A stretch of 64,000 nucleotides of DNA, taken from Parcubacteria group bacterium Gr01-1014_31 (GTDB taxonomy: Bacteria > Patescibacteriota > Patescibacteriia > Buchananbacterales > GWA2-38-13). The stretch covers positions 92,870 to 156,869 of the forward strand of contig VMFR01000002.1 of the NCBI GenBank assembly GCA_007376135.1, in the 5' to 3' direction. Positions 1-64,000 of the stretch are shown in pieces (positions within the stretch are counted from its first letter, which is position 1; the number at the start of each line of letters is the position of its first letter). The notes beneath the pieces are model-generated. The model ran no database searches and was not told the origin of the DNA. It saw only the letters and a list, made by a program, of their open reading frames with translations. The translations under genes were made by a program, and so were the position numbers.

Positions 1-86
1 ATCCACCAACGACTTGCCGTCGATTTTGGTGATATCAATGTGCTCAACGGGCTTGGCGAGCAACTCCTTTTTCGTGGGCTTGGGCA
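1..86 (-). CDS. partial hypothetical protein (N-terminus only; gene continues past window start)
   Basis: Reverse complement begins ATG at 84-86 and reads MPKPTKKELLAKPVEHIDITKIDGKSLVD. GC is host-like, unlike the adjacent low-GC island. No recognisable family from this fragment. Confidence 0.3.
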
Positions 87-115
87 TAAGAAATACTGTT
101 ATCTAGGCGTCATTG

Positions 116-619
116 TTATAATTCTTTTAATAAATTACAACCACGGATACGCCACCACATCGCCTCGTCACTTACATCAAAAACATCGGCCAAACTCTTC
201 ACGTTCTTTAACCCATCCCGAATTTCTCCTTTCAATAACCCTAAAGGCATTAACAGCTCGGCGGCGAATTGATTTGCCTCAATTTCTTCTGGTTTTTGAC
301 TAGTTAAATCAAAAGGTGAATCACCGGTAGTATGCCCCATCATAAAATGCCCAATCTCATGGGCTACTGTGAAACGTTGACGGTGCCGATGCTGATTTTG
401 ATTATATCCAATCGTAATATTCTCTCCTTGGGTTAGTTGCATACCATCGGTGTCTTTACCAAAATCCCACGGGCAAATGGATAAATCGGATGTCTTTTTT
501 AAATATTCAACAATATCCCTTATCCTAATCGGTGGTCTTGTAACTCCAGCGTTGGCTAAAAGTCGCCTAGCAACTTTCCTTGCACTACCAACCCTAGGGT
601 TACCATCAACTTCGCTCAT
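116..619 (-). CDS. ImmA/IrrE family metallo-endopeptidase (COG2856-like)
   Basis: 167 aa with zinc-peptidase motif HEIGHFMMGH. Its start overlaps the stop of the upstream XRE-HTH gene by 14 nt, the typical repressor/anti-repressor pair arrangement. Low GC. Confidence 0.75.
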   Translation of the reverse strand: MSEVDGNPRVGSARKVARRLLANAGVTRPPIRIRDIVEYLKKTSDLSICPWDFGKDTDGMQLTQGENITIGYNQNQHRHRQRFTVAHEIGHFMMGHTTGDSPFDLTSQKPEEIEANQFAAELLMPLGLLKGEIRDGLKNVKSLADVFDVSDEAMWWRIRGCNLLKEL

Positions 620-971
620 GCTTCTTTTTCTTCACAAAGTCGATAAACCGAAGAATCTCCTCCTGATCCTGCTTAGAAAGATTCTTATCTGCACGTAAGG
701 CGAAATTAATATCTTGTTTCTCCTCCAAGCCCAAGAAAAATTTAATATCACGGTGTAAAAAATTGGAAATCTCTTCCAAATCCTCAGCGCGTACCTTTCT
801 TTCACCGGCTTCAATTAATGAAATTGCTGTGGCCGACTCAAATCCAATCACTTCTGCCAGGTCTTTCTGCGATTTTCCGGCAGATTCACGCGCCTCCTTT
901 ATTTTTGAGCCTATAAATTTATTTTTGTCGTCATGATTTTTCATATCAACAGTATGCCCCTCCTCAATCAT
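606..971 (-). CDS. XRE-family helix-turn-helix transcriptional regulator
   Basis: 121 aa. HTH_XRE-like segment KIKEARESAGKSQKDLAEVIGFESATAISLIEAGERK. Co-oriented with and overlapping the ImmA-like gene. Low GC. Confidence 0.75.
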   Translation of the reverse strand: MIEEGHTVDMKNHDDKNKFIGSKIKEARESAGKSQKDLAEVIGFESATAISLIEAGERKVRAEDLEEISNFLHRDIKFFLGLEEKQDINFALRADKNLSKQDQEEILRFIDFVKKKKHERS

Positions 972-1040
972 TCTGGCAAGGCATGGCTGCCAAAACGATT
1001 TGACAGGTTTATTTCAATTTGATAATATAAAAATGCCAAA

Positions 1041-1418
1041 GTGGAAATCTGCAATAAAGGTCGACTGATGAATACTTTGTGCAAGCAAAAACTAATCCAG
1101 TCAAGTCCTATGGTACACAAATACCAAGGCCCATTCCTATACAACGATGAGGTAATTAGCTCTTGGAATTCGAACGCAATCGGCGTCTATTACTGCGGCT
1201 ATCTAAACAGTCGCGAGGTGCTGATTACTCTCTACGTTGGTAAGGGAGCGGGCGAGGGAGGTATTCGTAATCGCCTTCTTGAACACCTACGGAATGAATA
1301 CTGGCCGGATGTTACCCATTTCGGTTACTGCGTCTGCGATACCAAGGAAGATGCCAATAATTTCGAGGCAGTCGAAATTGCGCGTCTAAAACCCAAATAC
1401 AACGTTCAAGGGAAATGA
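1041..1418 (+). CDS. GIY-YIG nuclease domain protein (stand-alone)
   Basis: 125 aa. GIY-like GVYYCGY, YIG-like LYVGKG, conserved Arg IRNRLLEHL, downstream Glu in EAVEIARL. About 40% GC in a 65% GC context. Confidence 0.5.
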   Translation: MEICNKGRLMNTLCKQKLIQSSPMVHKYQGPFLYNDEVISSWNSNAIGVYYCGYLNSREVLITLYVGKGAGEGGIRNRLLEHLRNEYWPDVTHFGYCVCDTKEDANNFEAVEIARLKPKYNVQGK

Positions 1419-1452
1419 AGTGAAACCAACATAAAATACGTTGAATGACAAC

Positions 1453-1480
1453 GGGGGCTAGCTACAACTGGCCCCCTTAA
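1453..1480. terminator. bidirectional rho-independent-type hairpin between GIY-YIG gene and greA
   Basis: GGGGGCTAGCTACAACTGGCCCCC stem-loop followed by TTAATAATTT. Confidence 0.4.
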
Positions 1481-1977
1481 TAATTTAGGCTCACCACCCT
1501 ACACCCCACCCGCTTGCCTGCCAACTGGATTTCCACGGTGTCGCCGACTTGACAGCCCATCAGCGCGGCGCCGACGGGAGATTTGTGCGAGATGACGCCA
1601 GAGGTAGGGTCGGTTTCCGATGACCCCAGAATGGTGTAGGTTTTTTGCTTGCCGTTTATTTCAACGGTCACCGTGCTGCCCAGTTGCACGACCCCGGATT
1701 TTACCGGCTGGATGATGACGATGTGCTTCAGGTATTCCGTCAGCTCGGTGATGCGGTCGTTGAGGTGGCGCAACCGGCCCTTGGCAATGGAGTAGGCCGC
1801 GTTTTCGGAAAAATCCCCCATCTCCGCCAGCCGTTTTACTTCCAAAATGGCGCGGGGCTGCGTCACCGACTTCAACCGGGCAAGCTCCTGTTTGAGCTCG
1901 TCAAGCTTCGCGGCCGTCAGGTTGGGGTCGCTTGGCAAATTGGTGTACTTGCCGGGTTTGCGGATGGGAACGCGCAT
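1477..1977 (-). CDS. greA: transcription elongation factor GreA
   Basis: 166 aa. N-terminal coiled-coil LTAAKLDELKQELARLKSV..RLAEMGDFSENAAY and C-terminal FKBP-like domain typical of GreA. Confidence 0.85.
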   Translation of the reverse strand: MRVPIRKPGKYTNLPSDPNLTAAKLDELKQELARLKSVTQPRAILEVKRLAEMGDFSENAAYSIAKGRLRHLNDRITELTEYLKHIVIIQPVKSGVVQLGSTVTVEINGKQKTYTILGSSETDPTSGVISHKSPVGAALMGCQVGDTVEIQLAGKRVGCRVVSLNY

Positions 1978-1993
1978 GGCTGCTGCCGCGCGC

Positions 1994-3607
1994 CTACGGG
2001 CTGCCGACGGTGAACAGCAGCATCATGCCGGCCTCCAGGTGCTCGGCGATGTGGCAGTGCGCCATCCATTCGCCGGGATTGGTGACTTCCAGCAGCAGCT
2101 CCACGCGGTCGCCCGTTTGAATGGTCGTGGTATCTTTCCACACCAGGTTGTCGCTTTTGACGCCGTTGGTGCTGACCACCAGGAAACGGTTGCCGTGGAA
2201 ATGGATAGGATGCTGCATCGGGTGCTCCGAGTTGGGGTCATTGAACACGCTGATTGTGACCAGGTCGCCGGTTTCAAATTGCCAGTCAATATCCATATTC
2301 GTCTTGCCGGTATCCTCGTCAATGAGCTGCCACTTGACCATTTCGGAGTTGGACATCACGTTCATCATGCCCATGTCATCCTCCCACTCTATCTTTTGTA
2401 CCTGGCCCGCGCCCATCTGGTCGTTGCGCATCATCTGGCCGCCGGCCATCATGTGCATGTCGTGGCCGCCGGCCTGCTGCTGCATCATGCCCATGCCCTC
2501 CATCTTGAGCCCCAACCGCAGCCGCTTGTCCACCGGGCCGTCCATTTCTGCCCGCAGGCGTGAAAGCTCCTCCTGCAGCACCGCGTCGGTCCGCAGGGCG
2601 GCAAACTGCTGGGCATAGGATGGAGAGATTGCCTCGCCGGCAACCACAATCTCGCCCAAGGAATATGTTTTACCCGGCGTGCGGTGCTCCAGGCGGTAGG
2701 TGCCCGGGGTCGCAAACTGCGCTTCTACCACCGCCCGTTCGGAGGGATTGATGAGCACCTCGGAAACCATCTGCTCGCGAACGTAGCGCCCGTTGTCGCC
2801 GCCGACCAGTTTCAGGCGCAGACCACTGATACCCACCTGCAACGGCCGCGCATTGGCGACATTCGTCAGGTAGAAACGGACCACCTCGCCGGTTTGCACT
2901 TCTTGGCGGTAGGACGTTTCGCCGTTGACCAGCAGCACGTTGCCGTAGCGGCCCATCAGCGTCCGGTTGGAAAATTTCTGGTTGAACGGCTCAATGCCGT
3001 TGGGCCCGACCAGCAGGTCATCCAGCGCCAGCACGACTTCGCGGTTCACTGGCGACCAGTAGCCCGCTTGTGTTGGAGTCACCAAAAAATTGCCGTACAG
3101 GCCCAGCTCTTGGGCATAGTCCTCCCGGAAGTGCGGATGGTACCAGTACACGCCCGCGTCCGGGAATTTGATCTCATAGGTAAACGACTCGCCCGGCGGA
3201 ACCACCGGCTGGGTGACGTTCGGCGTGCCGTCAAATTTATTTTTCAGCCGCACCCCGTGGGAGTGGATGGTGGATGGGATGTCGCTGTTGTTGGTGAACC
3301 TGATGGTGACCTCCGCACCCTGCGCCACTTTGATGAGCGGCCCGGGGATGGAGCCGTTGTATGCCAGCATCCGATGCTCGCGGCCATTGATGGTTTTCTT
3401 GACGAAGGAGGCGGTCAGCCGGTACGTGTCGCCGTTCTTCAGTTCCACGGTCTCCGTCGGCTGGGCCTCCGGCAGGTCGGCGGCGGTCGTCGCGAAGGTA
3501 TCGCCAGCTGGCGCGCCGCCAGGGGCAAGCGCGCGGCGGGAGTACAAAGCAAAACCAGCGCCCACGACGGCGACGGTAATGATGATGGCGATGAGCGATT
3601 TTTTCAT
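1994..3607 (-). CDS. multicopper oxidase (CueO/PcoA-like) with Met-rich segment
   Basis: Copper-site motifs HPIHFHG and WMAHCHIAEHLEAGMM. Met/His-rich insert MGMMQQQAGGHDMHMMAGGQMMRNDQMG. N-terminal signal/TM. Start chosen at MKKSLIAIIITV (ATG at 3605-3607); the ORF could extend to 3682. Confidence 0.85.
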   Translation of the reverse strand: MKKSLIAIIITVAVVGAGFALYSRRALAPGGAPAGDTFATTAADLPEAQPTETVELKNGDTYRLTASFVKKTINGREHRMLAYNGSIPGPLIKVAQGAEVTIRFTNNSDIPSTIHSHGVRLKNKFDGTPNVTQPVVPPGESFTYEIKFPDAGVYWYHPHFREDYAQELGLYGNFLVTPTQAGYWSPVNREVVLALDDLLVGPNGIEPFNQKFSNRTLMGRYGNVLLVNGETSYRQEVQTGEVVRFYLTNVANARPLQVGISGLRLKLVGGDNGRYVREQMVSEVLINPSERAVVEAQFATPGTYRLEHRTPGKTYSLGEIVVAGEAISPSYAQQFAALRTDAVLQEELSRLRAEMDGPVDKRLRLGLKMEGMGMMQQQAGGHDMHMMAGGQMMRNDQMGAGQVQKIEWEDDMGMMNVMSNSEMVKWQLIDEDTGKTNMDIDWQFETGDLVTISVFNDPNSEHPMQHPIHFHGNRFLVVSTNGVKSDNLVWKDTTTIQTGDRVELLLEVTNPGEWMAHCHIAEHLEAGMMLLFTVGSP

Positions 3608-3614
3608 AACCGGA

Positions 3615-3800
3615 TTACTTAGACGCGTATTTTTCAGGATGCAGCGTAAACTCCTGCTTACAATCCTCGGAGCAGAACGCATAGATTTTGCCTTCGTGTG
3701 AGAGCGTGATGGCGCCGTTTGCGGACATGCCGCAGACCGGGTCGTTGCCGGCTCCCTGCATCGGCGCGGCTTGGAACTTCTTGAACAGGTTGCGGAACAT
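3615..3800 (-). CDS. YHS/TRASH-domain metal-binding protein
   Basis: 61 aa with DPVCGM...YAFCSEDC. The cysteine pattern is characteristic of YHS copper-binding domains. Confidence 0.65.
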   Translation of the reverse strand: MFRNLFKKFQAAPMQGAGNDPVCGMSANGAITLSHEGKIYAFCSEDCKQEFTLHPEKYASK

Positions 3801-3814
3801 AATAATTAAAAAGA

Positions 3815-4051
3815 TTAAAAATGAGGATTATGTGGCGATTCGTCCCGGCCATGATGGCCCTGTCCGCCGCCGTGCTGCCGGTGCATAAAGATATGCAGGA
3901 GCGGACACAATAGAAGGACGACATAGGGAATGACGGAAACGAGGTGCGTCGTATGATCCTGCAGCAGAAATACGAGGCCAATGACACCAATGGCGGCAAT
4001 GCCGATCCAGACCGGCCGGGAGAACAACCCGATGCGTTCGCTGCTACCCAT
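3815..4051 (-). CDS. small membrane protein, DUF2933-like (common in copper/heavy-metal loci)
   Basis: 78 aa from MGSSERIGLF. One TM segment followed by a His/Gly-rich tail HRQHGGGQGHHGRD. Start ATG complement at 4049-4051. Confidence 0.4.
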   Translation of the reverse strand: MGSSERIGLFSRPVWIGIAAIGVIGLVFLLQDHTTHLVSVIPYVVLLLCPLLHIFMHRQHGGGQGHHGRDESPHNPHF

Positions 4052-4062
4052 GGGAAAAAGGG

Positions 4063-4560
4063 TTATTGCCCTACCCCGGCACCGAAGTGAGTGTGAACAC
4101 CGCCAATCATTTGCCGCACGCACCATTGCGCGTACATCTTGCCAAACAACCGTCCGAGCCACGCGTTCTTCGCGGGCAGGTCGTAGTCAATGAACACGCG
4201 CAGTGTTGCACTAGTTCCCTGCGGCCGGATCTCAAAACCCATCCGGTAATCGCCGACCACCAACAGCCGCGGCGTGCCGACCGTCTCCCAGGTTTTTGCG
4301 CGGGGCGGATCGCGGCGCATGACCACTTCGTGCAGGGACAATGACAGCCCGAGCACACGGCCGTGCATCCGGATATGCGAGCCTACCTTCTGGCCCCGTC
4401 CTTCGTCCAGCACCACCTCCATGCGACCGCCACCCATCATCCAGGAGGACTTGTTCATGTGCGAGGAAAAACTGGCGTGGTCGTCGGTGTACGCAAACAC
4501 CTGCGCCGGGAGCGCGGCGACGGAGATACTGGCTTCGTAATGTCGTTTGGCTTGGGACAT
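4063..4560 (-). CDS. SRPBCC (Bet v1/START-like polyketide-cyclase fold) family protein
   Basis: 165 aa. Overall pattern resembles the SRPBCC ligand-binding superfamily. Judgement by fold-family resemblance only. Confidence 0.45.
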   Translation of the reverse strand: MSQAKRHYEASISVAALPAQVFAYTDDHASFSSHMNKSSWMMGGGRMEVVLDEGRGQKVGSHIRMHGRVLGLSLSLHEVVMRRDPPRAKTWETVGTPRLLVVGDYRMGFEIRPQGTSATLRVFIDYDLPAKNAWLGRLFGKMYAQWCVRQMIGGVHTHFGAGVGQ

Positions 4561-4565
4561 ACGAG

Positions 4566-6662
4566 CTACAGGTGCAACCGCGATTCAACGCGCTTCAGGA
4601 GCACCGCGTTGGTGGCCACAATGATGGAGGAGGCGGACATCAGGAGCGCCGAGACCTCTGGCCGCAACGACCAACCCAGGGAACTATAGAATACCCCGGC
4701 GGCCACGGGAATGGCCAGCAGGTTGTACACGGCGGCCCAGAACAGGTTCTGCTTCATCTTCGTGACCGTGGCCTTGGAAAGCCGGATCGCAGCCACCAGG
4801 TCGTAAGGGTCGGACTTCATCAGTACGATGTTACCCGTCTCAATGGCGACGTCCGTACCGGCGCCGATGGCGATGCCAATATCCGACTGGGCCAACGCAG
4901 GGGCGTCGTTGATGCCATCGCCGACCATCGCGACCCGCTTGCCCTCATCCTGGAGTTTTTTGACGTACTTGGCCTTGTCTTCGGGCAGCACCTCGGCAAA
5001 GTAGCGATCAATCCCCAGGTCCGCGGAGATCGCTTTGGCCACTTGCTCATGGTCGCCCGTGATCATGGCAACCTCCATGCCGAGCTCCTTGAGTTTTTGG
5101 ATGGTCTTTTTGGCGGTCGGCCGCACGGTATCCGCCACGCCGATCACGCCGGCGACCTGCCCGTCAATGGCGACGATGCTGATGGTGTTCCCCGTGCCGA
5201 GGAGTCGGCCGAGTTCCTGCTGCAACGGCGAAAGGTCAATGTGGTGCTGCCGCATCAGGCGTTCAGTCCCCGCAATGACCGTTTTTCCGTCTGCCACCGC
5301 GCGGACGCCGTGGCCGCCAATGGACTCGAACTGTGCGACGCTTTTTTCGATGGAGATGTTGCGCGTTTTGGCCTCCTCGATGATAGCGAGGCTGATGGGA
5401 TGGTTGGAGTTGCGCTCCACGGCGGCCGTGTACGCGAGCACGTCCTCCACAGTGAAGGAGGAAGCCGCCACCACTTCGGTAACCCTGGGTTTGCCTTCGG
5501 TCAGCGTGCCGGTTTTATCCAGCACGATGGCATTGAGCCGCGAGGTGTTCTCCAGCGTGGCCGCGTCTTTGATCAGGATATTATGCTTGGCGCCCAAGCC
5601 GGTGCCGACCGCCACGGCCGTCGGGGTGGCCAGGCCGAGGGCGTCGGGGCACGCAATGACGATCGCCGAAACGGCGAACGTCAGGGCCGTCAGCAGGCCC
5701 GCCCCCGCGACGAAGTACCAGCCTACGAACGCCGCAGCGCCGGCGCCGAGCGCGACCACTACCAGCACCGCGGCGGCCTTATCGGCGATGCGCTGGCCGG
5801 GAGCTTTGGAATTCTGGGCGGTCTCGACCATTTTAATGATCTGCGCCAGCACGGTTTCCGACCCGACCTTCGTCGCCCTGAACTTCGCCGCCCCCGTCAG
5901 ATTGACCGACCCGCCGATGACCTTGGCGCCGGTCTTTTTCGCGACGGGAATGGACTCCCCCGTGACCAGCGACTCATCAATGGACGTTTCCCCCTCAATA
6001 ATTTCACCATCCACGGGCACTTTGTCGCCGGGCCGGAGCACGACCACATCGCCCCGCAGGATCTCGGAACTCGGTATGGTGACTTCCTGGCCATGACGGA
6101 TAACCTTTGCCTGGGGCGGCACGAGGTCAAAGAGCGCGCGCAAGGCGTCCGAAGTACCGCGCCTCGATTTCATTTCCATCCAATGGCCGAAGAGCACGAA
6201 CGTGACCAACAGCGCCGCTGCCTCATAGAAGGTCTCGCTCTCCGGCCGGATGACGGTGAGCAGTACGCTGAAGAGGTAGGCGGCCAGCACGCCGGTCGCG
6301 ATCAGGACCGACATGTTCAGCTTCCGGGCTTTGAGCGCGTGGTAGGTGCCGGTGATGAAGATCGAACCGGTCCAGAATACTACCGGCGTGGTGAGGAGGA
6401 ACAGGAGCCAGCTGACCGGGAGAGGGGTTGGGAGATCGAGTTTGAAGTAGTTGAGTCCCACCGGAGAGTAAAGAAAGATCGGCACCGACAGGATAAAGGA
6501 GATCCAAAACCGCCGGCGCATGTCCGCTTCCATCGCTTTCGCCATCTGCGGATTGGTCATGGCCGCGTCATGATCGGCATGGCTCAGGTGGCGGACGTCG
6601 GGAGCGGGCGTGGCGCTCGCAGGAGCTGCCTGGTGATGTTCGTGCGGGTCGGAGTGGTGCAT
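4566..6662 (-). CDS. heavy-metal (probably copper) translocating P1B-type ATPase with His-rich N-terminus
   Basis: 698 aa. DKTGTLT phosphorylation site, GDGINDAPAL hinge, TGES actuator-type region, eight predicted TM helices. N-terminus MHHSDPHEHHQ resembles CopB-type exporters. The TM6 motif reads CPD rather than the usual CPC/CPH. Confidence 0.9.
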   Translation of the reverse strand: MHHSDPHEHHQAAPASATPAPDVRHLSHADHDAAMTNPQMAKAMEADMRRRFWISFILSVPIFLYSPVGLNYFKLDLPTPLPVSWLLFLLTTPVVFWTGSIFITGTYHALKARKLNMSVLIATGVLAAYLFSVLLTVIRPESETFYEAAALLVTFVLFGHWMEMKSRRGTSDALRALFDLVPPQAKVIRHGQEVTIPSSEILRGDVVVLRPGDKVPVDGEIIEGETSIDESLVTGESIPVAKKTGAKVIGGSVNLTGAAKFRATKVGSETVLAQIIKMVETAQNSKAPGQRIADKAAAVLVVVALGAGAAAFVGWYFVAGAGLLTALTFAVSAIVIACPDALGLATPTAVAVGTGLGAKHNILIKDAATLENTSRLNAIVLDKTGTLTEGKPRVTEVVAASSFTVEDVLAYTAAVERNSNHPISLAIIEEAKTRNISIEKSVAQFESIGGHGVRAVADGKTVIAGTERLMRQHHIDLSPLQQELGRLLGTGNTISIVAIDGQVAGVIGVADTVRPTAKKTIQKLKELGMEVAMITGDHEQVAKAISADLGIDRYFAEVLPEDKAKYVKKLQDEGKRVAMVGDGINDAPALAQSDIGIAIGAGTDVAIETGNIVLMKSDPYDLVAAIRLSKATVTKMKQNLFWAAVYNLLAIPVAAGVFYSSLGWSLRPEVSALLMSASSIIVATNAVLLKRVESRLHL

Positions 6663-6670
6663 ACGGGAAG

Positions 6671-7411
6671 TTAATGAAAGAGGTATTGATGGAATAATTG
6701 TGCCTGGTCGACGATCACCTGGAGCACTATTTTTTCCTCACCGGATACGGCTCCGCCGGTCGGCAACAGGAGCACGCCGCGTTCCGGCGCTTGCGCATCT
6801 GAACTCCCGATAATATCGATGTTTGCGGGTGCAAGAGTATTCCCGGCGGCAAGGGCCTGCAGGATCGCTTTGTTGCTCAGGCCATTCGTTTGCCCGGGCC
6901 ACGCTTCCTCGGAATGAAAAAACTCATGGGTGGTCCGGGCGTTCCGCGGGTTGATGAAACGGAAAAGCCCCCACTTGGTTTTCGCGATCGATGTGGCCGC
7001 AATGCCGAGGAGCTGTTCAAATATGGCGTTCTTTTGCCGGTGCGTTATCTTTTCCCGGCGCAACAAGGTACTGGTCAGCGTCTTGAGCAGCGGGAGGCGG
7101 ACGTTGACCAGACCAATGTACTTCGCTGCGTCAAGGAGCCGGCCGTCCAGCTGCTGTAAATGTTCTTGCAACCGGATCTTTTCCCGCTCACGTTTTTTAA
7201 TTTCATTAACATGCATCTCATACGTGAGCCACGCCACGCCCATAACCAGCACCGTAACAATATTTTGGATGAAGGGCGATGACAATGAGAACAGGTGCCC
7301 GCGAATAATGTGCGGCTGAACGATGAGCACCGCGAACAGAACGAAGTAAATGATCTTTACAATACGGGACATATCGGAATGCGAACACGCATGGTAGCAG
7401 ATATTGGACAC
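6671..7411 (-). CDS. hypothetical membrane-anchored protein
   Basis: 246 aa. Two N-terminal TM helices, then a coiled-coil (NEIKKREREKIRLQEHLQQL) and a soluble domain. No recognisable family. The start may be the internal MSRIVK. Confidence 0.35.
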   Translation of the reverse strand: MSNICYHACSHSDMSRIVKIIYFVLFAVLIVQPHIIRGHLFSLSSPFIQNIVTVLVMGVAWLTYEMHVNEIKKREREKIRLQEHLQQLDGRLLDAAKYIGLVNVRLPLLKTLTSTLLRREKITHRQKNAIFEQLLGIAATSIAKTKWGLFRFINPRNARTTHEFFHSEEAWPGQTNGLSNKAILQALAAGNTLAPANIDIIGSSDAQAPERGVLLLPTGGAVSGEEKIVLQVIVDQAQLFHQYLFH

Positions 7412-7626
7412 TAGCGGCCTTCACGCTCCAACTGCCGGCGGTACAGCGCGCAAATGCCGGCCGAAATCGCGATCAGCTGAAGGATGGCGGCGTCGGCGAA
7501 GAGATGGAACTGCGAAAAACCGAACGCGGTCCCGCCATCCCCCGCCAGCCAGGCCCCGACGAGCGCCGATACGCCCCAGATACCCGCAACGATGGATACT
7601 CCGTGCATCATGGTGGATTTTTTCAT
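7411..7626 (-). CDS. small two-TM membrane protein, unknown function
   Basis: 71 aa with two hydrophobic helices. Lies in the copper locus between csoR and the P-type ATPase. Confidence 0.3.
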   Translation of the reverse strand: MKKSTMMHGVSIVAGIWGVSALVGAWLAGDGGTAFGFSQFHLFADAAILQLIAISAGICALYRRQLEREGR

Positions 7627-7637
7627 AGGTGGTTCAA

Positions 7638-7910
7638 TTATTTATTCGACAGCGTGTACACCCGGATCAACTCCTTGATGGCCTTCTCGTCGCCACCGGC
7701 TTTCTGCATCTGCTGCTTCACGTGCGAACGGAGATGGTTCTCCAGGAGAAAACGGTCAAGACTCTTGAGCGACCGCTGGATCGCGAGGGACTGCTCCAAG
7801 AGGATGGGGCAATACTCTTCGCTTTCGATCGCCTTCACCAGGCCGTCGAGCTGCCCCCGGATGATCTTCGCCCGGTGGATGGCCCGTGTTTTGAGCTTTT
7901 GATCCAGCAT
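7638..7910 (-). CDS. csoR: CsoR/RcnR-family copper-sensing transcriptional repressor
   Basis: KTRAIHRAKIIRGQLDGLVKAIESEEYC...HLRSH follows the CsoR pattern (RGHLDG-like helix and Cys/His ligands). Start taken at MLDQ (ATG complement 7908-7910); the ORF could extend to 7943. Confidence 0.75.
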   Translation of the reverse strand: MLDQKLKTRAIHRAKIIRGQLDGLVKAIESEEYCPILLEQSLAIQRSLKSLDRFLLENHLRSHVKQQMQKAGGDEKAIKELIRVYTLSNK

Positions 7911-7950
7911 AAAGCTTGTGGGGATATGGATAAGACGCGACAACCTGCCT

Positions 7951-7967
7951 ATAGGGTATACCCCTAT
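7951..7967. promoter_or_regulatory. candidate CsoR operator (GC-cored pseudo-palindrome) upstream of csoR
   Basis: ATAGGGTATACCCCTAT is a near-perfect palindrome of the TACCC..GGGTA type used by CsoR repressors. It lies about 40 nt upstream of the csoR start on the minus strand. Confidence 0.35.
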
Positions 7968-8064
7968 ATCCTATTTGTCAATCCCCCGCCCGATTCTCCC
8001 CCGGTCAAAACGTGAATCAATAACCCTGCGGCAGAAACCGCAGGGTTATTAAAGCGGAACCGTT

Positions 8065-8847
8065 CTATTTCACGTACTGGTCGATGGTCGTTTTAACCTG
8101 CTCGAACGGCTGCGCACCGGAGATAATGCGGGTTTCGCCGCTGCGGGTGAGGAGTACCGTACCCGGGGTGCCGGTCACGCCGGCCTGCTGGCCTTCGGTC
8201 ATATCCTGCTGGACCTTCTGGGCGTACTTGCCGCTGTCCAGGCACGACTTGAACTTGGCCTCGTTCAAACCGATCTCCTTGGCTAACGGCACCAAGTCAG
8301 CTAACGGAAACCCCGTACCATTCGAAGTCGTGCGCTCGAACATGGTATCAAGGTATTTCCAGAACGCGACATTGCCGCCCAGCTCACCCGCGCACTCGGA
8401 GGCTTCCGCTTCCTTCTGCGCGTTGGCGTGGAACGAGAGCGGGAAATGGCGGTATACCCAGGCGACCTTGGTGCCGTAGGTCTGCACGACCTGCTCCATC
8501 GTCGGATGGAACCGTTTGCAGAATGGGCACTCGATGTCGGAGTACTCGATGAGGAAGATCTCGGCCTTAGAGAAATCACCCTTGATGTGGTCGGTCTTGG
8601 AAACCGGCTTGACCTGGCCGGCCGTGGGCTCGGTCGGGTCGTTGGCCGACGGCAACTGCGCCCCGGCGACCTGGCCGCCCGTCGACGGCTTGGCCGCGAC
8701 CACGTCGTCATCGCCGCCGCCCAACCCTTGGCCCTTCAGCACCAAGGGCAGCGTGATGACAAACCCGATGGCCATCACGGCCAGGATGCCACCGACAAAG
8801 CCGGACCAGAACGCCGACTTCGGAGGCAGATTATTGATCACCTGCAT
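8065..8847 (-). CDS. DsbA/BdbD-family thiol-disulfide oxidoreductase, membrane-anchored
   Basis: 260 aa. N-terminal TM, Gly/Asp-rich linker, thioredoxin-fold domain with CPFC active site. Confidence 0.75.
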   Translation of the reverse strand: MQVINNLPPKSAFWSGFVGGILAVMAIGFVITLPLVLKGQGLGGGDDDVVAAKPSTGGQVAGAQLPSANDPTEPTAGQVKPVSKTDHIKGDFSKAEIFLIEYSDIECPFCKRFHPTMEQVVQTYGTKVAWVYRHFPLSFHANAQKEAEASECAGELGGNVAFWKYLDTMFERTTSNGTGFPLADLVPLAKEIGLNEAKFKSCLDSGKYAQKVQQDMTEGQQAGVTGTPGTVLLTRSGETRIISGAQPFEQVKTTIDQYVK

Positions 8848-8947
8848 AAACGGTGTGCGTTAATGATTATGAATAACGATTGACGAGCGAACGAGATTCG
8901 CTGTATGCGGAAAAGGCAGATCACCGACGCGCGAGATCACCCAAACA

Positions 8948-9973
8948 TCAACAACTAAGCTGGTGGCAGACGCGCTGGTTACTGCCGCCCGGAATATGAA
9001 TCTGGGGTTTTGGCGACTGCAGCAACAAAGCAGGCGTTTGATGGTCGGGCAGAGCTAAGGCCAGGCCAGGACCCGTAGGGCAATGGACTGGCGAGCCCAC
9101 ACGGGCCGATGCGGGCGGCGTCAATAAAAATACGAAGAGCATCATCGCGACTGCGGTTGCGATGATGTGCACGAACGGCACGGGGGCAGAAGAAAAGCGT
9201 TGACCGGCAAGCGTGGCCACGCGGACGGAGATCAACCCACGTTGGGCGAATGCAACTGCCACCCCGCGGGGAACAGCGGCGGCGGAAAGCTGATAAAGCG
9301 CTCGTGCCAGCGCAGCTCGGCCACCGGGTTGATGCAGCGCAGCGTTATCCGCAGCTATTTCCTGCGCAACGGTATACCGCTGCCGCAACACGCCCACCAA
9401 GGGCAGAAAGAATAACGCCTGCTGCAGGGCCGTCAGAAGCGCCATGCGCATCGGATCCCGGCGCCGACGATGGTGATCTTCGTGGGCAAGCACTGCACTA
9501 AGTTCCGGCTCTTGTAACCGCGCTACCGTAGTGGTCGAAAGATATATTCTTGGATGGAAAAAACCGGTACAAAAGCACAGCGGCCGAGGTGAATCCACCA
9601 CCACCAGCGAGTCGGCGTTCAACCGCAACCGCCTTCGCAGCTGATGTATCGGCGTCGGCTCGATGTCAGTGATCAGGTCGGTCAGCGAGCGCCGCAAACG
9701 GTTCGTCGCCAGAACCTGCCAGAGCAGCGACCCAATACATACTACCGCGAGCATGGTTGGGATACTCAACGCCAGCAATAATTGGATCGGCATACCGACA
9801 AACAGCGAACCGAGTACCTCGGTGCAACGGGCACGCACCGCCATGACCACCTGCTGAACCTCGAACGATCGCAGGGCGCGCAGGAGTACTTGCCCCAGCA
9901 CGACAAAGACGCCAGTCCCTATGGCGAGCGCGGCTAAAAATGTTCCATCGTACCACTGGCGGAATCGCGTCAT
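8948..9973 (-). CDS. BlaR1/MecR1-like M56 family membrane metalloprotease (signal transducer), lacking a penicillin-binding sensor domain
   Basis: 341 aa. Four TM helices and HEDHH zinc motif in a cytoplasmic loop, as in M56 peptidases. Too short for a C-terminal PBP-type sensor. C-terminus is Cys/His-containing (HCPTGP...VCHQLSC). Directly downstream of the BlaI-family repressor gene. Confidence 0.65.
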   Translation of the reverse strand: MTRFRQWYDGTFLAALAIGTGVFVVLGQVLLRALRSFEVQQVVMAVRARCTEVLGSLFVGMPIQLLLALSIPTMLAVVCIGSLLWQVLATNRLRRSLTDLITDIEPTPIHQLRRRLRLNADSLVVVDSPRPLCFCTGFFHPRIYLSTTTVARLQEPELSAVLAHEDHHRRRRDPMRMALLTALQQALFFLPLVGVLRQRYTVAQEIAADNAALHQPGGRAALARALYQLSAAAVPRGVAVAFAQRGLISVRVATLAGQRFSSAPVPFVHIIATAVAMMLFVFLLTPPASARVGSPVHCPTGPGLALALPDHQTPALLLQSPKPQIHIPGGSNQRVCHQLSC

Positions 9974-9982
9974 ACCACAAGA

Positions 9983-10378
9983 TTATTCCCCTTTCGCGTG
10001 CTTTGCAGAACGGAGCTGATGCAGCAACCGCTTAAGCGCTTTGCGGTCGGTGCGCTGCAGCTCTTCGGCAAAACACGCGACGGCCACCGGACCGAACTGG
10101 CGTCTCATCTGCCCAAAAAACGTTTCTGCCGCCGACCGAAAAAACTGCTCTGGCGTAAAAACGGCTTGATAGTGGTGCACCTGCCCAGCCGCGCGTACGA
10201 GCAATCCTTTGACGGCCAGCCGATTGATAACGGTCAGGACCGTCGTATAGGCCAGATCACGGTTGCGCTGCAGGAGCCGCACGACCTCGCCGACCGGCAA
10301 TGGTTTTTGGTACGACCAAAAAATAGCCATCACTCGATGTTCGAGTTCACCCAGGAGTTGGCGCGGAATTCGTCTCAC
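9983..10378 (-). CDS. BlaI/MecI/CopY-family winged-helix transcriptional repressor
   Basis: 131 aa. N-terminal MAIFW...PLPVGEVVRLL...YTTVLTVINRLAVKGLL matches the Penicillinase_R winged helix. No C-terminal CxCx4CxC copper site. Confidence 0.8.
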   Translation of the reverse strand: MRRIPRQLLGELEHRVMAIFWSYQKPLPVGEVVRLLQRNRDLAYTTVLTVINRLAVKGLLVRAAGQVHHYQAVFTPEQFFRSAAETFFGQMRRQFGPVAVACFAEELQRTDRKALKRLLHQLRSAKHAKGE

Positions 10379-10381
10379 AAA

Positions 10382-10429
10382 GAATTACTACAGATTGTAG
10401 TTAGTGTTTACTACAATCTGTAGTAATTC
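10382..10429. promoter_or_regulatory. BlaI/CopY-type operator: 20-bp perfect inverted repeat containing TACAnnnTGTA boxes
   Basis: GAATTACTACAGATTGTAGT .. 8 nt .. ACTACAATCTGTAGTAATTC. Each arm itself contains ACTACAgatTGTAGT. Sits immediately upstream of the repressor gene start, consistent with autoregulation. Confidence 0.6.
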
Positions 10430-10607
10430 TTACAAGGAGTCAAGCAAAGTTATCCACACGAAATCTTGATGCCAAGGCCGCGCACCAGTTCTCGCCGTAA
10501 TTCACCCAACCACAACACAATCGGATGCCAATGGCACAGAATGTTTCTCTACCCGCCCGATTTCCTGATGCAAATTTGCAGGTGATCCCATCCTCCCGCG
10601 CGCCGTT

Positions 10608-10641
10608 AAAAAAAAACGAGAGGAAAATTCCTCTCGTTTTT
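10608..10641. terminator. bidirectional rho-independent terminator
   Basis: A9-CGAGAGGAAAATTCCTCTCG-T5: GC stem flanked by an A-run and a T-run. Confidence 0.55.
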
Positions 10642-10689
10642 CATCCCTTCTCTCGAAAGTTCGAAATCTCGTTTCCTGGTTGAACGCCG

Positions 10690-10944
10690 CTACGACAGGT
10701 GCTTGGAGACAAGCTTGGTCATTTCGAACATGCTGACGGTTGCCTGGCCGCCAAAGACTGCCTTGAGCTTCTCATCCGCGTTGATGTTGCGCTTGTTCTG
10801 GGCATCCTGCAGGTTGTTTTTCTTGATGTAAACCCACAGCTGTTTAGCAACTTCCGACCGGGGCATCGGCCCCGGGCCGATAACGGCTGCCAGCTCGGCG
10901 CTGACCTGCATTGGCTTCATGAACGCGGAATTGGCCTTTGGCAT
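10690..10944 (-). CDS. SWIB/MDM2-domain protein
   Basis: 84 aa from MPKANSAFMKPMQVSAELAAVIG...LWVYIKKNNLQD...KLKAVFGG, matching the SWIB/MDM2 fold consensus. The longer ORF to 11070 has no support. Confidence 0.55.
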   Translation of the reverse strand: MPKANSAFMKPMQVSAELAAVIGPGPMPRSEVAKQLWVYIKKNNLQDAQNKRNINADEKLKAVFGGQATVSMFEMTKLVSKHLS

Positions 10945-11015
10945 ACGGTTTTTATTGGTTAGTTGTTTAATGGTCTTTACTATAACACTATTTCCCTCCC
11001 AAGCGGAGGGGGCGC

Positions 11016-11453
11016 TTATTTCTTGCTGGTGCAGTTGAACATCCACTGGATGCCATACTTGTCGGTGCACGAACCGAAGTAATCGCCCCAGAACATCTCC
11101 TGCAGCTGCATGCCTACCTTGCCGCCCTTGGAGAGCGCCACAAACAAGCGATCCGTTTCGCCCCGTGTGTCGGGCTCCAGGTTGATGTGCATATTGTTCC
11201 CCGGGGTAACCGTGAAGCCCATGGACTCGGGCGCGTCGGTGCCCATTAGGACATGCCCGCCAAGGATTTTGATCTCCACATGCATGACCAGATTTTTGTC
11301 CGCCGCCGCCATCGGGGGCGTCCCTGGTTGCGGGGGGACCTCGGAGAACCGATGGATGCCATTGGTAAACTCGCCGCCGAACACCGATTTATAAAAATTG
11401 AACGCTTCCTCGGTCGTGCGAGGAAAATTCAGATACGTGCTGACTCGGGCCAT
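11016..11453 (-). CDS. VOC-family (PhnB/glyoxalase-like) protein
   Basis: 145 aa. YLNF...EEAFNFYKSVFGG start typical of PhnB-like 3-demethylubiquinone methyltransferase-fold proteins. Confidence 0.65.
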   Translation of the reverse strand: MARVSTYLNFPRTTEEAFNFYKSVFGGEFTNGIHRFSEVPPQPGTPPMAAADKNLVMHVEIKILGGHVLMGTDAPESMGFTVTPGNNMHINLEPDTRGETDRLFVALSKGGKVGMQLQEMFWGDYFGSCTDKYGIQWMFNCTSKK

Positions 11454-11539
11454 ACTGATGATAGTTACTTGGATAATTTAGATCTCCCTCGCGAGCGGAG
11501 AGGGAGGCTCAAAAAATCATATAGGAGTAACCCCCAGGG

Positions 11540-11624
11540 CGGAGAGGGAGGGATTCGAACCCTCGAACCCTTGCGGGTTACCGCATTTCGAGTGCGGCGC
11601 ACTAGTCCACTATGCGACCTCTCC
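11540..11624 (-). tRNA. tRNA-Ser (anticodon CGA)
   Basis: Minus-strand GGAGAGGTCGCATAGTGGACTAGTGCGCCGCACTCGAAATGCGGTAACCCGCAAGGGTTCGAGGGTTCGAATCCCTCCCTCTCCG. 7-bp acceptor stem, anticodon loop CUCGAAA, long variable arm, GTTCGAATC T-loop. CCA not encoded. Confidence 0.85.
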
Positions 11625-11942
11625 GCTCTGGGGGTTAAAAAACATTTGGACGACCGGATATACCAGCACAAGTATGCGCGAATGGCATTACCCGCGGACC
11701 CCGCACCAATTTTGCACCAGGGAGACGGCCCCGCCATTCGGCGGGGTAAACTCCGCGCTGCGCCCTAAACGGGGAGGGCCTATTCGTCCAGCCCATTCCG
11801 CGAATGAGCTGGATTATTTCCGTACCTTTCTTTATTGTCCCACCCGCACACGTGCGGGCGTTCTGGAGGACGGAAAGTAAAATTATGCTATACTGAAAAA
11901 AGCTAAAAGTCAACGAAAAAAGGCTGAACCTCCTTATTTCTT

Positions 11943-12821
11943 ATGCCCTCTGTCCGCAAGCTCGTCATCCCCGTGGCGGGTCTCGGCACCCGCTTTCTCC
12001 CGGCCACCAAAGCGCAACCCAAGGAAATGCTGCCGCTCCTGGACAAGCCCATCATCCAGTACATCGTGGAAGAGGCAGTGCGCTCCGGCATCACCGACAT
12101 CATCCTGGTGACCGGCAAGACCAAGCGCGCCATTGAGGACCACTTCGACCGCGACGAGGAACTGGTCAACTACCTCAAGACCCACAACAAGGCCGAGGCG
12201 TCCGAGAATATCAGAAAGATATCCGAGATGGCCAATTTCATCTTCGTGCGCCAGAAGGGGCCGTACGGCAACGGCACGCCCGTGCTCAACGCGCGGCACA
12301 TCATCGGCGACGAGCCGTTCGCGGTGGTCTGGGGCGACGACATTTGGCGCTGCCCGACGGACCCGCACGTGGCGCAGCTGGTGTCCGTCTACGAGCGCTA
12401 CCACGACCCGGTCATCACGCTGAAGGAAACCGACGACGAGGGCGCGCGCCGCTACGGCATCGTGGAAGGCCCCGAGGTGCAGCCGGGCGTGTACCAGCTT
12501 AACCAGATCATGGAAAAGCCCGGGCCGGACAAAACGCGCAGCCGCCTGGCGTCGCACGGCGGGTACGTTTTCACCCCCGACATCTTTGACGCGCTGGCCG
12601 AGACCGCGCTGGGCCGCGACGGCGAGCTGTGGCTGGTGGACGCCATCGCCAACCTCCTGAAGCGCCGCACCATCTACGGCAAGGTCATCGAAGGCGAATT
12701 CTACGACACCGGCAACAAGATCGGCTGGCTGAAGGCCAACGTCGAGTTCGCGTTGCGCGATGCCCACGTCGGCCCGGCATTTGAAGCCCATCTGAAACGC
12801 CGCATATGCGATACCAAGTAA
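11943..12821 (+). CDS. galU: UTP--glucose-1-phosphate uridylyltransferase
   Basis: 292 aa. VIPVAGLGTRFLPATKAQPKEMLP N-terminal nucleotidyltransferase motif and overall GalU architecture. Confidence 0.9.
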   Translation: MPSVRKLVIPVAGLGTRFLPATKAQPKEMLPLLDKPIIQYIVEEAVRSGITDIILVTGKTKRAIEDHFDRDEELVNYLKTHNKAEASENIRKISEMANFIFVRQKGPYGNGTPVLNARHIIGDEPFAVVWGDDIWRCPTDPHVAQLVSVYERYHDPVITLKETDDEGARRYGIVEGPEVQPGVYQLNQIMEKPGPDKTRSRLASHGGYVFTPDIFDALAETALGRDGELWLVDAIANLLKRRTIYGKVIEGEFYDTGNKIGWLKANVEFALRDAHVGPAFEAHLKRRICDTK

Positions 12822-14188
12822 ACCGCCGCCTGCTGCCGCTGTTGCTGCTCGGCACCCTCGTGCTGACCGCCGGATTCCGCTGCACGCTGGTGCCCCAGAA
12901 AGTCCGCGAGCTGCTCAAGCCCGTGACCCTGGACTGGTGGCGCGTCTACGATTCTCCCAGCGACCTTTCCGACATCATCAACAGCTACCGCGCCATCCAC
13001 CCCAACATCACCATCAACGTCCGCACGCTGCGCTACGAGGAGTTCCGCGACAAGCTGCTGGAAGCCTACGCCAAGCGGCAGGAGCCTGACATCATCTCCA
13101 TGCACGTGGGGTGGCTGCGCTATTACCTGCGCCAGGGGTTCATCCAACCGATGCCCGCCAGCGTCACGATGGCGTACCAAAAGACCCAAAAAACTTTGGG
13201 CGTGAAAGAAGAGGTATTGATCGAACAGCGCACCACCACGATGCCGTCCCTGGGCCAGCTGCAGGCGCAGTACCTGGATACGGTGGTGCGGGACATCATG
13301 ATCAGCGGCAAGGTCTACGGGTTCCCGCTGTCGGTGGACACGCTGGCGCTGTTCTACAACCGCGCGCTGTTCAACGCCGCCGGTATTCCCCTGCCGCCCG
13401 CCAGTTGGAACGAATTCCAGGAAATGGCGGCCAAGCTCACCCTGCGGGATGCCGACGGCAATATCCAGCAGGCCGGCGCGGCGCTGGGCACGGGCGCCAA
13501 CGTCCGCCGCGGCGCGGACGTGCTGTCCCTCCTGCTGCTGCAGAACGGCACCTACGTCATGACCGAGAGCGGCGCGGCGCAATTTCACATCGGCCCCAGC
13601 GGCCGCGACGCCTACCACCCGGGCCTGGAAGCGCTGCGCTTCTACACCGATTTTGCCAACCCGACCAAGGAAGTCTACAGCTGGAACGCGCAGCAGCCCG
13701 ATTCCATCTCGGCGTTCGCCGCCAGCCGCGTGGCCATGACCTTTGGCTACAGCTTTGACCTGGCCGAGATCAAGGCCGCCAGCCGCGGCCGGCTGAACAT
13801 GGGCGTGGTGCCCGTGCCCCAGCTCCCGGGCGTGAACGCCAACGTCGCCAGCTATTGGGTGGAAACGGTGTCCAGCCGCACCAACAACCCCAGCGAAGCC
13901 TGGGATTTCCTCCTCCACGCCGCCAAGGCCGAGGTGGTCAAAACCTATCTGGCCAAAACGGGCAAGCCCACGGCCCTGCGCGCGCTGGTCAACGACCAGA
14001 AGGCCTCCGACCAGCTGGGCCCGTTCGCCTCGCAGCTCCTGACGGCCCGCACCTGGTACTTCGGCTATGACATGGACACGGGCGAGAACGTCCTGCGCGA
14101 ACTCATCGAGGCCCTCCCGGTCAGCGCCGAGACGCCCGCGCGGCTGATGACCCAGGCGGCGCGCCGGCTGGAAGAAACCTCACGCTAA
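12806..14188 (+). CDS. ABC-transporter solute-binding protein (family 1, sugar-type), secreted/lipoprotein
   Basis: 460 aa. Signal peptide with Cys (LTAGFRCT). SBP_bac_1-like size and pattern. Overlaps the galU stop by 16 nt. Confidence 0.7.
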   Translation: MRYQVNRRLLPLLLLGTLVLTAGFRCTLVPQKVRELLKPVTLDWWRVYDSPSDLSDIINSYRAIHPNITINVRTLRYEEFRDKLLEAYAKRQEPDIISMHVGWLRYYLRQGFIQPMPASVTMAYQKTQKTLGVKEEVLIEQRTTTMPSLGQLQAQYLDTVVRDIMISGKVYGFPLSVDTLALFYNRALFNAAGIPLPPASWNEFQEMAAKLTLRDADGNIQQAGAALGTGANVRRGADVLSLLLLQNGTYVMTESGAAQFHIGPSGRDAYHPGLEALRFYTDFANPTKEVYSWNAQQPDSISAFAASRVAMTFGYSFDLAEIKAASRGRLNMGVVPVPQLPGVNANVASYWVETVSSRTNNPSEAWDFLLHAAKAEVVKTYLAKTGKPTALRALVNDQKASDQLGPFASQLLTARTWYFGYDMDTGENVLRELIEALPVSAETPARLMTQAARRLEETSR

Positions 14189-14197
14189 CGCAACCCC

Positions 14198-14869
14198 ATG
14201 CGTTCATCCCGTTCCCTCATCCTGGCTGCCGCGCTCATGGCTGCGGCGTTCTTCGCCGCGCCGGACGCCGCCAATGCCCAGATGCACTGCTGCTGCGACG
14301 TGGAGTTCGAACGCTGCGCCCCTTCCCCCATCATGCAGGGACAGCCGGGCGTTGCCGGATACCCGTGTCCGCCAGTCGGCGACGAAACGCTGACCCTCTG
14401 GCGCGCCTCCAACGACCCGGCGTACCAGACGTGCTCAGCCTGGGTCAACCCGAACGCCGCTGAATTCCGTACCGCCGCCGAGCAGGAGGCGCGCGAACGC
14501 AGCTGGCTGAAGCTGGTCATCGGCACCGAACTCATCCCCGATGCCTGTCGCACCGGCGATGCGAAGGGCTGCACGCTGTCCCACCTGCTGCAGGTCCTTG
14601 CCAACGTCGCGCGGGCGATGCTGGCGTTGCTGGGCAGCGCGGCGTTCGCGATGTTCGTCTACGGCGGGGTGGTCTTTCTGACCTCCCAGGGCAACCAGGA
14701 GCGGGTCACTACGGGCCGGCGCATCCTCACCAATGCCGTATTGGGCATTCTGGTGGTGCTGGTATCCTGGACGGCGGTCAACTTCGTAGTGGTCGCCCTC
14801 AGCCAAGGCCGGGGCGGATTTGGCCAAATGGCCAACATCTTTGGCAATCAATGGAACCGCGGTCCATAA
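14198..14869 (+). CDS. VirB2/TrbC-like pilin family protein (T4SS-pilin-like) with Cys-rich N-terminal extension; paralog 1 of 9
   Basis: 223 aa. Signal peptide ending ANAQ, a roughly 110-aa domain with 10 Cys (QMHCCCDVEFERC...), then the shared C-terminal hairpin ...FVYGGVVFLTSQGNQERVTTGRRILTNAVLGILVVLVSW. This aligns with the GG(F/Y)xWMTAxGNEE..KAK..I..A.IGL block of the following genes. Confidence 0.6.
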   Translation: MRSSRSLILAAALMAAAFFAAPDAANAQMHCCCDVEFERCAPSPIMQGQPGVAGYPCPPVGDETLTLWRASNDPAYQTCSAWVNPNAAEFRTAAEQEARERSWLKLVIGTELIPDACRTGDAKGCTLSHLLQVLANVARAMLALLGSAAFAMFVYGGVVFLTSQGNQERVTTGRRILTNAVLGILVVLVSWTAVNFVVVALSQGRGGFGQMANIFGNQWNRGP

Positions 14870-14895
14870 GGTGTGGATAACCGGTTTAAAATTTG

Positions 14896-14924
14896 TTGAC
14901 AGGTAGTGAAAAACCTTGTATAAT
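14896..14924 (+). promoter_or_regulatory. consensus sigma70-type promoter (TTGACA-17-TATAAT) for pilin paralog 2
   Basis: TTGACA at 14896-14901, exactly 17-nt spacer, TATAAT at 14919-14924. About 105 nt upstream of ATG 15030, which carries a strong SD (GGAAGGGGGTGA). Confidence 0.6.
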
Positions 14925-15029
14925 TACTGTGTTTTCCTTTGCATTTTGCTTGAAACATAGCAGAATAATGCGGCTGGAACCGGGCGGGTGACCGCTTGGC
15001 GCCGGCAGCACTCGGAAGGGGGTGAAACA

Positions 15030-15395
15030 ATGAAAAAAATTACTACAGGGATTGCTACGGCCGCGGGGCTGATCGCAGCACTGCCGGTCTTCGCCCAGCT
15101 CCCGGCGACGGTTAACCAGGGGTTAGCCTACTCGACGATCGTCGGCTGGGGTACCCAGGACCTTCGTACGACCATCATGCTCGTGATCAACATCATCATG
15201 GGCTTCCTGGGAATTATCGCCGTTATCATCATTCTCACCGGTGGATTCAAGTGGATGACCGCCGGCGGCAACGAGGAGAAGGTAGCGGAGTCCAAGAAGC
15301 TGATCATCGCTGGTATCGTTGGTTTGGCAATTATCTTTGGCGCCTACGCGATCGCGTCGTTCGTCATCAGTTCGCTGGTGAACGCCACGACCTAG
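15030..15395 (+). CDS. VirB2/TrbC-like pilin (T4SS-pilin family), probable major subunit; paralog 2
   Basis: 121 aa. Signal peptide ...ALPVFAQ, short mature N-terminus, TM1 IMGFLGIIAVIIILTGGFKWMTAGGNEEKVAESKKLIIAGIVGLAIIFGAYAIASFVI (TM2). Start moved to the internal MKK with a good SD. Own promoter and terminator. Confidence 0.7.
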   Translation: MKKITTGIATAAGLIAALPVFAQLPATVNQGLAYSTIVGWGTQDLRTTIMLVINIIMGFLGIIAVIIILTGGFKWMTAGGNEEKVAESKKLIIAGIVGLAIIFGAYAIASFVISSLVNATT

Positions 15396-15420
15396 TTCGC
15401 AAGACTCCACAGAGGCAAAG

Positions 15421-15445
15421 GGCCCCGCTCGGCGGGGTCTTTTGT
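15421..15445 (+). terminator. rho-independent terminator after pilin paralog 2
   Basis: GGCCCCGCTCGGCGGGGTC hairpin followed by TTTTGTT. Confidence 0.5.
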
Positions 15446-15481
15446 TACGCCCGGCCGGTGGCGTTCGGGCCGCTGCTGCGA

Positions 15482-15487
15482 TATAAT
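15482..15487 (+). promoter_or_regulatory. candidate -10 element (TATAAT) for the pilin 3-8 operon
   Basis: GCTGCGATATAATGG lies 20 nt upstream of ATG 15508. No good -35 was found, so support is weak. Confidence 0.3.
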
Positions 15488-15507
15488 GGGTTCATCACTT
15501 TTTCCCC

Positions 15508-15903
15508 ATGCGCCGCCGATCTGCCGCCATTGTTCTGACCCTCCTGCTGGGTGTTGCGCTGGCGACGCCGATTTCTGCGGCGTTGGCCCAGGGTGACGAC
15601 TACGGCCTGAACGAAACCTATACCGCCGCCACCGGGGAGCAACCGCCCGCGAACCCCGACCCCCTGCCTCAAACCCTTGGGCTCATCATCAACTGGACGC
15701 TCGGGCTGCTGGGCTTTGTTTTCCTGATGCTCATGATCTGGGCCGGCATCGGCTGGATGACGGCCGGCGGCAACGAGGAGAAGGTGACGAAAGCGAAAAC
15801 GATGATCAACGCTGCCATCGCCGGTATGGTCGTGGTCTTCATTTCCTACGCGCTGGCCGACGCTATCGTTGCCGCGCTGTCGGCGGCGTCCAATACCGGC
15901 TAG
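15508..15903 (+). CDS. VirB2/TrbC-like pilin family protein; paralog 3
   Basis: 131 aa. Signal peptide ...AALAQ. Conserved LMLMIWAGIGWMTAGGNEEKVTKAKTMINAAIAGMVVVFISYALA. The 30-nt core is nearly identical to paralog 2. Confidence 0.7.
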   Translation: MRRRSAAIVLTLLLGVALATPISAALAQGDDYGLNETYTAATGEQPPANPDPLPQTLGLIINWTLGLLGFVFLMLMIWAGIGWMTAGGNEEKVTKAKTMINAAIAGMVVVFISYALADAIVAALSAASNTG

Positions 15904-15911
15904 CTCTCCCT

Positions 15912-16319
15912 ATGCGCCCTCCCCGGCAACTCATTGCCCACACCGCCGCCGGCTTGCTGGTGTTCCCCGGCGCCGCCTTGGCCCAGAACGAATATCGCGG
16001 CATCGGCAAGGTCATCAACAAAGCGATGCGCGACACGGCGCTGTTCGCGGGGTTCATCCCCGAGAGCGGCCAGCCGCGCAACTTCATGCAGATCATGGGC
16101 GCCTACACCAACGGCATCATCACTTTTCTCGGCCTCATTTTCCTGGTGCTCATCATCTGGGCCGGCTTCAAGTGGATGACGGCCGCCGGCAATGAAGACC
16201 AGGTCACCAAGGCGCGCGGCTACATCAAGAATGCCGCCATCGGGCTGACCATCATCCTGGTGGCGCGGATGATCACCTACCTGCTGCTGGAGATCATCCA
16301 GCCCGCCGTCACGCCATAG
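15912..16319 (+). CDS. VirB2/TrbC-like pilin family protein; paralog 4
   Basis: 135 aa. ...AALAQ signal. LVLIIWAGFKWMTAAGNEDQVTKARGYIKNAAIGLTIILVARMITY. 8-nt gap from paralog 3, no SD. Confidence 0.7.
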   Translation: MRPPRQLIAHTAAGLLVFPGAALAQNEYRGIGKVINKAMRDTALFAGFIPESGQPRNFMQIMGAYTNGIITFLGLIFLVLIIWAGFKWMTAAGNEDQVTKARGYIKNAAIGLTIILVARMITYLLLEIIQPAVTP

Positions 16320-16322
16320 CCT

Positions 16323-16727
16323 ATGCACGCAAAAATCCCCTCGCTTCCCCGCTGGCTGGCTGCCGCCGTGGCGCTGGCGCCAAGCGCGGCGCTGGCACAA
16401 ACGACCCGCAGCGCGGGCGGGCTGTTCGCTAACATCCGCTCCAACATTGAAACATCGGGTATCATGCCGGGCACGGCCACCGACGCACAGCAGGTCATCG
16501 GTGGCATCATCACCGGCGTCATCGGGCTGCTGGGCGTCATTTTCTTCATCCTCATTCTCTACGGCGGGTACCTGTGGATGACGGCGCGCGGCAATGAGCA
16601 GCAGATAGAAAAAGCCAAGGACATCATCAAATCCTCCAGCATCGGGCTGGCGGTCGTGCTGGGCGCCTACCTCATCACGTTCATCGTGGTGCAGCTGCTC
16701 ATCAGCCAGACGCTAACGTCGCTGTAG
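16323..16727 (+). CDS. VirB2/TrbC-like pilin family protein; paralog 5
   Basis: 134 aa. ...AALAQ signal. ILILYGGYLWMTARGNEQQIEKAKDIIKSSSIGLAVVLGAYLITF. 3-nt gap from paralog 4. Confidence 0.7.
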   Translation: MHAKIPSLPRWLAAAVALAPSAALAQTTRSAGGLFANIRSNIETSGIMPGTATDAQQVIGGIITGVIGLLGVIFFILILYGGYLWMTARGNEQQIEKAKDIIKSSSIGLAVVLGAYLITFIVVQLLISQTLTSL

Positions 16728-16731
16728 ACCT

Positions 16732-17148
16732 ATGCGCCGTAATTTCTCTACCTGGGCGTGGACGGCGGCGGGAATCGCAGCGGGCTTGCCCATGCCGGTG
16801 CTGGCGCAGACGCGCAACACTATTATGGGCCGCCTCATCAACACGGCGTCCATGTTTGGCCCGTTCCAAACCATCGACAATGAGCCGGGCGCAGGACTGC
16901 GGCAGGCGGCGCGTATCATCGGCCTTATCATCGGCAGCTTGCTCGCATTCTTGGGCATCGTGTTCATGCTCCTCATGATAACGTCGGGCATCCGTTGGAT
17001 GACGGCGCGCGGCAATGAGACGGAAATTGAAAAAGCCAAAGAAACCATCAAGAGCGCCGCCATCGGGCTGCTGGTGGTCGTGCTCTCCTACGCCTTTGTG
17101 ACCCTCATCAGCCGGATGGTGGTAGACACCGGCCTGCTACGCGGATAG
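16732..17148 (+). CDS. VirB2/TrbC-like pilin family protein; paralog 6
   Basis: 138 aa. ...PVLAQ signal. LLMITSGIRWMTARGNETEIEKAKETIKSAAIGLLVVVLSYAFVTL. Confidence 0.7.
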   Translation: MRRNFSTWAWTAAGIAAGLPMPVLAQTRNTIMGRLINTASMFGPFQTIDNEPGAGLRQAARIIGLIIGSLLAFLGIVFMLLMITSGIRWMTARGNETEIEKAKETIKSAAIGLLVVVLSYAFVTLISRMVVDTGLLRG

Positions 17149-17159
17149 TTTTTCTCCCT

Positions 17160-17543
17160 ATGTCGCATCGCTTTGCTTCGTGGACGAAAGGGCTGGCGGC
17201 CGCTCTGGCGCTCTTGCCCTACCGCGTGCTGGCGCAGGCCCCGCCGCTGTTCGGGCCGGGCAGCCTGGTGAACGAAACCTGCGAAGGCGCCGGGTTCAAC
17301 TGCAGCGAGCGCGACGAGACGTTCTTTGCCGAGGCGCTGGGCTCCGTCGTGTTCGCGCTGCTGTCGTTCACCGGCCTGGTATTCACCGCGCTCATCCTGT
17401 ACGGCGGGTATCACTGGATGCTGGCGCGCGGCAACGAGTCCGAGATCGACAAAGCCAAGTCCATCATCCGTTCGGCCATCATCGGGCTGGTCGTCACCCT
17501 GGCGTCCTACTCGGTGTGGATCGCCATCTCCTACTTTATCTAA
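17160..17543 (+). CDS. VirB2/TrbC-like pilin family protein; paralog 7
   Basis: 127 aa. ...RVLAQ signal. Mature N-terminus has CEGAGFNC. ALILYGGYHWMLARGNESEIDKAKSIIRSAIIGLVVTLASY. Confidence 0.7.
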   Translation: MSHRFASWTKGLAAALALLPYRVLAQAPPLFGPGSLVNETCEGAGFNCSERDETFFAEALGSVVFALLSFTGLVFTALILYGGYHWMLARGNESEIDKAKSIIRSAIIGLVVTLASYSVWIAISYFI

Positions 17544-17548
17544 CCACG

Positions 17549-17986
17549 ATGCGCCGCTTGACCTCCCGCGTGCTTCAAATCTTGGCCCCGCTGGTCGTAT
17601 TGTTCGCCACGGCGGCGCAGGCGCAAACCGGGCGCTTGCTGGGTGGCGGCCTGAGCGACCGGATGCGCGGCATCGCGGGGGTGTTTGCCCGCAACGTCGG
17701 GCTGCAGGAAACGCCGCTGTCGTTCGTCGTCGCGCGGGTCATCTTCATGTTCCTGGCCATCCTCGGCATCATTTTCGTCGGCCTCATCACCTACGCGGGC
17801 TACCACTGGCTGACCGCGCGCGGCAACGAGGAAAAGGTGCGCAAAGCCCAGGATACCCTGCGGCAGGCGACCTGGGGGCTCATCATTGTGCTGGCCGCCT
17901 ACTCCATTTCGTACTTCATCCTGGCGTACCTGCTGGGCGAATTCGGCACCGCCCCGCCGCCCCCGCTGACTGGCGGCGCAACATAA
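17549..17986 (+). CDS. VirB2/TrbC-like pilin family protein; paralog 8
   Basis: 145 aa from MRRLTSRVLQ... with ...AAQAQ signal. GLITYAGYHWLTARGNEEKVRKAQDTLRQATWGLIIVLAAYSISY. Pro-rich C-tail. The long track ORF 17180..17986 is an out-of-frame overlap of paralog 7; the real start is ATG 17549. Confidence 0.65.
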   Translation: MRRLTSRVLQILAPLVVLFATAAQAQTGRLLGGGLSDRMRGIAGVFARNVGLQETPLSFVVARVIFMFLAILGIIFVGLITYAGYHWLTARGNEEKVRKAQDTLRQATWGLIIVLAAYSISYFILAYLLGEFGTAPPPPLTGGAT

Positions 17987-18007
17987 TACAACCCGGCAAA
18001 AAGAAGA

Positions 18008-18040
18008 ACGGCGCAAAAGCATTGCCTTTGCGCCGTTTTC
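18008..18040. terminator. bidirectional terminator between the pilin operon and the convergent lipoprotein gene
   Basis: GGCGCAAAAGCATTGCCTTTGCGCC hairpin with T-run on the plus strand and A-run (T-run on the minus strand). Confidence 0.5.
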
Positions 18041-18066
18041 GAATCGAAGAACGATCCGCTTGCCCA

Positions 18067-18648
18067 CTACTTGGGCTTTACGCACGCCGCCCACTTCACG
18101 GTGCGCACCACGGTGGTTTCGTTGACCGTCTCGAAAACCACGTTCCCGCTGGCAGTCTCGATGAACCGGAAAAGATATTTATACCCCTCCGGTAACGAAC
18201 AGGCGACCGTGGTCGGCTCCACCTTGGGATTCGGCGCAGGAGCGAGGTTGACCACTTCCACGGTTGGACCGTTCAAGTTGATCCGACCTCGGTGATCGAC
18301 CTGGAAAACCTGGCAGACCAGGGCAAGACCGGTGAAATTACTGATGCCCCCATCCACCAAAATCATGGTGGGCTCCTCAGGCTTGGTGGCCTTGATCTGC
18401 TCGAGCTTGCGCTCGGCCAAATCGACGTCGCCCTCCTTGGCGTTGATGACCGCAGTTCGCGCGGCCGTCAGTTGGGAATTGTACTCCATCAACTCCGCCG
18501 CACGCATCGCCGTGATCGGGTCCGTTTCGCCAAACCACGCGTGAACCACGATCTTGGGATCGCGCTTGTCCTCCAACAACACATCGGAGGAACGGCAGCC
18601 GAACGCAGCGGCGAGCGGGAGGACAACCAACATCATCCGGTACGACAT
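18067..18648 (-). CDS. hypothetical lipoprotein
   Basis: 193 aa from MSYRMMLVVLPLAAAFGC (lipobox-like AFGC). No family recognised. The longer ORF to 18783 lacks a signal-peptide context. ATG complement at 18646-18648. Confidence 0.45.
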   Translation of the reverse strand: MSYRMMLVVLPLAAAFGCRSSDVLLEDKRDPKIVVHAWFGETDPITAMRAAELMEYNSQLTAARTAVINAKEGDVDLAERKLEQIKATKPEEPTMILVDGGISNFTGLALVCQVFQVDHRGRINLNGPTVEVVNLAPAPNPKVEPTTVACSLPEGYKYLFRFIETASGNVVFETVNETTVVRTVKWAACVKPK

Positions 18649-18915
18649 GTAAAGACTCCTGCCAGAAACTGGCGTTGTGGGACGCATTGTCCAAGGTTCA
18701 ACCGTATTAAGCCCCGGTGAAGGCTCCACAGCAGTGGAGAAAAGCCAAACATTGGCTTTTGACTTAAGATGTAATGATACCACAAATTGAAACTATTGTC
18801 AATATAATTAGCAATATTTGGCTTATTTTAGATGATTATAATCAATACTATATTACGCCCGCCAATGCTAATTCCCCTTGTTTCAGCCAACCCGGGAATC
18901 CTGTATAATGAACGT

Positions 18916-19025
18916 GGTATGCCCGGTAGTACAATGGATATACTGGGCAGAAGAGCGGTGCGGCAGTAATTAATTACGCTGGAACGCGAACACCAGTAAA
19001 CAACCATTGTCCTGCCGGGTATGCC
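18916..19025 (+). promoter_or_regulatory. conserved inverted-repeat 5' leader element (copy C); 3' arm contains the start codon of pilin paralog 9
   Basis: 5' arm GGTATGCCCGGTAGTACAATGG (18916-18937) and 3' arm CCATTGTCCTGCCGGGTATGCC (19004-19025) form a 22-bp stem (with G-U pairs) around an AT-rich core. An extended -10 TGTATAAT (18902-18909) is 6 nt upstream. The same architecture occurs at 55591-55691 and 60110-60224. Confidence 0.5.
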
Positions 19026-19431
19026 CATCGCAGAGCGCGTCGCCGTCAAACTCGCCCAGCTCTCCCCCGATATTCGGGAGTCGCAAGGGCCGCTGTGGCG
19101 CGCGATAAAGAACCAGTACACCCCGTTCAACCTGTTCTTCGGCCCGCCCTCCGACCCGCGCGTCGTGGCGGCGCTGGTCATCAAGGGGTTCATGTCGCTG
19201 CTGGGCATCTTGTTTTTGCTCTACGTGGTGTACGCGGGGTTCATGTGGATGACGGCCAACGGCGACGAGGAAAGGATCCGCAAGGCGAAATCCACCATCA
19301 CCACCGGCGCATTCGGGGTGCTGGTCATCCTGGCGGCGTACTCCATCGCCCAGTTCATCACCACGGCGTTCGGCTGCGCGACCGCCACCTACGGCGAGTG
19401 GTGCCTTTTCTTCAACAACCTGACGTGGTAG
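19021..19431 (+). CDS. divergent VirB2/TrbC-like pilin family protein without N-terminal signal peptide; paralog 9
   Basis: 136 aa. The conserved hairpin LLYVVYAGFMWMTANGDEERIRKAKSTITTGAFGVLVILAAYSIA is present, but the N-terminus MPIAERVAVKLAQLSPDIRES is not a signal peptide. C-terminal CATATYGEWC. Confidence 0.55.
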   Translation: MPIAERVAVKLAQLSPDIRESQGPLWRAIKNQYTPFNLFFGPPSDPRVVAALVIKGFMSLLGILFLLYVVYAGFMWMTANGDEERIRKAKSTITTGAFGVLVILAAYSIAQFITTAFGCATATYGEWCLFFNNLTW

Positions 19432-19446
19432 CGCTGCCCCGCATTG

Positions 19447-19477
19447 CGCCCCCGGAACGCTCCGGGGGTATTTTTTT
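19447..19477 (+). terminator. rho-independent terminator after pilin paralog 9
   Basis: CCCCCGGAACGCTCCGGGGG hairpin followed by TATTTTTTTG. Confidence 0.6.
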
Positions 19478-19511
19478 GTCTTCATCCACGGTAAGCTGAA
19501 CCCGCATCCTT

Positions 19512-21479
19512 ATGGCGACTCCCCCGCTGCTGCGAAACTGCCGCGACTCCCATGCCGGGCTCCTGCTCGCCGCTGCCGCCGCGCTCTGGCTGGCCGTGGT
19601 TTTTGTCGCCGCGCAGTGGAAGTACGCCAACCTCCGCTACACCGCGATGGACTTGGGCATCTTCACACAGGTCGTTGCCCGCAGCGCGGACGGCGATTGG
19701 TTTGGCAGCACCATCCACCCGCCGACGTACCTGGGCGACCACTTCAGCCCGGCGCTAGCCGTGCTCACGCTCCCCTACCGCCTGGTACCGTCGCCGCTGA
19801 CCTTGGTGTTCGCGCTGCAGCTTTCTTTGGCGTTGGGCGCCTGGCCGCTCTATCGTTTGGCGCGCACCGCCCTGCCGCCGCTGGGCGCGCTCGCCGTTGG
19901 CCTCGCCTACCTGCTTTCCCCGTTCACCCAGAACCTGGCGCTGTTTGAATTCCACTTCATCGCGTTCTCCGTGCCGGTCCTGCTCGCGGCGGCCAACACT
20001 TTTGCCAGAAAAAAACTGCCGGCGTTCTCCGGCTGGTGTTTGGCGGCCCTCCTCATCCGCGAGGACGTCGCGCTGGTGGTGCTCGGGTTCGCGGTGCTGG
20101 CGTTGCTCCAACGGCGGCCTTGGCGCTGGGTGCTCGTGCCCGGCGTGGCCGCCGCCGCCTGGCTGCCCGCGGCGCTAGTTATTATCCGCGCGGCCGGAGT
20201 AAGCGGCAGCTATAAATTTTTTGCCTACTACGCGTGGCTGGGCGACACGCCGGCAGCCATGCTGCAAACCATCTTCCTGCGGCCCTGGCGCTGGCTTGCC
20301 ATGCTGCTGCGGCCGCCAAACGTCATCACCGCGGCGGGACTGCTGTTGCCATTCGCGTTCCTGCCGCTGTTTTCCCCTGCCGCATTGGCGCTGGCCGCGC
20401 TTCCGGCGCTCCAAATGTTCCTGGGCGCGCCCGGCGGCGGCGACCTGGTGCTGCGCACCCAGTACAGCGCGCTGTTTTTGCCCGGGCTGTGGCTGGCGGC
20501 AATTTTGGCGATTCCCCGGCTGCCCCGCAGCAAACTGGCGGCGATCGTTGGTCGCCAGGGCGGACTGGCGATCGCGGTGGTAACGGCCGCCGTGGTCTAC
20601 GGCGGGCTGACGCTGGGGCCGCTGCCCGGCACCCTGCGGCTGATGGTCCGCCAAGGCTGGCAGCATGAGTCGGCACTGGCGCGACGCGCGCTGGCAGCCG
20701 CAATGCCCCAGACCGGCGGGGTTGCCGCCGCCTACCCTTTGTTGCCGCAGGTCGCCGGCCGCACCGCAACCGTCGCCAGTTTGAACTACGCGTTCATCGG
20801 CCGCCAGCAGCTCTCCACGCTCTCCTACGCGCTGCCCGCCGACATCGACTTCGTGCTGTTGGACGTGGAAGAATTCCTCACCTACCACCTGCAATACCGG
20901 ACGCACGTGCTATACCACGGCGACTATCCGACGGCCGCGGCCAACCTTCGCGCCGCGCTCGCAACCGGCAATTTCGGCATCACCCAGATAGCCGGTTCCA
21001 CCGTGCTGCTGGAACGGAACGCCTCCAGCACCCTGACGCTGGCAACCGTCCTGCCGGGAACCCCGGCGGACGTGCACGGAACTCCGCAGGAACTCGATGG
21101 CGGCGTGCGGTTCTTGGGCTACCGCGCAGGCCCGCCGGCGCCCGGGCCGATGCCGCCCGAACGCCAGCTGCCGCTGGTCCTGTACTGGTCCGTGAACAGC
21201 GTCCAGCCAACACCGCTCTACTGGCAGATGCTGGCAGACGGCAAACCCTGGGGCGCACTGCAGCCCCTCGGGAACGGCGTGCTGCCGGTCACGGACTGGC
21301 CCCAGTCCGCGGTCGTGGAAACCAGCACCTGGCTATGGCGGCCGACCGCTTCGACGCTGGCGCTGCAGGTGGTCGCCGTGAATTCCGGCGGGCTGTTCCT
21401 CGCCCTTGACCTTGCCTCCGAACTGCGGGTCACCAAAATGACGCCCGTGGGCGAACCGATACCTTTGGATGACCTGTGA
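19512..21479 (+). CDS. DUF2079-like polytopic membrane protein (often glycosyltransferase-associated)
   Basis: 655 aa. Multi-TM N-terminal half with DLGIFTQ...GDHFSPALAVLTLPY, recalled as the DUF2079 signature. Large C-terminal extracytoplasmic domain. Confidence 0.45.
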   Translation: MATPPLLRNCRDSHAGLLLAAAAALWLAVVFVAAQWKYANLRYTAMDLGIFTQVVARSADGDWFGSTIHPPTYLGDHFSPALAVLTLPYRLVPSPLTLVFALQLSLALGAWPLYRLARTALPPLGALAVGLAYLLSPFTQNLALFEFHFIAFSVPVLLAAANTFARKKLPAFSGWCLAALLIREDVALVVLGFAVLALLQRRPWRWVLVPGVAAAAWLPAALVIIRAAGVSGSYKFFAYYAWLGDTPAAMLQTIFLRPWRWLAMLLRPPNVITAAGLLLPFAFLPLFSPAALALAALPALQMFLGAPGGGDLVLRTQYSALFLPGLWLAAILAIPRLPRSKLAAIVGRQGGLAIAVVTAAVVYGGLTLGPLPGTLRLMVRQGWQHESALARRALAAAMPQTGGVAAAYPLLPQVAGRTATVASLNYAFIGRQQLSTLSYALPADIDFVLLDVEEFLTYHLQYRTHVLYHGDYPTAAANLRAALATGNFGITQIAGSTVLLERNASSTLTLATVLPGTPADVHGTPQELDGGVRFLGYRAGPPAPGPMPPERQLPLVLYWSVNSVQPTPLYWQMLADGKPWGALQPLGNGVLPVTDWPQSAVVETSTWLWRPTASTLALQVVAVNSGGLFLALDLASELRVTKMTPVGEPIPLDDL

Positions 21480-21496
21480 GCACGGCGGTGACGCAA

Positions 21497-21526
21497 TAAA
21501 AAAACCGGCGCCAGCCGGTTTTTTTC
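21497..21526. terminator. bidirectional terminator between convergent DUF2079 gene and glycosyltransferase operon
   Basis: A8-CCGGCGCCAGCCGG-T7. Confidence 0.55.
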
Positions 21527-21536
21527 GTGTCGGAGT

Positions 21537-23153
21537 TCACTCGGCGACCCGGAACATCGTTCCGGCGGAATTTGCGAACACGGGGATCAACCCGGGAACG
21601 GTATCGGGCGGAACGGCCGCGGCGGCGCGGTCCAGAAATCCGTACCAGACGTACCGTGCGCCCGTACGCTTGAGCAGCGCGGCCCGAAAGGCTGGGTCGG
21701 AGGAAGTGTAGAATTGCTCCACCACCGGACGCTTGGCCGCGCTGTTGATGGTCTCGTCGCCGTGGCCATAGTACTGGGTCCTCGCGGTGTACGCTCCCAG
21801 CCACATCCCGCTGTCGTGGGCAGCCAAGATAATCTCCCCCGGTCGGATGTGTCCGTGCACCCAGTCGGCGGCGGCAAAAAAATCATCCGGGAAATAGTAG
21901 GAGGCGGGAAACTTCCGGTAGTACTGCAGGTCGCGGGCGGCAATGCCCAGCGGCGAACCCAGCAGCACGGCGGCGGCCAGAACTGCGGCGACGCTCACGC
22001 CCAGCCACCCGCCGCGCCGCATGACCCAGCGGAATACGGTAACGGCGGCCGGAGCGGCAATGATACTCAACGGGAACAACAGCCCCTGCAGGTAGCGCGC
22101 CTGGAATTGGCTGGGTAAGAGGGCCAGTACCGTGGCGGCGGCGAGCCACGCGCCGGCCCACCAGCGATGCGTGGTGGTCCGCGAAAAATACGTTCGCGCG
22201 CCGAACACGGCCAGCACCGCCACTGCGCCGAGCCCTACCAGGACATAGGGCAACGGCGGCAAGCGCGAAATGTTCTGCAGCGCCCGCGCGGCCGATACCG
22301 GGTCAACGGCCAGCAGCCACGCGTGATATACAAGCGAGCCGGCGACCGCCAGGAACAACGGCAGCAAATAGGGTGTTGCGGCCAGCGGCGCGCGACGCTC
22401 GTTGCGCCAGCGCAGCAGCAGCCAGCCGACGGGGACTGCCAACAGCGTCGGCCAATGGTAGGGATGAAAATTCAACAGCACCGCCGCGGCAATACCCGCG
22501 CTCCAGCCGGCGCGCCACGACCACTGCTCCGCGGCGCGAGCGGCAAGCAGCAGGGTACCGACCAAAAGCGCCCACGAAGCCACCAGGTGCGGCGACGATC
22601 CTAAACTGAGTATGGGCGAACTCCACGGCAGCCACAGGTCCAGGGGCCAGCGGTAACCCGCCCCGCGCTCAAGGTACTCGGCAGTGGGCAGGAACGGCGT
22701 GGCCCAGATGCCCACACCGCCCGATAGCGTGAGTGCGAACGCGGCCACGCGTTCCCACCGGTCGGTGAGGAACCACGCGATGCCGCGATACAGCACCGCC
22801 AGCAGCACCACACCCAGCAGCACGCGGCTGGCGTGGAAAGTCGCCGCAGGCGTGAGGCGAAACAACCGCCCCGCGGCGCCCAGCGCCAGCCACAGCACGT
22901 TCAATGTGCCGACCGGCTGAGGCTCGGCGGTAAAAATGTCGCGCAGCGTCAAGTTGCCATCCTCTATTTGGCGCAGGTAGCTGTAATAAACCGGCGGGTC
23001 GGCGGGCATGAGCGTCCGTACCCCGATGAAACGCGTGCCCGCAGGTGTTTGCAAAAATCCGTAGAGCAGCGACCCGTTGGCAACGATCAGCGCCAGCGCG
23101 CCGATGGCTACGGCGGCCCAAGCAAAACGATGCGGGGTGGCAACAGCAGACAT
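21537..23153 (-). CDS. polytopic membrane protein, putative GT-C-type glycosyltransferase (paralog of 23161..24801)
   Basis: 538 aa with at least 10 predicted TM helices. First loop YYSYLRQIEDGNLTLRDIFT parallels YVYWSYLWQARDGNLALTDLYT in the adjacent gene. Last gene of a nine-gene glycosylation operon. Confidence 0.4.
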   Translation of the reverse strand: MSAVATPHRFAWAAVAIGALALIVANGSLLYGFLQTPAGTRFIGVRTLMPADPPVYYSYLRQIEDGNLTLRDIFTAEPQPVGTLNVLWLALGAAGRLFRLTPAATFHASRVLLGVVLLAVLYRGIAWFLTDRWERVAAFALTLSGGVGIWATPFLPTAEYLERGAGYRWPLDLWLPWSSPILSLGSSPHLVASWALLVGTLLLAARAAEQWSWRAGWSAGIAAAVLLNFHPYHWPTLLAVPVGWLLLRWRNERRAPLAATPYLLPLFLAVAGSLVYHAWLLAVDPVSAARALQNISRLPPLPYVLVGLGAVAVLAVFGARTYFSRTTTHRWWAGAWLAAATVLALLPSQFQARYLQGLLFPLSIIAAPAAVTVFRWVMRRGGWLGVSVAAVLAAAVLLGSPLGIAARDLQYYRKFPASYYFPDDFFAAADWVHGHIRPGEIILAAHDSGMWLGAYTARTQYYGHGDETINSAAKRPVVEQFYTSSDPAFRAALLKRTGARYVWYGFLDRAAAAVPPDTVPGLIPVFANSAGTMFRVAE

Positions 23154-23160
23154 AGAAATA

Positions 23161-24801
23161 CTATTGCTGCGCCACGCGGTAAAGACGCACCGAGCCGTTA
23201 TCGTACACGCGGGTCAACTGCGGCAGCGCCTCCAGACCGGACCAATCATTGCCGACCTCGCGCGGGCCGGCGAACACGTGCGTCACTCCGTACCGGCGCA
23301 GCCAGGAGAGCTGCTGTTCCGGATTACGTGCCTGGAAAAACCACAGAAGAGCGACGCGCTTGGCCTCATCATCCAGCGTTTCAATGCCGTGGCCCGCAAC
23401 GACGCGTCGGCCGATGCGTCCTGGGATCAGATAACTCGTCAACGGGTGGGCGGCAATGACCGACGTTGCGCCCGTCATCGGGCGCAACGCAGTGATCGCT
23501 GCCAACTGGTCGCGTGGCCAGAACATCAGCTCGTGGCGTTCCCACATTAACCCGAGCTCGTTGGCAAGATTCGTCATAGGGGTGAAGCCAAAGAGCAGCA
23601 CGAACGCGACGGCGGGCAGCATCGGCAATATCCGGAGGGCTGCGGGGACGCCCGGCCACCGCTTGCTCATCCACGCCCAGACCGGAGGAAAACCGTAGAC
23701 CGACAGCAGCACCAGTGGCAACTGCAAACCGGTCAGGAGCCGGCGCTGAAAATCAAGGTTTGGAAAAAATACCAAGGTCAGCTGGGCAAAGAGCCAGATA
23801 CCGCACAACAACCACGGCAGTTGGCGCCACTCGCCAGTCCGACGGAGCCGCCAAAGCCCGGCTGCCGCACCGGGTACGAGCCAGCCGTAACCGATAATCA
23901 TCAAATACCAGGCTGGCGTGTACGCGACGTTCTGCGCCGCTCGGCCAGCAGTGACCGGGTCTACTCGCAACGCGTACGTATAGTAGGCGAGCACCGGCGC
24001 GGCCGCCATACCGACCAACACCACCTGCCGCACCACATCACCGCGCCAGCGACGGCTGACCAGCGAGACGGCTACGGCCCACGCTGACAATATCACGGCC
24101 ACGGTCGGCACGTGGAACGGGTGGAAACTGAACAGCCCCAACGCCGAGGCGGCGGCGACCGCTACCCAGCGCCAACGGGAATCCCGCGCGCCAACCAGCG
24201 TGGCCGAAAAAATAACTGCCATGAGCGTTACCGCGGCCAGCATGTGACCGGAATGCATCGCCGACAGAAAGACGTTGGATTCCGCGACCCACAGGTCCGG
24301 AGGCCAATGGTAGTACCCCCACTGATAAGGACCGGGGTGCAAGAACGGCAACAGGTAACCCGACCAGCCGCCGGCGAATACCGCCAGCAGCAGTGTCCAG
24401 CGCCGCTGGTCCGGCGTCAACGGGAATTGCCGGATCAACCACCACAGCGCTGCCAGCGTGAGTGGGATCATCGCGAGCCGCACGAGGTGGAACGTCAGGG
24501 AAACGGGTAATTGCAGCGAGGCTCCCAGCAGACCGGCGCCGCTCCAGAATGTATTGAGCATGGGGACCGCGGCGAGTTCCGTCGTATAGAGGTCCGTCAA
24601 CGCAAGATTGCCATCGCGCGCTTGCCACAGATACGACCAGTACACGTAGGTATCCCCGGAGGCGAACCCATGCAACCCAAGGTAACCAAGTTGGGGCGTT
24701 GCGCGCAGCCAGCCCAGCACGTACGGCAGGCTGGAAAGTACTGCCAGCGTAACGGCGACGCCAAGCAGGAAACGGCGATCAGACCATCTCTCCGAGAGCA
24801 T
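23161..24801 (-). CDS. polytopic membrane protein, putative GT-C-type glycosyltransferase (paralog of 21537..23153)
   Basis: 546 aa from MLSERWSDRRFLLGV (ATG complement 24799-24801). The longer ORF to 24951 would overlap the GT2 gene by 80 nt. Multi-TM with C-terminal soluble domain. Confidence 0.4.
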   Translation of the reverse strand: MLSERWSDRRFLLGVAVTLAVLSSLPYVLGWLRATPQLGYLGLHGFASGDTYVYWSYLWQARDGNLALTDLYTTELAAVPMLNTFWSGAGLLGASLQLPVSLTFHLVRLAMIPLTLAALWWLIRQFPLTPDQRRWTLLLAVFAGGWSGYLLPFLHPGPYQWGYYHWPPDLWVAESNVFLSAMHSGHMLAAVTLMAVIFSATLVGARDSRWRWVAVAAASALGLFSFHPFHVPTVAVILSAWAVAVSLVSRRWRGDVVRQVVLVGMAAAPVLAYYTYALRVDPVTAGRAAQNVAYTPAWYLMIIGYGWLVPGAAAGLWRLRRTGEWRQLPWLLCGIWLFAQLTLVFFPNLDFQRRLLTGLQLPLVLLSVYGFPPVWAWMSKRWPGVPAALRILPMLPAVAFVLLFGFTPMTNLANELGLMWERHELMFWPRDQLAAITALRPMTGATSVIAAHPLTSYLIPGRIGRRVVAGHGIETLDDEAKRVALLWFFQARNPEQQLSWLRRYGVTHVFAGPREVGNDWSGLEALPQLTRVYDNGSVRLYRVAQQ

Positions 24802-24871
24802 AGAAAATGGTGGGGTGTAAAACGTAAAGCGTGAAACCTGCAACGCAAATACACCGTACGCGTTCCACGTT

Positions 24872-25669
24872 TCAGGTTCCAGGTTCCACGCTCTGGGGCC
24901 GCTCCGACCGCAAGTGCCACACTTTCCAAAACGCCTCCACCATGATGGCAAGGTTGAACTTGGATTTGCCGTGTCGGCGCTCGGTGAAGGTGATGGGTAC
25001 CTCCGTCACGCGGTAACCGTGCCAGACCGCGCGGGCGGTCGTCTCGATCTGAAAATTATATCCCACGGAACTCAAATGGCCGTGAGTGATTGCCTCCAGC
25101 GCCTGGCGCCGGTAGGCCTTGAACCCGCCGGTCAGGTCGCGAATTCTCAGCCCCAGGACCGTTCGGGCATACCAATTGCCGAACCGACTGATGCTGCGGC
25201 GTAAAAACCCCCAGTTGACGATGCTGCCGCCGCGCACGTAGCGCGAGCCCAGCGCGACGTCGGCTCCCTGCTGCAGCGCGGAGATCAGCACGGGAATGAC
25301 CGCCGGGTCGTGGGAAAAATCCGCATCCATCTGCACGACCACGGATACATGCTGCAGGAGCGCCCAGCGGAAACCGTCCACGTACGCGGTCCCTAATCCC
25401 CCCTTGCCGGCACGATGCAGCACGTGGAGTTCGGACTGCCGCGCGGCAAGCTCATCGGCGAGCCTGCCGGTGCCATCCGGCGAATGATCGTCCACGACCA
25501 ATACCCGAAGGTTGGAAATTCCCAGCCCAAAAATCTGGCGCAGGAGCGGCTCCAGATTGCCGCGCTCGTTGTAGGTCGGGATGACCACGCACACGAGCGG
25601 GTGGACAGACGGACTATGAGCGATGTCTCTCTCGCGGGGTCCTCCAACGGAAATAAAATTAGTAGGCAT
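24872..25669 (-). CDS. polyprenol-phosphate (dolichol-phosphate-type) mannosyltransferase, GT2 family (Dpm1/Ppm1-like)
   Basis: 265 aa. CVVIPTYNERGNL, VLVVDDHSPDGT and DADFSHDP motifs of GT2 polyprenol-phosphate sugar synthases. Confidence 0.8.
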   Translation of the reverse strand: MPTNFISVGGPRERDIAHSPSVHPLVCVVIPTYNERGNLEPLLRQIFGLGISNLRVLVVDDHSPDGTGRLADELAARQSELHVLHRAGKGGLGTAYVDGFRWALLQHVSVVVQMDADFSHDPAVIPVLISALQQGADVALGSRYVRGGSIVNWGFLRRSISRFGNWYARTVLGLRIRDLTGGFKAYRRQALEAITHGHLSSVGYNFQIETTARAVWHGYRVTEVPITFTERRHGKSKFNLAIMVEAFWKVWHLRSERPQSVEPGT

Positions 25670-26990
25670 ATAACCGCATAATCATCCACATACCATAAAA
25701 TCCGCTAATAGTGAAAAAACCCGTACCGCCCACGAGCAGCCAGCGGCCCCAATCCGCACGGCGGAAAGCAAGCTGCCAACCAGACATCAGCAGGATGAGT
25801 GCCGCGACAATGAGCGGCATCAGGTAGCGGCCGTCCGGCTGGTGCAACACCGCAAAGTTATGACGCACCACGGCGGCAAAGAGGGCAAGGCACGCCGCCA
25901 GTGCCGAACCCAGTAACCAACGCCGCGACCGTCCCTCCGGAGAATCGACGCCGGGAGTGCGACGAAAGAGAAAACGCACAAACCCAGCACACCCGCCCAC
26001 GACGAATAAAAGATACCAAGAAAGGAACGGCGAGGGAAAAACGATATCATAACTATAGGCGTTAAAGCTGCTGAAGAATATCTGCCCGAAAAAACCCATC
26101 CAGTGCAACGGCTGCCGCCAGTCCAAATGAACGATCGGGTATGTTGACCCGACGCGCAACCCCGACTGGACAGCCTCGATGAAGGAATAGTCGGGCGGCA
26201 CCCAAGCGATGCCACTGCCGACCAATATCGGAATGAATGCGCGGCCATAGGTGAGGTACTGATGCACGTAAAACGCCGTCGGCACCAGGAGCCAAACGGC
26301 AACCGCAGCGGCGATCGGCCCGGCCACGGAACGGCCGCGCGTCATCAGCAACCAGAGGCAATACCCGGCCGCCAGAATATAGCCACTATAACCGTTCTCA
26401 CGGCCGAGGAACACGAGTCCCAGCGCCGCGCCAAGCGCAACGGATGTGCCCCAATGCAATGTCCCGCGGCGATGCGCGAGACTTAGGACGTACAGTACCA
26501 CGGTCACCGCGAATATCGTGAAGGCGTCGGAGTTCAAATAAGTCCCCAGTCCAAGCACTTTGGGGTGGAGCGCCACCAGCGTCGCGAGCGTGGCGGCGTG
26601 CAGCGGTTTATCGGGCCAAAGATTACGTACTATGAAGTACGCAACCACGATGGTCATGGCACCAAGGAACGCCGATCCGAAACGGATCTTGACGAACAAC
26701 GGCAAGCCACCGGGAAAGGCATGCGCAACCCAGGCGTTCAGACGATAGCCAAAAATCGGTTTCACCACGAAATGCGGCACCCAACCCTCCTGCCCATATC
26801 GCGGAGCATGATTCTTCTGGTACAACTCGGTCATCACCTGATAACGGTACCGCTCGTCCGGACCGGCATCGAATGGTAACGCTAGGGCGAGAGAAAACCG
26901 CAATGCTAACGACGTAACCACTACAGCCGCCAGCCACCACCGCGCGAGCACCAGCGGCGGAAACGGCAGCAATTTGGAAATACTAGCCAT
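25659..26990 (-). CDS. GT-C fold glycosyltransferase, ArnT/PMT (GT39/GT83)-like polytopic membrane protein (paralog of 26983..28302)
   Basis: 443 aa with 11 or more TM helices. First periplasmic loop PFDAGPDERYRY carries the Asp-Glu motif typical of GT-C enzymes that use polyprenol-phosphate sugars. Confidence 0.5.
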   Translation of the reverse strand: MASISKLLPFPPLVLARWWLAAVVVTSLALRFSLALALPFDAGPDERYRYQVMTELYQKNHAPRYGQEGWVPHFVVKPIFGYRLNAWVAHAFPGGLPLFVKIRFGSAFLGAMTIVVAYFIVRNLWPDKPLHAATLATLVALHPKVLGLGTYLNSDAFTIFAVTVVLYVLSLAHRRGTLHWGTSVALGAALGLVFLGRENGYSGYILAAGYCLWLLMTRGRSVAGPIAAAVAVWLLVPTAFYVHQYLTYGRAFIPILVGSGIAWVPPDYSFIEAVQSGLRVGSTYPIVHLDWRQPLHWMGFFGQIFFSSFNAYSYDIVFPSPFLSWYLLFVVGGCAGFVRFLFRRTPGVDSPEGRSRRWLLGSALAACLALFAAVVRHNFAVLHQPDGRYLMPLIVAALILLMSGWQLAFRRADWGRWLLVGGTGFFTISGFYGMWMIMRLYAY

Positions 26991-28302
26991 AGAACGTCAA
27001 TAATTTCCAAAAGCTATACCCACCACTCATAATAACAAAGCTCACACCGAACGCCACCCAAAATCCTCGCGACTTTCCCAATATCGCCGAATACCAACCC
27101 ATGACTCCCCACACGGCACCCGGGACCGCCAACGGCAGAAGGTATCGGCCCTGAGGTTGAAAGATGACAGAAAAATTATGCCGCAGGACCGCGGCCGCGA
27201 GCGTAAGGATGGCGACAATGGAACCAGCGAGCAACCAACGTCGATGGTCAACGCCGCCGACGGATAGAGACGCGGGTAGCGAAGACAGCCGGCGCCAGCC
27301 GGCAACACTCGCACCCACCATCAGTACGAAAAGTGCATACCAATGGAACGGCAGCCAGATATCCATATAGCCGAAGAGCCCGAAGGCGCTGGGCACCAGC
27401 CATGCTCCAAAGATGGCCCAATGCTTTGGGTTGGACCAGATCAAGTGGAACACCGGGTAATCGAACCCTCCTACTGGCAGGCGGGCAAAGGCATCGGCCA
27501 CCGACCAGCCCGGCGGCACCCAGGCAACGCCACTCCCCCCCAACAACGGCAAGAAGGCATGGCCGTAGACCGACTGCTGCTGCGCGTAGAACAGCACGGG
27601 GAACGCCAGCGCCACCACGGCGGCCGCGAGCAGTTCGCAGCGGTAACGACGCCTCTGCGCAATGAACGGCAGGAGTGCAGCGGCGGCCAGCAGGAATCCA
27701 GCGTACCCGTTCTCACGCCCGAGGAACACCAGCCCCAGCGCCCCGCCGATGCCCACGGCCAGCGGCAGCCTTAGGCGACCGTCGCGGATCGCCAGCGCCA
27801 GCAGCCAGAATAACAGCGCATTCGCGGCGATAGTATACGCGTCGGCGTTCAAATACGAAGAAAGGAAAACCAGCTGCGGGTAGAACGCCAGCACCGCAGC
27901 GATCGCCAGGGCGCGCCCCGCGGAGGCAGGCCACAGCGCCCGCGCTGCAGCATACCCGGCCACGACGGCGGCAACGCCTGCCAGCACCGACCCGAGGCGC
28001 AATTTGATATAGAGCGGCAGCGCCAGAGGGACGAAGTGTGCGGCCAGCGCATTCAGCCGGTAGGCCAGCATCGGTTTCACGACGTAGTGGTGCCAGGTCT
28101 CCGTGCCGTACCTGGGCGTACGGCCCGTCGCATAGATCTGCGCGGTGACCGGATACCGACGCCGTTCGTCGGGACCGCCATCATAGGGCAAGACCAGCGC
28201 CAGCGCCAACCGCAGCAGCAGCGCGGCGGCCACCAGTGTCGCCACCAGCCAACGCGCCGTCGTTGCCGTCGGCGCAGGCGCGAAATAAGACGCGGCGACC
28301 AT
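26983..28302 (-). CDS. GT-C fold glycosyltransferase, ArnT/PMT-like polytopic membrane protein (paralog of 25659..26990)
   Basis: 439 aa from MVAASYFAPAP (ATG complement 28300-28302). Loop motif PYDGGPDERRRYP. TM architecture parallels the adjacent paralog. Confidence 0.5.
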   Translation of the reverse strand: MVAASYFAPAPTATTARWLVATLVAAALLLRLALALVLPYDGGPDERRRYPVTAQIYATGRTPRYGTETWHHYVVKPMLAYRLNALAAHFVPLALPLYIKLRLGSVLAGVAAVVAGYAAARALWPASAGRALAIAAVLAFYPQLVFLSSYLNADAYTIAANALLFWLLALAIRDGRLRLPLAVGIGGALGLVFLGRENGYAGFLLAAAALLPFIAQRRRYRCELLAAAVVALAFPVLFYAQQQSVYGHAFLPLLGGSGVAWVPPGWSVADAFARLPVGGFDYPVFHLIWSNPKHWAIFGAWLVPSAFGLFGYMDIWLPFHWYALFVLMVGASVAGWRRLSSLPASLSVGGVDHRRWLLAGSIVAILTLAAAVLRHNFSVIFQPQGRYLLPLAVPGAVWGVMGWYSAILGKSRGFWVAFGVSFVIMSGGYSFWKLLTFYG

Positions 28303-28307
28303 ACGAT

Positions 28308-29069
28308 TCACGCCGGTCGGACGCTCGCGCGTCGGAATTGCGGCGAACGGGAAATACCCAGGCACGTCAACCCGTACCGCCCCATCGTGCGGATGATGTC
28401 CAGCCCATAGCGGACGCTACCGGAAAATCCGACCGAGGACGCATCCTTGAAATACCGCGTCGGAATGGGGATCTCCTGGATGTGGAACCCGTGCACCACG
28501 AGTTGCACAATAATCTCCGTGTCAAAAACGAAACCGTCCGAGTTCAGGTGCAGAGGCACGGTGTTCAGCACGCGCGCGCTATAGGCGCGGAATCCCGAGT
28601 GGTACTCGGTCAGCCGCAGCCCCAGACACCAATTCTCAAATACCGTCAACGCAATGTTGGGATAGTACTTCCAGCGCGGCATGCCGCCACTGAGGGCCGC
28701 GCCGCGGTAAATCATCCGCGAGCCGAACACCGCGTCGCACTGGCCGTTGATGATGGGAGCGACCAACTGCGGAATGGCGTGCGGGTCGTACTGGTGGTCG
28801 GGATGCACCATCACCACCACGTCGGCGCCGAGTTTGAGCGCTTCCGCGTAGCAGGTCTTTTGGTTGCCGCCGTAGCCGCGGTTGTTCGGATGCACCACGG
28901 TGCGTAGTCCCGAGGAACGGGCCAGCGCCGCGGTCCCGTCGGTGGACGCGTCATCCACCAGCACGATGTCATCCACCGTGTCGCGCGGGATGTCATGGAG
29001 CGTCTGCCGCAGCGTCTTTTCCGCGTTGTAGGCCGGCAGTACGGCAATGACCTTTGGGTGCGCGGGCAT
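28308..29069 (-). CDS. GT2-family glycosyltransferase (polyprenol-phosphate sugar synthase-like)
   Basis: 253 aa. VIAVLPAYNAEKTL...VLVDDASTDGT...HPDHQYDP. Confidence 0.75.
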   Translation of the reverse strand: MPAHPKVIAVLPAYNAEKTLRQTLHDIPRDTVDDIVLVDDASTDGTAALARSSGLRTVVHPNNRGYGGNQKTCYAEALKLGADVVVMVHPDHQYDPHAIPQLVAPIINGQCDAVFGSRMIYRGAALSGGMPRWKYYPNIALTVFENWCLGLRLTEYHSGFRAYSARVLNTVPLHLNSDGFVFDTEIIVQLVVHGFHIQEIPIPTRYFKDASSVGFSGSVRYGLDIIRTMGRYGLTCLGISRSPQFRRASVRPA

Positions 29070-29072
29070 AGC

Positions 29073-30338
29073 TCAGGAAGTTTGCGCCGGAGCCGGCCGC
29101 CGCACCCAGGCGGTAGCGAGCAGCGCAATAATCACCCAGACGTAATTCTCGTTGAAGAACCGCGACAGCCACCAGAACGCCAGCAGCAGCGCAGCGCTAC
29201 CGGCCAACGCGCGGGAAAGGTCGTTGTCGCGCCGCTGCCACCACAACAACAAGGAAAGCAAGGGAATGACGACCATCAATTGAAGCATCCCGTAAGGGAA
29301 ATATGCCCGCGGCGACGATGGCCAGCCCAGCAGCTGCAGCAGCACCGACAGCCCAAGCCCGTAGATCGGATAGCTGGTCGGCAGCAAGCCGGCCGGGTAG
29401 CGATAGACGTCATCCCAGAACGCGGACCAGTTCCAGAGCGCAAAGGGGGCCGTAATGATGGCGGCGACCGCGGGCAGCAGCCACAATTGCCGCCGCTGTC
29501 GCGGATGTTCCCACCACCAATATGCCGCCAGGAACGGAATGACGAGCCACGCCGTCTGCTTGGAGGTGGCCGCCAGCGCCAGCGCAACGGCGCCGGCACT
29601 GCCGCGCCCGGCGGCGAACGCCGCGGCCGCGGCCACCAAGAATGCCAGCACGAACGTATCGCTGGTTCCCATGGTCACGGCGGCAACCGCGAAAGGATTG
29701 GCCAACAGCACGACGAGGTACGCCAGACGGTCCTGCTTGCGGCGCGGCAGCGTCCAGGCAGCGGCGGCAAGCAACGCCAGCGCCGCCAAGTGGGTGATGC
29801 GCTGGTCGTAGAACCCCAGGATCGGCTCGCTTACCATCGCCACGCCCGCGGATGCGACCGTATAGAACGGCAGCGTGATGTAGTGGAAGAGCGCGGGGTT
29901 GGCAAACCAAGTATTGCTGGATGCATCGTAGAATTGCCCGCCCTGCCACTGCTGGAGCGGCGTGCCGAGGTAGTCCACCGCGTAGAAATTACTACCGGCG
30001 CGCAGTTCCCGCACGCCCTCCTCGATCAATATGGCGTTGTCGTGCACGAACGCGACCGGGCCGGAGGCGCGGCGCAGCGCGACGAATGCGACCGTCGTCA
30101 CCCCCAGCAGCAGCACGAGCGCCGCACCGACGGCGATACCGCGCACCCGCGAAGACCATGACCGCGCCGCCAGATCGGCAACCAACGCGACGAGCGCGCA
30201 CAGCCAAAAGAGGTTGGCGATCGCGGTCCACACCGGCAACGGCAATTCTGCGCGCAGGCCAACGATGTCCAGCGCGCCCAGCAACAGCAAAGCCGCGGTT
30301 TCCGGCGCGATGATGCGGGTGCTGGTAATGGCGGGCAT
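29073..30338 (-). CDS. polytopic membrane protein, putative GT87/DUF2029-like mannosyltransferase
   Basis: 421 aa, about 12 TM helices, no large soluble domain. Size and topology resemble PimE/DUF2029-type polyprenol-phosphate-mannose-dependent transferases. Family assignment is tentative. Confidence 0.35.
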   Translation of the reverse strand: MPAITSTRIIAPETAALLLLGALDIVGLRAELPLPVWTAIANLFWLCALVALVADLAARSWSSRVRGIAVGAALVLLLGVTTVAFVALRRASGPVAFVHDNAILIEEGVRELRAGSNFYAVDYLGTPLQQWQGGQFYDASSNTWFANPALFHYITLPFYTVASAGVAMVSEPILGFYDQRITHLAALALLAAAAWTLPRRKQDRLAYLVVLLANPFAVAAVTMGTSDTFVLAFLVAAAAAFAAGRGSAGAVALALAATSKQTAWLVIPFLAAYWWWEHPRQRRQLWLLPAVAAIITAPFALWNWSAFWDDVYRYPAGLLPTSYPIYGLGLSVLLQLLGWPSSPRAYFPYGMLQLMVVIPLLSLLLWWQRRDNDLSRALAGSAALLLAFWWLSRFFNENYVWVIIALLATAWVRRPAPAQTS

Positions 30339-30340
30339 AC

Positions 30341-31081
30341 TTATCCTTTGGCGGCGGGCGGATCTTGCCGCAGCTGGCGGCGCAAGCGCAGCACGTCCTT
30401 CAAGTAGGTGATGCTGAGAGAAAAAATATTGACCTTGCTCACGCGGCCAGGCGGCTCGTGCCAGCGCACCGGGATCTCTTTGATGCGGTACCCCGCCACC
30501 CCTGCCCGAACGACCAGCTCGGTATCAAAGAACCAGCCGCCGTGCCGTATCTGGGGCAGCAAGGTGTCGCGCACGCGGCGGCTGATGGCCTTGAAGCCGC
30601 ACGGAGCATCCTGCACGGTGATGGGTACCAGGCTCGCCAGCACCCAACGGTAGCCGCGCGACGCCGTCCGGCGCAACCAATCGCGCGCGACCACGGCGCC
30701 CGGCGCGTAGCGCGACCCGACCGCCACGTCGTACCCCTCATGGGCAACCGCCCCGACCACCGCCGGGAGCGCCGAGAGGTCCGTCGCCAGGTCGGAATCC
30801 ATGAACAGATACACATCCGCATCCACTGCGCGCCACCCCGCCGCGATGGCATTACCCTTCCCTCGTTGGGGCACGGCCTCATACCGCACCCGCGCGTCGG
30901 TCGCCGCCAGGCCTTTCACCTGCGCTGCCGTATCGTCGGCGGACCCGTTGTCGGCCACCACCAGCACCGTGTCCCAATCGGGCAGCGATGCGGCGGCTGC
31001 CGTCAACACGGCGCGGCTGTTGGCGATGATGATTGTCCCCTCATCCAGGGCCGGGATGACGATGGCCAATTTTTGCTTCAT
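30341..31081 (-). CDS. GT2-family glycosyltransferase (Dpm1-like)
   Basis: 246 aa. LAIVIPALDEG...VVADNGSADDT...DSDLATD. Confidence 0.75.
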   Translation of the reverse strand: MKQKLAIVIPALDEGTIIIANSRAVLTAAAASLPDWDTVLVVADNGSADDTAAQVKGLAATDARVRYEAVPQRGKGNAIAAGWRAVDADVYLFMDSDLATDLSALPAVVGAVAHEGYDVAVGSRYAPGAVVARDWLRRTASRGYRWVLASLVPITVQDAPCGFKAISRRVRDTLLPQIRHGGWFFDTELVVRAGVAGYRIKEIPVRWHEPPGRVSKVNIFSLSITYLKDVLRLRRQLRQDPPAAKG

Positions 31082-32685
31082 AGGGCGGGTACGGGCGACA
31101 CTTCAAAAATAGTAGCCTCGGGGTCGCGGTAGACTTCGCGGAAGCCCGGATTGCCGGCGACCAGCTTGCGCATGGACTCCTGCTCTTTGCCGACGAACAC
31201 GAACTGAGCGCCGAAGCGTTGAGCCACGATCTCGTACAGCCGAACGCGCTCACGGGCGGTGGTCACTCGTTCCCATTCACCATAGCGGACACGGTCGAAC
31301 CGGTACATGAATGTCGGGTCCAGGCCGACCAGGTAGCGGCTCTGGCTATTGTAGTACCACAACATCGGGAAATCGTCCCAGTCGCTGTGGAAGACCAGCG
31401 CATCGGGCGGCGTGTTGGCCCGCAGCCACGCCGAGGCCGCGGCAAACCGGGTCAGCGGGATGCCGTCGCGAAATGCGCCGCGCACGCTGGAAACGTCGCG
31501 CACCACCAGGTAGGGCACCATCAGCAGCGGCAGCACCACGGCCGCCAGGAACAATTTTTGCTCACGCAGGAACGCTTTCAATTCGTTCCAAAACGGCTGC
31601 AGCGGCTGGCCTGCGACGCAGCCACGCAGCGCATCGGCGGAAAAGAGGATGGAGATCGGCACGAGGTACTCCACATTGCGGCGCGACCGCAACGTCAAGG
31701 CGTAGAGCAGCGCCGTCGCCAGCAGCAGGAATCCCGTTCGCGGGGCTTGCCGCCGCCACGTCAGGACATAGAGCGTCAACCCCACGATCGCAACGAACGA
31801 GGCTAAGCTGGTGGCCGCCAGCAACTCCAGCGCGGGGTAGGGATACCACTCCCCGCCTACGCCGATGGTTTCCTGATAGTTGATGACGGCGATCTGCACG
31901 ATCTGATTCCAATAGAACTGGAGGTGGTAGGGAAAATACGGGTGCAGCAGCAGCGCCAGCAAGATGCCGCCCATGACCGCGCCCAAGCTCCTGATCTGCC
32001 GCCGGAGCGCAGCCCGCCGCTCCCCCGCGGGCGCGAGCCCAACCAGCGCGAAGGCGTACAACCCGGCCAGCACCACCATGAGCGGCCAGCCACCGTAGAG
32101 CCAGACGTAGAAAAAACTGGTTGCGGCCAGCCACCGCAGGCGCGCGCGCGTCAGCAGTATGAGCCAGACAAACAGCACCGCGAACGCGAGCGGCTGCGCT
32201 TTCGCGAGGTTGGCGCGGAACACGAACGGACTGGTGGCCAGTAGTAGCGCCGTTGCATAGCCGGCCCGGGGCACGCCCCAGGTCCGCAGCAGCGCGTAGA
32301 ACGCGGTCACCGCCGTGGCGAAGAACGTGACGGTCGCCAATTTCAGACCCAGCAGCGGCGGCAAGAGCCGCACCCACGGAATGAGCAGCACGTGGTAGAG
32401 GAATTGATGATCCGCAAAGCTGTCACGTAGTACCGTGAACTGCAGCCACGGGAACTGGGTGAAGATGCCGCGCTCCGAGATGAGGAGCGCCATCTTGGCG
32501 TGGTAGAAAGAATCCGGGTCGGCGAAGGTCGGCGTGGCCTGCACCCAGACGGACAAGAGTCCGGCAACGGTAAAAACCGTCAGGTACGCCAACATCGGCC
32601 GTCGCGCCAAGTGACGGGCGAATGCGTGCCGCAGCGCGGCGATGGCGGCAACCAACGGATGGCGGGCAACCCAGGCAAATGGCAT
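31078..32685 (-). CDS. polytopic membrane protein with C-terminal soluble domain, putative GT-C-type glycosyltransferase; first gene of the operon
   Basis: 535 aa. N-terminal multi-TM region with DPDSFYH in the first loop and a roughly 150-aa C-terminal extracytoplasmic domain. Overlaps the next gene by 4 nt. Confidence 0.4.
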   Translation of the reverse strand: MPFAWVARHPLVAAIAALRHAFARHLARRPMLAYLTVFTVAGLLSVWVQATPTFADPDSFYHAKMALLISERGIFTQFPWLQFTVLRDSFADHQFLYHVLLIPWVRLLPPLLGLKLATVTFFATAVTAFYALLRTWGVPRAGYATALLLATSPFVFRANLAKAQPLAFAVLFVWLILLTRARLRWLAATSFFYVWLYGGWPLMVVLAGLYAFALVGLAPAGERRAALRRQIRSLGAVMGGILLALLLHPYFPYHLQFYWNQIVQIAVINYQETIGVGGEWYPYPALELLAATSLASFVAIVGLTLYVLTWRRQAPRTGFLLLATALLYALTLRSRRNVEYLVPISILFSADALRGCVAGQPLQPFWNELKAFLREQKLFLAAVVLPLLMVPYLVVRDVSSVRGAFRDGIPLTRFAAASAWLRANTPPDALVFHSDWDDFPMLWYYNSQSRYLVGLDPTFMYRFDRVRYGEWERVTTARERVRLYEIVAQRFGAQFVFVGKEQESMRKLVAGNPGFREVYRDPEATIFEVSPVPAL

Positions 32686-32872
32686 AACCGAGACGCGCGG
32701 AGCAACATCAGCACCGCCAGTGCGCCACTATGAAAAGGGGAAGCGCTGCCTTTATCCTAGCGGTCGGTTGCTGTCAACGCAACAGCGTTTTTACCGCCGA
32801 ATGGATTGCGCGGAATGGAAAAATATGGCATACTGACCGCTGCACATCACCGTTCATTCAGGTTGATTTTTT

Positions 32873-33586
32873 ATGTCAGGACACAGCAAATGGGCGACCA
32901 CCCACCGCGCCAAGAGCGCCGTGGATTCCAAGCGAGGAGCCGTCTTCACCAAACTGACGCGGGCGATCTCTTCGGCGGCGCGGAGCGGCGGCGGCAATCC
33001 GGAATCCAATTTCAAACTGCGGTTGGCCATGGACCAGGCGCGGGCGGCCAACATGCCCAAGGATAATATAGAACGCGCCATCGCCAAGGCGACCGGCCAG
33101 GGCGGCGACGTGCAGCTGGAGGCGGTCACCTACGAGGGCTTCGGCCCGCACGGCGTGGCTGTCATCGTCGAGTGCTTGACGGACAACCGGAACCGCACCA
33201 GCCACGAGATCCGCCACCTGTTCGAAGGACGGGGCGGCCACATCGGCACGCCCGGCAGCGTGGGCTGGCAATTCGAACGGACGGGCATCGTCACGACGGC
33301 AACCGTTTCCCCCGATGACGAGCTTGCCCTCATTGACTTGGGCGCATCGGACATCCGGCGCGACGACCGCGAGGTAACGGTCCTCTGCCCGCCCGCCCAA
33401 CTGGAGGCCGTACGGAAATTCTTCAACTCCCGGGGCGTGGCCGCGGAAGCCAAGCTGGGCCTACTACCGAAGGAGACCAAGCCGCTCGCCAGCGAAAAAG
33501 AAGTCGCCGACCTGCAGACGCTGCTCGACCAGCTCGACGACCACCCCGACGTCCAAGAATGCCATCATAATGCCGAAAGCCCGTGA
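32873..33586 (+). CDS. yebC: YebC/PmpR-family DNA-binding regulatory protein
   Basis: 237 aa starting MSGHSKWATTHRAKSAVDSKRG, a highly conserved YebC N-terminus. Confidence 0.85.
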   Translation: MSGHSKWATTHRAKSAVDSKRGAVFTKLTRAISSAARSGGGNPESNFKLRLAMDQARAANMPKDNIERAIAKATGQGGDVQLEAVTYEGFGPHGVAVIVECLTDNRNRTSHEIRHLFEGRGGHIGTPGSVGWQFERTGIVTTATVSPDDELALIDLGASDIRRDDREVTVLCPPAQLEAVRKFFNSRGVAAEAKLGLLPKETKPLASEKEVADLQTLLDQLDDHPDVQECHHNAESP

Positions 33587-33680
33587 ACCCCGTACCACAG
33601 GCTTATCCTCGGAGATTTACCTCATCGTCCCTCAGTTATGCTCATGGTATTTTGCGCGAGACATACGCGCGTAGTTTCCT

Positions 33681-34181
33681 GTGGTACGGGGTGAACGCAC
33701 CGTGCTGGGGATCGACCCGGGGCTGGCAACGACCGGCTTCGGCGTGCTGACGGTTGCCCCCGGCACCATCTCAGCCCAAGCCTTCGGCGTCATCCGAACC
33801 CCGGCGCACCGCCCGGATACCGAGCGCCTCGTTTCTATCCAGCGCGAACTCGAAGCGCTGATTTCTCGCTACCGACCCGACCTCGTGGCCGTCGAAAAAC
33901 TTTTCTTCAACACCAACACCACCACCGCGATGGCCGTCTCGCAGGCGCGCGGGGCGGTACTGGCGGTCTGCGGTGCGGCGCACCTGCCCCTCCGGGAGTG
34001 CACGCCGCTCGAGGTCAAGCAGGCGGTGACCGGCTACGGCCGCGCCGACAAAGGCCAGATGCAGCGGATGGTCGCGCTGCTGCTGAAACTCAAGGAAATC
34101 CCGCGCCCGGATGATGCGGCCGACGCGCTGGCCGTGGCCATCTGCGGCGCGCAGACCAAAGTTTGGGGAGAGAACCGCTGA
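33681..34181 (+). CDS. ruvC: crossover junction endodeoxyribonuclease RuvC
   Basis: 166 aa. VLGIDPGLATTGFGVL catalytic Asp region and overall RuvC length. Confidence 0.85.
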   Translation: MVRGERTVLGIDPGLATTGFGVLTVAPGTISAQAFGVIRTPAHRPDTERLVSIQRELEALISRYRPDLVAVEKLFFNTNTTTAMAVSQARGAVLAVCGAAHLPLRECTPLEVKQAVTGYGRADKGQMQRMVALLLKLKEIPRPDDAADALAVAICGAQTKVWGENR

Positions 34182-34185
34182 ATCT

Positions 34186-35244
34186 ATGTCGTACCGCATC
34201 GCCTTGCTCGCCACGCCTTGGGAAGCGGTACCGCCCCCGAAGTACGGCGGCACGGAACTGATCGTCGCCAACCTCGCGGATGAACTCACCCGCCGCGGCC
34301 ATACCGTCACGGTGTTTGCCACCGGCGACTCGCGTCCCGCTGGCCGCCTGGCGGCGGTGTTCCCCCGCGCGCTCTACCGCGACGGCGTCCCCTGGAACGA
34401 CACGCTGCGCCCGCTGCAACACGTCGCTGCCTGTTTCACCCGCGCCCGCGAGTTCGACCTCATCCACAACCATGCCAACTACTTCGGCCTGCTGTTCGCG
34501 AACCTGGTGCCAACCCCGGTGGTCACCACCTACCATGGCGACTTTGTGACCGCGGAAAAGATCCCGGAAAAACGGCACCTGCTGGAGGCGTTCCGTCGCG
34601 CTCCGTTCGTTGCCATCAGCTGGCGCCAACGCGCCCTGGCAAAAACCCGCCTCAATTTCGTCGGTACCGTTCACAACGGCATCGCCATTGAACAGTTCCC
34701 TTTTTCGCCGCGGCCCGGCAACTACCTGTGCTGGCTAGGACGCATCACCGAAAAAAAAGGGATCCTTGAAGCCATCACGGTCGCCCGTCGGCTGCGCCTG
34801 CCGCTGAAGATCGGCGCCAAGATCGACCCGGTCGACCGCGCGTTCTTCAAACACCGCGTGGAGCGCCGCATCGACGGCAAACATATCCAATACCTGGGAG
34901 AGCTGGACCACCGCGGAAAAACCCGGCTGCTGAAAAGGGCGCTCGCGCTCTTGAACCCCATCACCTGGGAGGAACCATTCGGCCTGGTCATGGCGGAGGC
35001 GATGGCCTGCGGCACGCCGGTTATCGCCTTCCCCCGCGGCGCGGCTCCCGAGATCGTTGCCGATGGAGTGACGGGCTACCTGCCCACCACGGTGGACCGC
35101 ATGGTGGCCGCGGTCAAACGCATCCACCATATCCGGCGTAGCGCCTGCCGTGCCCGCGCAGCGCGATACTTCAGCCGGGAAGCGATGACTGACGGCTACG
35201 AGAAGATCTACGCGCGAGTACTGCGACGGGAAAAAGGCCGATAA
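34186..35244 (+). CDS. GT4-family glycosyltransferase (retaining, GT-B fold)
   Basis: 352 aa from MSYRIALLATPWEAVPPPKYGGTELIV. C-terminal EX7E-type region EEPFGLVMAEAMACGTPVIAF. Start placed at ATG 34186, just after the ruvC stop. Confidence 0.8.
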   Translation: MSYRIALLATPWEAVPPPKYGGTELIVANLADELTRRGHTVTVFATGDSRPAGRLAAVFPRALYRDGVPWNDTLRPLQHVAACFTRAREFDLIHNHANYFGLLFANLVPTPVVTTYHGDFVTAEKIPEKRHLLEAFRRAPFVAISWRQRALAKTRLNFVGTVHNGIAIEQFPFSPRPGNYLCWLGRITEKKGILEAITVARRLRLPLKIGAKIDPVDRAFFKHRVERRIDGKHIQYLGELDHRGKTRLLKRALALLNPITWEEPFGLVMAEAMACGTPVIAFPRGAAPEIVADGVTGYLPTTVDRMVAAVKRIHHIRRSACRARAARYFSREAMTDGYEKIYARVLRREKGR

Positions 35245-35291
35245 CTCAACACCCTGTTCCCCTCCGCCTAATTCCTATCTTTCACCGCGAT

Positions 35292-36509
35292 ATGCCCCAG
35301 CCGCTGAGAATACTATTTTTGCACCACTTCCCGTTGTGGGGCTGCGGCAGCGGCACGTTCGTGCGCAACCTCGCTATCCGATTGTCCGGCAAACAAGAGA
35401 TCGCCATCGCCTGCCCGGAAACCCGCACGGTCGAGGGCGTCAAACTCTACCCCATCAAGCTGCCGTTCTTCGCCTCGTTCACCGGCCATCCGGAACACCC
35501 GAACAGCAAACTCTATGCGGAGCTATCGCCCGGGGAGATCACGCAGCTGTACCGGGCGTTCCTGCACTACGCGGTGGACGCGGTGGAGAATTTCCGGCCC
35601 CACATCATCCACGCCAACCACGCCGGCGTGCTGACGTGGGCGGCGCGCTACCTCTACGCCATCTACGGCATCCCGTACCTGGTCACCATCCACGGCACCG
35701 ATCTGCACAACATCGACCTCGACCGCCGCTACTGGCACCTGTCGCGCGACGCCGTCAAAGCCGCGCGGCAGATCACGTGCGTGTCCGGCGATACGCGGGC
35801 ATGGTTCTACCGCATCTTCGGGGGCGAGGACAAGCTTCGCGCCAAGATCCGCACCATCCCCGCGGGCATCAACTTGGCCGATTACGACCGGACCCTGAGC
35901 ACCGACGACCTGGACGCCAAGTACAAACTGACCGGACGTCCGGTGGTCATGTTCGCCGGCAAGCTGACGCCCTACAAGGGAGTGCGCTACCTGGTCAAAG
36001 CAGCGCGCTGGATCAACGGCGAGGTGGTCATCATCGGCGATGGGCCGGAACTCCACACGCTCACGGACCTCGCGCGCGACCTGAAGGTCTCGAACGTGCG
36101 GTTCTTGGGTCACTTCGGAAAAAAGGATGACCTCTGGCTGCACAAATTCTATCAGCGGGCAGACGTGTTCGTGGCGCCGTCGGTCTGGGATGAGCCGCTG
36201 GGCATGGTCATCCTGGAAGCCATGGCCTACGGCACGCCGGTGGTGGTCACCCGCAAGGGCGGCATCCCGCTGGCGGTGAAAGACGGCGTCAACGGCCGCT
36301 TCATCAAGCCGCGCAACAGCCACGACATCGCCGACAAGGTCAATGCGCTCTTGGCCGACCCCGCGCGGCGGCGGCAACTGGGCGAACAGGCCCGGCAGGT
36401 GGTGGAGGAGAAATTCACCTGGGACAAGATCGCCGAGAAGTTCCTACAGATCTACCGGGCGCGGGCCGCGGGAGGCAACGGAAAGAACGGCAAAACCGAT
36501 CGCACCTAG
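35292..36509 (+). CDS. GT4-family glycosyltransferase
   Basis: 405 aa. DEPLGMVILEAMAYGTPVVVT and GT-B fold pattern. Distinct subfamily from its four neighbours. Confidence 0.8.
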   Translation: MPQPLRILFLHHFPLWGCGSGTFVRNLAIRLSGKQEIAIACPETRTVEGVKLYPIKLPFFASFTGHPEHPNSKLYAELSPGEITQLYRAFLHYAVDAVENFRPHIIHANHAGVLTWAARYLYAIYGIPYLVTIHGTDLHNIDLDRRYWHLSRDAVKAARQITCVSGDTRAWFYRIFGGEDKLRAKIRTIPAGINLADYDRTLSTDDLDAKYKLTGRPVVMFAGKLTPYKGVRYLVKAARWINGEVVIIGDGPELHTLTDLARDLKVSNVRFLGHFGKKDDLWLHKFYQRADVFVAPSVWDEPLGMVILEAMAYGTPVVVTRKGGIPLAVKDGVNGRFIKPRNSHDIADKVNALLADPARRRQLGEQARQVVEEKFTWDKIAEKFLQIYRARAAGGNGKNGKTDRT

Positions 36510-36598
36510 CCCGGACAACATTGGGGAGAAACGACGGCCGTCAAGGCCGTCTTTTTCGCGCCTTCGACCGGTAAATAATGGTATACTGAAGCCGTCCT

Positions 36599-37657
36599 AT
36601 GTCCCGCACGCGACGGCCCCGCATCGCAATTATCGCTCCATTCTTCCTGCCCATTCCGCCGCGGCGGCAAGGCGGTACGGAATGGATCGTTGCCCATCAG
36701 GCCGACGGCTTGGTGGACCGCGGCTATCCCGTCACCCTCCTGGCGGTCGCGGGATCCACCACGCGCGCCCGGCTCATTCCCGTCATTACGCGCGGCGTGA
36801 GCGACTACCCACTGCGGCTGGACTCCATGGAGGCGTCACGGAAATTACGGCTGGAAATGACGGCGCTTGGATTGGCCGCCGAGCACCTGCGCCAGAACCG
36901 CTTCGACCTGGTCTTCAACCATGCCCGCGGCGGCGAGCTGCTCTACCCGCTGTTGCGGCAGATGGGGGTGCCCATGGTCACCGTGCTGCACCTGCCGGTG
37001 TTCAGTGAAAACGCAAAATTCCTGGCCGGACAACGAGCGCCGCTGGTCTCTATCAGCAACCATGAACGGCGGGCCTTTCCGCGACTCAATTATGTCGCGA
37101 CCGTGTACAATGGTGTGAACACCAAAACGTTCTCCTTCAACGCCAAACCCCGCGATTACCTGCTGATGATGACCACCATCGGCGAACATAAAAATACGCT
37201 CGATGGGATCGTGGCGGCAAAACGCGCGCGCCGAAAGCTGATCATCGCCGGCAAGATCCGCGACCATGCCTACTTTGCCGCCAAGATCAAACCGCGCCTG
37301 GACGGCCGAACGGTGCGCTACCTCGGCGAGGTCGGGCTCAAGGAAAAGATCCGGCTCTACCGCAACGCCAGTGCACTCCTGTTCCCGGTGGTCTGGGAAG
37401 AACCATTCGGCTTGGTGATGATCGAATCACTCTCCTGCGGCACGCCGGTTGTAGGCTACCGGAGCGGCGCCGTGCCGGAGGTTATCCGTCACGGCATCAC
37501 GGGTTTCATCACGCCGAAAACTCCGGCTGCGTTGGCCCAAGCCATCCGCCGCCTTCCCGAGATCGACCGCGCCGCGTGCCGGCACGACGCGGTACGACGT
37601 TTTTCGCTCGACCGCATGCTCGACGGCTACGAAAAGGTCATCCATCATCTCATTTGA
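36599..37657 (+). CDS. GT4-family glycosyltransferase
   Basis: 352 aa. APFFLPIPPRRQGGTEWIV N-terminus and EEPFGLVMIESLSCGTPVVGY. Confidence 0.8.
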   Translation: MSRTRRPRIAIIAPFFLPIPPRRQGGTEWIVAHQADGLVDRGYPVTLLAVAGSTTRARLIPVITRGVSDYPLRLDSMEASRKLRLEMTALGLAAEHLRQNRFDLVFNHARGGELLYPLLRQMGVPMVTVLHLPVFSENAKFLAGQRAPLVSISNHERRAFPRLNYVATVYNGVNTKTFSFNAKPRDYLLMMTTIGEHKNTLDGIVAAKRARRKLIIAGKIRDHAYFAAKIKPRLDGRTVRYLGEVGLKEKIRLYRNASALLFPVVWEEPFGLVMIESLSCGTPVVGYRSGAVPEVIRHGITGFITPKTPAALAQAIRRLPEIDRAACRHDAVRRFSLDRMLDGYEKVIHHLI

Positions 37658-37659
37658 AT

Positions 37660-38733
37660 ATGAAGAGATTGAAGATCGCGCAGATCGCGCCCCTCTGGAT
37701 CCGAGTGCCGCCCGAAAAGTACGGCGGCACGGAGCTCATCGTCTACCACCTGTGCGAAGAATTGGTTGCCCGCGGCCACAAGGTGACGCTCTTTGCCTCG
37801 GGCAATTCGAAAACTTCGGCGAAATTGGTGCCGGGGTTCCGCACCAATTTATTGGCCGCCGGCATCCCATGGACCAGCCAGCTGGAAACGCTGCGCCATC
37901 TCGCGCAAGCCTACGCGCGCAGCGGCGAATTCGACCTGGTGCACTCGCACGTCGACCTGTATGAGACGTTCTTCGCGCGCTTCTCCCGCGCGCCAGTGGT
38001 GCACACCATCCACAACCCGCTGTATTCGTCGCGCAAAGACGACCTGCGGCTGCAGATCCTCACGAACAGCCGGTGGTCGCATTATGTGACCATCTCCAAT
38101 TCGCAGTATCGGCTCGGCTCGGCTCACCTCAACCGCGCGGGCACCGTGTACAACGGCATCGATATTTCGAAGTTCCGATATATCAAAAAAGGCGGCGACC
38201 ACTTCATCTGGATCGCGCGCGTTGACCCCTACAAAGGTATTGAGAACGCAATCACGGCCTGCGAACGGGCTCACGTCAAGTTGACCCTGGCTGGCCGGCT
38301 GGATGCGACGCGGCGGCAGTACTTTCGCCAGCGCATCCGCCCGCACCTCAGGCACGGTATCCGTTGGGAAGGCGAGATCGGCGGCAGCCAGAAGAACGCG
38401 TTCTTCGGCTCGGCTCAGGCGCTGCTCTACCCGATCGAGTGGCACGAACCGTTCGGCCTGGTCATGGTGGAAGCCATGGCCTGCGGCACGCCGGTCATCG
38501 CCTACGACCGCGGCTCGGTGCGGGAGCTGGTCAAAGACGGCGTGACCGGGTTTGTGGTGAACACCATCCCGGAAATGGTACGGGCCATCAAAAAGGTGGG
38601 CGCCATCGACCGCGCCGCCTGCCGCGCCTGGGTGGAGAAAAAATTCACGGTGCAAACGATGGTGGACGGCTATGAACGAGTATACGAACGGATCTTAAGT
38701 CAACGTACGAAAGGTAAAGGGCGGAATTCTTGA
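37660..38733 (+). CDS. GT4-family glycosyltransferase
   Basis: 357 aa from MKRLKIAQIAPLWIRVPPEKYGGTELIV (ATG 37660, 3 nt after the previous stop). C-terminal roughly 45 aa identical to the GT4 at 39732..40865. Confidence 0.8.
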   Translation: MKRLKIAQIAPLWIRVPPEKYGGTELIVYHLCEELVARGHKVTLFASGNSKTSAKLVPGFRTNLLAAGIPWTSQLETLRHLAQAYARSGEFDLVHSHVDLYETFFARFSRAPVVHTIHNPLYSSRKDDLRLQILTNSRWSHYVTISNSQYRLGSAHLNRAGTVYNGIDISKFRYIKKGGDHFIWIARVDPYKGIENAITACERAHVKLTLAGRLDATRRQYFRQRIRPHLRHGIRWEGEIGGSQKNAFFGSAQALLYPIEWHEPFGLVMVEAMACGTPVIAYDRGSVRELVKDGVTGFVVNTIPEMVRAIKKVGAIDRAACRAWVEKKFTVQTMVDGYERVYERILSQRTKGKGRNS

Positions 38734-39720
38734 ATGAGTATGGTACCCCCCGGCAACATCCTTATCCCGCGCATCGGCGAAAAGATCGCCGCCGTGCTGC
38801 GGCGGCACAAACTGCGCCCCGAGGTCAGTCCGAAAAAATTCTTGGCGCGCGTCAAAACCAGCAAGCACCGCTACTTCACTCCGGCCCGAACGCCCGAGGG
38901 AACGACGGTGGCATTCTATGCGCGGCTCCACGCCAACCCCGACGCGCAACGGAAATTCCTGACCGAAGTCAGCGTCCTGCGACGGCTCAACCGGATGCCG
39001 CAGCCGTTCGCCCGCTCGGCGCCGCGGCTGCTGTCGGCCGGACGGGAATCCTCATTCGAATGGTTCACCCGCGAGCACATCAACGGCAACCCGCTGGGCC
39101 ACAGCCGCCACTTATCCGGACGGCTGGCTGCCTCCACGGTGGCGCAGCTGGCCTCCTCCATCGTTTCCATCGGCCAACTGCCGCCCAAGGAGCTGCGGGT
39201 CAAACTGCAGCGGTTCAATCCCGATAACTACCGCATCGACCGCCAGTGCTACGGGCTGGCCCAAGCGGCAGCGGTACCGGCGACCACCTGCCGCGGCGTC
39301 GGCCGCCTGGTTTCGAACAATCGCCAGCTACTGCATCGCTGCAACCGGGTGGTCGCGCACGGCGACCTGAATTTAGGCAACATCCTGGTGGACGGCGGGA
39401 TCGTGCGCATCGTGGATTGGGAACTGGCTCAGCTCAACAACTTGGCCTACGACCTGGGGTATTTGTGGGTTCATCTCTGGGAAGCTCCCAAACGCTTCCG
39501 CCAGCTCCTGCTGCAATCATTTGTCCGGCAGTTGCCGTCGCCGCAGCGCGCCCTCTTCCGCCAGCTCCTGCCGGTGGTGGTCGCGTACCTGGCGATCGGC
39601 GGCATCCCCTACCGGAGGAGCGCGCATGAACGCCACGCCGAACAGGAACGGCGGCGGCGCTACCATGTTCGGTTGCTGCAGCAATGCCTGCACGGCTTTT
39701 CCGCCCTGCGGAACGCCTAA
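38734..39720 (+). CDS. aminoglycoside-phosphotransferase (APH)-fold kinase, possible sugar (anomeric) kinase
   Basis: 328 aa. Catalytic loop HGDLNLGNILV and IVDWE (Brenner and DxD motifs of the APH/choline-kinase fold). Embedded in a glycosyltransferase/sugar-nucleotide cluster. Confidence 0.55.
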   Translation: MSMVPPGNILIPRIGEKIAAVLRRHKLRPEVSPKKFLARVKTSKHRYFTPARTPEGTTVAFYARLHANPDAQRKFLTEVSVLRRLNRMPQPFARSAPRLLSAGRESSFEWFTREHINGNPLGHSRHLSGRLAASTVAQLASSIVSIGQLPPKELRVKLQRFNPDNYRIDRQCYGLAQAAAVPATTCRGVGRLVSNNRQLLHRCNRVVAHGDLNLGNILVDGGIVRIVDWELAQLNNLAYDLGYLWVHLWEAPKRFRQLLLQSFVRQLPSPQRALFRQLLPVVVAYLAIGGIPYRRSAHERHAEQERRRRYHVRLLQQCLHGFSALRNA

Positions 39721-39731
39721 CGCCAACGCCT

Positions 39732-40865
39732 ATGTCGAAACGATTGCGCATCGCGATGTTCTGCACCAACGAGTGGCAAACGCCGCCGCCCCAGAACACG
39801 TTCTACGCGCCGTTGTGGATCGCCCAGGCCATCGCCGAAGGATTGCATCGCCGCGGCCACCGCATAACGTACTTCGGCGCCCGCGGCTCCACGCTGCGCG
39901 CCCCGCTGGCGCACCTGAACATGCCCGCCATCAAAACCAACCGTCAACTCAAACCGTTCCTCGCTCGGCAGAATGAAACGGTGGTGAACTTCTACGAACA
40001 GTTGATGATCGCCGAGATCTACCGGCGTGCCAACCGCGGCGATTTCGACCTCATCCACATCCACCCCTACCGGCGGGCCATCCAGTTCGCGCCCCTCACG
40101 CAAACGCCCACGGTCATTACCCTGCACGATCCGATCGAGGACTTCCGCCGCTACATGCTGCAGCAGACGGTGACGCAACGGAACACGCACCTCATCTCCA
40201 TCAGCAACGCCCAGCGGAAACCCGCTCCGCGGCTCAACTTCGCGGCCACGGTCTACAACGGCGTACGCCTCGCCGACTACCCCTTCAACCCCGCGCCGGG
40301 CAACCACCTCGTCGCGGCTGGACGCTTCGTACCGGAAAAAGGCATCGACGTGGCCGTCCAGGTGGCGGCGCTCGCCAAAACTCCGCTGCGGCTGGCGGGC
40401 GGACAGGCCGAGGGGCACTACTGGGACGCTTACATCAAACCCTACGTGCGGCCGCGCGGCCGAACCCGCTACGTGGGGATGCTGAAGTCCCGGGAGATGG
40501 GCAAATTCTACGGCTCCGGTCGAGCACTTCTCTACCCGCTGCGCTGGGAGGAACCGTTCGGCCTGGTGATGGTGGAGGCTATGGCCTGCGGCACGCCGGT
40601 CATCGCGTTCCCGCACGGCTCGGTGCGGGAGCTGGTCAAAGACGGCGTGACCGGGTTTGTGGTGCACACCATCCCGGAAATGGTACGGGCCATCAAAAAG
40701 GTGGGCGCCATCGACCGCGCCGCCTGCCGCGCCTGGGTGGAGAAAAAATTCAGCACGGAAAAAATGGTCGATGGATACGAAAATGCCTTCTACGACATTC
40801 TCACGCAAGAACGACGGAGTGCAAAACGCAAAATGCAAAACGCAAAACAACAACGCAAAAAATAA
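39732..40865 (+). CDS. GT4-family glycosyltransferase
   Basis: 377 aa from MSKRLRIAMFCT. EEPFGLVMVEAMACGTPVIAFPHGSVRELVKDGVTGFVVHTIPEMVRAIKKVGAIDRAACRAWVEKKF. Lys-rich tail. Confidence 0.8.
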   Translation: MSKRLRIAMFCTNEWQTPPPQNTFYAPLWIAQAIAEGLHRRGHRITYFGARGSTLRAPLAHLNMPAIKTNRQLKPFLARQNETVVNFYEQLMIAEIYRRANRGDFDLIHIHPYRRAIQFAPLTQTPTVITLHDPIEDFRRYMLQQTVTQRNTHLISISNAQRKPAPRLNFAATVYNGVRLADYPFNPAPGNHLVAAGRFVPEKGIDVAVQVAALAKTPLRLAGGQAEGHYWDAYIKPYVRPRGRTRYVGMLKSREMGKFYGSGRALLYPLRWEEPFGLVMVEAMACGTPVIAFPHGSVRELVKDGVTGFVVHTIPEMVRAIKKVGAIDRAACRAWVEKKFSTEKMVDGYENAFYDILTQERRSAKRKMQNAKQQRKK

Positions 40866-40911
40866 AAGATTTCTTTTACGCTTTTCGCTTTGCATTTTTC
40901 GCTGACTTTCT

Positions 40912-42774
40912 ATGCAGCTTGAAGACGGCCTGTGGATCGACGACGGATTTTACGTCGACTTCGACGAGCAGGGCCAGTTCCGCATCATCGGCCCCAATAA
41001 CCACCTCTACTGTGGGCTGGTGGACATTCCGCGCCACCGTCTGCGGGTCCGCAGCGTGCGCTCGCCGCAGCCCGGGACCGTCGTGGTCAGCGGCAGTTTC
41101 GTCGGACCCGCCGTCAACCTCTACTACCCGGCGATGGACGACATCCGCACCATGCGGACGTTCGCCGGCAGCGACTCATTCCTGGCGGCGCGTCAGAAAT
41201 CCTTCGACCGCCTGGTACCCCACCACATGCACCGCACGCGGCGGAACGGCCAGACCGTGCTGGAATTCTCCCGCCACTACCATGAACGGCTGTCCTACCG
41301 GTGCAGTTTTTCCTTTCCCTCGGCCGTCGCGGTCAAAAAGATCACCCGGCCGTTCGCGGGATTCCGCGTCAGCAGCGCTACGGCCCGCGCCGCCATCCCG
41401 TTCACCCTGACGGCGCAAACTAACGATCTGGCCGCCCACCACCCGTTGAAGCGCTACTTCCTCCAGGATGCCGGCGACCTGCCGTTCGAATTGTTCGGCA
41501 AGCGCCAGCACATTCTGCGCGCGTTCTGGGAACGCACGGCGGTGGAGATCGCTCACCTCATCGCCTGGGGAAAAACGTCCGGCGACCGCTTCGGCACGAT
41601 CTTTCCCCGCGACTGGATGGAATCGGCCGACCTGGGCGTGCATGACCTGACGCCGGAAGCGCGCGCCCACATGTATACGGTCAGCCTCCGCCACGTCAAC
41701 ACCAAAGGCGAGGGATGGCACGAGGATGTCGTGGGCGAGTACCGCTACGAGTACCAGCTCTCGGGCCGCGACATCTACGACCGGCACATGATCGACATCG
41801 AACCCCACTACCTGATCGGATTGCAACAACTGCCGCAGGAGATCCTCCTTGACCCCCAGGTGCGTACGGCCTTGCAGCGGGTCGCCCGCTATGTCGTGGC
41901 CCAGGCGCGGTCAAAGGAATTCATCACCTTTAAAAAATTGCCCCCGCGCGACCGTAAAACCGGCAACCAGTACTATGTGAGCGGCAACTGGCGCGACAGC
42001 GAGTGGGCGTTCAAAAAGATCGGCCAAGACATCGCGCCCTTCGATGTCAACGCGGTCTTTTACCCCAAGGCGCTCGCCGTCCTGAAGGAATTCCAGCGGC
42101 CGCTGGGCGTGAAAACCGCTGACCTGGACGAGCTGATCTCCCGCTGGCACGCCAAGGAGCAGTATTTCCGTTTCACCAACAAAGACGGCACGAGCGCGTA
42201 TGCGCTGGCCGTCTATGGCATCCACGGCCGCGGGGCGGCGGTACGCTGCAACCAGCTGAAAGTCAACCATCTGGACGAGGCCTACCGCTACACCTACGCC
42301 ACCGCCACGCGTGACCAGGTCGTCAGCTTCTGTAAGCGCCTGACCGACCCGGCCTACTTCTTCACCAAGTACGGTCCGCTCCTGGTGGCGAACGTCAACG
42401 ACCACGGCTACACCAACCGCGAGTACCATGGTCAGGTCATCTGGATGAAACAGGCCGCCTACGCCATCTTGGGCTTGAGCAAGCACCTCAAGATCGCCGT
42501 GGTGGAACGATGGCCCGCCGATGTGCAACGCTTGATCAAGGAGGCAATGCTGCAGGTCAGCATCGGGGTCATTTCCGCCTGCGTACAGCTCAACGCCATC
42601 CCCGAACTCCATTGGGTGGATGGAGGCCAGCCGAAATTCTTCCCCATCTCGTCCAGCAAAGTTCAGCTTTGGTCGGCGGTGGGCGTGCGGCGCATCATCC
42701 GCAAGTATCTGGAGCTGCAAACCGATCCGAATTACCGTACAATAAAGACGGCTGTGACCTGGCCCAAACTATGA
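40912..42774 (+). CDS. hypothetical protein (large soluble; possibly a glycoside hydrolase-like enzyme)
   Basis: 620 aa, no TM or signal. Location between GT4 genes and galT-like/ROK genes suggests carbohydrate metabolism. No motif confidently recognised. Confidence 0.3.
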   Translation: MQLEDGLWIDDGFYVDFDEQGQFRIIGPNNHLYCGLVDIPRHRLRVRSVRSPQPGTVVVSGSFVGPAVNLYYPAMDDIRTMRTFAGSDSFLAARQKSFDRLVPHHMHRTRRNGQTVLEFSRHYHERLSYRCSFSFPSAVAVKKITRPFAGFRVSSATARAAIPFTLTAQTNDLAAHHPLKRYFLQDAGDLPFELFGKRQHILRAFWERTAVEIAHLIAWGKTSGDRFGTIFPRDWMESADLGVHDLTPEARAHMYTVSLRHVNTKGEGWHEDVVGEYRYEYQLSGRDIYDRHMIDIEPHYLIGLQQLPQEILLDPQVRTALQRVARYVVAQARSKEFITFKKLPPRDRKTGNQYYVSGNWRDSEWAFKKIGQDIAPFDVNAVFYPKALAVLKEFQRPLGVKTADLDELISRWHAKEQYFRFTNKDGTSAYALAVYGIHGRGAAVRCNQLKVNHLDEAYRYTYATATRDQVVSFCKRLTDPAYFFTKYGPLLVANVNDHGYTNREYHGQVIWMKQAAYAILGLSKHLKIAVVERWPADVQRLIKEAMLQVSIGVISACVQLNAIPELHWVDGGQPKFFPISSSKVQLWSAVGVRRIIRKYLELQTDPNYRTIKTAVTWPKL

Positions 42775-43745
42775 ACCGCCACCACTACACGTACGACCAC
42801 CCGCGAGCGCGCCGCGGCAAGATCCGCGACGCCGAATTGCGCAAGGACTACATCCAGGACAAGTACGTCATCATCGCGCCGCGCCGCGGCAACCGGCCGC
42901 ATGAACTTGAGCGCGTCGTCCGCGCGCGGTCGGCGGTCCGCAAAACCTGCGCGTTCTGCCCGGGATTAGTGGAGCAACAGCGGCAGATCATGACCGTGGA
43001 GGCCAAGCGCGGCTGGATGATCAAGGTCATCACCAATAAATTCCCCGCGGTCACTCTGGATAACCCCCGGGCCTACGGCATGCAGGAGGTCGTGGTAGAA
43101 ACACCCGACCACCGGCCGGAACTGGAAGAGCTGCCGACGGACCACATCGCAACGCTGTTTGCCGTCTACGCCGAGCGCACCAAGCAAATCTCCGAGAACC
43201 CGCGCATCGAGTACATCATTATTTTCAAGAACCAAGGGGGGACGGCCGGCGCGTCCATCCTGCACGCCCACTCGCAGATCTTTGCCACCGACTTTTTGCC
43301 GCCGCATCTGCTGGATAAGTCGCAGGTGGTCCAAGCCTACAAGCTCAAGACCGGCCGCTGCGTCTACTGCGACGTCATCCGCCGCGAACGGAAGTCCCCG
43401 CGCATGGTCTACGATGACGGCATCGCCGTGGCGTTCACGCCCTATGCGTCGCTCTACAACTACGAACTGTGGGTCATGCCAGCGCGGCACATCGACAACA
43501 TCACCCAGATGAACGCCGAGGAGCGGCGGTCCTTCGCCCACGTCTTCAAACGCGCGCTCAGAAAGATCACGCAGCTGGGGCTGCCATACAACTACTACTT
43601 CCACCAGGTGGTCCACGATGAGGACCAGCACCTCTACTTCAAGATCACCCCGCGCGGCTCGGTGTGGGCCGGCGTTGAAATTGGTTCGGGGGTCATCATC
43701 AACCCGGTCCCGCCCGAGGAGGCGGCCGCGTACTATCGAAAATAG
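42771..43745 (+). CDS. GalT-like (HIT-superfamily) hexose-1-phosphate nucleotidyltransferase
   Basis: 324 aa from MNRHHYTYDHP (ATGA overlap with the previous stop). His-x-His active-site motif LHAHSQIF and Cys pairs (CAFCPG, CVYCD) resemble the zinc site of galactose-1-phosphate uridylyltransferase. Confidence 0.6.
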   Translation: MNRHHYTYDHPRARRGKIRDAELRKDYIQDKYVIIAPRRGNRPHELERVVRARSAVRKTCAFCPGLVEQQRQIMTVEAKRGWMIKVITNKFPAVTLDNPRAYGMQEVVVETPDHRPELEELPTDHIATLFAVYAERTKQISENPRIEYIIIFKNQGGTAGASILHAHSQIFATDFLPPHLLDKSQVVQAYKLKTGRCVYCDVIRRERKSPRMVYDDGIAVAFTPYASLYNYELWVMPARHIDNITQMNAEERRSFAHVFKRALRKITQLGLPYNYYFHQVVHDEDQHLYFKITPRGSVWAGVEIGSGVIINPVPPEEAAAYYRK

Positions 43746-43867
43746 TTCCGGCGGACCACGACGCGTCCGGCTCATGCCGGACGCGTTTTTTATTGTATAA
43801 TAGGAGCACTCCACCGCACCCCCTTGTCTGCGGTGGTACCCCCGGGGTACTATCCGGCAATCATCAT

Positions 43868-44755
43868 ATGCCCAACTCTCACATCGGCGTTGACGTCGGC
43901 GGCACCAAGATTGCGGCCGGCATCGTGCGCGGCAGCCACGCGGTTCGCGTCACGACCATCCCCACGCCAAAAACCGGCCGGCGGGAGGTAGTCGCCGCGA
44001 TCGTCCAGCTGGTCAAAACCCTGGATGGCCCGCGCTCAACCCGCGTGGGTATCGGCATTGCCGGCGCGGTGAACGCGGCAAAAGGGATCGTGTACTCCAG
44101 TCCGAACCTGCCGCCGGATTTCAAGAACGTACCGCTGGCACGATTGGTAGCGCGCGCCGTGCGACGTCCGACCAGGATCGAGAATGACGCCAAATGTTTC
44201 GCATTGGCGGAAGCGACGCTGGGTGCCGGGCGCGGCAAGCGCATTGTTGCCGGCTTCACGCTGGGATCCGGCATCGGCTTTGGCATCGTCATGGACGGGA
44301 AAATTTTGCACGGCCGCGGCGGTATTGCCGGAGAATTGGGCCACACCACCGTCGTGGAAGATGGCCTGCCCTGCAGCTGCGGGCAGCGCGGCCACCTGGA
44401 AAGCTACGCCTCGGGACGGAGCATGACGCGCCTCTACCGGCGGCTGACCGGCAAAACGGTCAACTCATTCGAGCTGGAACGGCGCGCCAAAGACCACGAG
44501 GCGGCGGCGCGACGAGTGGTCGCGTACGGCGCCGAGATCCTGGCCATCGGCCTGGCCAACGCCATGACCACCTTCAACCCTGATATCATCGTGCTCGGAG
44601 GCGGCCTGAGCCGGGTACCGATCTACTGGCGCCCCGCCGCACGGCGCGCGTCACAACTGGTTCCCTACCGCCAGTTCCTCCCCACCCCGATCGTCAAGGC
44701 AAAGTTTGGCTCCCAAGCCGGCTTGATCGGCGCAGCGCTGGTGGCCAACACCTAG
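43868..44755 (+). CDS. ROK-family sugar kinase (glucokinase-like)
   Basis: 295 aa from MPNSHIGVDVGGTKIAAGIV. Zinc motif HTTVVEDGLPCSCGQRGHLE typical of ROK kinases. Confidence 0.75.
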   Translation: MPNSHIGVDVGGTKIAAGIVRGSHAVRVTTIPTPKTGRREVVAAIVQLVKTLDGPRSTRVGIGIAGAVNAAKGIVYSSPNLPPDFKNVPLARLVARAVRRPTRIENDAKCFALAEATLGAGRGKRIVAGFTLGSGIGFGIVMDGKILHGRGGIAGELGHTTVVEDGLPCSCGQRGHLESYASGRSMTRLYRRLTGKTVNSFELERRAKDHEAAARRVVAYGAEILAIGLANAMTTFNPDIIVLGGGLSRVPIYWRPAARRASQLVPYRQFLPTPIVKAKFGSQAGLIGAALVANT

Positions 44756-44767
44756 CACCAATCCATC

Positions 44768-47596
44768 ATGCCTATCCCCGGGCTCACACCCGTTCCCAAT
44801 CGCCCCTCGTCATGGCGCTACGGACCCGCCACCCGACGACGGCCGCCGCTGCGACGACGTTGGTTGCGACTCTTGCTGGCAGCGATCGCCCTCCTGACCG
44901 TCGGCGGCGCTATTTTTGTTATTGGCCTGGCCGCGTGGCTGGCCAAAGACCTGCCGGACCCCAACCGCTTGAGCCAACGGGCAGTCGCCCTGACCACAAA
45001 ACTCTTCGACCGCACCGGAAAAACCGTGCTCTATGAGATCCATGGCCCGGAACGCCGGACGCTGGTCCCGCTCGCCGACATCCCAAAATACTTGGTCCAG
45101 GCGACGCTGACCGCCGAGGATCGGGATTTCTATCATCATAAAGGCTTCAGTATCACCGGCATCATTCGTTCCGTGCTCCGCAACGTCCGCACGGGCAGCC
45201 GCGTCGGCGGTTCCACGCTCACCCAACAGTTCGTCAAGAACGCCATTCTCACGACGGAGAAAACCTACACCCGCAAGATCAAGGAGGTGCTGCTCGCCTA
45301 TCAGATGGAACGGCACTTTACCAAGGATCAGATCCTGCAGCTCTACTTCAACGAGATACCCTACGGCAAGAACGCCTACGGCGCGCAGGCGGCCGCCGAA
45401 ACCTACTTCGGCAAGGGCGTCAAAGACCTGACCGTGGCGGAAGCGGCGGTGATCGCGGCCATGACCCAGCGGCCCAGCTACTTTTCCCCGTACGGCAGCC
45501 ACCGCGATGAGCTGGTCGTACGGCAACGCTGGATCTTGGATTCCATGGTCGAAGAGGGCTACCTGACCGCAGCACAAGCGACCGCGGCCAAAGAAGAGAA
45601 ACTAACGTTCCGGCAGCTGACGGATAACATCTTAGCGCCGCACTTCTCGCTCTACATCAAGGAGCTGCTCTCGTCCCGTTACGGCGAGAGCGCCGTGGAA
45701 ACCGACGGCCTGCAGGTCATCACCACCCTGGATCTGGAAAAACAGAAGCTGGCGGAAGCCGCGATCGCCGAAGGAGCGGAGAAGAATGAAAAATTCGACG
45801 CCGGCAATGCCGCGCTGCTGGCGGTTGACCCGGCGACCGGCCAGATCGTCGCCATGGTAGGGTCGCGAGACTTCTTCGACGAGGATATCGACGGCCAGGT
45901 CAACGTCGTGACGCGGCCGCGGCAGCCGGGGTCCTCGTTCAAACCGGTCGTCTACGCGGCCGCATTCCGCAAAGGGTTCACGCCGGAAACGGTGCTCTAC
46001 GACGTGGTCACGCCGTTCATCAACTACGACGGGAACGTGTACGAACCGAAAAACTACACGCTCAAGGAGTACGGCGCGGTCGCCATGCGCCAGGCGCTGG
46101 CGGGATCGCTCAACATCCCCGCGGTGCAAACCATCTACCTCACCGGCATCGGCAACGTCCTGCAGCTGGCCGAGGAACTGGGCTACACGACGCTGAAACC
46201 GCGCTCGCGGTTCGGCCTCAGCCTGGTGCTGGGCGGCGGTGAGGTGACGCTCCTGGAGCATGTTGGGGCCTTCGCCGCGTTCGCGCGCGACGGGGAACGC
46301 CGCCCGATCACCCCGATCCTCAAGGTCACCAACCGCAATGGCGAAGTACTGGAAGAGTACCGCGACCAACCCGTCAAAGTGCTCGAAACCCAAGTGGCGC
46401 GCCAGCTTAACTCCATCCTCTCGGACAATGCCGCGCGGACGTTCATCTTCGGGGCCCAGAATTCTCTGATCCTGCCGGACCGGCCAGTCGCCGCCAAAAC
46501 TGGTACAACCAACGACTACAAAGATGCCTGGACCATCGGGTTCACCCCGCAGTTGGTCACCGGCGTGTGGGTCGGCAATAGTCGCGGCGAGGAAATGAAA
46601 CGGGGGGCGGACGGATCAGTGGTCGCCGCCCCCATCTGGCAGCGCTTTATGCGCGAAGCGTTGAGCGGCCTCCCGGTGGAAGAATTCCGTCCGCCGGAAC
46701 CGGTCACCACCGGAAAACCGGTCCTGGATGGCACCATCAAGGACGGTCTCAAGATCGTTGTCGACCGCGCCTCCGGGAAACTCGCGACCGAACGGACACC
46801 GCTGAATTTCCGCGAGGAGCGCGCATTCCTGGTACCCCATAGCATTCTCCACTACCTCAACCCGGACGACCCGCGCGGACCCGAGCCCGCTGAGGGCCAA
46901 CGCGACCCGCAGTACGGCGTGTGGGAGGCGGCAGTGCAGCGCTGGGCCAGCGAGCAGGAACTGACCATCAGCGAACCGCCGACCGAGGAGGACGACCTGC
47001 ATGTGCCGGCCAACACTCCCACGATCCGCTTGGTCAGCCCGTCAGGCGGCGAGCGTTGGACCAGCCGACAGCTGCATCTCCAGTCGTGGGCGGCCGCCCC
47101 GCGCGGCGTGCGCCGCGTGGAATATCGGCTCGGCGGCGTGCTGATGGGGACCGCCTGGCAGGAACCGTTCGCCCTGGACTTTTTCCTCGATAACGCCAAT
47201 GTGGCCAACGGCTACGCGACGCTCACGGCCACGGCCTACGACGACGTGGACAACGCGGCGAGCGCCTCGGCCAATGTGCTCCTCGACCTGCCGCTCCTGG
47301 AACGCGGCATCATCTGGTCGGCCCCGCGCGACGGCGTCATCCTGGAGACTAAGCAGTTCCCGGTCACGCTGCAGCTGAACCTCATCCGCCCGGAGCAGGT
47401 CAAACAAGTGGATGTGGCCGCCCGCGGGCCGGACGGGACCACCTACTTCATCAATTCCATCCGCCAGATCCGCTCGACCGTCGGCACACCCTGGATCCGC
47501 CCGCCGGAAACCGGCATCTTCCGCCTCACCGCAACGGTCACCAATCAGGACGGCTACCAGTACACGAGCGATGAACTGACCGTAGAAGTAAAATAA
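44768..47596 (+). CDS. class A penicillin-binding protein (PBP1A-type transglycosylase/transpeptidase) with roughly 300-aa C-terminal extension
   Basis: 942 aa. N-terminal TM, GT51 motifs (EDRDFYHHKGF, GGSTLTQQ), transpeptidase SxxK/KTG-type region (KTGTTNDYKDAW). Long C-terminal repeat-like domain. Confidence 0.85.
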   Translation: MPIPGLTPVPNRPSSWRYGPATRRRPPLRRRWLRLLLAAIALLTVGGAIFVIGLAAWLAKDLPDPNRLSQRAVALTTKLFDRTGKTVLYEIHGPERRTLVPLADIPKYLVQATLTAEDRDFYHHKGFSITGIIRSVLRNVRTGSRVGGSTLTQQFVKNAILTTEKTYTRKIKEVLLAYQMERHFTKDQILQLYFNEIPYGKNAYGAQAAAETYFGKGVKDLTVAEAAVIAAMTQRPSYFSPYGSHRDELVVRQRWILDSMVEEGYLTAAQATAAKEEKLTFRQLTDNILAPHFSLYIKELLSSRYGESAVETDGLQVITTLDLEKQKLAEAAIAEGAEKNEKFDAGNAALLAVDPATGQIVAMVGSRDFFDEDIDGQVNVVTRPRQPGSSFKPVVYAAAFRKGFTPETVLYDVVTPFINYDGNVYEPKNYTLKEYGAVAMRQALAGSLNIPAVQTIYLTGIGNVLQLAEELGYTTLKPRSRFGLSLVLGGGEVTLLEHVGAFAAFARDGERRPITPILKVTNRNGEVLEEYRDQPVKVLETQVARQLNSILSDNAARTFIFGAQNSLILPDRPVAAKTGTTNDYKDAWTIGFTPQLVTGVWVGNSRGEEMKRGADGSVVAAPIWQRFMREALSGLPVEEFRPPEPVTTGKPVLDGTIKDGLKIVVDRASGKLATERTPLNFREERAFLVPHSILHYLNPDDPRGPEPAEGQRDPQYGVWEAAVQRWASEQELTISEPPTEEDDLHVPANTPTIRLVSPSGGERWTSRQLHLQSWAAAPRGVRRVEYRLGGVLMGTAWQEPFALDFFLDNANVANGYATLTATAYDDVDNAASASANVLLDLPLLERGIIWSAPRDGVILETKQFPVTLQLNLIRPEQVKQVDVAARGPDGTTYFINSIRQIRSTVGTPWIRPPETGIFRLTATVTNQDGYQYTSDELTVEVK

Positions 47597-47647
47597 AAAA
47601 ACCCGAGGGCGAGACTTGAACGGCGCCGCCAAATGGCGGCGCTTTGC

Positions 47648-48076
47648 TTACCGAGGCGGTACAGGCGCGCCATCAACGCGGTCGTGGCGCCGCGCTGTCC
47701 ACGCACCGGCGATCAGATAAGCGGCAACGCCCGTCAACCCGAGCTGCAGGGTGGGCGACCAACCCGTGTTCAGTAGCGGCACGACGGGCATGAACGGGCC
47801 GTACGCCCAACGGGCGGTTGCCAGCGCCCGCCACTCAATGGCGAGCGCCGCGGTCACGCCGCCGAGAAACAGCAGCGGCAGGCGCAGTTCGCGCCGCGGG
47901 AAACGCCTCACCAGCCACCCCAGGACAGTAATGACGGTCGCGTCAACGGCGGCGGCATACAGCAGCACCGGCCACGTTATGGGCCCGCCGCGGAAGTGCA
48001 GATACAACGGGGCGTGCAAAACCTCCCACACGAGATTGACCGCGTAACTTGCTCCCCAGAGACGCGCCCAGAGCAT
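47648..48076 (-). CDS. hypothetical membrane protein
   Basis: 142 aa from MLWARLWGASYAVNLVWEV with four predicted TM helices. Start trimmed to avoid an 80-nt overlap with the upstream gene. Confidence 0.3.
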   Translation of the reverse strand: MLWARLWGASYAVNLVWEVLHAPLYLHFRGGPITWPVLLYAAAVDATVITVLGWLVRRFPRRELRLPLLFLGGVTAALAIEWRALATARWAYGPFMPVVPLLNTGWSPTLQLGLTGVAAYLIAGAWTARRHDRVDGAPVPPR

Positions 48077-48080
48077 AAGC

Positions 48081-49268
48081 TTACTGCGGGCGATCTTTTT
48101 CCAGCACCACCAGCCGCCGCAAAGCGCACCACCGGCCCACCACGCTCGCGCACGCGTCATCAGCCGCTGACAATGCGGGCACCAAGACCGACGGCACCAA
48201 CGCGGGATAGGAAAACCCGCCGGTCAGCGGGTAGAGCAAACACGCGAGGTACTGGCCGTGGACCAGGTGGAGCTGCGGCAGCTGCGCCAATACCGCCGCG
48301 CGGTACTTGGTGAACAGCAGCGTGGGCAGCGCTTGGTTGGCGTACTCGCCGGGCAGGACAGGGAGGGCCGCCTCTTCGGCCGGCGTGAGCGGGGGCGTGG
48401 CTCCCATCTCCACGGGTTCCGCGTGGGTCAAACGATACACAAGAAATGACCAAGGGGTGATCCATGGTTCCAGCAGCACCAAACGGCCGCCGGGGGAAAG
48501 CACCCGTTGGGCTTCGCGTAGAAAACGCAACGGCCGCCGCAGGTGGTGCAGCATATCGATGCCCACAATGTTGTCAAATGCGCCGTCGTCGAACGGCAAC
48601 GCTTCCGCATCGGCCACCACATCCACCCAAGGGTTGGGGTGCACGTCGGTGGCGACCACGTCCGGCTTGAACGCCTTGAAATTGCCGATCCCGCAACCAA
48701 CCTCCAGCGTCCGGCCGGCAATGAGTTGCCGGGAGATCCGACGGTACCAGCCGGCGTACACCGCCCGGAGCGCCGGTTTACGCCGCCAGATCGCGATGTT
48801 CTCGGCCAGATGGGCAGCCGCGTAAGTGGGATCCTCGCGGGGCGGGGCTACCGTTACAGCAAACTCTCGCGCCTGCCGTTCGTCCTGCGCCAACTGCTCC
48901 CGCAACGCCGCCGAGCTGGGGAATGAACGCGTAGCCCGCAGCCGCCGCTCCACTCGTACGCTCAGCTCTTTCCCCTGCAACGCACCGTCATATCCCAAGA
49001 GATGCACCTCGAAGACCGGCACGGTCTCGCCGAACGTCGCCGCCGGCCCCCAATGCGCGAGCATTAACCGCCAAGGCTGGCTGGACACGCGCGCCCAGCC
49101 GCAATAGACGCCCCACGGCATGTCGGCGAGAGCCTCGGGTTGCCCGAGATTTGCCGTCGGCATCCCAAGACCCTTCCCCCGGCCGCGCCCGGGAACGACG
49201 CGCCCATGAAGTTGAAGTGGCAGCTGCATATACTGCACCATTGTAGGGGCCAGTCCTGGTGGTGGCAA
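48081..49268 (-). CDS. fusion protein: riboflavin kinase domain + class I SAM-dependent methyltransferase
   Basis: N-terminal GRVVPGRGRGKGLGMPTANL...GVYCGWARV...FEVHLLGYDG matches the RibF C-terminal flavokinase domain. C-terminal LEVGCGIGNF...DAEALPFDDGAFDNIVGIDMLHHL is a methyltransf_11/25-type motif set. Exact start (MPPP, MVQY or MQLP) is uncertain. Confidence 0.6.
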   Translation of the reverse strand: MPPPGLAPTMVQYMQLPLQLHGRVVPGRGRGKGLGMPTANLGQPEALADMPWGVYCGWARVSSQPWRLMLAHWGPAATFGETVPVFEVHLLGYDGALQGKELSVRVERRLRATRSFPSSAALREQLAQDERQAREFAVTVAPPREDPTYAAAHLAENIAIWRRKPALRAVYAGWYRRISRQLIAGRTLEVGCGIGNFKAFKPDVVATDVHPNPWVDVVADAEALPFDDGAFDNIVGIDMLHHLRRPLRFLREAQRVLSPGGRLVLLEPWITPWSFLVYRLTHAEPVEMGATPPLTPAEEAALPVLPGEYANQALPTLLFTKYRAAVLAQLPQLHLVHGQYLACLLYPLTGGFSYPALVPSVLVPALSAADDACASVVGRWCALRRLVVLEKDRPQ

Positions 49269-49314
49269 GCAAAACCCCCGCTGCGGCGGGGGCGTGGGAG
49301 GAGAACGTCGCGCC

Positions 49315-50460
49315 CTACTGTTTGATCGGCATCACCAAATAGAGGTAATCGGTCCGTCCGCGGGGTTTGAGCACGCACGGGCTGGCGTTGTCGATCAGGT
49401 GCAGCTCCACCTCCTCGGTTTCGATATTCTGCAGGCCGTCGAGCAGGAACCGGTAGTTCAGGACCGTGCGGTTCTCTTGGCCGGTCACCTCGGCGGCAAT
49501 GCGGGAAGTGTTCTCCCCCAGTTGGGCGTTGGCGGCCGACAAGCTGAGCGAGCGCTGGGTAGGCATAACGGCCAGCGCCACGTCATAAATGCCACTCCGT
49601 GAAAAGAGGCTGGTGGTTTTTGTGGCCTTTGTCAGATCCACGGTCGCGGCGCGCGCCGTAGTGGCGTACTGCTTGGGAATGATCTGCTCATAGTCAGGGT
49701 ACTGGCCCTCGATCACCCGCGAGACGATCTCCACCGTCCCAAGCGTGAAGAGCACCTGGTTTTCCGCCACGAACAGCTCAACCCGATCGACGGTCGCCAA
49801 TGCGGCGGGATCTTTGAAACTCGTGAGAATGCGGAGGAGCTCCTGAAGCGCACGAGCGGGAACGATGACCTTCTGCGGCTTGGTCGGCGCGGTCAGCAGC
49901 CGCACCTTTCTCTCCGCCAGGCGATAGCTGTCGGTCGCCGTCAACGTCAATTGGTTGCCGCTGGTGGTCAGGAGCACGCCATTGATCTCCGGCCGAGTCT
50001 CGCTCATGGAAACGGCGAATATCACCTGGGCAATGGCGGCACGGAGGTCGATAACCGAGCAAGACAGGGTGTTGGTGCGCTCCACGGTGGGAATGAGGGG
50101 AAAATCGGCCGCTGCGATTCCCTTCATCTTCATCTCTGAGCTCCCACCCTTCACAACCATTGACCCCCCGTTCTCGCCACTCGCATTCTCCAGCGCGATT
50201 TCCACGCTATCTTTCGGCAAGAGACTGACGTAATCGGCGAAAAGCTTGGATTGCACCGTGAACGACCCCGGGCGCTCGATCTTCCCTCGCACCTGGCAAC
50301 TGACGCCGATCTCTAAATTGGTCGCGGATAGCTTAATGCCGTTCTCTCCCGCTTCGATCAGCACGTTATTCAACACCGGTAGGTTCGTATTCTTGGCCGC
50401 GACGTGGGCGACGGTCATTAAACCCTGGCTTAAATTTTCTTGAGTAACAACGAATTTCAT
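49315..50460 (-). CDS. dnaN: DNA polymerase III subunit beta (sliding clamp)
   Basis: 381 aa. MKFVVTQENLSQGL...LPVLNNVLIEA N-terminus and three-domain length. Directly downstream of dnaA. Confidence 0.9.
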   Translation of the reverse strand: MKFVVTQENLSQGLMTVAHVAAKNTNLPVLNNVLIEAGENGIKLSATNLEIGVSCQVRGKIERPGSFTVQSKLFADYVSLLPKDSVEIALENASGENGGSMVVKGGSSEMKMKGIAAADFPLIPTVERTNTLSCSVIDLRAAIAQVIFAVSMSETRPEINGVLLTTSGNQLTLTATDSYRLAERKVRLLTAPTKPQKVIVPARALQELLRILTSFKDPAALATVDRVELFVAENQVLFTLGTVEIVSRVIEGQYPDYEQIIPKQYATTARAATVDLTKATKTTSLFSRSGIYDVALAVMPTQRSLSLSAANAQLGENTSRIAAEVTGQENRTVLNYRFLLDGLQNIETEEVELHLIDNASPCVLKPRGRTDYLYLVMPIKQ

Positions 50461-50805
50461 ACGAGGGATAACAGGGGTTTGATAACGGTGATAATTATAT
50501 TGATACTAGGTAGTAATAGTAGTAGGCGGCAGGGATAAGTGGACAAGTGGGAGATTCGACTGTGTGAGTTCGTTTACGGCGAGTTACGATGGGATAAGTC
50601 CGGGATACACGGCGTGGGTTGGCCGTGGATGGATTGGGTATGAATGTCGCGGCGGCGGCTGACGCCGCGTCGGCAGTGCATAGGTCAGTGGACAGTTCCC
50701 AGGTTATCCAACTGAGAGGCGGGGCTTTTACCCCACCTCTTCCCCACGCTGTCCCCGCATCTTCCCCAGTTTCCGGGCCCATGCCGTTGGCACGGCAACG
50801 GCTCG
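50461..50805. other. dnaA-dnaN intergenic region with AT-rich stretch and repeated GGATAA/GATAAC DnaA-box cores (candidate oriC segment)
   Basis: gGGATAACa, tTGATAACg, gGGATAAGt and gGGATAAGt within 140 bp, plus AT-rich GATAATTATATTGATACTAGGTAGTAATAGTAG. No full 9-mer consensus box. Confidence 0.35.
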
Positions 50806-52197
50806 TTAACTGGTGATGTTGGTCATGTTGAAGAGCCGCTGGCGGATGACACCGACGTCTTGCTGGAGTTTCTCGTCCACCTGCAGTTCCCGGCTGATCT
50901 TGAGATACGCGTGCATGGCGGTGGTGTGGTCGCGATTGCCGATTTCGGAGCCGATCGCGGGGTAGGAGCACTTGGTCTCCTCCCGCATCAGATACATGAT
51001 GATCTGCCGCGGCAGCGCCAGGTTCTTTTTCCGGCAGCTGCCCATGATATCCTCGGTTTTTAGGTCAAAATATTCGATCACGGCGGAAATGATCTGCCGC
51101 GGCGTGAGGGATTTTCGGGGGCCGTCGCCGCTGAGCGTTCCCAGCATCTTTTTCACCCCTTCCAAGGTGATGGGGCTGCGGTCCAGCTGGTGGAACGCGA
51201 CGATCCGGTTCAGCGCTCCTTCCAACTCGCGGACGTTGTTGGCGACCGACGTCGCTACATAGTGCAGAATTTCCCGCTCCATGGCGAAGGCGCGTTCCCG
51301 GCACTTGGTCTCAAGGATCGCCAGCCGTGTTTCCAGGTCCGGGGTGCCGACGTCGGCGATCATCCCCCATTCAAAGCGCGATACCAGCCGGTGTTCGAGC
51401 GCCGGGATGGCCTTTGGCGGTCGGTCCGAGCTGATGACGATCTGTTTATTATTCTGGTGCAGCGCGTTGAAGGTATGGAAGAACTCTTCTTGCGTGCCTT
51501 CTTTCCCGGCGAGGAACTGGATATCGTCGACCAGGAGGACGTCGACCGAGCGGTAAACGTTCTTGAAGCGCGACGTGACGTTGGAGGAAATAGAGCGGAT
51601 GAAATCGTTGATGAATTTTTCAGAGCTGACGTACAATACTTTGGCGCCCCCCTGCCGGCGCGCCAGATGGTTGCCGACGGCCTGCAGCAGGTGCGTTTTG
51701 CCCAAACCGACGCCGCCGTAGATGAACAATGGGTTATACACGCGACCGGGTTTGTTGCAGACGGCCAAACAGGCGGCATGTGCCAGCTCATTGGCCTTGC
51801 CGATGACGAAATTTTCAAAGGTGTAGCGCTGGTTGAGCCCGAGTTCGTTCGGGGTTGCCTCGCCCCCGTCGTCGGCCGCAGTCGGTGTTGCAACCGTTAC
51901 CGCCGCCGTGATCTCAACGACCGGTGCGGCGGCGCGGGGTCCGGTTTCAACCTTGTAAATAACCTCGCGCACGCGGTTTTCCGAGACTTTTTGCAGGGCG
52001 CGCAAAATGAACGCGTGATATTTCTTTTCAAACCACGCTTTGGTGAACGTATTGGGAACGCCGACAATGACCCGCTCGCCTTCGGCGGAGGCGATGAAGG
52101 TGTTTTTGAACCAGGTCATGAAATTGGCCCGGCTCAAGGTCAACTCCAATTCCCCCAGCGTGGCCTGCCAGAGTTGCTGATGATCGATCATACTCAA
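50806..52197 (-). CDS. dnaA: chromosomal replication initiator protein DnaA
   Basis: 463 aa. AAA+ Walker A GGVGLGKTHLL, sensor motifs and C-terminal DNA-binding domain (...AIGSEIGNRDHTTAMHA). Confidence 0.9.
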   Translation of the reverse strand: MSMIDHQQLWQATLGELELTLSRANFMTWFKNTFIASAEGERVIVGVPNTFTKAWFEKKYHAFILRALQKVSENRVREVIYKVETGPRAAAPVVEITAAVTVATPTAADDGGEATPNELGLNQRYTFENFVIGKANELAHAACLAVCNKPGRVYNPLFIYGGVGLGKTHLLQAVGNHLARRQGGAKVLYVSSEKFINDFIRSISSNVTSRFKNVYRSVDVLLVDDIQFLAGKEGTQEEFFHTFNALHQNNKQIVISSDRPPKAIPALEHRLVSRFEWGMIADVGTPDLETRLAILETKCRERAFAMEREILHYVATSVANNVRELEGALNRIVAFHQLDRSPITLEGVKKMLGTLSGDGPRKSLTPRQIISAVIEYFDLKTEDIMGSCRKKNLALPRQIIMYLMREETKCSYPAIGSEIGNRDHTTAMHAYLKISRELQVDEKLQQDVGVIRQRLFNMTNITS

Positions 52198-52583
52198 ATG
52201 TGGGACGCGGCGGCTGCCACCAAGGAATGGCGGCAGGCCGGTGAGATGATGGCTGGGGTATCAGCGACGAGTGCCGGCTGACGACAGCCCGTCGCGATAA
52301 AATTTTTTTTTCAGCTCCTGTTTTTTCAACTTGGACACCCGGAACAGTGATTTCTTTTTTGAGCTCCCCCATAGTATACCACGAGGGTTGGCGTGTCAAA
52401 GCTGACATGCCAACTGTGCATTTGTGTACAAGCTGTGGAGTGCATGTGCATATTGTAAATCCGCCCGACATTTGAAGCCGCGATGATTGACGGTTTGCCA
52501 TTCCCCTGCTAGGATAGGTGTACCTTGAGCGCTCGGCGGACCTCCGCCCCGCGCGCAAACGAATTCAATCCTCCTTTTTGCTT
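52198..52583. other. dnaA-rpmH divergent intergenic region: candidate oriC/DUE
   Basis: Classical oriC location. A/T-rich run (AAAATTTTTTTTTCAGCTCCTGTTTTTTCAACTT...TTTCTTTTTTGAG) and degenerate DnaA boxes (TGTGTACAA, TGTGCATAT, 7/9 each). Confidence 0.4.
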
Positions 52584-52721
52584 ATGCCGAAACGGACGTA
52601 CCAACCGAAACGCCGCCGCCGCCAGCGCGTGCACGGATTCCGCCGCCGCATGCGGAGCAGCAATGGCCGCAACGTGCTCAAGCGCCGACGGACCCGGGGG
52701 CGCCATCGCTTGACGGTATAG
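52584..52721 (+). CDS. rpmH: 50S ribosomal protein L34
   Basis: 45 aa. [25 protein letters not shown] is near-universal L34 sequence. Start at the internal ATG of the 67-aa ORF. Confidence 0.85.
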
Positions 52722-52757
52722 TTCTGACGGGGCATTCGCCCCGCTGGTGCCGTCGCT

Positions 52758-53102
52758 ATGTTGTCCCAACACTACCGCCTGACGAAGCGTGGAGAGTTGA
52801 TGGCCGTGCTCCGGCACGGCGCTATGGTGCGGGGCGGCGGTTTGACGGTACGCGTCCTGCCGACCGGCCGCCAGGGCAGCCGTTTTGCTTTCGTTGTTTC
52901 CAATAAAGTCTCCAAGCACGCCGTGCAGCGCAACCGTTTGCGTCGGCAGTTGCGAGAGCTGGTGCGTGCCATGCTGCCGGAGGTGGCGGGCGGTTACGAT
53001 GTGGTGGTCACGGTGCAGCCGGGACGTCCGGTGCGTACTACCGTTGCGCTCAAGGATTCACTGGCCATTGCCCTGCGCCGCGTTCGTCTCCTTTCCCTAT
53101 GA
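52758..53102 (+). CDS. rnpA: ribonuclease P protein component
   Basis: 114 aa, basic. RNR motif region SKHAVQRNRLRRQLRE. Follows rpmH. Confidence 0.8.
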   Translation: MLSQHYRLTKRGELMAVLRHGAMVRGGGLTVRVLPTGRQGSRFAFVVSNKVSKHAVQRNRLRRQLRELVRAMLPEVAGGYDVVVTVQPGRPVRTTVALKDSLAIALRRVRLLSL

Positions 53103-53353
53103 ACCGATTTTCCCGGCGTTTGGCCTCAGCCATGGCTGCGGGTATCCGGCTCTACCAGCGGACGTTTTCCATGGACCACGGATTACTGAGCCGCATCATT
53201 CCCGGCGGACGCTGTCGGTACTGGCCGAGCTGTTCGGAGTACGGACGCCAGGCGTTCCGGCGTTACGGCCTGCGTCGCGGGCTGTTGCTCACATTGTGGC
53301 GCATCGGGCGATGTAATCCCTTCAGCGCCGGCGGCGTTGATCCACTTCCCTAG
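53099..53353 (+). CDS. yidD: membrane protein insertion efficiency factor YidD
   Basis: 84 aa. YQRTFSMDHGLLSRIIPGGRCRYWPSCSEYGRQAF...GRCNPFSAGGVDP matches YidD/haemolytic domain. Overlaps the rnpA stop by 4 nt. Confidence 0.8.
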   Translation: MNRFSRRLASAMAAGIRLYQRTFSMDHGLLSRIIPGGRCRYWPSCSEYGRQAFRRYGLRRGLLLTLWRIGRCNPFSAGGVDPLP

Positions 53354-53446
53354 TTTGTAGGAGTTAGCTTGTGGCTGGTAGGCAATCGTTGCCGGCCCGC
53401 CCTACAAGCTACCAGCTAAAAGCTACAAGCCTTACCTCCACGCATC

Positions 53447-54193
53447 ATGGGCCAACTCTTCCACACCGTGCTCTACCAGCCGATCTTCAATTTGCTGGTT
53501 ATTTTGTATAACCTCGTCCCCGGCCACGACCTGGGCGTTAGCATCCTCCTGTTGACCGTCCTGCTGAAAGTGCTGCTCTACCCGATCGCGGCGCGGTCCA
53601 TCCGCATCCAGCACCAGATGCAGCGGCTGCAGCCCCAGATCTCTGCCCTGCAGCAGAAATTCAAAGGGCAGAAGGAGCAGCTGTCGCGCGAGCTGATGGA
53701 GTTGTATAAGAAAGAAAAGGTGAACCCGTTCTCGTCGTGCCTACCATTGCTCATCCAGCTCCCGTTCCTCATCGCCGTGTACCGCGTGTTCATCGACGGT
53801 CTGAAACCCGGCCCCGTGGAAGGATTGTATTCGTTCGTTACTAACCCTGGCCCGTTGAATCCCGTGGCGTTCGGCTTTTTGGATCTGGCCGACGCCCGGA
53901 ACTGGGTGCTGGCGATCCTCGCCGGCGGCGCGCAATACTGGCAAGCCAAGATGCTGCAGACGAAAAAACCGCCGGTGCACGGGGCGGGCACCAAGGATGA
54001 AGATATGGCCGCCGCCATGAGCAAGCAGATGGTGTATATGATGCCGGTGATGACCGTGTTCATTAGCGCCAGCCTGCCGGCTGGCCTTGCGCTGTACTGG
54101 CTCGCGACGACCTTGTTGAGCGTCGCCCAGCAGCACCTGATGTTGCGTCCCAAGTCTGCCTTGCCGCCCGCGACCCCGGCTTCTCAGGTTTAG
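53447..54193 (+). CDS. yidC: membrane protein insertase YidC (short, Gram-positive-like form)
   Basis: 248 aa. PIFNLLVILY...LLLTVLLKVLLYPI...QPQISALQQKFKG...CLPLLIQLPFLIAVYRV are YidC/Oxa1 core motifs. Confidence 0.85.
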   Translation: MGQLFHTVLYQPIFNLLVILYNLVPGHDLGVSILLLTVLLKVLLYPIAARSIRIQHQMQRLQPQISALQQKFKGQKEQLSRELMELYKKEKVNPFSSCLPLLIQLPFLIAVYRVFIDGLKPGPVEGLYSFVTNPGPLNPVAFGFLDLADARNWVLAILAGGAQYWQAKMLQTKKPPVHGAGTKDEDMAAAMSKQMVYMMPVMTVFISASLPAGLALYWLATTLLSVAQQHLMLRPKSALPPATPASQV

Positions 54194-54201
54194 TATTGGC
54201 C

Positions 54202-54239
54202 ATAAAGAAAACACCCGCGGCCGCGGGTGTTTTCTTTAT
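54202..54239. terminator. bidirectional terminator: 17-bp perfect palindrome
   Basis: ATAAAGAAAACACCCGCGGCCGCGGGTGTTTTCTTTAT between convergent yidC and the lipid-kinase gene. Confidence 0.6.
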
Positions 54240-54243
54240 GGTT

Positions 54244-55011
54244 CTAAAACACCCTGGTTTTCCCGACGATGACCCGCAGTTTACCGGGCAGCACGTCGAC
54301 GGTGACCGGCGTTTTTAGCACGCGCTCGCCATCCGTCAGCACCGTCGTGGATTTCCCGCCGCTGATCTTTATTTGCCGACAGGGCAGGATACTGGGCGTT
54401 GATTGCCGGCGCCGGCGGAACAGCCCGCCGCCGTTCTCGGGCGGTTCGATCACCACTTCGAGCAGCCCGTCGGCGGGGTCGAAGCGGCGGCCGACCGCAT
54501 CTGCGCTCCAACCTTCCGGCGGCAAATTGCGGATGAGGACGGTAAAGCTGCCGGCGTTGGGCTTGACGTGATACCGGCTATCCAGTTCGAAGGATGCCTG
54601 GTTGGATGGCACCCGTAGTCCGGACAGGAAATAGGTGGTGTTTGCGCGGCCGATGTCCAAACGGCTGAGCCGCCGGGCGGCGATGACGTCGCAGGCCGCC
54701 TCGCCGTTCGGGATGCCCAGCGCGGCGGCGATGACGCTGGTGCCGCCCAACGGGATAAAACCGGCCGTGACGTTGTCGTACGGGATGATCTCGTTGACGA
54801 CGCTCAAGAACGTGGCATCGTCGCCGACGGCCACCACGGTCCGTACGCCGCTCGCAACCTCATCGTGGATGAGCTCGCGGAGGTTTTTCAGCGGCGAGAG
54901 CCGGCTGATTTTGCCGCCGATCCCGAGGTCGGTCAAACGGGTTTCCACCCGCACCAGCGCGTGCTGGAATGGTTTGCCCGACAACTGGGCATCGTAAAGA
55001 TATAGGTACAT
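54244..55011 (-). CDS. diacylglycerol-kinase catalytic-domain (YegS/BmrU-like) lipid kinase
   Basis: 255 aa. TVVAVGDDATF and GFIPLGGTSVIAAALG match DAGK_cat nucleotide-binding motifs. Confidence 0.65.
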   Translation of the reverse strand: MYLYLYDAQLSGKPFQHALVRVETRLTDLGIGGKISRLSPLKNLRELIHDEVASGVRTVVAVGDDATFLSVVNEIIPYDNVTAGFIPLGGTSVIAAALGIPNGEAACDVIAARRLSRLDIGRANTTYFLSGLRVPSNQASFELDSRYHVKPNAGSFTVLIRNLPPEGWSADAVGRRFDPADGLLEVVIEPPENGGGLFRRRRQSTPSILPCRQIKISGGKSTTVLTDGERVLKTPVTVDVLPGKLRVIVGKTRVF

Positions 55012-55038
55012 ACCGCCACCCCGGCGGAGCGTTAAGGC

Positions 55039-55464
55039 CTACGCGGCCAGCTTGGCTTTTGGGAGGGGCGGACGGTTCGGGTCGGGGACGTGTTCGCGGG
55101 GCTTGGGTTCAGTGCGCGCGCGGTGTTCGCCGACCTCGACTTTGCCGTTGATCTGCGCTCCGGCAGCCACCGCCAGGACCTTGGTGCGGATGTCGCCGAA
55201 GATCTTACCGGTGCTGGTGATCTCCAGGGTTTCGCGCACCGTTACGTTACCAACGATCTCGCCGGCGACGAGCGCCGCTCCGGCGCTGACGTTGGCCGTG
55301 ATCTTGGCTTGCTCGCCGATGCGCAGCGACTGCTCGGTGCGCAGCTGTCCGCTGACCGCACCCTCTACCACGACGTCACCGGCGGCCGCAAAATCACCCT
55401 CAACTTTGACCGTTGGGCCGATGATGGTTTCGATCTCGTGTCCGGCATCGTCGCGTTTGAACAT
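55039..55464 (-). CDS. bactofilin-family cytoskeletal protein
   Basis: 141 aa from MFKRDDAGHEIETIIGPTVKVEGDFAAAGDVVVEGAVSG. Repetitive beta-helical G-x-V/I pattern (ITANVSAGAALVAGEIVGNVTV) typical of bactofilin DUF583. The longer N-terminus to 55545 would overlap the rpsT promoter. Confidence 0.65.
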   Translation of the reverse strand: MFKRDDAGHEIETIIGPTVKVEGDFAAAGDVVVEGAVSGQLRTEQSLRIGEQAKITANVSAGAALVAGEIVGNVTVRETLEITSTGKIFGDIRTKVLAVAAGAQINGKVEVGEHRARTEPKPREHVPDPNRPPLPKAKLAA

Positions 55465-55535
55465 AAAAATGGTGAAAATTATGAACGCACGATGAATGTA
55501 CCATGCCCTCCCGAGGGCCAGCAAGGGGAATGCCA

Positions 55536-55564
55536 TTGACAGCAAAAACGTTTTCGCGTATGCT
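55536..55564 (+). promoter_or_regulatory. candidate sigma70-type promoter for rpsT (TTGACA-17-TATGCT)
   Basis: TTGACA at 55536-55541, 17-nt spacer, TATGCT at 55559-55564. About 125 nt upstream of the rpsT ATG. Confidence 0.4.
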
Positions 55565-55590
55565 GTCGACTATTCTTACCGCCTCTGCCC

Positions 55591-55691
55591 GGTAGGACAA
55601 CGGGCTGGCGAGGTAGAGGTATAAACCCGACTGAGAATTATAGCGTCGTACCGCGAAGATTACACATTTGACCGTTGTCCTACCGGGTATG
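55591..55691 (+). promoter_or_regulatory. conserved inverted-repeat 5' leader element (copy A); 3' arm ends in the rpsT start codon
   Basis: GGTAGGACAACGG (55591-55603) pairs perfectly with CCGTTGTCCTACC (55672-55684), followed by GGGTATGCC with ATG at 55689. A 68-nt lower-GC core lies between the arms. Confidence 0.5.
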
Positions 55692-55955
55692 CCGATCAAA
55701 CATTCCGCCGTCCGTGATTTGCGGGTCAGCCGCAAGCGTGCCAGCGCCAACCTAAAGGTTCGCGAGAACCTGCGCTTTTTGCTGCGCCGGTGCCGTCAGC
55801 AGTTCGTCGCCAAGGATGCCGCCAAGGCAACGGCCGCCGTGGCCGCCGCGGTGTCGGCCTTTGACCGCGCTGCCCGTGCCGGTATCGTCAAGGCTGGCCA
55901 CGCCGCGCGGCACAAATCGCGTCTGATGTTGCGGCTCAACCGGCTCGGACGCTAG
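55689..55955 (+). CDS. rpsT: 30S ribosomal protein S20
   Basis: 88 aa. MPIKHSAVRDLRVSRKRASANLKVRENLRF...AGHAARHKSRLMLRLNRL matches S20. Start at the internal ATG of the 95-aa ORF. Confidence 0.85.
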   Translation: MPIKHSAVRDLRVSRKRASANLKVRENLRFLLRRCRQQFVAKDAAKATAAVAAAVSAFDRAARAGIVKAGHAARHKSRLMLRLNRLGR

Positions 55956-55979
55956 CGGCCGTTTCACCCGCGACCTGCC

Positions 55980-56004
55980 TCACCCCCGTTTCCCGGGGGT
56001 GTTT
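55980..56004. terminator. bidirectional terminator between rpsT and holA
   Basis: CACCCCCGTTTCCCGGGGGTG hairpin followed by TTTT. Confidence 0.5.
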
Positions 56005-56017
56005 TAGTATTCCTGGT

Positions 56018-56986
56018 TCATCGCGCCGCCGTCGTGAGCCAGAGCGTTAGGAGCGCCGAGCCGTTCGCCCGGCTGCTTTTGGATGCGCGGTCCAGCGTGA
56101 GCAGCGCTCGGTAGCGGGTTTCCAGTTCCGCCAGCGTGAAGTTGGTGACCTGGCCGAGCGTTTTTTTGGCGACGAACGGATGCAGCCGCAGGGCGTCGGC
56201 CATCGCCCAGGAAGTCCCCTGGTTGGGGTGGTCGGAAATCCACGCCTTGGCCAGCAGCAGGTTGCGGCAGTGCCAGGTGATCTTGGCGACCAGTTCCGGG
56301 GTGCTGACGCCGGCACGCTGCTGCTCCTGTAGCAGCCGCAGCGCTTCCGTCGTGCGCCGTTGGCCGATGGCATCCGTCAGCGCAAAGACGTTTTCCTCCA
56401 CGTCGCTCGATGCCAGCTCCTGCACATCGGGAATTGTTGCCGCGCGGCCGTGGCAGTAGGCGGAAAGTTTGGCCAATTCCCCATCCGCCCGCCACAGGTC
56501 GTTGTTGGCGCAGTCCATGAGCCGCTCCATCGCCCCCGGCGCGAATTGCGCGCCATGATGCTTGGCGCGCGTTCGGTACCAGGCGGCAAGCGGCATCCCT
56601 TGGAGGGGTTCGAACTGTTCCGCGTACGGGCTTTCTCGCAGGAATGACAGCAATGCCCCTCCTTTGCGCGTGGCGGGCAGCTCCCCTTCCCAGAAGACGG
56701 CGACGGCCGTCGCTGCCGCCGGGCGCTGCACCAGTTCCAGCACCTGTTTTTCTACCGCTGCCGTGGGTTTGCCGCCGAAAAATTCTTCGACCATGACCAG
56801 GCGTTTGGGGGCGAGGAACGGAGCGGCCAACAGCGCCTGTTCCAAATCCTCGACCTTCAGCCGCTTGCCGTCCAAGGCCGCGGTGTTATAGCCGGTCTTG
56901 TCGACTTCGCGCCGGAAACGTTCCTTGATCTGGCGGAGTTTGCCGCGGCTGCGGAAGGTGTCCGCGCCGTGGAGAAAGATGACCAT
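56018..56986 (-). CDS. holA: DNA polymerase III subunit delta
   Basis: 322 aa from MVIFLHGADTF (HolA N-terminal pattern). Overall helical clamp-loader delta architecture. The ORF could extend to 57022. Confidence 0.7.
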   Translation of the reverse strand: MVIFLHGADTFRSRGKLRQIKERFRREVDKTGYNTAALDGKRLKVEDLEQALLAAPFLAPKRLVMVEEFFGGKPTAAVEKQVLELVQRPAAATAVAVFWEGELPATRKGGALLSFLRESPYAEQFEPLQGMPLAAWYRTRAKHHGAQFAPGAMERLMDCANNDLWRADGELAKLSAYCHGRAATIPDVQELASSDVEENVFALTDAIGQRRTTEALRLLQEQQRAGVSTPELVAKITWHCRNLLLAKAWISDHPNQGTSWAMADALRLHPFVAKKTLGQVTNFTLAELETRYRALLTLDRASKSSRANGSALLTLWLTTAAR

Positions 56987-57054
56987 AGAACGGCGAAGCA
57001 AGAATCGAGAATCAGGAATCAAGGGTATGGTTGCATCGGTCGGACTCGTACTCC

Positions 57055-59802
57055 TTACTGTTTGCCTTTTATTTCGTCAACCGGCTTGAGGTCGCCCCAG
57101 TTTTTGCCGACTTCGACATGCACGAGGATCGGGACACGGAGCTGGTAGACGCCCTCCATGGTTTTCTTGACGAACCGCGCCAATGCAGCGGCGTCGCTTG
57201 CCGGTACTTCGAAGACCAGTTCGTCGTGCACTTGCAGTAGCATCCGGGCGGCCGGACAAACGGCCGGCAGCCGGTCGTGGACGGCGATCATCGCCAGCTT
57301 CATCAGATCGGCGGCCGTGCCCTGCACGGGGTGGTTGATGGCCGCGCGTTCGGCGCCTGAGCGGATCTGCGGTGCGGAGCTCGCAATTTCGGGCAGGTAG
57401 CGACGCCGGCCGAAGATGGTCTCCACGAATCCGTGCTCCAGCGCCAGCCGCTTGGTGTCCTCCAGGTAAGCGGCGATCTTCGGATGCAGCCGGAAGTAGG
57501 TATCAATGAAGGTTTTGGCTTTGTCGCGGGTGATGCCCTGGCGCTGGGACAGCCCGACCACGCCCATGCCGTAGATGATGCCGAAGTTCACTTCTTTCGC
57601 CGTTCGTCGCAATTCTTTGGTGACCTGCGCCACGGGCACATCGTGGATCTCGGCGGCGGTTCTCGTGTGCACATCCTCGCCGCGGGTGAACGCGGATATC
57701 ATCGTCGGGTCTTGCGCCAGCGAGGCGATGATGCGCAACTCGATCTGATTGTAGTCGGCCGACAGCAGGACGTTGCCGCGCTCGGCGATGAACGCTTTCC
57801 GAATTTGGCTGCCTAACGGGGTGCGGATGGGGATGTTCTGGAGGTTGGGGTCGGAGGATGACAGCCGGCCGGTGGCGGCGATGGTCTGATTGAAACTGGT
57901 GTGGAGCCGTTGATCGCGGGGAGACACCAGCTGGGGCAGCGCTTCCAAATAGGTGGACTGCAGTTTCGACAGCTCACGATATTCCATGATGAGCGGGATG
58001 ATCTGGTGCTGGTCGGCCAATTTTTCCAGTTCGCCCGCCGCCGTAGAGATGCCGGTTTTGGTGCGGCCCAGCCCGACGGTGGAGATTTTGAGCTTGCCGA
58101 ACAGGACCTCTTTCATCTGCAAGGGGGAGGCGATGTTGAACGGTACGCCCGCCAGGTCGTGGATCTTGGATTCCAGTTTGGCCAGCTGTTTGCCGACAGT
58201 CGTCGACATTTTTTTCAGGAACGCCGTATCAAGTTTGATGCCGTGCCGCTCCATTCGCGCCAGCACCTGGATGAGCGGCAGTTCGATCTTTTCCAGCAAG
58301 CCGAGCTGGTTTTTATTCTCCAGTTCGCGGTGCAGGCGAGAAAACAGCCGCAGCGAGTAGTCGGCATCGGCGCAGGCGTAGGGCACCACCTGGTCCAGCG
58401 GCACCTCGGTCATCGAGCGCTGCTTGGCCCCGCTGCCGATGAGGTCGGTGATTTGCGTCATTTGGAAACCGAACTCCGAGAAGCTCAACCCATCAAGACC
58501 GTGCTGCCGGGAACCGGGGTTCAGCAGGTACGACGCGATCATGGAGTCAAAAGCGATGCCGGAGAGCGGCAGCCCCGCGGTTTCGAGGCTGTGGAGGTCG
58601 AATTTCAAATTATGCCCTGTTTTCGGAATGCCAGCGTCGGACAGCATCGGTTTGAGTTTGGCCAGCAGTTCGGGTTTGGGCAGGACGAACGCCGCCTCCC
58701 CTTCCGCCCAGGCCAGGCTGATGCCGACCAGGTCAGCCGTCAGGGGATCCAGGCTCGAGGTCTCCGTGTCCACGGCGATCAGGGGTGCGCGGCGGATGTG
58801 CGACAGCACATCATCCAGTTTGTTCGCATCATCCACCAGCCGGTAGCCGGGCAGCAGTTTCGTGGGCGCGTCGTTCTGGGCGTTGCCCAACGCGAGCGCC
58901 CCCTGGGCGTCGGCGACGTGCTTGCTGGCGGGTAGCCGGTTGATGAGCGACTTGAACTCCAGCTCGGAGAATAGCCGTATCACGGCTGCCGGGTCGTAGG
59001 CCCCGACCTCGCACTCGTTCAGATGGAATTTGACCGGGGCATCGGTCGTGATCTTGCACAGCCGTTTGGCCAGGAGGGCTTTTTCCCGATGCTCCTGCAG
59101 CAGCGCGCGCGTGCGGACGGGAATTGCGGGGTCCTCCACGTGTTGGTAGAGGTTTTCCAGGCTGCCGAATTGTTGCAGCAGCGCGGTGGCCGTTTTTTCC
59201 CCGATGCCGGGTACGCCCGGGATGTTGTCGGACGGGTCGCCTCGCAACGCCTTGTAGTCCACCAGCTGTTCGGGGTTGAGGCCGAATTTTTCCCGCACCG
59301 CGGCCGCATCGTAGGTAACGGTGTCGGCGATGCCCTGCCGCAGGGCGTACACGGACACGCCCGGCGCAACCAGTTGAAGTGCATCCTGGTCGCCGGTGAC
59401 CACGATCCGCTCCAGGCCGCGGGCGGCGGGGTTCGCAACCAGGCTGCCGATCAAGTCGTCGGCTTCCAGGCCCGGCTGTTCAAACAGCGGCAGTCCGAAG
59501 GCGGCAACCACTTGCCGGATACGGTCGAACTGGTCGTAGAATTCCTGGGGTTTTTTGACCCGTTGCGCTTTGTACTCGGGGAATTCGTGGTGGCGGAAAT
59601 TTTTGCCCGGCGCGTCCATGGTGACGGCCAGATACCGCGGTTTCAGGTCCTTGATGACCTTGAGGAGGATGCTGGCGAACCCGAAGACCGCGTTGACCAA
59701 TTCACCCTTGCTGTTTCGCATGGTCTGGGGCAGCGCATGCCAGGCGCGATGAATAATTGCATTTCCATCGATGATCACCAGCTTGTCTTTTCGGTCGCTC
59801 AT
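57055..59802 (-). CDS. polA: DNA polymerase I
   Basis: 915 aa. 5'-3' exonuclease N-terminus (KLVIIDGNAIIHRAWHA), 3'-5' exo region, and polymerase motifs A, B and C (DYNQIELR, RRTAKEVNFGIIYG, VHDELVFE). Confidence 0.9.
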   Translation of the reverse strand: MSDRKDKLVIIDGNAIIHRAWHALPQTMRNSKGELVNAVFGFASILLKVIKDLKPRYLAVTMDAPGKNFRHHEFPEYKAQRVKKPQEFYDQFDRIRQVVAAFGLPLFEQPGLEADDLIGSLVANPAARGLERIVVTGDQDALQLVAPGVSVYALRQGIADTVTYDAAAVREKFGLNPEQLVDYKALRGDPSDNIPGVPGIGEKTATALLQQFGSLENLYQHVEDPAIPVRTRALLQEHREKALLAKRLCKITTDAPVKFHLNECEVGAYDPAAVIRLFSELEFKSLINRLPASKHVADAQGALALGNAQNDAPTKLLPGYRLVDDANKLDDVLSHIRRAPLIAVDTETSSLDPLTADLVGISLAWAEGEAAFVLPKPELLAKLKPMLSDAGIPKTGHNLKFDLHSLETAGLPLSGIAFDSMIASYLLNPGSRQHGLDGLSFSEFGFQMTQITDLIGSGAKQRSMTEVPLDQVVPYACADADYSLRLFSRLHRELENKNQLGLLEKIELPLIQVLARMERHGIKLDTAFLKKMSTTVGKQLAKLESKIHDLAGVPFNIASPLQMKEVLFGKLKISTVGLGRTKTGISTAAGELEKLADQHQIIPLIMEYRELSKLQSTYLEALPQLVSPRDQRLHTSFNQTIAATGRLSSSDPNLQNIPIRTPLGSQIRKAFIAERGNVLLSADYNQIELRIIASLAQDPTMISAFTRGEDVHTRTAAEIHDVPVAQVTKELRRTAKEVNFGIIYGMGVVGLSQRQGITRDKAKTFIDTYFRLHPKIAAYLEDTKRLALEHGFVETIFGRRRYLPEIASSAPQIRSGAERAAINHPVQGTAADLMKLAMIAVHDRLPAVCPAARMLLQVHDELVFEVPASDAAALARFVKKTMEGVYQLRVPILVHVEVGKNWGDLKPVDEIKGKQ

Positions 59803-60109
59803 ACTATTGCAGCGTTACCGCCTGCCCCGTACGAAGCTGAGGGCAGAAATTTGTCTCTCCTGGAGCGAGCCGCAGGCGGTTGACCGCGCCGGAAAGACTG
59901 TAGCCTTTCTGTAAACCCAAGCCCGCGAGCTTTCGTGCGGGGTCGATGATGACCAGCTTGTCCTTTTTTTCAGCCATAACGGTAGTATAGCACCCTGGGT
60001 GCGGCCGCAAACCCGGCGTTTCCCGTTGTTTTTAAGCCGACGATTTGCTATTTTGACAGCGTTACCGCGGGGGGTGGCAGTTGCTGCGCACGCCCCGCGT
60101 TCCCTATCT

Positions 60110-60224
60110 GGTATGCTCGGTAGGACAACGGATCTCACGGAGCAAGGCATACGATACACGGATTAATTATTTTTTGGTCCTAAACGCAATTACTCCATTC
60201 GGCCGTTGTACTACCGGGTATGCA
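60110..60224 (+). promoter_or_regulatory. conserved inverted-repeat 5' leader element (copy B); 3' arm contains the smc start codon
   Basis: GGTATGCTCGGTAGGACAACGG (60110-60131) and CCGTTGTACTACCGGGTATGCA (60203-60224, ATG at 60220). The ACAACGG/CCGTTGT pair carries a compensatory change relative to copy C (ACAATGG/CCATTGT). Confidence 0.5.
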
Positions 60225-62502
60225 TTTAGAATCCCTGGAGATCACCGGTTTCAAGTCATTCGCCACTACCACCGCGCTGAAATTCCCGGCTGCGGCTGCT
60301 GGTACTCGTGGCGGCATTACCGCCATCGTCGGGCCCAACGGTTCGGGCAAGTCCAACATCACCGACGGCATCCGCTGGGCGCTGGGCGAGCAGTCGCTGA
60401 AAACCCTGCGCGGCAAGAAGGCCGAGGATGTCATCTTTTCCGGCTCGGACAAGAAGGCGCGGCTGGGGTTGGCCGAAGTATCGCTGGTGCTCAACAACGA
60501 GGACCGCGCGATGCCCGTGGATTTCCCCGAAGTCGTCATCACCCGGCGGCTGTACCGCAACGGCGAGGGAGAATATCTTTTGAACAAGCAGCCCATTCGG
60601 CTGACCGACGCGGTGCTGCTGATGGCCAAAGCCAATTTCGGCCAGAAGAGCTACTCCGTCATCGGCCAGGGCATGGTGGATGCCATCCTCAACGCCACTC
60701 CCCAAGAGCGCAAGGAATTCTTCGAGGAGGCCGCCGGCGTCAAGCAATACCAGCTCAAGCGCGAGCAGTCGGTGCGGAAACTGCAGCACACTTGGGAGAA
60801 CATCAGGCAGGCGGAAGCGGTCATCGAAGAGATCGAGCCGCGGCTGCGTTCCCTGCAGCGGCAGGTGAAAAAGCTCGAACAGCGCGAGCAGCTCATCCAA
60901 GAATTGTCCGGCAAGCAGCGCGAGTACTATGGCCGCGCGTGGCGTGCCATGCAGGAGGAGGAGTGTGTGGTCAAACCGCGCGTGCAGGAGCTCACGGGAC
61001 AGCTGCAGGAGCAGACCCGCCAGCTGCAAGCGGTCCAACAGCAGCTTGACCGGTTGGAGCAGGAGGACCGTCGGACCGAGGTATTCAACCGGCTGCAACA
61101 GCGCTACCAGAAAGCCGTGGAGGCCAAGTCCCAGCTGCGGGAAACCCAACTTTTGCTGCGCAACAAGATAGAATTGGCCAAGACCAAGGCCGCGCTTTCC
61201 GCCATTCCCGTGCCGCTGCCCGAGATCGTTACCCGCCTGGAGCGCGTGGCCGCGACCTACGATGATTTTTTACAGCAGCTGTCCGCCGCCCGGAAGCCCG
61301 AGGACCTCGCGCGGCTGCAGGAGCGCGCCAAGACCGTGAGCGGAACGTTGCGCGAGCTCTTGGCCGAGCTGCAGCACGGGAAGAAGCAACAGACGGCTGC
61401 CGTGGACCCGCAGATGGTCGCCGACCTGGAGCGCGCGAGCGGCAAACTGGAAGCGCTCGAAGCGGAGGTTGTTTCCGCGCAGCGGGAGATCACCGAGTTC
61501 AACACCACCGAGGAGGCCAAGCGCGGGAAATTTTTCGACCTCCAGCGCCAGTTCCAAGCCCGGCAGCAGGAATTGAATGCGACCGCCGCCCAGCTGTCCG
61601 AGTTGCGAGTGGCGATGGCCAAATTGGACACGCGGCGCGAAGCATTGGAAGAAGAGGTGAAGACCGAGCTGCAGTCCACCGCGTGGCTGCACGACTACCA
61701 GCCCGCCGGCGCGGGCGAGGACCCGCAGCTGAGCTCAAGCGTCCACCAGTTGAAGCGCCAGCTGGAGTTCATCGGCGGCATTGAGCCCCAGACCGTCAGT
61801 GAGTACCACCAGACCAAAGAGCGTTACGATTTTTTGAGCACCCAGGTTGCCGATCTGCGCACGGCGCTGGAGCAGCTGCGCACGGTCATTGAGGAGTTGG
61901 ATGGAACCATTCACCGGCAGTTCCACGACTCGTTCCGCCAGATCAACCACGAATTCGGGCGCTACTTCAAGGTATTGTTCAACGGCGGAAAAGCGGAACT
62001 GGACGCCATCACCCAGGAGGTGGCGGAGGCCGAGGAGGAAAAGCAGGTGGAGGCTGCCGCCGAAGGCGTGGAGGTTGCCGATGAAGCCGACCAGGAGGAA
62101 GAGGAGATTAGGCGGCTCTTGCGCGGTCGCACCGGCAAAGTGGTTGTTGGCGTGGAGATCCGCGCCACGCCCCCGGGCAAGAAGCTGGTGTCGGTGACCA
62201 TGCTGTCGGGCGGCGAGCGGGCGCTCACGTCCATCGCGCTCATTTCCGCCATCATTGCCAACAACCCCTCGCCCTTCGTGGTGCTCGATGAGGTGGATGC
62301 CGCTCTGGACGAGGCCAATTCCGAACGGTTTGGCGCCATCCTGGAGGAGCTGTCCGGCAAGACCCAGTTCATCGTCATCACCCACAACCGCGCCACCATG
62401 CACCGCGCGGCGGTTCTCTATGGCGTGACCATGGGCGACGACGGCGTGTCGCGTATCCTTTCGCTGCAGCTGGAGGAGGGGGAGAAATTGGTGAATCGGT
62501 AG
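60220..62502 (+). CDS. smc: chromosome segregation protein SMC (short form)
   Basis: 760 aa. N-terminal Walker A GPNGSGKSNI. C-terminal signature LSGGERALTSIAL and Walker B VLDEVDAALD. Long coiled-coil middle. Located upstream of rpsP and the KH-protein gene, as smc is in many bacteria. Shorter than canonical SMC, with no obvious hinge. Confidence 0.7.
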   Translation: MHLESLEITGFKSFATTTALKFPAAAAGTRGGITAIVGPNGSGKSNITDGIRWALGEQSLKTLRGKKAEDVIFSGSDKKARLGLAEVSLVLNNEDRAMPVDFPEVVITRRLYRNGEGEYLLNKQPIRLTDAVLLMAKANFGQKSYSVIGQGMVDAILNATPQERKEFFEEAAGVKQYQLKREQSVRKLQHTWENIRQAEAVIEEIEPRLRSLQRQVKKLEQREQLIQELSGKQREYYGRAWRAMQEEECVVKPRVQELTGQLQEQTRQLQAVQQQLDRLEQEDRRTEVFNRLQQRYQKAVEAKSQLRETQLLLRNKIELAKTKAALSAIPVPLPEIVTRLERVAATYDDFLQQLSAARKPEDLARLQERAKTVSGTLRELLAELQHGKKQQTAAVDPQMVADLERASGKLEALEAEVVSAQREITEFNTTEEAKRGKFFDLQRQFQARQQELNATAAQLSELRVAMAKLDTRREALEEEVKTELQSTAWLHDYQPAGAGEDPQLSSSVHQLKRQLEFIGGIEPQTVSEYHQTKERYDFLSTQVADLRTALEQLRTVIEELDGTIHRQFHDSFRQINHEFGRYFKVLFNGGKAELDAITQEVAEAEEEKQVEAAAEGVEVADEADQEEEEIRRLLRGRTGKVVVGVEIRATPPGKKLVSVTMLSGGERALTSIALISAIIANNPSPFVVLDEVDAALDEANSERFGAILEELSGKTQFIVITHNRATMHRAAVLYGVTMGDDGVSRILSLQLEEGEKLVNR

Positions 62503-62541
62503 CGGAATACTAAGTAGTAAGTTCTAAGAAACTTTTGGTTC

Positions 62542-62570
62542 TTGACTTTTCTTCCCCTTTCCGATAATCT
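62542..62570 (+). promoter_or_regulatory. candidate promoter for rpsP (TTGACT-17-TAATCT), bracketed by a 19-bp inverted repeat
   Basis: TTGACT at 62542-62547, 17-nt spacer, TAATCT at 62565-62570. Flanked by CTAAGTAGTAAGTTCTAAG (62510-62528) and its inverse CTTAGAACTTAGTACTTAG (62579-62597). Confidence 0.4.
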
Positions 62571-62609
62571 GCATAGCACTTAGAACTTAGTACTTAGCAC
62601 TGTCCGAAA

Positions 62610-62951
62610 ATGCTCGCCATTCGTTTCGCCCGCGTCGGCAAGACCAAGCAGCCCACCTACCGTATCACGGTGTCCGAAAAGGGCCGTGATCTGTTCGGTC
62701 GCAGCCTGGAGATCCTGGGCCACTACAACCCCCGTTCCAAGGTGTGTGACGTCAACGCGGAGCGCATCAAGTATTGGCTGTCGGTCGGTGCCGCTGCTTC
62801 CCCCACCGTCCACAACCTTTTGGTGGACCAGCACGTCATTGAGGGTCCCAAGATCAAGGTGACGCGCGGCAAAAAGAAAGCCGCCGAAACACCGGCCGCC
62901 GCCGCGCCCGCTGCTCCCGCTCCTGCCAAGGCCAAACCGGCCGCCGCGTAG
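62610..62951 (+). CDS. rpsP: 30S ribosomal protein S16 with Ala/Pro/Lys-rich C-terminal tail
   Basis: 113 aa. MLAIRFARVGKTKQPTYRITVSEKGRDLFGRSLEILGHYNP matches S16. Low-complexity tail AAAPAAPAPAKAKPAAA. Confidence 0.85.
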   Translation: MLAIRFARVGKTKQPTYRITVSEKGRDLFGRSLEILGHYNPRSKVCDVNAERIKYWLSVGAAASPTVHNLLVDQHVIEGPKIKVTRGKKKAAETPAAAAPAAPAPAKAKPAAA

Positions 62952-63181
62952 AATTCACCCCTCCGATATCCGCAACGAACCGCCGCCGCCGGTTCGTTTT
63001 GATGTCGGTGAATGTTTGATTTCCCTGCTGTTGACGGTGGTAGGGGGCTATGCTAGCGTAGGCTTACATTCACCAGAGCGGCAAATTCCGGAGAACTACT
63101 AAGGTTTTCGGATCGTCGAAACCGTGCTGGTAGCTAATGATTAACGCTCCGCACTTGCGCGGAGTTTCCTGAGCCAGTCCT

Positions 63182-63529
63182 ATGGCTGAAGAACACAAGG
63201 ACCAAGAGTTTGTCGAGTACATTGTCAGGGGGATCGTCAACCACCCCGAGGACGTCAAGGTCGAGCGGACCGTGGATGAGATGGGGGTGTTGCTAACCCT
63301 GCACGTTAACCCCGAGGATATGGGGTACGTCATCGGCCGCCAAGGGCAGACGGCGCGGTCCATCCGTACGCTGCTCAAGATCGTCGGCGCCAAGAGCAAC
63401 GCTCGCGTCAACCTGAAGATCTACGAACCCGAGGGTTCGCGCCGCGCGCACAGCGAGGAAGGTCGCAGCCGCAGCACAGAGACGTCCGCCGAGCCGGACA
63501 CGTCGGTGCTCGACGACCTCAAGATCTAG
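63182..63529 (+). CDS. KH-domain RNA-binding protein (YlqC/UPF0109-like)
   Basis: 115 aa. VIGRQGQTARSIRTLLKIVGAK is a KH GxxG-type motif. Conserved position after rpsP. Confidence 0.75.
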   Translation: MAEEHKDQEFVEYIVRGIVNHPEDVKVERTVDEMGVLLTLHVNPEDMGYVIGRQGQTARSIRTLLKIVGAKSNARVNLKIYEPEGSRRAHSEEGRSRSTETSAEPDTSVLDDLKI

Positions 63530-63551
63530 GTTAAGATCCCGTTTCCCGACT

Positions 63552-63588
63552 CCAGCTCCGATGTCCATCGGAGCTGGATTTTTTTTGC
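63552..63588 (+). terminator. rho-independent terminator after the KH-protein gene
   Basis: CCAGCTCCGATGTCCATCGGAGCTGG hairpin followed by ATTTTTTTTG. Confidence 0.65.
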
Positions 63589-63693
63589 GTTGACATGCCG
63601 TTCACGCTTTGGTAGCGTTGTTGATTGTTGGCGCGCTGTTCGCCACACCTCGCCGCCGGGTTGGCGGTAGCTCTTTCCCCCTGGGGGTTCCCG

Positions 63694-63879
63694 ATGAAGA
63701 CCGTCTGTGTGCAGAAGCAAGTGACGTTCCGCTCGGCCCGTCGAGCCAGCGGGTGCACGTTTTGTCCGCAGCCCGCCAAGCTTGAGGCCATTTGCGGTTT
63801 GGCGACCGTCTACTGCTGCAAGCAGCCTTCATGCAAATCGCAGGCCGCTGAACGCGCGCGGCGTCATTCCAGGGGGTAA
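63694..63879 (+). CDS. small Cys-rich hypothetical protein
   Basis: 61 aa from MKTVCVQKQ... with 8 Cys (CTFCP...CGLATVYCC...C). Could be a zinc-ribbon-like protein. Weak coding evidence. Confidence 0.2.
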   Translation: MKTVCVQKQVTFRSARRASGCTFCPQPAKLEAICGLATVYCCKQPSCKSQAAERARRHSRG

Positions 63880-64000
63880 CCGTATCCCCGCTCTTTAATC
63901 TATCTCCATCTCCGCAATCATCCGCGGCGGCCAGTCATTATCCGACGGCCGCTCTTTTTGTTCGCCTGCCTCCGCAACAAGGGAACTCGTGACCGCCAGT

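What the first reader, a model, noticed from the sequence alone, without database searches (positions are those of the whole stretch)
18902..19025. Conserved long-stem 5' leader element whose 3' arm ends in the start codon (copy C, before the signal-less pilin paralog 9)
Three unrelated genes (rpsT, smc and pilin paralog 9) are each preceded by the same architecture. A 5' arm (G)GTATGC-N3-GTAG(G/T)ACAA(C/T)GG, a 65-85-nt lower-GC core (ATTAATTA-like in copies B and C), and a 3' arm CC(G/A)TTGT(C/A)CT(A/G)CCGGGTATGC(C/A). The ATG inside the 3' arm is the gene's start codon. In copy C an extended -10 (TGTATAAT) sits 6 nt before the 5' arm, so the transcript would start essentially at the arm. 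At the RNA level the arms form an 18-22-bp stem that includes G-U pairs, which would be mismatches in DNA. Between copies the ACAATGG/CCATTGT pair has changed to ACAACGG/CCGTTGT in a compensatory fashion. This suggests a structured cis-regulatory leader that sequesters the initiation region (translational control, thermosensing, or a protein/ligand-gated switch). The alternative is a MITE/ERIC-like repeat that has captured promoter-proximal positions. In copies B and C the 5' arm contains an in-frame AUG opening 17- and 16-codon uORFs that stop in the AT-rich core. Paralog 9 is also the only pilin copy lacking a signal peptide.
Basis: seen in the sequence. Interest (0 to 1): 0.75.

Follow-up and report, generated by a model that had tools for sequence, protein, structure and literature searches.

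The report
Mobile hairpin repeat inserted at start codons
The "conserved leader" is a roughly 100-bp hairpin-forming mobile repeat of one poorly sampled groundwater Patescibacteria (CPR) lineage that inserts into the motif (GG)TATGC, which is this lineage's usual start-codon context, so every copy found sits exactly on a gene's start codon, including essential genes.

Summary
The window holds three copies, in front of pilin paralog 9, rpsT and smc. Each has 91%-identical inverted arms, a diverged 66-71-nt core, and the gene's ATG 4 nt after the 3' arm core.

A two-arm search that did not include the ATG found seven more copies in a related MAG (E14). All 10 copies (9 independent genes) have the ATG at the same offset and the same orientation.

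It is not a conserved regulatory leader. The E14 smc start, in 93.6%-identical colinear DNA, is an empty site: the window carries a 107-bp insertion flanked by a perfect 7-bp direct repeat, GGTATGC. More distant relatives lack the element at smc, rpsT, the membrane-protein gene, tpiA and fba. Covariation is no better than shuffled controls. Rfam has no match.

The start-codon association is largely explained by target choice. 20 of 61 window genes start with TATGC, against 6 of 267 internal ATGs, and Shine-Dalgarno motifs are almost absent.

Best reading: a site-specific MITE/REPIN-like element whose target duplication regenerates the start codon. How essential genes stay translated with the AUG in a -42 to -52 kcal/mol stem is unresolved. 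The retained upstream AUG and its short uORF is my favoured, untested answer.

The parts
18902..18909 (+). Extended -10-like TGTATAAT upstream of copy C. It belongs to the host, not to the element.
   Evidence: Read from the sequence. It did not pass the two-hexamer promoter scan because there is no -35.
18916..18922 (+). Copy C, upstream direct repeat GGTATGC. It holds the retained original-context ATG (18919-18921), which opens a 16-codon uORF (18919-18969).
   Evidence: Identical to the downstream repeat at 19018-24.
18923..18937 (+). Copy C left inverted arm, CCGGTAGTACAATGG.
18938..19003 (+). Copy C variable core: 66 nt, GC 0.47 against 0.61 for the window.
19004..19017 (+). Copy C right inverted arm, CCATTGTCCTGCCG.
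19018..19024 (+). Copy C downstream direct repeat GGTATGC. It contains the start codon (19021-19023) of pilin paralog 9.
19021..19431 (+). Pilin paralog 9 CDS (136 aa, T4SS_pilin PF18895).
55536..55564 (+). rpsT promoter TTGACA-17-TATGCT. It belongs to the host and is conserved in relatives that lack the element.
55586..55688 (+). Copy A (rpsT). Left arm TGCCCGGTAGGACAACGG at 55586-55603, core 55604-55671, right arm CCGTTGTCCTACCGGGT at 55672-55688. The 5' ATG has degenerated to CTG.
   Evidence: 110.9 bits.
55689..55955 (+). rpsT CDS (88 aa). Its start codon directly follows the right arm.
   Evidence: PF01649.
60110..60116 (+). Copy B upstream direct repeat GGTATGC. Its ATG (60113-60115) opens a 17-codon uORF (60113-60166).
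60117..60216 (+). Copy B element body, 100 bp. Left arm TCGGTAGGACAACGG at 60117-60131, core 60132-60202, right arm CCGTTGTACTACCG at 60203-60216. It is absent from the orthologous E14 site.
60217..60223 (+). Copy B downstream direct repeat GGTATGC, with the smc start codon at 60220-60222.
60220..62502 (+). smc CDS (760 aa).

Best explanation
The element is a non-autonomous, hairpin-forming mobile DNA repeat, MITE/REPIN-like. It has about 100 bp of body, 15-19-bp terminal inverted arms (YATG)CCCGGTAGKACAAYGG ... CCRTTGTMCTRCCGGG(YATGC), and a 66-71-bp fast-diverging core. It is found only in one narrow Patescibacteria lineage.

Shown:
- It inserts site-specifically and in one orientation into (GG)TATGC and leaves that motif at both ends.
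- TATGC is the preferred start-codon context of this almost Shine-Dalgarno-free lineage, and the genome is about 88% coding. Tolerated targets are therefore mostly start codons.
- The duplication regenerates an intact ATG fused to the gene at the 3' end. The original ATG, with its original promoter and short leader, stays at the 5' end.
- The long RNA stem and the 'start codon inside the 3' arm' follow from the inverted arms plus the target duplication.

Inferred and untested: how translation survives. My preferred mechanism is that ribosomes still load on the retained 5' AUG in its native context. In the tpiA-fba case they arrive by translating the upstream gene. They then translate 7-28 codons through the 5' arm, which keeps the stem open, terminate in the core, and allow initiation or re-initiation at the freed 3' AUG 17-81 nt downstream.

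The enzyme that moves the element is unknown.
For: (1) Insertion polymorphism. E14 contig JAUSGZ010000025 is colinear with window 50033-63593 at 88-94% identity. The alignment breaks exactly at smc. E14 reads ...ctatctGGTATGCatttagaa. The window reads ...ctatctGGTATGC[100 bp]GGTATGCatttagaa. Two more distant smc loci are also empty, so the window copy is a derived insertion.

(2) Other empty sites. rpsT loci of relatives at 83, 70 and 69% protein identity keep the same promoter and a 23-31-nt leader but have no element. The membrane-gene, tpiA and fba junctions are empty in two relatives.

(3) ATG-blind census. The pattern GGTAGKACAAYGG-N55-85-CCRTTGTMCTRCC found seven more copies, all in the E14 MAG. 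All 10 copies have an ATG at +4 that opens an 88-760-aa ORF: rpsT, smc, tpiA, fba, DJ-1-like, permease-like, glycosyltransferase-like, a small membrane protein and the pilin. The model scores the gene-sense orientation at 73-111 bits and the reverse at 32-55.

(4) Target equals start context. TATGC is found at 20 of 61 first ATGs against 6 of 267 internal in-frame ATGs. T at -1 is found in 39 of 61 against 20 of 267. SD-like motifs occur in 3 of 61. Relatives show the same T-ATG context. No unoccupied non-coding GGTATGC remains in the window.

(5) Mobile-element signature. Among paralogs the arms are 91% identical and the cores 41%. Between orthologous copies the arms are not better conserved than the cores: 5 of 21 substitutions fall in the arms (my count from the alignments printed).

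(6) No covariation above shuffles and no Rfam family.

(7) For the uORF idea. 8 of 10 copies keep the 5' ATG. In E14 the tpiA ORF runs 13 codons into the fba element, giving 268 aa against 255-260 in relatives. The rpsT promoter lies upstream of the element and no promoter-like site lies inside any of the window's three copies, so the hairpin is transcribed as 5' UTR.
Against: - No transposase, RAYT or recombinase was found. Only about 64 kb of this genome and about 60 kb of E14 could be read, so the mobilising enzyme and the true copy number are unknown.
- The length of the duplication is ambiguous (4-7 bp), because the target is the same at every site. Older copies share only YATG(C) between their two ends.
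- 9 of 9 independent copies on start codons is still somewhat more than target distribution alone predicts. I estimate that about 0.6 of tolerated TATGC sites are start codons, which gives P of about 0.02. Some selection or extra targeting may therefore act.
- No degenerate or solo copies were seen in about 110 kb. Orthologous copies are at least as conserved as third codon positions: 89-96% against 75-95%. Both are compatible with some host-level constraint.
- The uORF-coupling step is weakened by the rpsT copies (5' CTG) and one tpiA variant (5' AGG), which lack the upstream AUG yet precede essential genes.
Confidence: 0.72

Rival explanations
1. The element is a host-selected cis-regulatory leader RNA (translational repressor, thermosensor, or mRNA-stabilising 5' stem-loop). 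It may have been born from a repeat and is now kept because it tunes expression of the genes it precedes by burying the AUG.
For: - The stems are very stable and include the AUG.
- The opening cost rises by about 10 kcal/mol relative to empty sites.
- All copies sit at start codons in one orientation.
- Old copies (rpsT, tpiA, fba, membrane-protein gene) are retained across strains at 88-94% identity, with arms intact and no decayed copies elsewhere.
- Some substitutions are RNA-compatible: U:G wobbles and two U:A double changes.
Against: - It is absent at the same genes in relatives and polymorphic at smc.
- The genes served share no functional theme: ribosomal protein, SMC, glycolysis, pilin, permease.
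- Covariation equals the shuffled control.
- A mismatch is kept in the middle of the stem in 11 of 14 copies.
- The arms are conserved in sequence rather than only in pairing, and within orthologs they are no more conserved than the cores.
- No Rfam match.
Confidence: 0.13
2. The element is a REPIN, that is, two inverted REP units forming a hairpin. It is moved by a single-copy RAYT (IS200/IS605-like HUH tyrosine transposase) acting on single-stranded hairpin DNA. It inserts next to a fixed short target without a true duplication, and its right end happens to end in the same TATGC.
For: - The architecture matches published REPINs: two highly conserved units of about 16-20 nt in inverted orientation, a less conserved spacer (71 bp is the commonest in P. 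fluorescens GI REPINs), no two spacers identical, and a hairpin overall (PMC3337134).
- The arms contain GTAG, which from my own knowledge is the conserved head of REPs.
- Fixed orientation relative to an asymmetric target, and seamless empty sites, are typical of HUH single-strand transposition.
- A conserved unpaired position in the stem would suit structure-specific recognition.
Against: - The 3' arm has no palindrome of its own, and the 5' arm has one (GCCCG...CGGGC) only in some copies.
- No RAYT gene was seen in the DNA available.
- The membrane-gene copy has C before the ATG at both ends (GCATGC/GCATGC). That fits a duplicated target better than a fixed element end.
- REPINs are normally scattered in extragenic space, often at 3' ends of genes, not on start codons.
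Confidence: 0.2
3. The element is a small site-specific recombination element. When its ends are joined, they form a lox/dif-like site: 15-bp inverted binding arms around a 6-7-bp asymmetric overlap, ...CTACCGG-GTATGC-CCGGTAG.... A tyrosine recombinase integrates it into chromosomal sites that share the overlap GTATGC, which duplicates the overlap at both junctions.
For: - It explains why the flanking repeat has the same sequence at every site and why the orientation is fixed.
- The smc empty site resembles the element's right end beyond the repeat: CTATCTGGTATGC against CTACCGGGTATGC, 10 of 13.
- The two copies with perfect flanking repeats (smc, shown to be recent; pilin) both have the full GGTATGC at both ends.
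Against: - This is inference from sequence geometry only.
- No recombinase gene or circular form was observed.
- The flank similarity is marginal (P of about 0.04), and other copies do not show it.
- The arms do not fit integron attC core sites: GTTGTCC does not match GTTRRRY, as recalled from my own knowledge.
Confidence: 0.12

Closest known systems
REPINs (REP doublets forming hairpins) mobilised by RAYTs, e.g. Pseudomonas fluorescens SBW25 GI-GIII (Bertels and Rainey; PMC3337134, PMC3116915)
   Same: Both have two short, highly conserved inverted units separated by a less conserved spacer of about 70 bp that still folds into a hairpin. Both are about 100-110 bp in total, non-coding, present in many copies with no two spacers alike, and persist vertically within one lineage.
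   Different: Here every copy sits on a start codon, in one orientation, and is flanked by a repeated (GG)TATGC. The 3' arm is not itself a palindrome. No RAYT was seen. At least 9 copies were found, against hundreds for REPINs. The host is a CPR bacterium with a small genome.
Bacterial MITEs in transcribed regions: Correia/NEMIS elements of Neisseria, ERIC/IRU of enterobacteria (from my own knowledge)
   Same: All are 100-150-bp elements with terminal inverted repeats and a short target duplication. All are co-transcribed with neighbouring genes, fold into long RNA hairpins, and can alter expression of the adjacent gene.
   Different: Those elements duplicate TA and lie at variable distances from genes, often downstream. 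This one uses a 4-7-bp target that contains the ATG and lands exactly on the initiation codon. No sequence similarity to them was tested or expected.
Rickettsia palindromic elements (RPE), selfish palindromes inside protein-coding genes (Ogata et al. 2000; from my own knowledge)
   Same: Both are selfish hairpin repeats that survive in a reduced, gene-dense genome by landing where essential genes still work.
   Different: RPEs are inserted in frame and translated as extra peptide segments. This element is not a multiple of 3 (102-107 bp), carries stop codons, and sits in front of the ORF while regenerating its start codon.
Structured 5' leaders that occlude the initiation region (RNA thermometers, ribosomal-protein operator leaders)
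   Same: In both, the AUG and its upstream flank are paired in a stable stem, and a large calculated opening penalty is predicted.
   Different: Those leaders are conserved at orthologous genes and show covariation or a ligand- or protein-binding core. This element is missing from orthologs, is polymorphic, has a diverged core and shows no covariation.

Membership tests
MITE (non-autonomous TIR element) | Terminal inverted repeats | tested here: met
   The arms are 15-19 bp, 91% identical among 9 independent copies, and 94% of stem cells are paired.
MITE (non-autonomous TIR element) | Flanking target-site duplication, shown by comparing a filled site with an empty site | tested here: met
   At smc, E14 is empty (GGTATGC once) and the window is filled (GGTATGC on both sides of 100 bp). 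The exact length, 4-7 bp, is ambiguous because the target is constant.
MITE (non-autonomous TIR element) | Small, non-coding, multicopy | tested here: met
   The elements are 102-107 bp. uORFs of 7-28 codons have no conserved frame. There are 3 copies in the window and 7 in E14.
MITE (non-autonomous TIR element) | An autonomous partner with the same ends that encodes the transposase | not testable with these tools
   Only fragments of the genomes were available. No solo arms or long-spaced arm pairs occur in the held loci, and there is no arm match in viral contigs.
REPIN / RAYT system | Two inverted conserved units, a less conserved spacer, and an overall hairpin | tested here: met
   Definition taken from PMC3337134.
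REPIN / RAYT system | Each REP unit contains its own imperfect palindrome | tested here: not met
   The 3' unit (..TTGACCGTTGTCCTACCGGG) has no internal palindrome. The 5' unit has GCCCG..CGGGC only in about 6 of 10 copies (read from the alignment).
REPIN / RAYT system | A cognate single-copy RAYT gene flanked by the repeats | not testable with these tools
Only 10 window ORFs were scanned with Pfam, and none was a transposase.
Curated cis-regulatory RNA families (Rfam 15) | A match to a covariance model | tested here: not met
   There is no hit at gathering threshold in the window. Only chance-level hits elsewhere appear at E<=5 in a 2-kb stretch holding three copies.
Selected structured leader (thermometer or operator type) | Conserved at orthologous genes, with base-pair covariation | tested here: not met
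   The element is absent at orthologous rpsT, smc, tpiA, fba and membrane-protein genes. Covariation score is 0.107 against 0.095 shuffled, and paired cells are 93.9% against 94.0%.
Integron attC site | R''/R' core sites RYYYAAC / GTTRRRY and adjacency to cassette arrays or intI | tested here: not met
   The arms read GGACAAC / GTTGTCC, which do not fit the consensus as I recall it. The flanking genes are core housekeeping genes in conserved synteny.

The most novel reading that the evidence does not exclude
This is a mobile element that has evolved to target the host's start-codon consensus. By duplicating the start codon it builds in its own rescue. The original AUG keeps its native initiation context and drives a short uORF through the 5' arm, or the initiating ribosome shunts across the closed hairpin from one AUG to the identical AUG at its base. 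Either way the insertion would be nearly invisible to translation, even in essential genes of an SD-less, roughly 1-Mb CPR genome. That would be a new 'safe-haven' strategy for selfish DNA, and a natural system for studying SD-independent initiation and re-initiation in CPR bacteria.
Probability: 0.25. Interest if true: 0.8.

Novelty: new variant of a known kind. Interest (0 to 1): 0.55.

Why it matters
Small hairpin repeats (MITEs, REPINs) are known. I found no description of one that lands only on start codons (literature searches), and none of one that sits in front of rpsT, smc, tpiA and fba in an ultra-compact CPR genome.

If the target specificity holds genome-wide, it shows how selfish DNA can persist where there is almost no intergenic space.

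It also exposes an unusual initiation context in this lineage: T at -1, C at +4, a pyrimidine-rich leader and no Shine-Dalgarno motif. The filled and empty alleles of the same gene (smc) are a ready-made natural experiment on how a buried AUG is translated.

On the practical side, gene callers already mis-place starts inside the element. One example is fba, called 21 nt upstream at a GTG inside the arm.

Tried and rejected
- **Rfam.** Gathering threshold on the window and a permissive search on a three-copy stretch gave nothing relevant.
- **Weaker copies in the window.** Candidates found by motif (4369, 59207, 41287) are ordinary coding sequence. The covariance model with filters off finds no further copies; the best other hit scores 11 bits.
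- **Leaderless-promoter or internal-promoter idea.** No sigma-70-like site lies inside any of the window's three copies on either strand. TTGACC just before the 3' arm has no -10 at a workable spacing.
- **Conserved leader peptide.** uORFs vary from 7 to 28 codons, lie in all three frames relative to the gene, and are absent in the rpsT copies.
- **Read-through fusion.** Stops in every core exclude it.
- **Metagenome and genome scans.** Apart from this lineage, only arms-only chance hairpins turned up (Bacteroidetes L002/L010, L008/L011, L013; 28-37 bits). The L002 hairpin sits at the 3' end of a gene.
- **Viral contigs.** No arm match.
- **SMC homolog search.** It did not return the E14 ortholog. 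The ortholog was reached through the rpsT contig instead.
- **Apparent unoccupied non-coding GGTATGC sites.** The sites at 439 and 25167 proved to lie in coding sequence that my crude gene caller had missed.
- **Integron attC and Xer/dif analogies.** Considered, but kept only as a low-confidence rival.

Full report

Yes. The window holds three copies of one architecture, all on the + strand.

- Copy C: arm cores 18925-18937 and 19004-19016, start codon 19021.
- Copy A (rpsT): arm cores 55591-55603 and 55672-55684, start codon 55689.
- Copy B (smc): arm cores 60119-60131 and 60203-60215, start codon 60220.

In what follows, "+4" or "4 nt after the arm" is the offset of the ATG from the end of the 3' arm core, and "C at +4" is the base directly after the ATG.

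The exact arm motif occurs nowhere else in the 64 kb. Each copy folds into a 17-20-bp outer stem of -42 to -52 kcal/mol, with z from -3.7 to -6.2 against shuffles. A covariance model built from the family scores the three copies at 81-111 bits, and the next best hit in the window scores 11 bits.

The ATG 4 nt after each 3' arm core opens the pilin-9 ORF (136 aa, PF18895), rpsT (88 aa) and smc (760 aa).

Two details need correcting.
- In copy A the upstream GTATGC is the -10 of the rpsT promoter TTGACA-17-TATGCT (55536-55564). It is not part of the arm.
- The single compensatory change in copy C does not amount to covariation (section 4).

**2. How widespread is it, and is it tied to start codons?**

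I searched one genome per GTDB species with a two-arm pattern that deliberately left out the ATG: GGTAGKACAAYGG-N55-85-CCRTTGTMCTRCC. Apart from one unrelated hairpin, all hits came from a single MAG, 'bacterium E14_metabat.bin.16' (GCA_030648715.1), with seven copies on five contigs.

In all 10 copies (9 independent genes, since rpsT is orthologous) an ATG lies at +4 and opens a real ORF. The genes are rpsT, smc, tpiA, class II fba, a DJ-1/PfpI-like protein, a permease-like protein, a large membrane glycosyltransferase-like protein, a small membrane protein (PF06695) and the pilin.

The orientation is always the same. The model scores 73-111 bits in gene sense and 32-55 bits in reverse.

The JGI metagenome scan added only near-identical orthologs from one sample, 3300025323. 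Other hits share only the arms at 28-37 bits and are unrelated. One of them lies at the 3' end of a Bacteroidetes gene.

SMC and TIM homologs place the organism in the Patescibacteria/CPR. Its close relatives come from groundwater-type samples.

**3. It is an insertion, not a conserved leader.**

The E14 contig that carries rpsT is colinear with window 50033-63593 at 88-94% identity. The alignment breaks exactly at smc.
- E14 reads ...ccctatctGGTATGCatttagaa.
- The window reads ...ccctatctGGTATGC-[100 bp]-GGTATGCatttagaa.

This is a 107-bp insertion with a perfect 7-bp direct repeat. Two more distant smc loci are also empty, so the filled state is derived and recent.

At rpsT, relatives with 83, 70 and 69% protein identity keep the same promoter and a 23-31-nt leader that runs straight into ATGCC, with no element. 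In the membrane-gene/tpiA/fba cluster, E14 and a strain about 90% identical to it carry three elements within 1.7 kb. Two relatives at about 70% TIM identity have 4-16-nt junctions or simple leaders instead.

Among paralogs the arms are 91% identical and the cores only 41%. Between orthologous copies the arms are not better conserved than the cores: 5 of 21 substitutions fall in the arms, by my count from the alignments printed. Whole elements (89-96% identical) evolve about like, or slightly more slowly than, neighbouring third codon positions (75-95%).

Conserved ends, free cores and no extra in-situ constraint on the ends are what a family shaped by a transposition machinery looks like. A family shaped by a host RNA function would look different.

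**4. RNA-structure evidence.**

On 14 distinct sequences, 93.9% of stem cells are paired, but shuffled controls give 94.0%. Two pairs show double changes, against 1.5 expected. The covariation score is 0.107 against 0.095, reached by 27 of 500 shuffles.

The K/M position in the middle of the stem is a U.C or G.A mismatch in 11 of 14 sequences. It flips between G and T in three of four orthologous comparisons. Rfam has no matching family.

The stem is therefore real as a consequence of the inverted arms, but there is no evidence that pairing as such is selected.

**5. Why start codons?**

This lineage has a peculiar initiation context.

| Feature | 61 first ATGs | 267 internal in-frame ATGs |
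|---|---|---|
| T at -1 | 39 | 20 |
| C at +4 | 30 | 76 |
| Full TATGC | 20 | 6 |

Only 3 of the 61 first ATGs have an SD-like motif upstream, and the leaders are short and pyrimidine-rich. E14 and more distant relatives show the same T-ATG context.

The motif duplicated by the element, (GG)TATGC, is thus the preferred start context. The genome is about 88% coding, and a 102-107-bp insertion inside an ORF would be destructive. Tolerated TATGC sites are therefore mostly start codons. I count about 21 start-codon sites against about 12 other non-coding sites in the window. No unoccupied non-coding GGTATGC remains.

Target specificity plus purifying selection thus explains most of the association. 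Nine of nine is still a little more than expected (P of about 0.02 by my rough estimate), so some extra targeting or benefit cannot be excluded. An asymmetric target also explains the fixed orientation.

**6. How does it work?**

Shown:
- It is a site-specific insertion that leaves the target at both ends.
- The 3' copy supplies the gene's ATG.
- The 5' copy keeps the original promoter and leader context.
- At rpsT the element lies downstream of the promoter, so it is transcribed, and no promoter-like site lies inside the window's copies.

Calculated: opening -12..+13 around the AUG costs 13.6-26.5 kcal/mol in filled sites and 4.2-15.6 in empty ones. This penalty should cripple ordinary initiation. 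Yet rpsT, smc, tpiA and fba carry the element, so something must relieve it.

Inferred, and my preferred answer at about 0.3 confidence: ribosomes load on the retained 5' AUG, which is present in 8 of 10 copies. They translate 7-28 codons through the 5' arm and stop in the core, 17-81 nt before the real AUG. This holds the stem open and allows initiation or re-initiation downstream. In the tpiA-fba case the upstream gene plays this part: the tpiA ORF runs 13 codons into the element.

Against this, the rpsT copies (CTG) and one tpiA variant (AGG) lack the 5' AUG. Alternatives are looping-out of the closed hairpin between leader and AUG, RNase III-type processing, or simply tolerated low expression.

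The mobilising enzyme is unknown. A DDE transposase with a 4-7-bp duplication, a RAYT/HUH enzyme acting on hairpin DNA, and a tyrosine recombinase using a lox-like joined-end site all fit parts of the data.

**7. Comparison with known systems.**

The architecture is closest to REPINs: two conserved inverted units, a variable spacer of about 70 bp, and a hairpin (PMC3337134). It also resembles transcribed bacterial MITEs such as Correia and ERIC.

MITE criteria are met for inverted ends, target duplication, size, copy number and polymorphism. The autonomous partner could not be tested.

REPIN membership fails one tested criterion, because the 3' unit is not itself palindromic, and the RAYT gene could not be tested.

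The element is not an RPE, because it is out of frame and carries stops. It is not an attC site, because the core sites do not fit. It is not any Rfam leader.

**8. Verdict.**

The finding is real. What is new is the target: a hairpin repeat that sits only on start codons, including those of essential genes, in a CPR lineage with an SD-less T-ATG-C initiation context.

I rate it a new variant of a known kind, with interest 0.55.

Noticed in passing
window, all predicted gene starts (e.g. 6662-, 8847-, 11943+, 15912+, 35292+, 40912+): The start-codon context is unusual. T at -1 occurs in 39 of 61 genes, C at +4 in 30 of 61, and TATGC in 20 of 61, against 6 of 267 internal ATGs. Upstream regions are pyrimidine-rich and only 3 of 61 have an SD-like motif. 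Relatives show the same T-ATG context.
   Followed up: partly
L006 2745-2790 (minus strand) and L020 2236-2276: In E14 and the strain about 90% identical to it, the tpiA ORF has no stop of its own before the fba element. It runs 13 codons into the element's 5' arm, giving 268 aa against 255-260 aa in relatives. Deleting the element would fuse tpiA and fba in frame.
   Followed up: partly
L015 2200-2343; L025 3465-3558; L024 1-80 and 858-1032: Relatives that lack this element carry other, different hairpin or repeat insertions at the same kinds of junction. Examples are a roughly 150-nt imperfect hairpin between the rpsT promoter and the ATG, and a 94-nt spacer with GTAGG..CCTAC-like arms before fba. 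Intergenic hairpin repeats seem common in this clade.
   Followed up: partly
L020 2321 (gene call) against the ATG at 2342; window 55668: In-frame TTG or GTG codons at the top of the 3' arm (..TTGACCGTTGTCCTACCGGGTATG) lead gene callers and longest-ORF rules to place starts 21 nt upstream, inside the element.
   Followed up: no
window 14198-19431: This is a tandem array of nine small T4SS-type pilin paralogs (repeat family D1, spacing about 400-500 bp). The ninth (19021-19431) is separated from the rest by an oppositely oriented 238-aa ORF and an AT-rich spacer. By eye it lacks the N-terminal signal-like segment of the others.
   Followed up: partly
window 34100-40900: This stretch holds several paralogous genes of about 380-400 aa, probably glycosyltransferases, that share repeat families D2, D3, D5 and D6.
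   Followed up: no
window 50806-54193 (L018 780-4155): This is the replication-origin neighbourhood: dnaA on the minus strand next to rpmH-rnpA-yidD-yidC on the plus strand. Synteny with E14 is conserved. The non-coding gap is about 52198-52757.
   Followed up: no
window 54200-54241: A perfect 25-nt overlapping palindrome (CCATAAAGAAAACACCCGCGGCCGCGGGTGTTTTCTTTATGG) lies between convergent genes. It looks like a bidirectional terminator.
   Followed up: no
window 1-1420: This is a low-GC segment (GC3 0.41-0.50 against about 0.8 elsewhere). It carries an HTH_3 protein (606-971, minus strand) and, downstream of it on the same strand, an ORF with an HEIGH metalloprotease motif, ImmA/IrrE-like by eye. 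It may be a foreign or prophage-derived module.
   Followed up: no
L002 1332-1412 (same contig as L010): A Bacteroidetes MAG has an 81-nt hairpin with identical 13-nt arm cores and an ATGC 4 nt after the arm. It lies at the 3' end of a 177-aa gene next to a terminator, is single-copy and has an unrelated core (37 bits). I judged it a chance or arms-only match.
   Followed up: yes

Follow-up and report, generated by a model that had tools for sequence, protein, structure and literature searches.

The closest described systems place a GT2 enzyme of the Dpm1/ArnC type beside a polytopic GT-C protein, as in GtrA/GtrB/GtrC, CsbB/GtcA/YfhO, ArnC/ArnT, Ppm1/Pmt and PgfS/PgfM1/PgfM2 of S. mutans. The Agl pathway of Haloferax volcanii combines several Dpm1-like GT2 enzymes, among them the Dol-P-hexose synthases AglJ and AglD, with the STT3-like AglB and with Dol-P-sugar-dependent GT-Cs such as the Dol-P-Man-dependent AglS. 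In Patescibacteria, arrays of 2-11 divergent VirB2-like genes have been described, and a GT-C/GT2 glycosylation cluster next to them is not reported there, the single mention of 'glycos' referring to glycosidases (bioRxiv 10.1101/2025.01.22.634366).

Here we analysed a 64,000-nt stretch of DNA (the window) from Parcubacteria group bacterium Gr01-1014_31, an ultra-small groundwater bacterium of the Patescibacteria/CPR. It contains such an array and, on the minus strand, a cluster of about 11 kb (21537-32685) with nine tandem ORFs, g1-g9, encoding three Dpm1/ArnC-like GT2 enzymes (g3, g6 and g8) and six polytopic GT-C proteins. The cluster is the largest version observed of a locus that is kept in many Patescibacteria. 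The operon organisation and the GT-C motifs in predicted external loops are shared with the three-component GT2/GT-C systems. Unlike in those systems, a single locus holds six or seven GT-Cs along with its three synthases, and three of the GT-Cs (g9, g1 and g2) fall outside all Pfam and NCBIfam families. GtrB, ArnC and CsbB also have membrane anchors that the synthases here do not, and no GtrA/GtcA-type flippase like that of the GtrABC and CsbB systems turned up among the scanned ORFs. The locus is likely to carry out extracytoplasmic glycosylation from polyprenyl-phosphate-sugar donors, yielding a glycan that varies between lineages.

Layout of the cluster and its flank

All nine co-oriented genes of the original prediction were recovered as ORFs (Table 1). 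The 4-nt overlap noted at 31078/31081 (g9/g8) is present, whereas the one proposed at 28302/28308 is actually a 5-nt gap. Further overlaps occur between g5 and g4 (8 nt) and between g4 and g3 (11 nt); g3 and g2 are 70 nt apart, and the remaining non-overlapping junctions are gaps of 2-7 nt. With overlaps of 4-11 nt and gaps of 2-7 nt, g1-g9 are compatible with one transcript. The longest ORF of g2 starts at a TTG at 24951, and g5 has an alternative GTG start at 28365.

Table 1. Annotated features of the window, with positions in nucleotides
Feature	Position	Strand	Description
GalU-type UTP-glucose-1-phosphate uridylyltransferase	11943-12821	+	assigned by reading the translation, without profile search
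Extracellular solute-binding protein (SBP)	12806-14188	+	assigned by reading the translation, without profile search
Pilin array	14198..19431	+	nine VirB2/TrbC-like T4SS pilin genes; PF18895 T4SS_pilin, all above gathering score
Pilin genes 1-5	14198-14869, 14988-15395, 15508-15903, 15912-16319, 16323-16727	+	PF18895
Pilin genes 6-9	16732-17148, 17160-17543, 17540-17986, 19021-19431	+	PF18895
Intrinsic-terminator-like hairpin	19448..19479	+	strong; stem of 9 bp with 7 G-C pairs, then a T-run; ends the pilin array, ahead of DUF2079
DUF2079 membrane protein	19512..21479	+	655 aa, polytopic, convergent; PF09852 4.5e-49
g1	21537..23153	-	538-aa GT-C, small C-terminal globular domain; fast-evolving family related to g9
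g2	23161..24801	-	546-aa GT-C, g1 paralogue, g9-related superfamily
g3	24872..25669	-	265-aa GT2, most Dpm1-like of the three; MDADFSH motif
g4	25659..26990	-	PMT/PMT_2 (GT39/GT83-like) GT-C; loop motif PFDAGPDERYRY
g5	26983..28302	-	PMT_2-like GT-C, g4 paralogue; loop motif PYDGGPDERRRYP
g6	28308..29069	-	253-aa GT2, Dpm1/AglJ-like
g7	29073..30338	-	421-aa GT-C, GT87/PIG-M/ALG3-like (GT-C_B) type
g8	30341..31081	-	246-aa GT2, predicted polyprenyl-phosphate-sugar synthase
g9	31078..32685	-	535-aa polytopic GT-C, conserved anchor of the locus; STT3/AglB-like predicted fold

The convergent DUF2079 gene was confirmed by its Pfam match. Its product, which hhalign matched to the g1/g2 family with a probability of 70%, is probably one more GT-C-like protein. 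The 3' end of the operon lies 57 nt beyond this gene, which separates it from the last pilin gene, so that the distance to the pilin array is 2.1 kb and not the 100 nt first given. Like the arrays described for Patescibacteria, the array consists of divergent PF18895/VirB2-like genes near the replication origin (bioRxiv 10.1101/2025.01.22.634366). An assignment of its nine genes to type IV pilins was rejected in favour of VirB2/TrbC-like T4SS pilins. VirB4 and other T4SS machinery were absent among the ORFs scanned in the window.

The anchor protein g9 and the g1/g2 pair

The g9 protein (100% identical to G01um101431_644) had no Pfam or NCBIfam family match in profile searches. Its family is large, uncurated and without a name in either collection, comprising 3,596 clusters at 50% identity (E<=1e-3) and 346 GTDB species loci, almost exclusively in Patescibacteria. 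The AF2 model of g9 (pLDDT 95) gave STT3 as the best Foldseek match (1.8e-11), followed by AglB (5e-9), PglB (5e-8) and ArnT (6e-6). For the g1 model (pLDDT 75.5), the matches were STT3 (2.3e-9) and DPY19 (4.6e-9), and also AftA, AglB and PglB. Both models reached a Foldseek probability of 1.00 against STT3, AglB, PglB, DPY19 and AftA, and the oligosaccharyltransferases, especially the minimal archaeal AglB-S, were the best structural matches (TMq 0.66-0.69 for g9). The C-terminal domain of g1 matched that of AfAglB-S2 (3vu0) with a Foldseek E of 0.02.

The tandem pair g1/g2 was correctly recognised as paralogous in the original prediction (29% identity, E 5e-42). Neither protein belongs to a Pfam or NCBIfam family above threshold; the weak match of g2 to DUF6541 (1.3e-6) is under the Pfam gathering score. 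Profile comparison of the g1/g2 and g9 families gave a hhalign probability of 96.9% (E 1.3e-10), with an alignment over nearly the whole length and collinear motifs. Thus g1 and g2 are fast-evolving paralogues of g9. Together the three proteins form a separate, uncurated STT3-like superfamily; the earlier label 'PMT/ArnT-like' holds for g4/g5 only.

The g9 family alignment contains the conserved motifs ADPDSFYH (D56, D58), DHxFLYH (D92), FRxNLAK (R157, K162), GVGGEW (E279), SRRNVEY (R336), HSDWD(E/D)F (W436, D437) and GLDPTF (D456). When the helices of the model are read with the positive-inside rule, every invariant acidic or basic residue is predicted to lie in an extracellular loop. It is very improbable that g9 and g1/g2 are polymerases, ligases or scaffolds with a GT-C fold (cf. 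Wzy, O-antigen ligase, PIG-U, EpsG) and not transferases. PIG-U, the GPI transamidase subunit U with a GT-C fold, did appear among the weaker fold matches (E about 1.6e-2), but the (nearly) invariant Asp after TM1, the Glu in the long external loop and the conserved Arg/Lys form the catalytic pattern of GT-Cs, and the genes are interleaved with those of carrier-sugar synthases.

Several features are common to g9 and to STT3, AglB and PglB: the last TM helix is followed by a small alpha/beta C-terminal domain and TM1 by a DP-x3-Y-[HR] type motif, a long external loop carries a Glu, and a W-D motif comes after a beta-strand. It could be asked whether g9 is a true oligosaccharyltransferase that moves a pre-assembled lipid-linked oligosaccharide en bloc to Asn of secreted proteins in archaeal/eukaryotic-style N-glycosylation, with the divergent GT4s building the oligosaccharide and the Dpm1-like GT2s and other GT-Cs finishing it, as AglJ/AglD/AglS and ALG3/9/12 do. 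We consider this improbable. The best fold matches agree with it, as does the full-length collinear hhalign alignment with yeast STT3, in which E279 (GVGGEW) pairs with E350 (SVSE), R157 with R159, and W436-D437 with W517-D518 of WWDYG, while ADPDSFYH falls <=3 residues from DPWFNYR; the confidence of this alignment is low, with a probability of only 1.2%. For PglB the probability was 5%, in a register different from that of the STT3 alignment. Sequence and profile similarity of the g9 family to these enzymes is not significant: none of the 40 family members searched with Pfam STT3 gave a match, even with the limit at E<=10, and the family profile found no OST in the PDB. Furthermore, g9 has about 11 TM helices, as counted from the model, versus 13. 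The EL2 DxD/DxE motif is not evident and appears replaced by LAKAQ in the low-confidence STT3 alignment, DK and MI motifs were not seen, and of WWDYG only DWD(E/D)F is left. Five GT4 genes do lie just across YebC/RuvC from g9, but in relatives soluble glycogen-type and glycosidase-like genes are part of this block. The gene context of g9 suggests monosaccharide-P-lipid donors; its most frequent pairing with a monosaccharide-carrier synthase points to single-sugar transfer.

Predicted carrier-sugar synthases and the other GT-Cs

The three predicted Dpm1-like GT2 enzymes were borne out by the profile searches. All pass the Pfam Glycos_transf_2 threshold (g3 2.1e-30, g6 1.8e-20, g8 2.2e-20), no TM segments were predicted in any of them, and the best PDB match of each was the Dol-P-Man synthase of P. 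furiosus, 5mlz (3.3e-38, 2.3e-6 and 6.5e-10 for g3, g6 and g8). The runner-up was ArnC for g3 and g8 (7e-10 for g8); for g6, the runners-up were glucosyl-3-phosphoglycerate synthases. In NCBIfam, g3 and g6 came closest to AglJ (9.5e-26 for g6), a point on the side of N-glycosylation, but with 82-91 bits both are well under the equivalog cut-off of 325. These scores and the bacterial host set the locus apart from the H. volcanii Agl pathway, which it resembles in gene content.

The pair g4/g5 (42% identity, E 2e-81) was likewise rightly called. For g4, Pfam gave PMT at 36.2 bits (cut-off 22.7) and PMT_2 at 34.3 bits (cut-off 26.1), and for g5 a weak PMT_2 match (9e-5) under the gathering score. 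Both predicted Asp-Glu loop motifs were found, and the residues D41 and D45-E46 are invariant across 5 orthologues. This acidic DE loop after TM1 is as in PMT/ArnT (GT39/GT83); unlike PMT, g4 and g5 are short (about 440 aa) and have no MIR or large periplasmic domains. The g7 protein of the window gave zero matches in the Pfam search, whereas its orthologues matched GT87 in 19 of 24 cases (best 3e-14) and ALG3 in 6 of 24, and the g7 profile found GPI mannosyltransferase 1 (PIG-M) in the PDB (4.7e-7). It is thus similar to the GT87/PimE and PIG-M mannosyltransferases.

All nine genes therefore classify as GT2 or GT-C and none of the membrane proteins was assigned to a transporter family, which supports the lipid-linked extracytoplasmic system originally proposed. 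By analogy with their family, the soluble g3, g6 and g8 would use nucleotide sugars to charge polyprenyl phosphate with single sugars on the inner side of the membrane, and UDP-glucose could come from GalU of the locus. A putative flippase would carry the lipid-P-sugars across the membrane. The ORFs scanned in the 64-kb window included neither a flippase nor a phosphoglycosyl transferase, which counts against this scheme and against en bloc oligosaccharide transfer. The six GT-Cs, probably with the DUF2079 protein, would then pass the sugars to an extracytoplasmic acceptor, as their fold and motifs suggest. In this step g9, which is STT3-like, rarely missing from the locus and often directly before g8, may be the core or priming transferase, and extension or decoration of the glycan would fall to g4/g5, g7 and g1/g2. 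We infer the pairing of each GT2 with its GT-C from adjacency alone.

Gene order in relatives and candidate acceptors

Across 83 related loci the gene order is YebC, g9, a variable GT2/GT-C cassette, DUF2079, VirB2-like pilins, SBP and GalU. As immediate neighbours we found g9 then g8 in 21 loci, g8 being the most frequent direct neighbour of g9, and g3 then g1/g2-type genes in 14, a g3-type gene usually standing directly before them. The pairs g1/2 then DUF2079 (31 loci), DUF2079 then pilin (26), pilin then SBP (25) and SBP then GalU (15) complete the order. Between g9 and DUF2079 the gene content changes from one lineage to the next, which implies a variable surface glycan; such cassette variation resembles that of O-antigen modification or capsule loci.

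The adjacency to the pilins, which the original prediction had named as a test, is kept in distant relatives: the array was present in 33 of the 56 loci with >=9 kb downstream of g9, and in at least 6 others the flank limit was reached at the DUF2079 gene. In about 40% of full-flank loci, no pilin array was found within 10 kb. Among candidate acceptors we favour exposed surface proteins, and above all the neighbouring VirB2-like pilins with their Ser/Thr-rich exposed C-terminal tails. Ser/Thr make up 27% of the last 8 residues of the pilins and 10.5% in the other proteins of these loci (p about 1e-19, a statistic that ignores the relatedness of orthologous tails). The pilins as a whole showed no enrichment of N-X-S/T sequons (z = 0), and in the tails forward (27) and reversed (22) motifs were about equally frequent.

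The pilin target is still a hypothesis because YebC, GalU, SBP, GalT and PBP1A share the same synteny. The conserved block also holds RuvC and ROK genes, and given its housekeeping genes and its nearness to dnaA, the pilin adjacency may reflect conserved gene order and not function. The acceptor might instead be an envelope polymer (teichoic-acid-like, a wall polysaccharide or a glycolipid), modified in the manner of CsbB/GtcA/YfhO, GtrABC or ArnC/ArnT, with the pilins incidentally nearby at the replication origin; we regard this as possible but rather unlikely. PBP1A, GalT, ROK and GalU in the block fit such a role, as does the lack of a sequon-specific signal in the pilins. In one relative (L001), a sulfatase-domain enzyme that we read as LtaS/EptA-like directly follows g9. 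Lipid or glycan substrates are common among GT-C_A enzymes, and ArnT, AftA, AftD and Emb are among the fold matches of g9 and g1. On the other hand, the protein-modifying STT3, AglB, PglB and DPY19 rank ahead of ArnT/Aft, g1 has a C-terminal domain similar to the one in a minimal AglB, and the window showed no gene for making a teichoic-acid backbone. Surface proteins such as the pilins remain our preferred candidates. In some genomes (L074, L076, L078 and L069) g9 directly abuts the pilin array or DUF2079.

Gene arrangement and surroundings of the operon

Nine contiguous minus-strand ORFs, g1 to g9 counted from the 3' end, fill the region 21537-32685, as the original prediction had stated. 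Neighbouring ORFs overlap at three junctions, by 4 nt (g9/g8), 8 nt (g5/g4) and 11 nt (g4/g3), and the other junctions are gaps of 2-7 nt, except for a 70-nt gap between g3 and g2 when g2 is started at ATG 24801. The predicted 4-nt overlap at 31078/31081 (g9/g8) is present in the ORF coordinates; a second one, placed at 28302/28308, is actually a 5-nt gap. The longest ORFs of g2 and g5 would start at TTG 24951 and GTG 28365 and thus reach 80 and 58 nt, respectively, into the genes upstream. ATG 24801 for g2 and ATG 28302 for g5 fit the lengths of the orthologues better and were used as predicted starts. A sigma-70 promoter scan gave results no better than shuffled sequence, and the only convincing terminator of the area directly follows the last pilin gene (Table).

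The g9 and g1 proteins are 100% identical to G01um101431_644 and G01um101431_636, respectively, of Parcubacteria group bacterium Gr01-1014_31, a metagenome-assembled genome of the CPR/Patescibacteria. The positions of dnaA and dnaN place the glycosylation locus near the replication origin.

Table. Features of the operon and its neighbourhood (window positions).
Feature	Position	Strand	Remark
Multicopper oxidase, P-type ATPase, DsbA-like protein, BlaR1/M56 peptidase, BlaI-type repressor	1994-10378		
GalU	11943-12821	+	left of the pilin array
Solute-binding protein (SBP)	12806-14188	+	between GalU and the pilin array
Pilin array	14198-19431	+	nine genes, all PF18895 (T4SS_pilin) above threshold
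First array gene	14198-14869	+	223 aa, longer; Cys-rich N-terminal region (…HCCCDVEFERC…) before the T4SS_pilin domain
238-aa ORF	18067-18783	-	between eighth and ninth pilin genes; lipoprotein-like signal (…LAAAFGC…), no Pfam family
Terminator	19448-19479	+	
DUF2079 gene	19512-21479	+	between pilin array and operon, convergent to the operon
Operon g1-g9	21537-32685	-	
g9	31078-32685	-	535 aa
Five GT4, APH-type kinase, 620-aa protein (no Pfam family), GalT/HIT-like gene	34111-43745	+	across YebC/RuvC; divergent from g9, as are YebC, RuvC, ROK and PBP1A
620-aa ORF	40912-42774		part of the GT4 block above; looks soluble
dnaA, dnaN	49-52 kb		

The convergent gene for a DUF2079 membrane protein was found as predicted. 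Because it lies between array and operon, the distance of 100 nt that had been proposed between these two is wrong: from the 3' end of the operon it is 57 nt to the stop codon of the DUF2079 gene and 2.1 kb to the array. The nearby pilin array itself stood up to analysis; its type did not, since its genes encode VirB2/TrbC-like T4SS pilins and not type IV pilins. Among the ORFs scanned in the 64-kb window there was no T4SS ATPase, flippase or phosphoglycosyl transferase.

Glycosyltransferase classes in the operon

The proposed presence of three Dpm1-like GT2 enzymes is borne out by g3, g6 and g8, which all score above the Pfam Glycos_transf_2 threshold and have the P. furiosus dolichol-phosphate-mannose synthase (5mlz) as best PDB match, with E-values of 3.3e-38, 2.3e-6 and 6.5e-10, respectively. 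The next matches were ArnC for g3 and g8 and glucosyl-3-phosphoglycerate synthases for g6. With the motifs MDADFSH (g3), HPDHQYD (g6) and MDSDLA (g8), the three are assigned to the Dpm1/DPMS-type GT2 enzymes, which are characterised by a GT-A catalytic domain with a DxD motif and by closest similarity to DPMS, GtrB or ArnC. Because all three remain far below the cut-offs of the NCBIfam equivalogs AglJ, ArnC, PgfS, PpgS and Dol-P-hexose transferase (for AglJ, 82-91 bits against a cut-off of 325), their sugar specificity cannot be assigned. No hydrophobic segment was detected in any of them. In this they resemble human DPM1, which has no membrane anchor, rather than GtrB or ArnC.

Of the polytopic membrane proteins, g4 exceeds the Pfam thresholds for both PMT and PMT_2, and its 42% identical neighbour g5 stays slightly under the PMT_2 threshold (23.2 against 26.1). 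The Asp-Glu loop motifs noticed earlier in these proteins are real, and D41 and D45-E46 in loop 1 are invariant in five orthologues. Pfam scores and the loop motif together classify g4 and g5 as putative PMT/PMT_2 (GT39/GT83) enzymes. An exact-sequence look-up of g4 returned nothing on record, and searching the PDB by sequence, with g4 or g9 alone or with the profiles of g9 and of g4/g5, brought up nothing but noise (an antibody chain, centaurin, SecE). For g7, the window protein had no Pfam match at E<=0.01. Its orthologues and paralogues matched GT87 in 19 of 24 cases (best 3e-14) and ALG3 in six, and the family profile retrieved GPI mannosyltransferase 1 (PIG-M) from the PDB with an E-value of 4.7e-7. 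Residue D100 of g7 is invariant and lies in the predicted first external loop after TM1.

The remaining proteins, g1, g2 and g9, belong to no Pfam or NCBIfam family; the sole trace was a sub-threshold DUF6541 match for g2. An AlphaFold2 model of g9 built from a 40-sequence alignment had a pLDDT of 95 and a pTM of 0.93. In a Foldseek search of the PDB it gave 24 matches at E<=1e-3, GT-C enzymes in every case. Eukaryotic STT3 was on top (1.8e-11 to 2e-10, TMq 0.64-0.69), followed by A. fulgidus AglB (5e-9), C. lari PglB (5e-8), DPY19 (8e-7), ALG12, ArnT (6e-6) and AftD, and PMTs appeared only at about 0.1. Since few relatives came up through the word index, the g1 alignment was restricted to eight sequences that could be used; a homologue search with the g1/g2 alignment returned the eight known proteins and one marginal match (E 3.6e-6, 14% of the query). 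The resulting g1 model (pLDDT 75.5) gave 23 PDB matches at E<=1e-3, again all GT-C, including STT3 (2.3e-9), DPY19 (4.6e-9), AftA, AglB and PglB. Its C-terminal domain resembles the C-terminal globular domain of the minimal AglB-S2 (3vu0; E 0.02, probability 1.00).

Profile-profile comparison, with alignments from the related loci, shows that the g1/g2 family is homologous to the g9 family (probability 96.9%, E 1.3e-10), and with relaxed alignment settings the match spans nearly the full length. Within it, g1 D52, which is invariant in g1/g2, pairs with ADPDS of g9 a few columns from D56, in a stretch of low confidence; R353 pairs with R335/R336 and an HDS motif with HSD. The g1/g2 family also matched DUF2079 with 70% probability.

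Defined by an N-terminal TM module that is conserved and whose first external loop is long, the GT-C fold is predicted for g9 and g1 from their models, for g4 from its PMT and PMT_2 matches, and for g7 from the GT87 matches of its orthologues. A conserved acidic residue in the predicted first external loop after TM1 occurs in g9, g1/g2, g4/g5 and g7, and would face outward. All six membrane proteins can thus be classed as GT-C by profile or fold, in agreement with the original prediction. Given the homology of g1/g2 to g9 and the family matches, the operon encodes three members of an STT3-like superfamily, two PMT_2-like enzymes and one GT87-like enzyme. The 620-aa ORF was rejected as a candidate for a seventh GT-C or a ligase: its product has a single hydrophobic segment, and by profile it resembles none of the GT-C families.

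The g9 family and its possible relation to oligosaccharyltransferases

The g9 family is large. A word-indexed search with g9 found 581 proteins at E<=0.001; the best 120 of these have no Pfam domain, and the few with a source name are called 'hypothetical'. A HMMER scan of 1.84 billion cluster representatives gave 3,596 matches at E<=1e-3, counted as 50%-identity clusters, and 1,559 at E<=1e-30. In the scanned GTDB species genomes, the family was confirmed at 346 loci. Nearly all informative record titles name Patescibacteria, i.e., Kerfeldbacteria, Buchananbacteria, Falkowbacteria, Uhrbacteria, Parcubacteria and one Microgenomatus. About 20 GTDB records with a CPR-type locus are titled 'uncultured Gammaproteobacteria bacterium', including the 886-kb 'chromosome' OZ246416.1, and one 'Vicinamibacterales' (e.g., loci L007, L022, L023, L028, L029, L036, L039 and L043). 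We suspect that these are mislabelled or mis-binned Patescibacteria.

In the 40-sequence alignment, the conserved motifs of g9 are ADPDSFYH (D56 and D58 nearly invariant), DHxFLYH (D92 invariant; H98), FRxNLAK (R157 and K162 invariant), NYQxxIGVGGEWYPY (E279, W280), SRRNVEY (R336, E339), HSDWD(E/D)FP (D435, W436, D437, with W436-D437 invariant) and GLDPTF (D456). We compared the g9 profile with yeast STT3 (718/718 identical to 6c26_A) and with C. lari PglB (deposited 3rce_A sequence) by hhalign. Neither comparison was significant, with probabilities of 1.2% and 5.4%, respectively. The PglB alignment differed in register from that with STT3 and was discarded because of this inconsistency. The STT3 alignment, at its probability of 1.2%, is collinear over the whole protein, and the collinearity of motifs is used here as a lead only. 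In it, ADPDSFYHAK falls within three residues of FDPWFNYRAT of STT3, sharing by eye the pattern D-P-x3-Y-[HR]-A; R157 pairs with R159, E279 (GVGGEW) with E350 of SVSE, the position of the catalytic Glu of EL5 in OSTs (TIXE/SVSE), and R336 lies within about two residues of R404, the site of a conserved Arg in a later TM helix. The W436-D437 pair, which immediately follows a beta-strand in HSDWD(E/D)F, aligns with W517-D518 of WWDYG, the motif that opens the external C-terminal domain of OSTs, after a similar helix (F..A..WL..N); the full WWDYG motif is absent from g9.

Several results argue against placing g9 in GT66. None of 40 g9-family members matched Pfam STT3 (PF02516), even at E<=10, and the family profile retrieved no oligosaccharyltransferase (OST) from the PDB. 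The PglB register was inconsistent. For the DxD/DxE/DxH motif of EL2, which in OSTs binds the metal and the pyrophosphate, the SYDNEA segment of STT3 aligns, with low confidence, to NLAKAQ, where R157 and K162 are invariant and an acidic pair is lacking; no DK/MI motif was seen in g9. The description chosen for g9 is therefore STT3-like in fold with possibly equivalent motifs, rather than a member of GT66. The gene next to g9 is most often that of the monosaccharide-carrier synthase g8, a context that speaks more for the transfer of single sugars, as by PMT, DPY19, ArnT or AglS, than for transfer en bloc. Should g9 prove to be a relative of OSTs, it would help to show how STT3-type enzymes evolved in bacteria.

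Conserved flanks, variable cassette and candidate acceptors

The ORFs of 83 related loci were classified by phmmer with the window proteins as queries. The recurrent order is YebC(-) / g9(+) / variable cassette(+) / DUF2079(-) / pilin array(-) / SBP(-) / GalU(-). Where at least 9 kb of sequence follow g9, as in 56 loci, the downstream flank contains a g1/g2-type gene in 39, a GT2 gene in 37, DUF2079 in 34 and the pilin array in 33. Synteny with the pilins, chosen beforehand as a point on which the prediction could fail, is thus retained in relatives. DUF2079 lies at the flank limit in at least six further loci, and YebC is upstream of g9 in 64 of 76. Counted over all loci, the direct neighbours are g1/2 then DUF2079 (31 loci), DUF2079 then pilin (26), pilin then SBP (25), g9 then g8 (21), g3 then g1/2 (14), g8 then g3 (13) and g9 then g7 (10). 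The cassette ranges from zero genes, with DUF2079 or pilins directly adjoining g9 (L069, L074, L076 and L078), up to the nine-gene form including g4/g5, which is confined to the window and its closest relatives (L003-L005 and L007). With its changing cassette inside a constant order, the locus thus resembles a glycan island that varies while its flanks are conserved.

The pilins are the obvious acceptor candidate, given that their array keeps its place at the locus and in some cases adjoins g9 directly. Their last 8 residues contain 27% Ser/Thr, as compared to 10.5% for the remaining proteins encoded at these loci (Mann-Whitney p ~1e-19, in a test that ignores the kinship of orthologous tails). 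By analogy with VirB2, we assume that these C-terminal tails are exposed on the filament.

The tails, from the window and L011-L082, are Ser/Thr-rich and often contain Asn, e.g., ...VANTTANVTTS and ...VVTQTNKVTT, and ...SSLVNATT and ...FFNNLTW in the window. N-X-S/T sequons are not enriched in the pilins overall (z = 0). Of the tails, 23% carry a sequon, as do 4-5% of the controls. However, the reversed motif has a similar frequency (22 versus 27 for the forward one) and many tails are orthologous, so the excess reflects an Asn/Thr-rich composition and not a sequon signal. Sequon enrichment was rejected as evidence for a pilin acceptor. The first array gene may, from its extra length and Cys-rich N-terminus, encode a specialised or tip pilin.

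On the other hand, the acceptor may be a wall polymer rather than the pilins. PBP1A, GalT, ROK and YebC share the synteny block. Furthermore, in the distant relative L001 (922-kb contig) the GT-C cassette is replaced by a gene directly after g9 (11552-13702, +) for a 716-aa membrane enzyme with Sulfatase and SGSH_C domains. We take this protein to be LtaS/EptA-like, and its position suggests a possible connection with an envelope polymer. These observations make the wall polymer a serious rival to the pilins.

A more specific scenario involving the pilins seems unlikely to us as a whole. The g9 family would be a Patescibacteria-confined bacterial offshoot of the STT3/AglB lineage. Together with g1/g2 and the Dpm1-like synthases, it would add glycans to the exposed ends of the VirB2-like pilins, or to other proteins of the surface, and the variable cassette would give each lineage of these episymbionts glycoforms of its own, by which attachment to the host or escape from phages is adjusted. 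If true, the locus would represent a new system of protein glycosylation in bacteria and provide, to our knowledge, the first example of a glycosylated T4SS-type pilin.

Within the limits of what sequence and fold can show, the analysis supports the broader proposal of a lipid-linked extracytoplasmic glycosylation system, perhaps with a tie to the pilins. Its mechanism class, a GT2 carrier-sugar synthase with a GT-C transferase, is already known. Its novelty lies in its size, with three synthases and six or seven GT-Cs at one locus, in two GT-C families outside Pfam and NCBIfam, of which the STT3-like one is very large (~3,600 50%-identity clusters), and in a lineage-conserved cassette architecture beside VirB2-like pilin arrays. 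The architecture of the locus is conserved in at least 80 species. Residues D56, E279 and W436-D437 of g9 stand out as candidates for functional sites, and the VirB2-like pilins as a candidate substrate. The genomes of Patescibacteria measure about 1 Mb, and the cells live attached to other microbes. Recognition of the host is therefore probably determined by the molecules on their surface; this organism devotes 11 kb of its genome to the glycosylation locus.

VirB2-like pilin arrays of CPR bacteria have been described before, with 441 arrays in 383 assemblies, often near dnaA (10.1101/2025.01.22.634366). According to earlier work cited in that study, the array is essential in the cultivated Ca. 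Southlakia epibionticum, and neighbouring glycosyltransferases are not mentioned there (10.1101/2025.01.22.634366). A study of Saccharibacteria pili called glycosylation in that group unexplored (PMC11623550). Literature searches on DUF2079, CPR GT-C, Patescibacteria OST/N-glycosylation and Parcubacteria mannosyltransferase found nothing relevant.

The block with five GT4 genes on the other side of g9 is conserved in the close relatives L003, L004, L007 and L036. It could be involved in storage-glycan metabolism, or be the cytoplasmic arm of the g1-g9 pathway; its L001 counterpart contains GH57/GH15/GT5 genes that we take to be glycogen-type. At the other end of the window, the genes from the multicopper oxidase to the BlaI-type repressor form a metal and envelope-stress neighbourhood that is unexpected for so reduced a genome. 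The GC content falls to 47% over the first 2 kb of the window.
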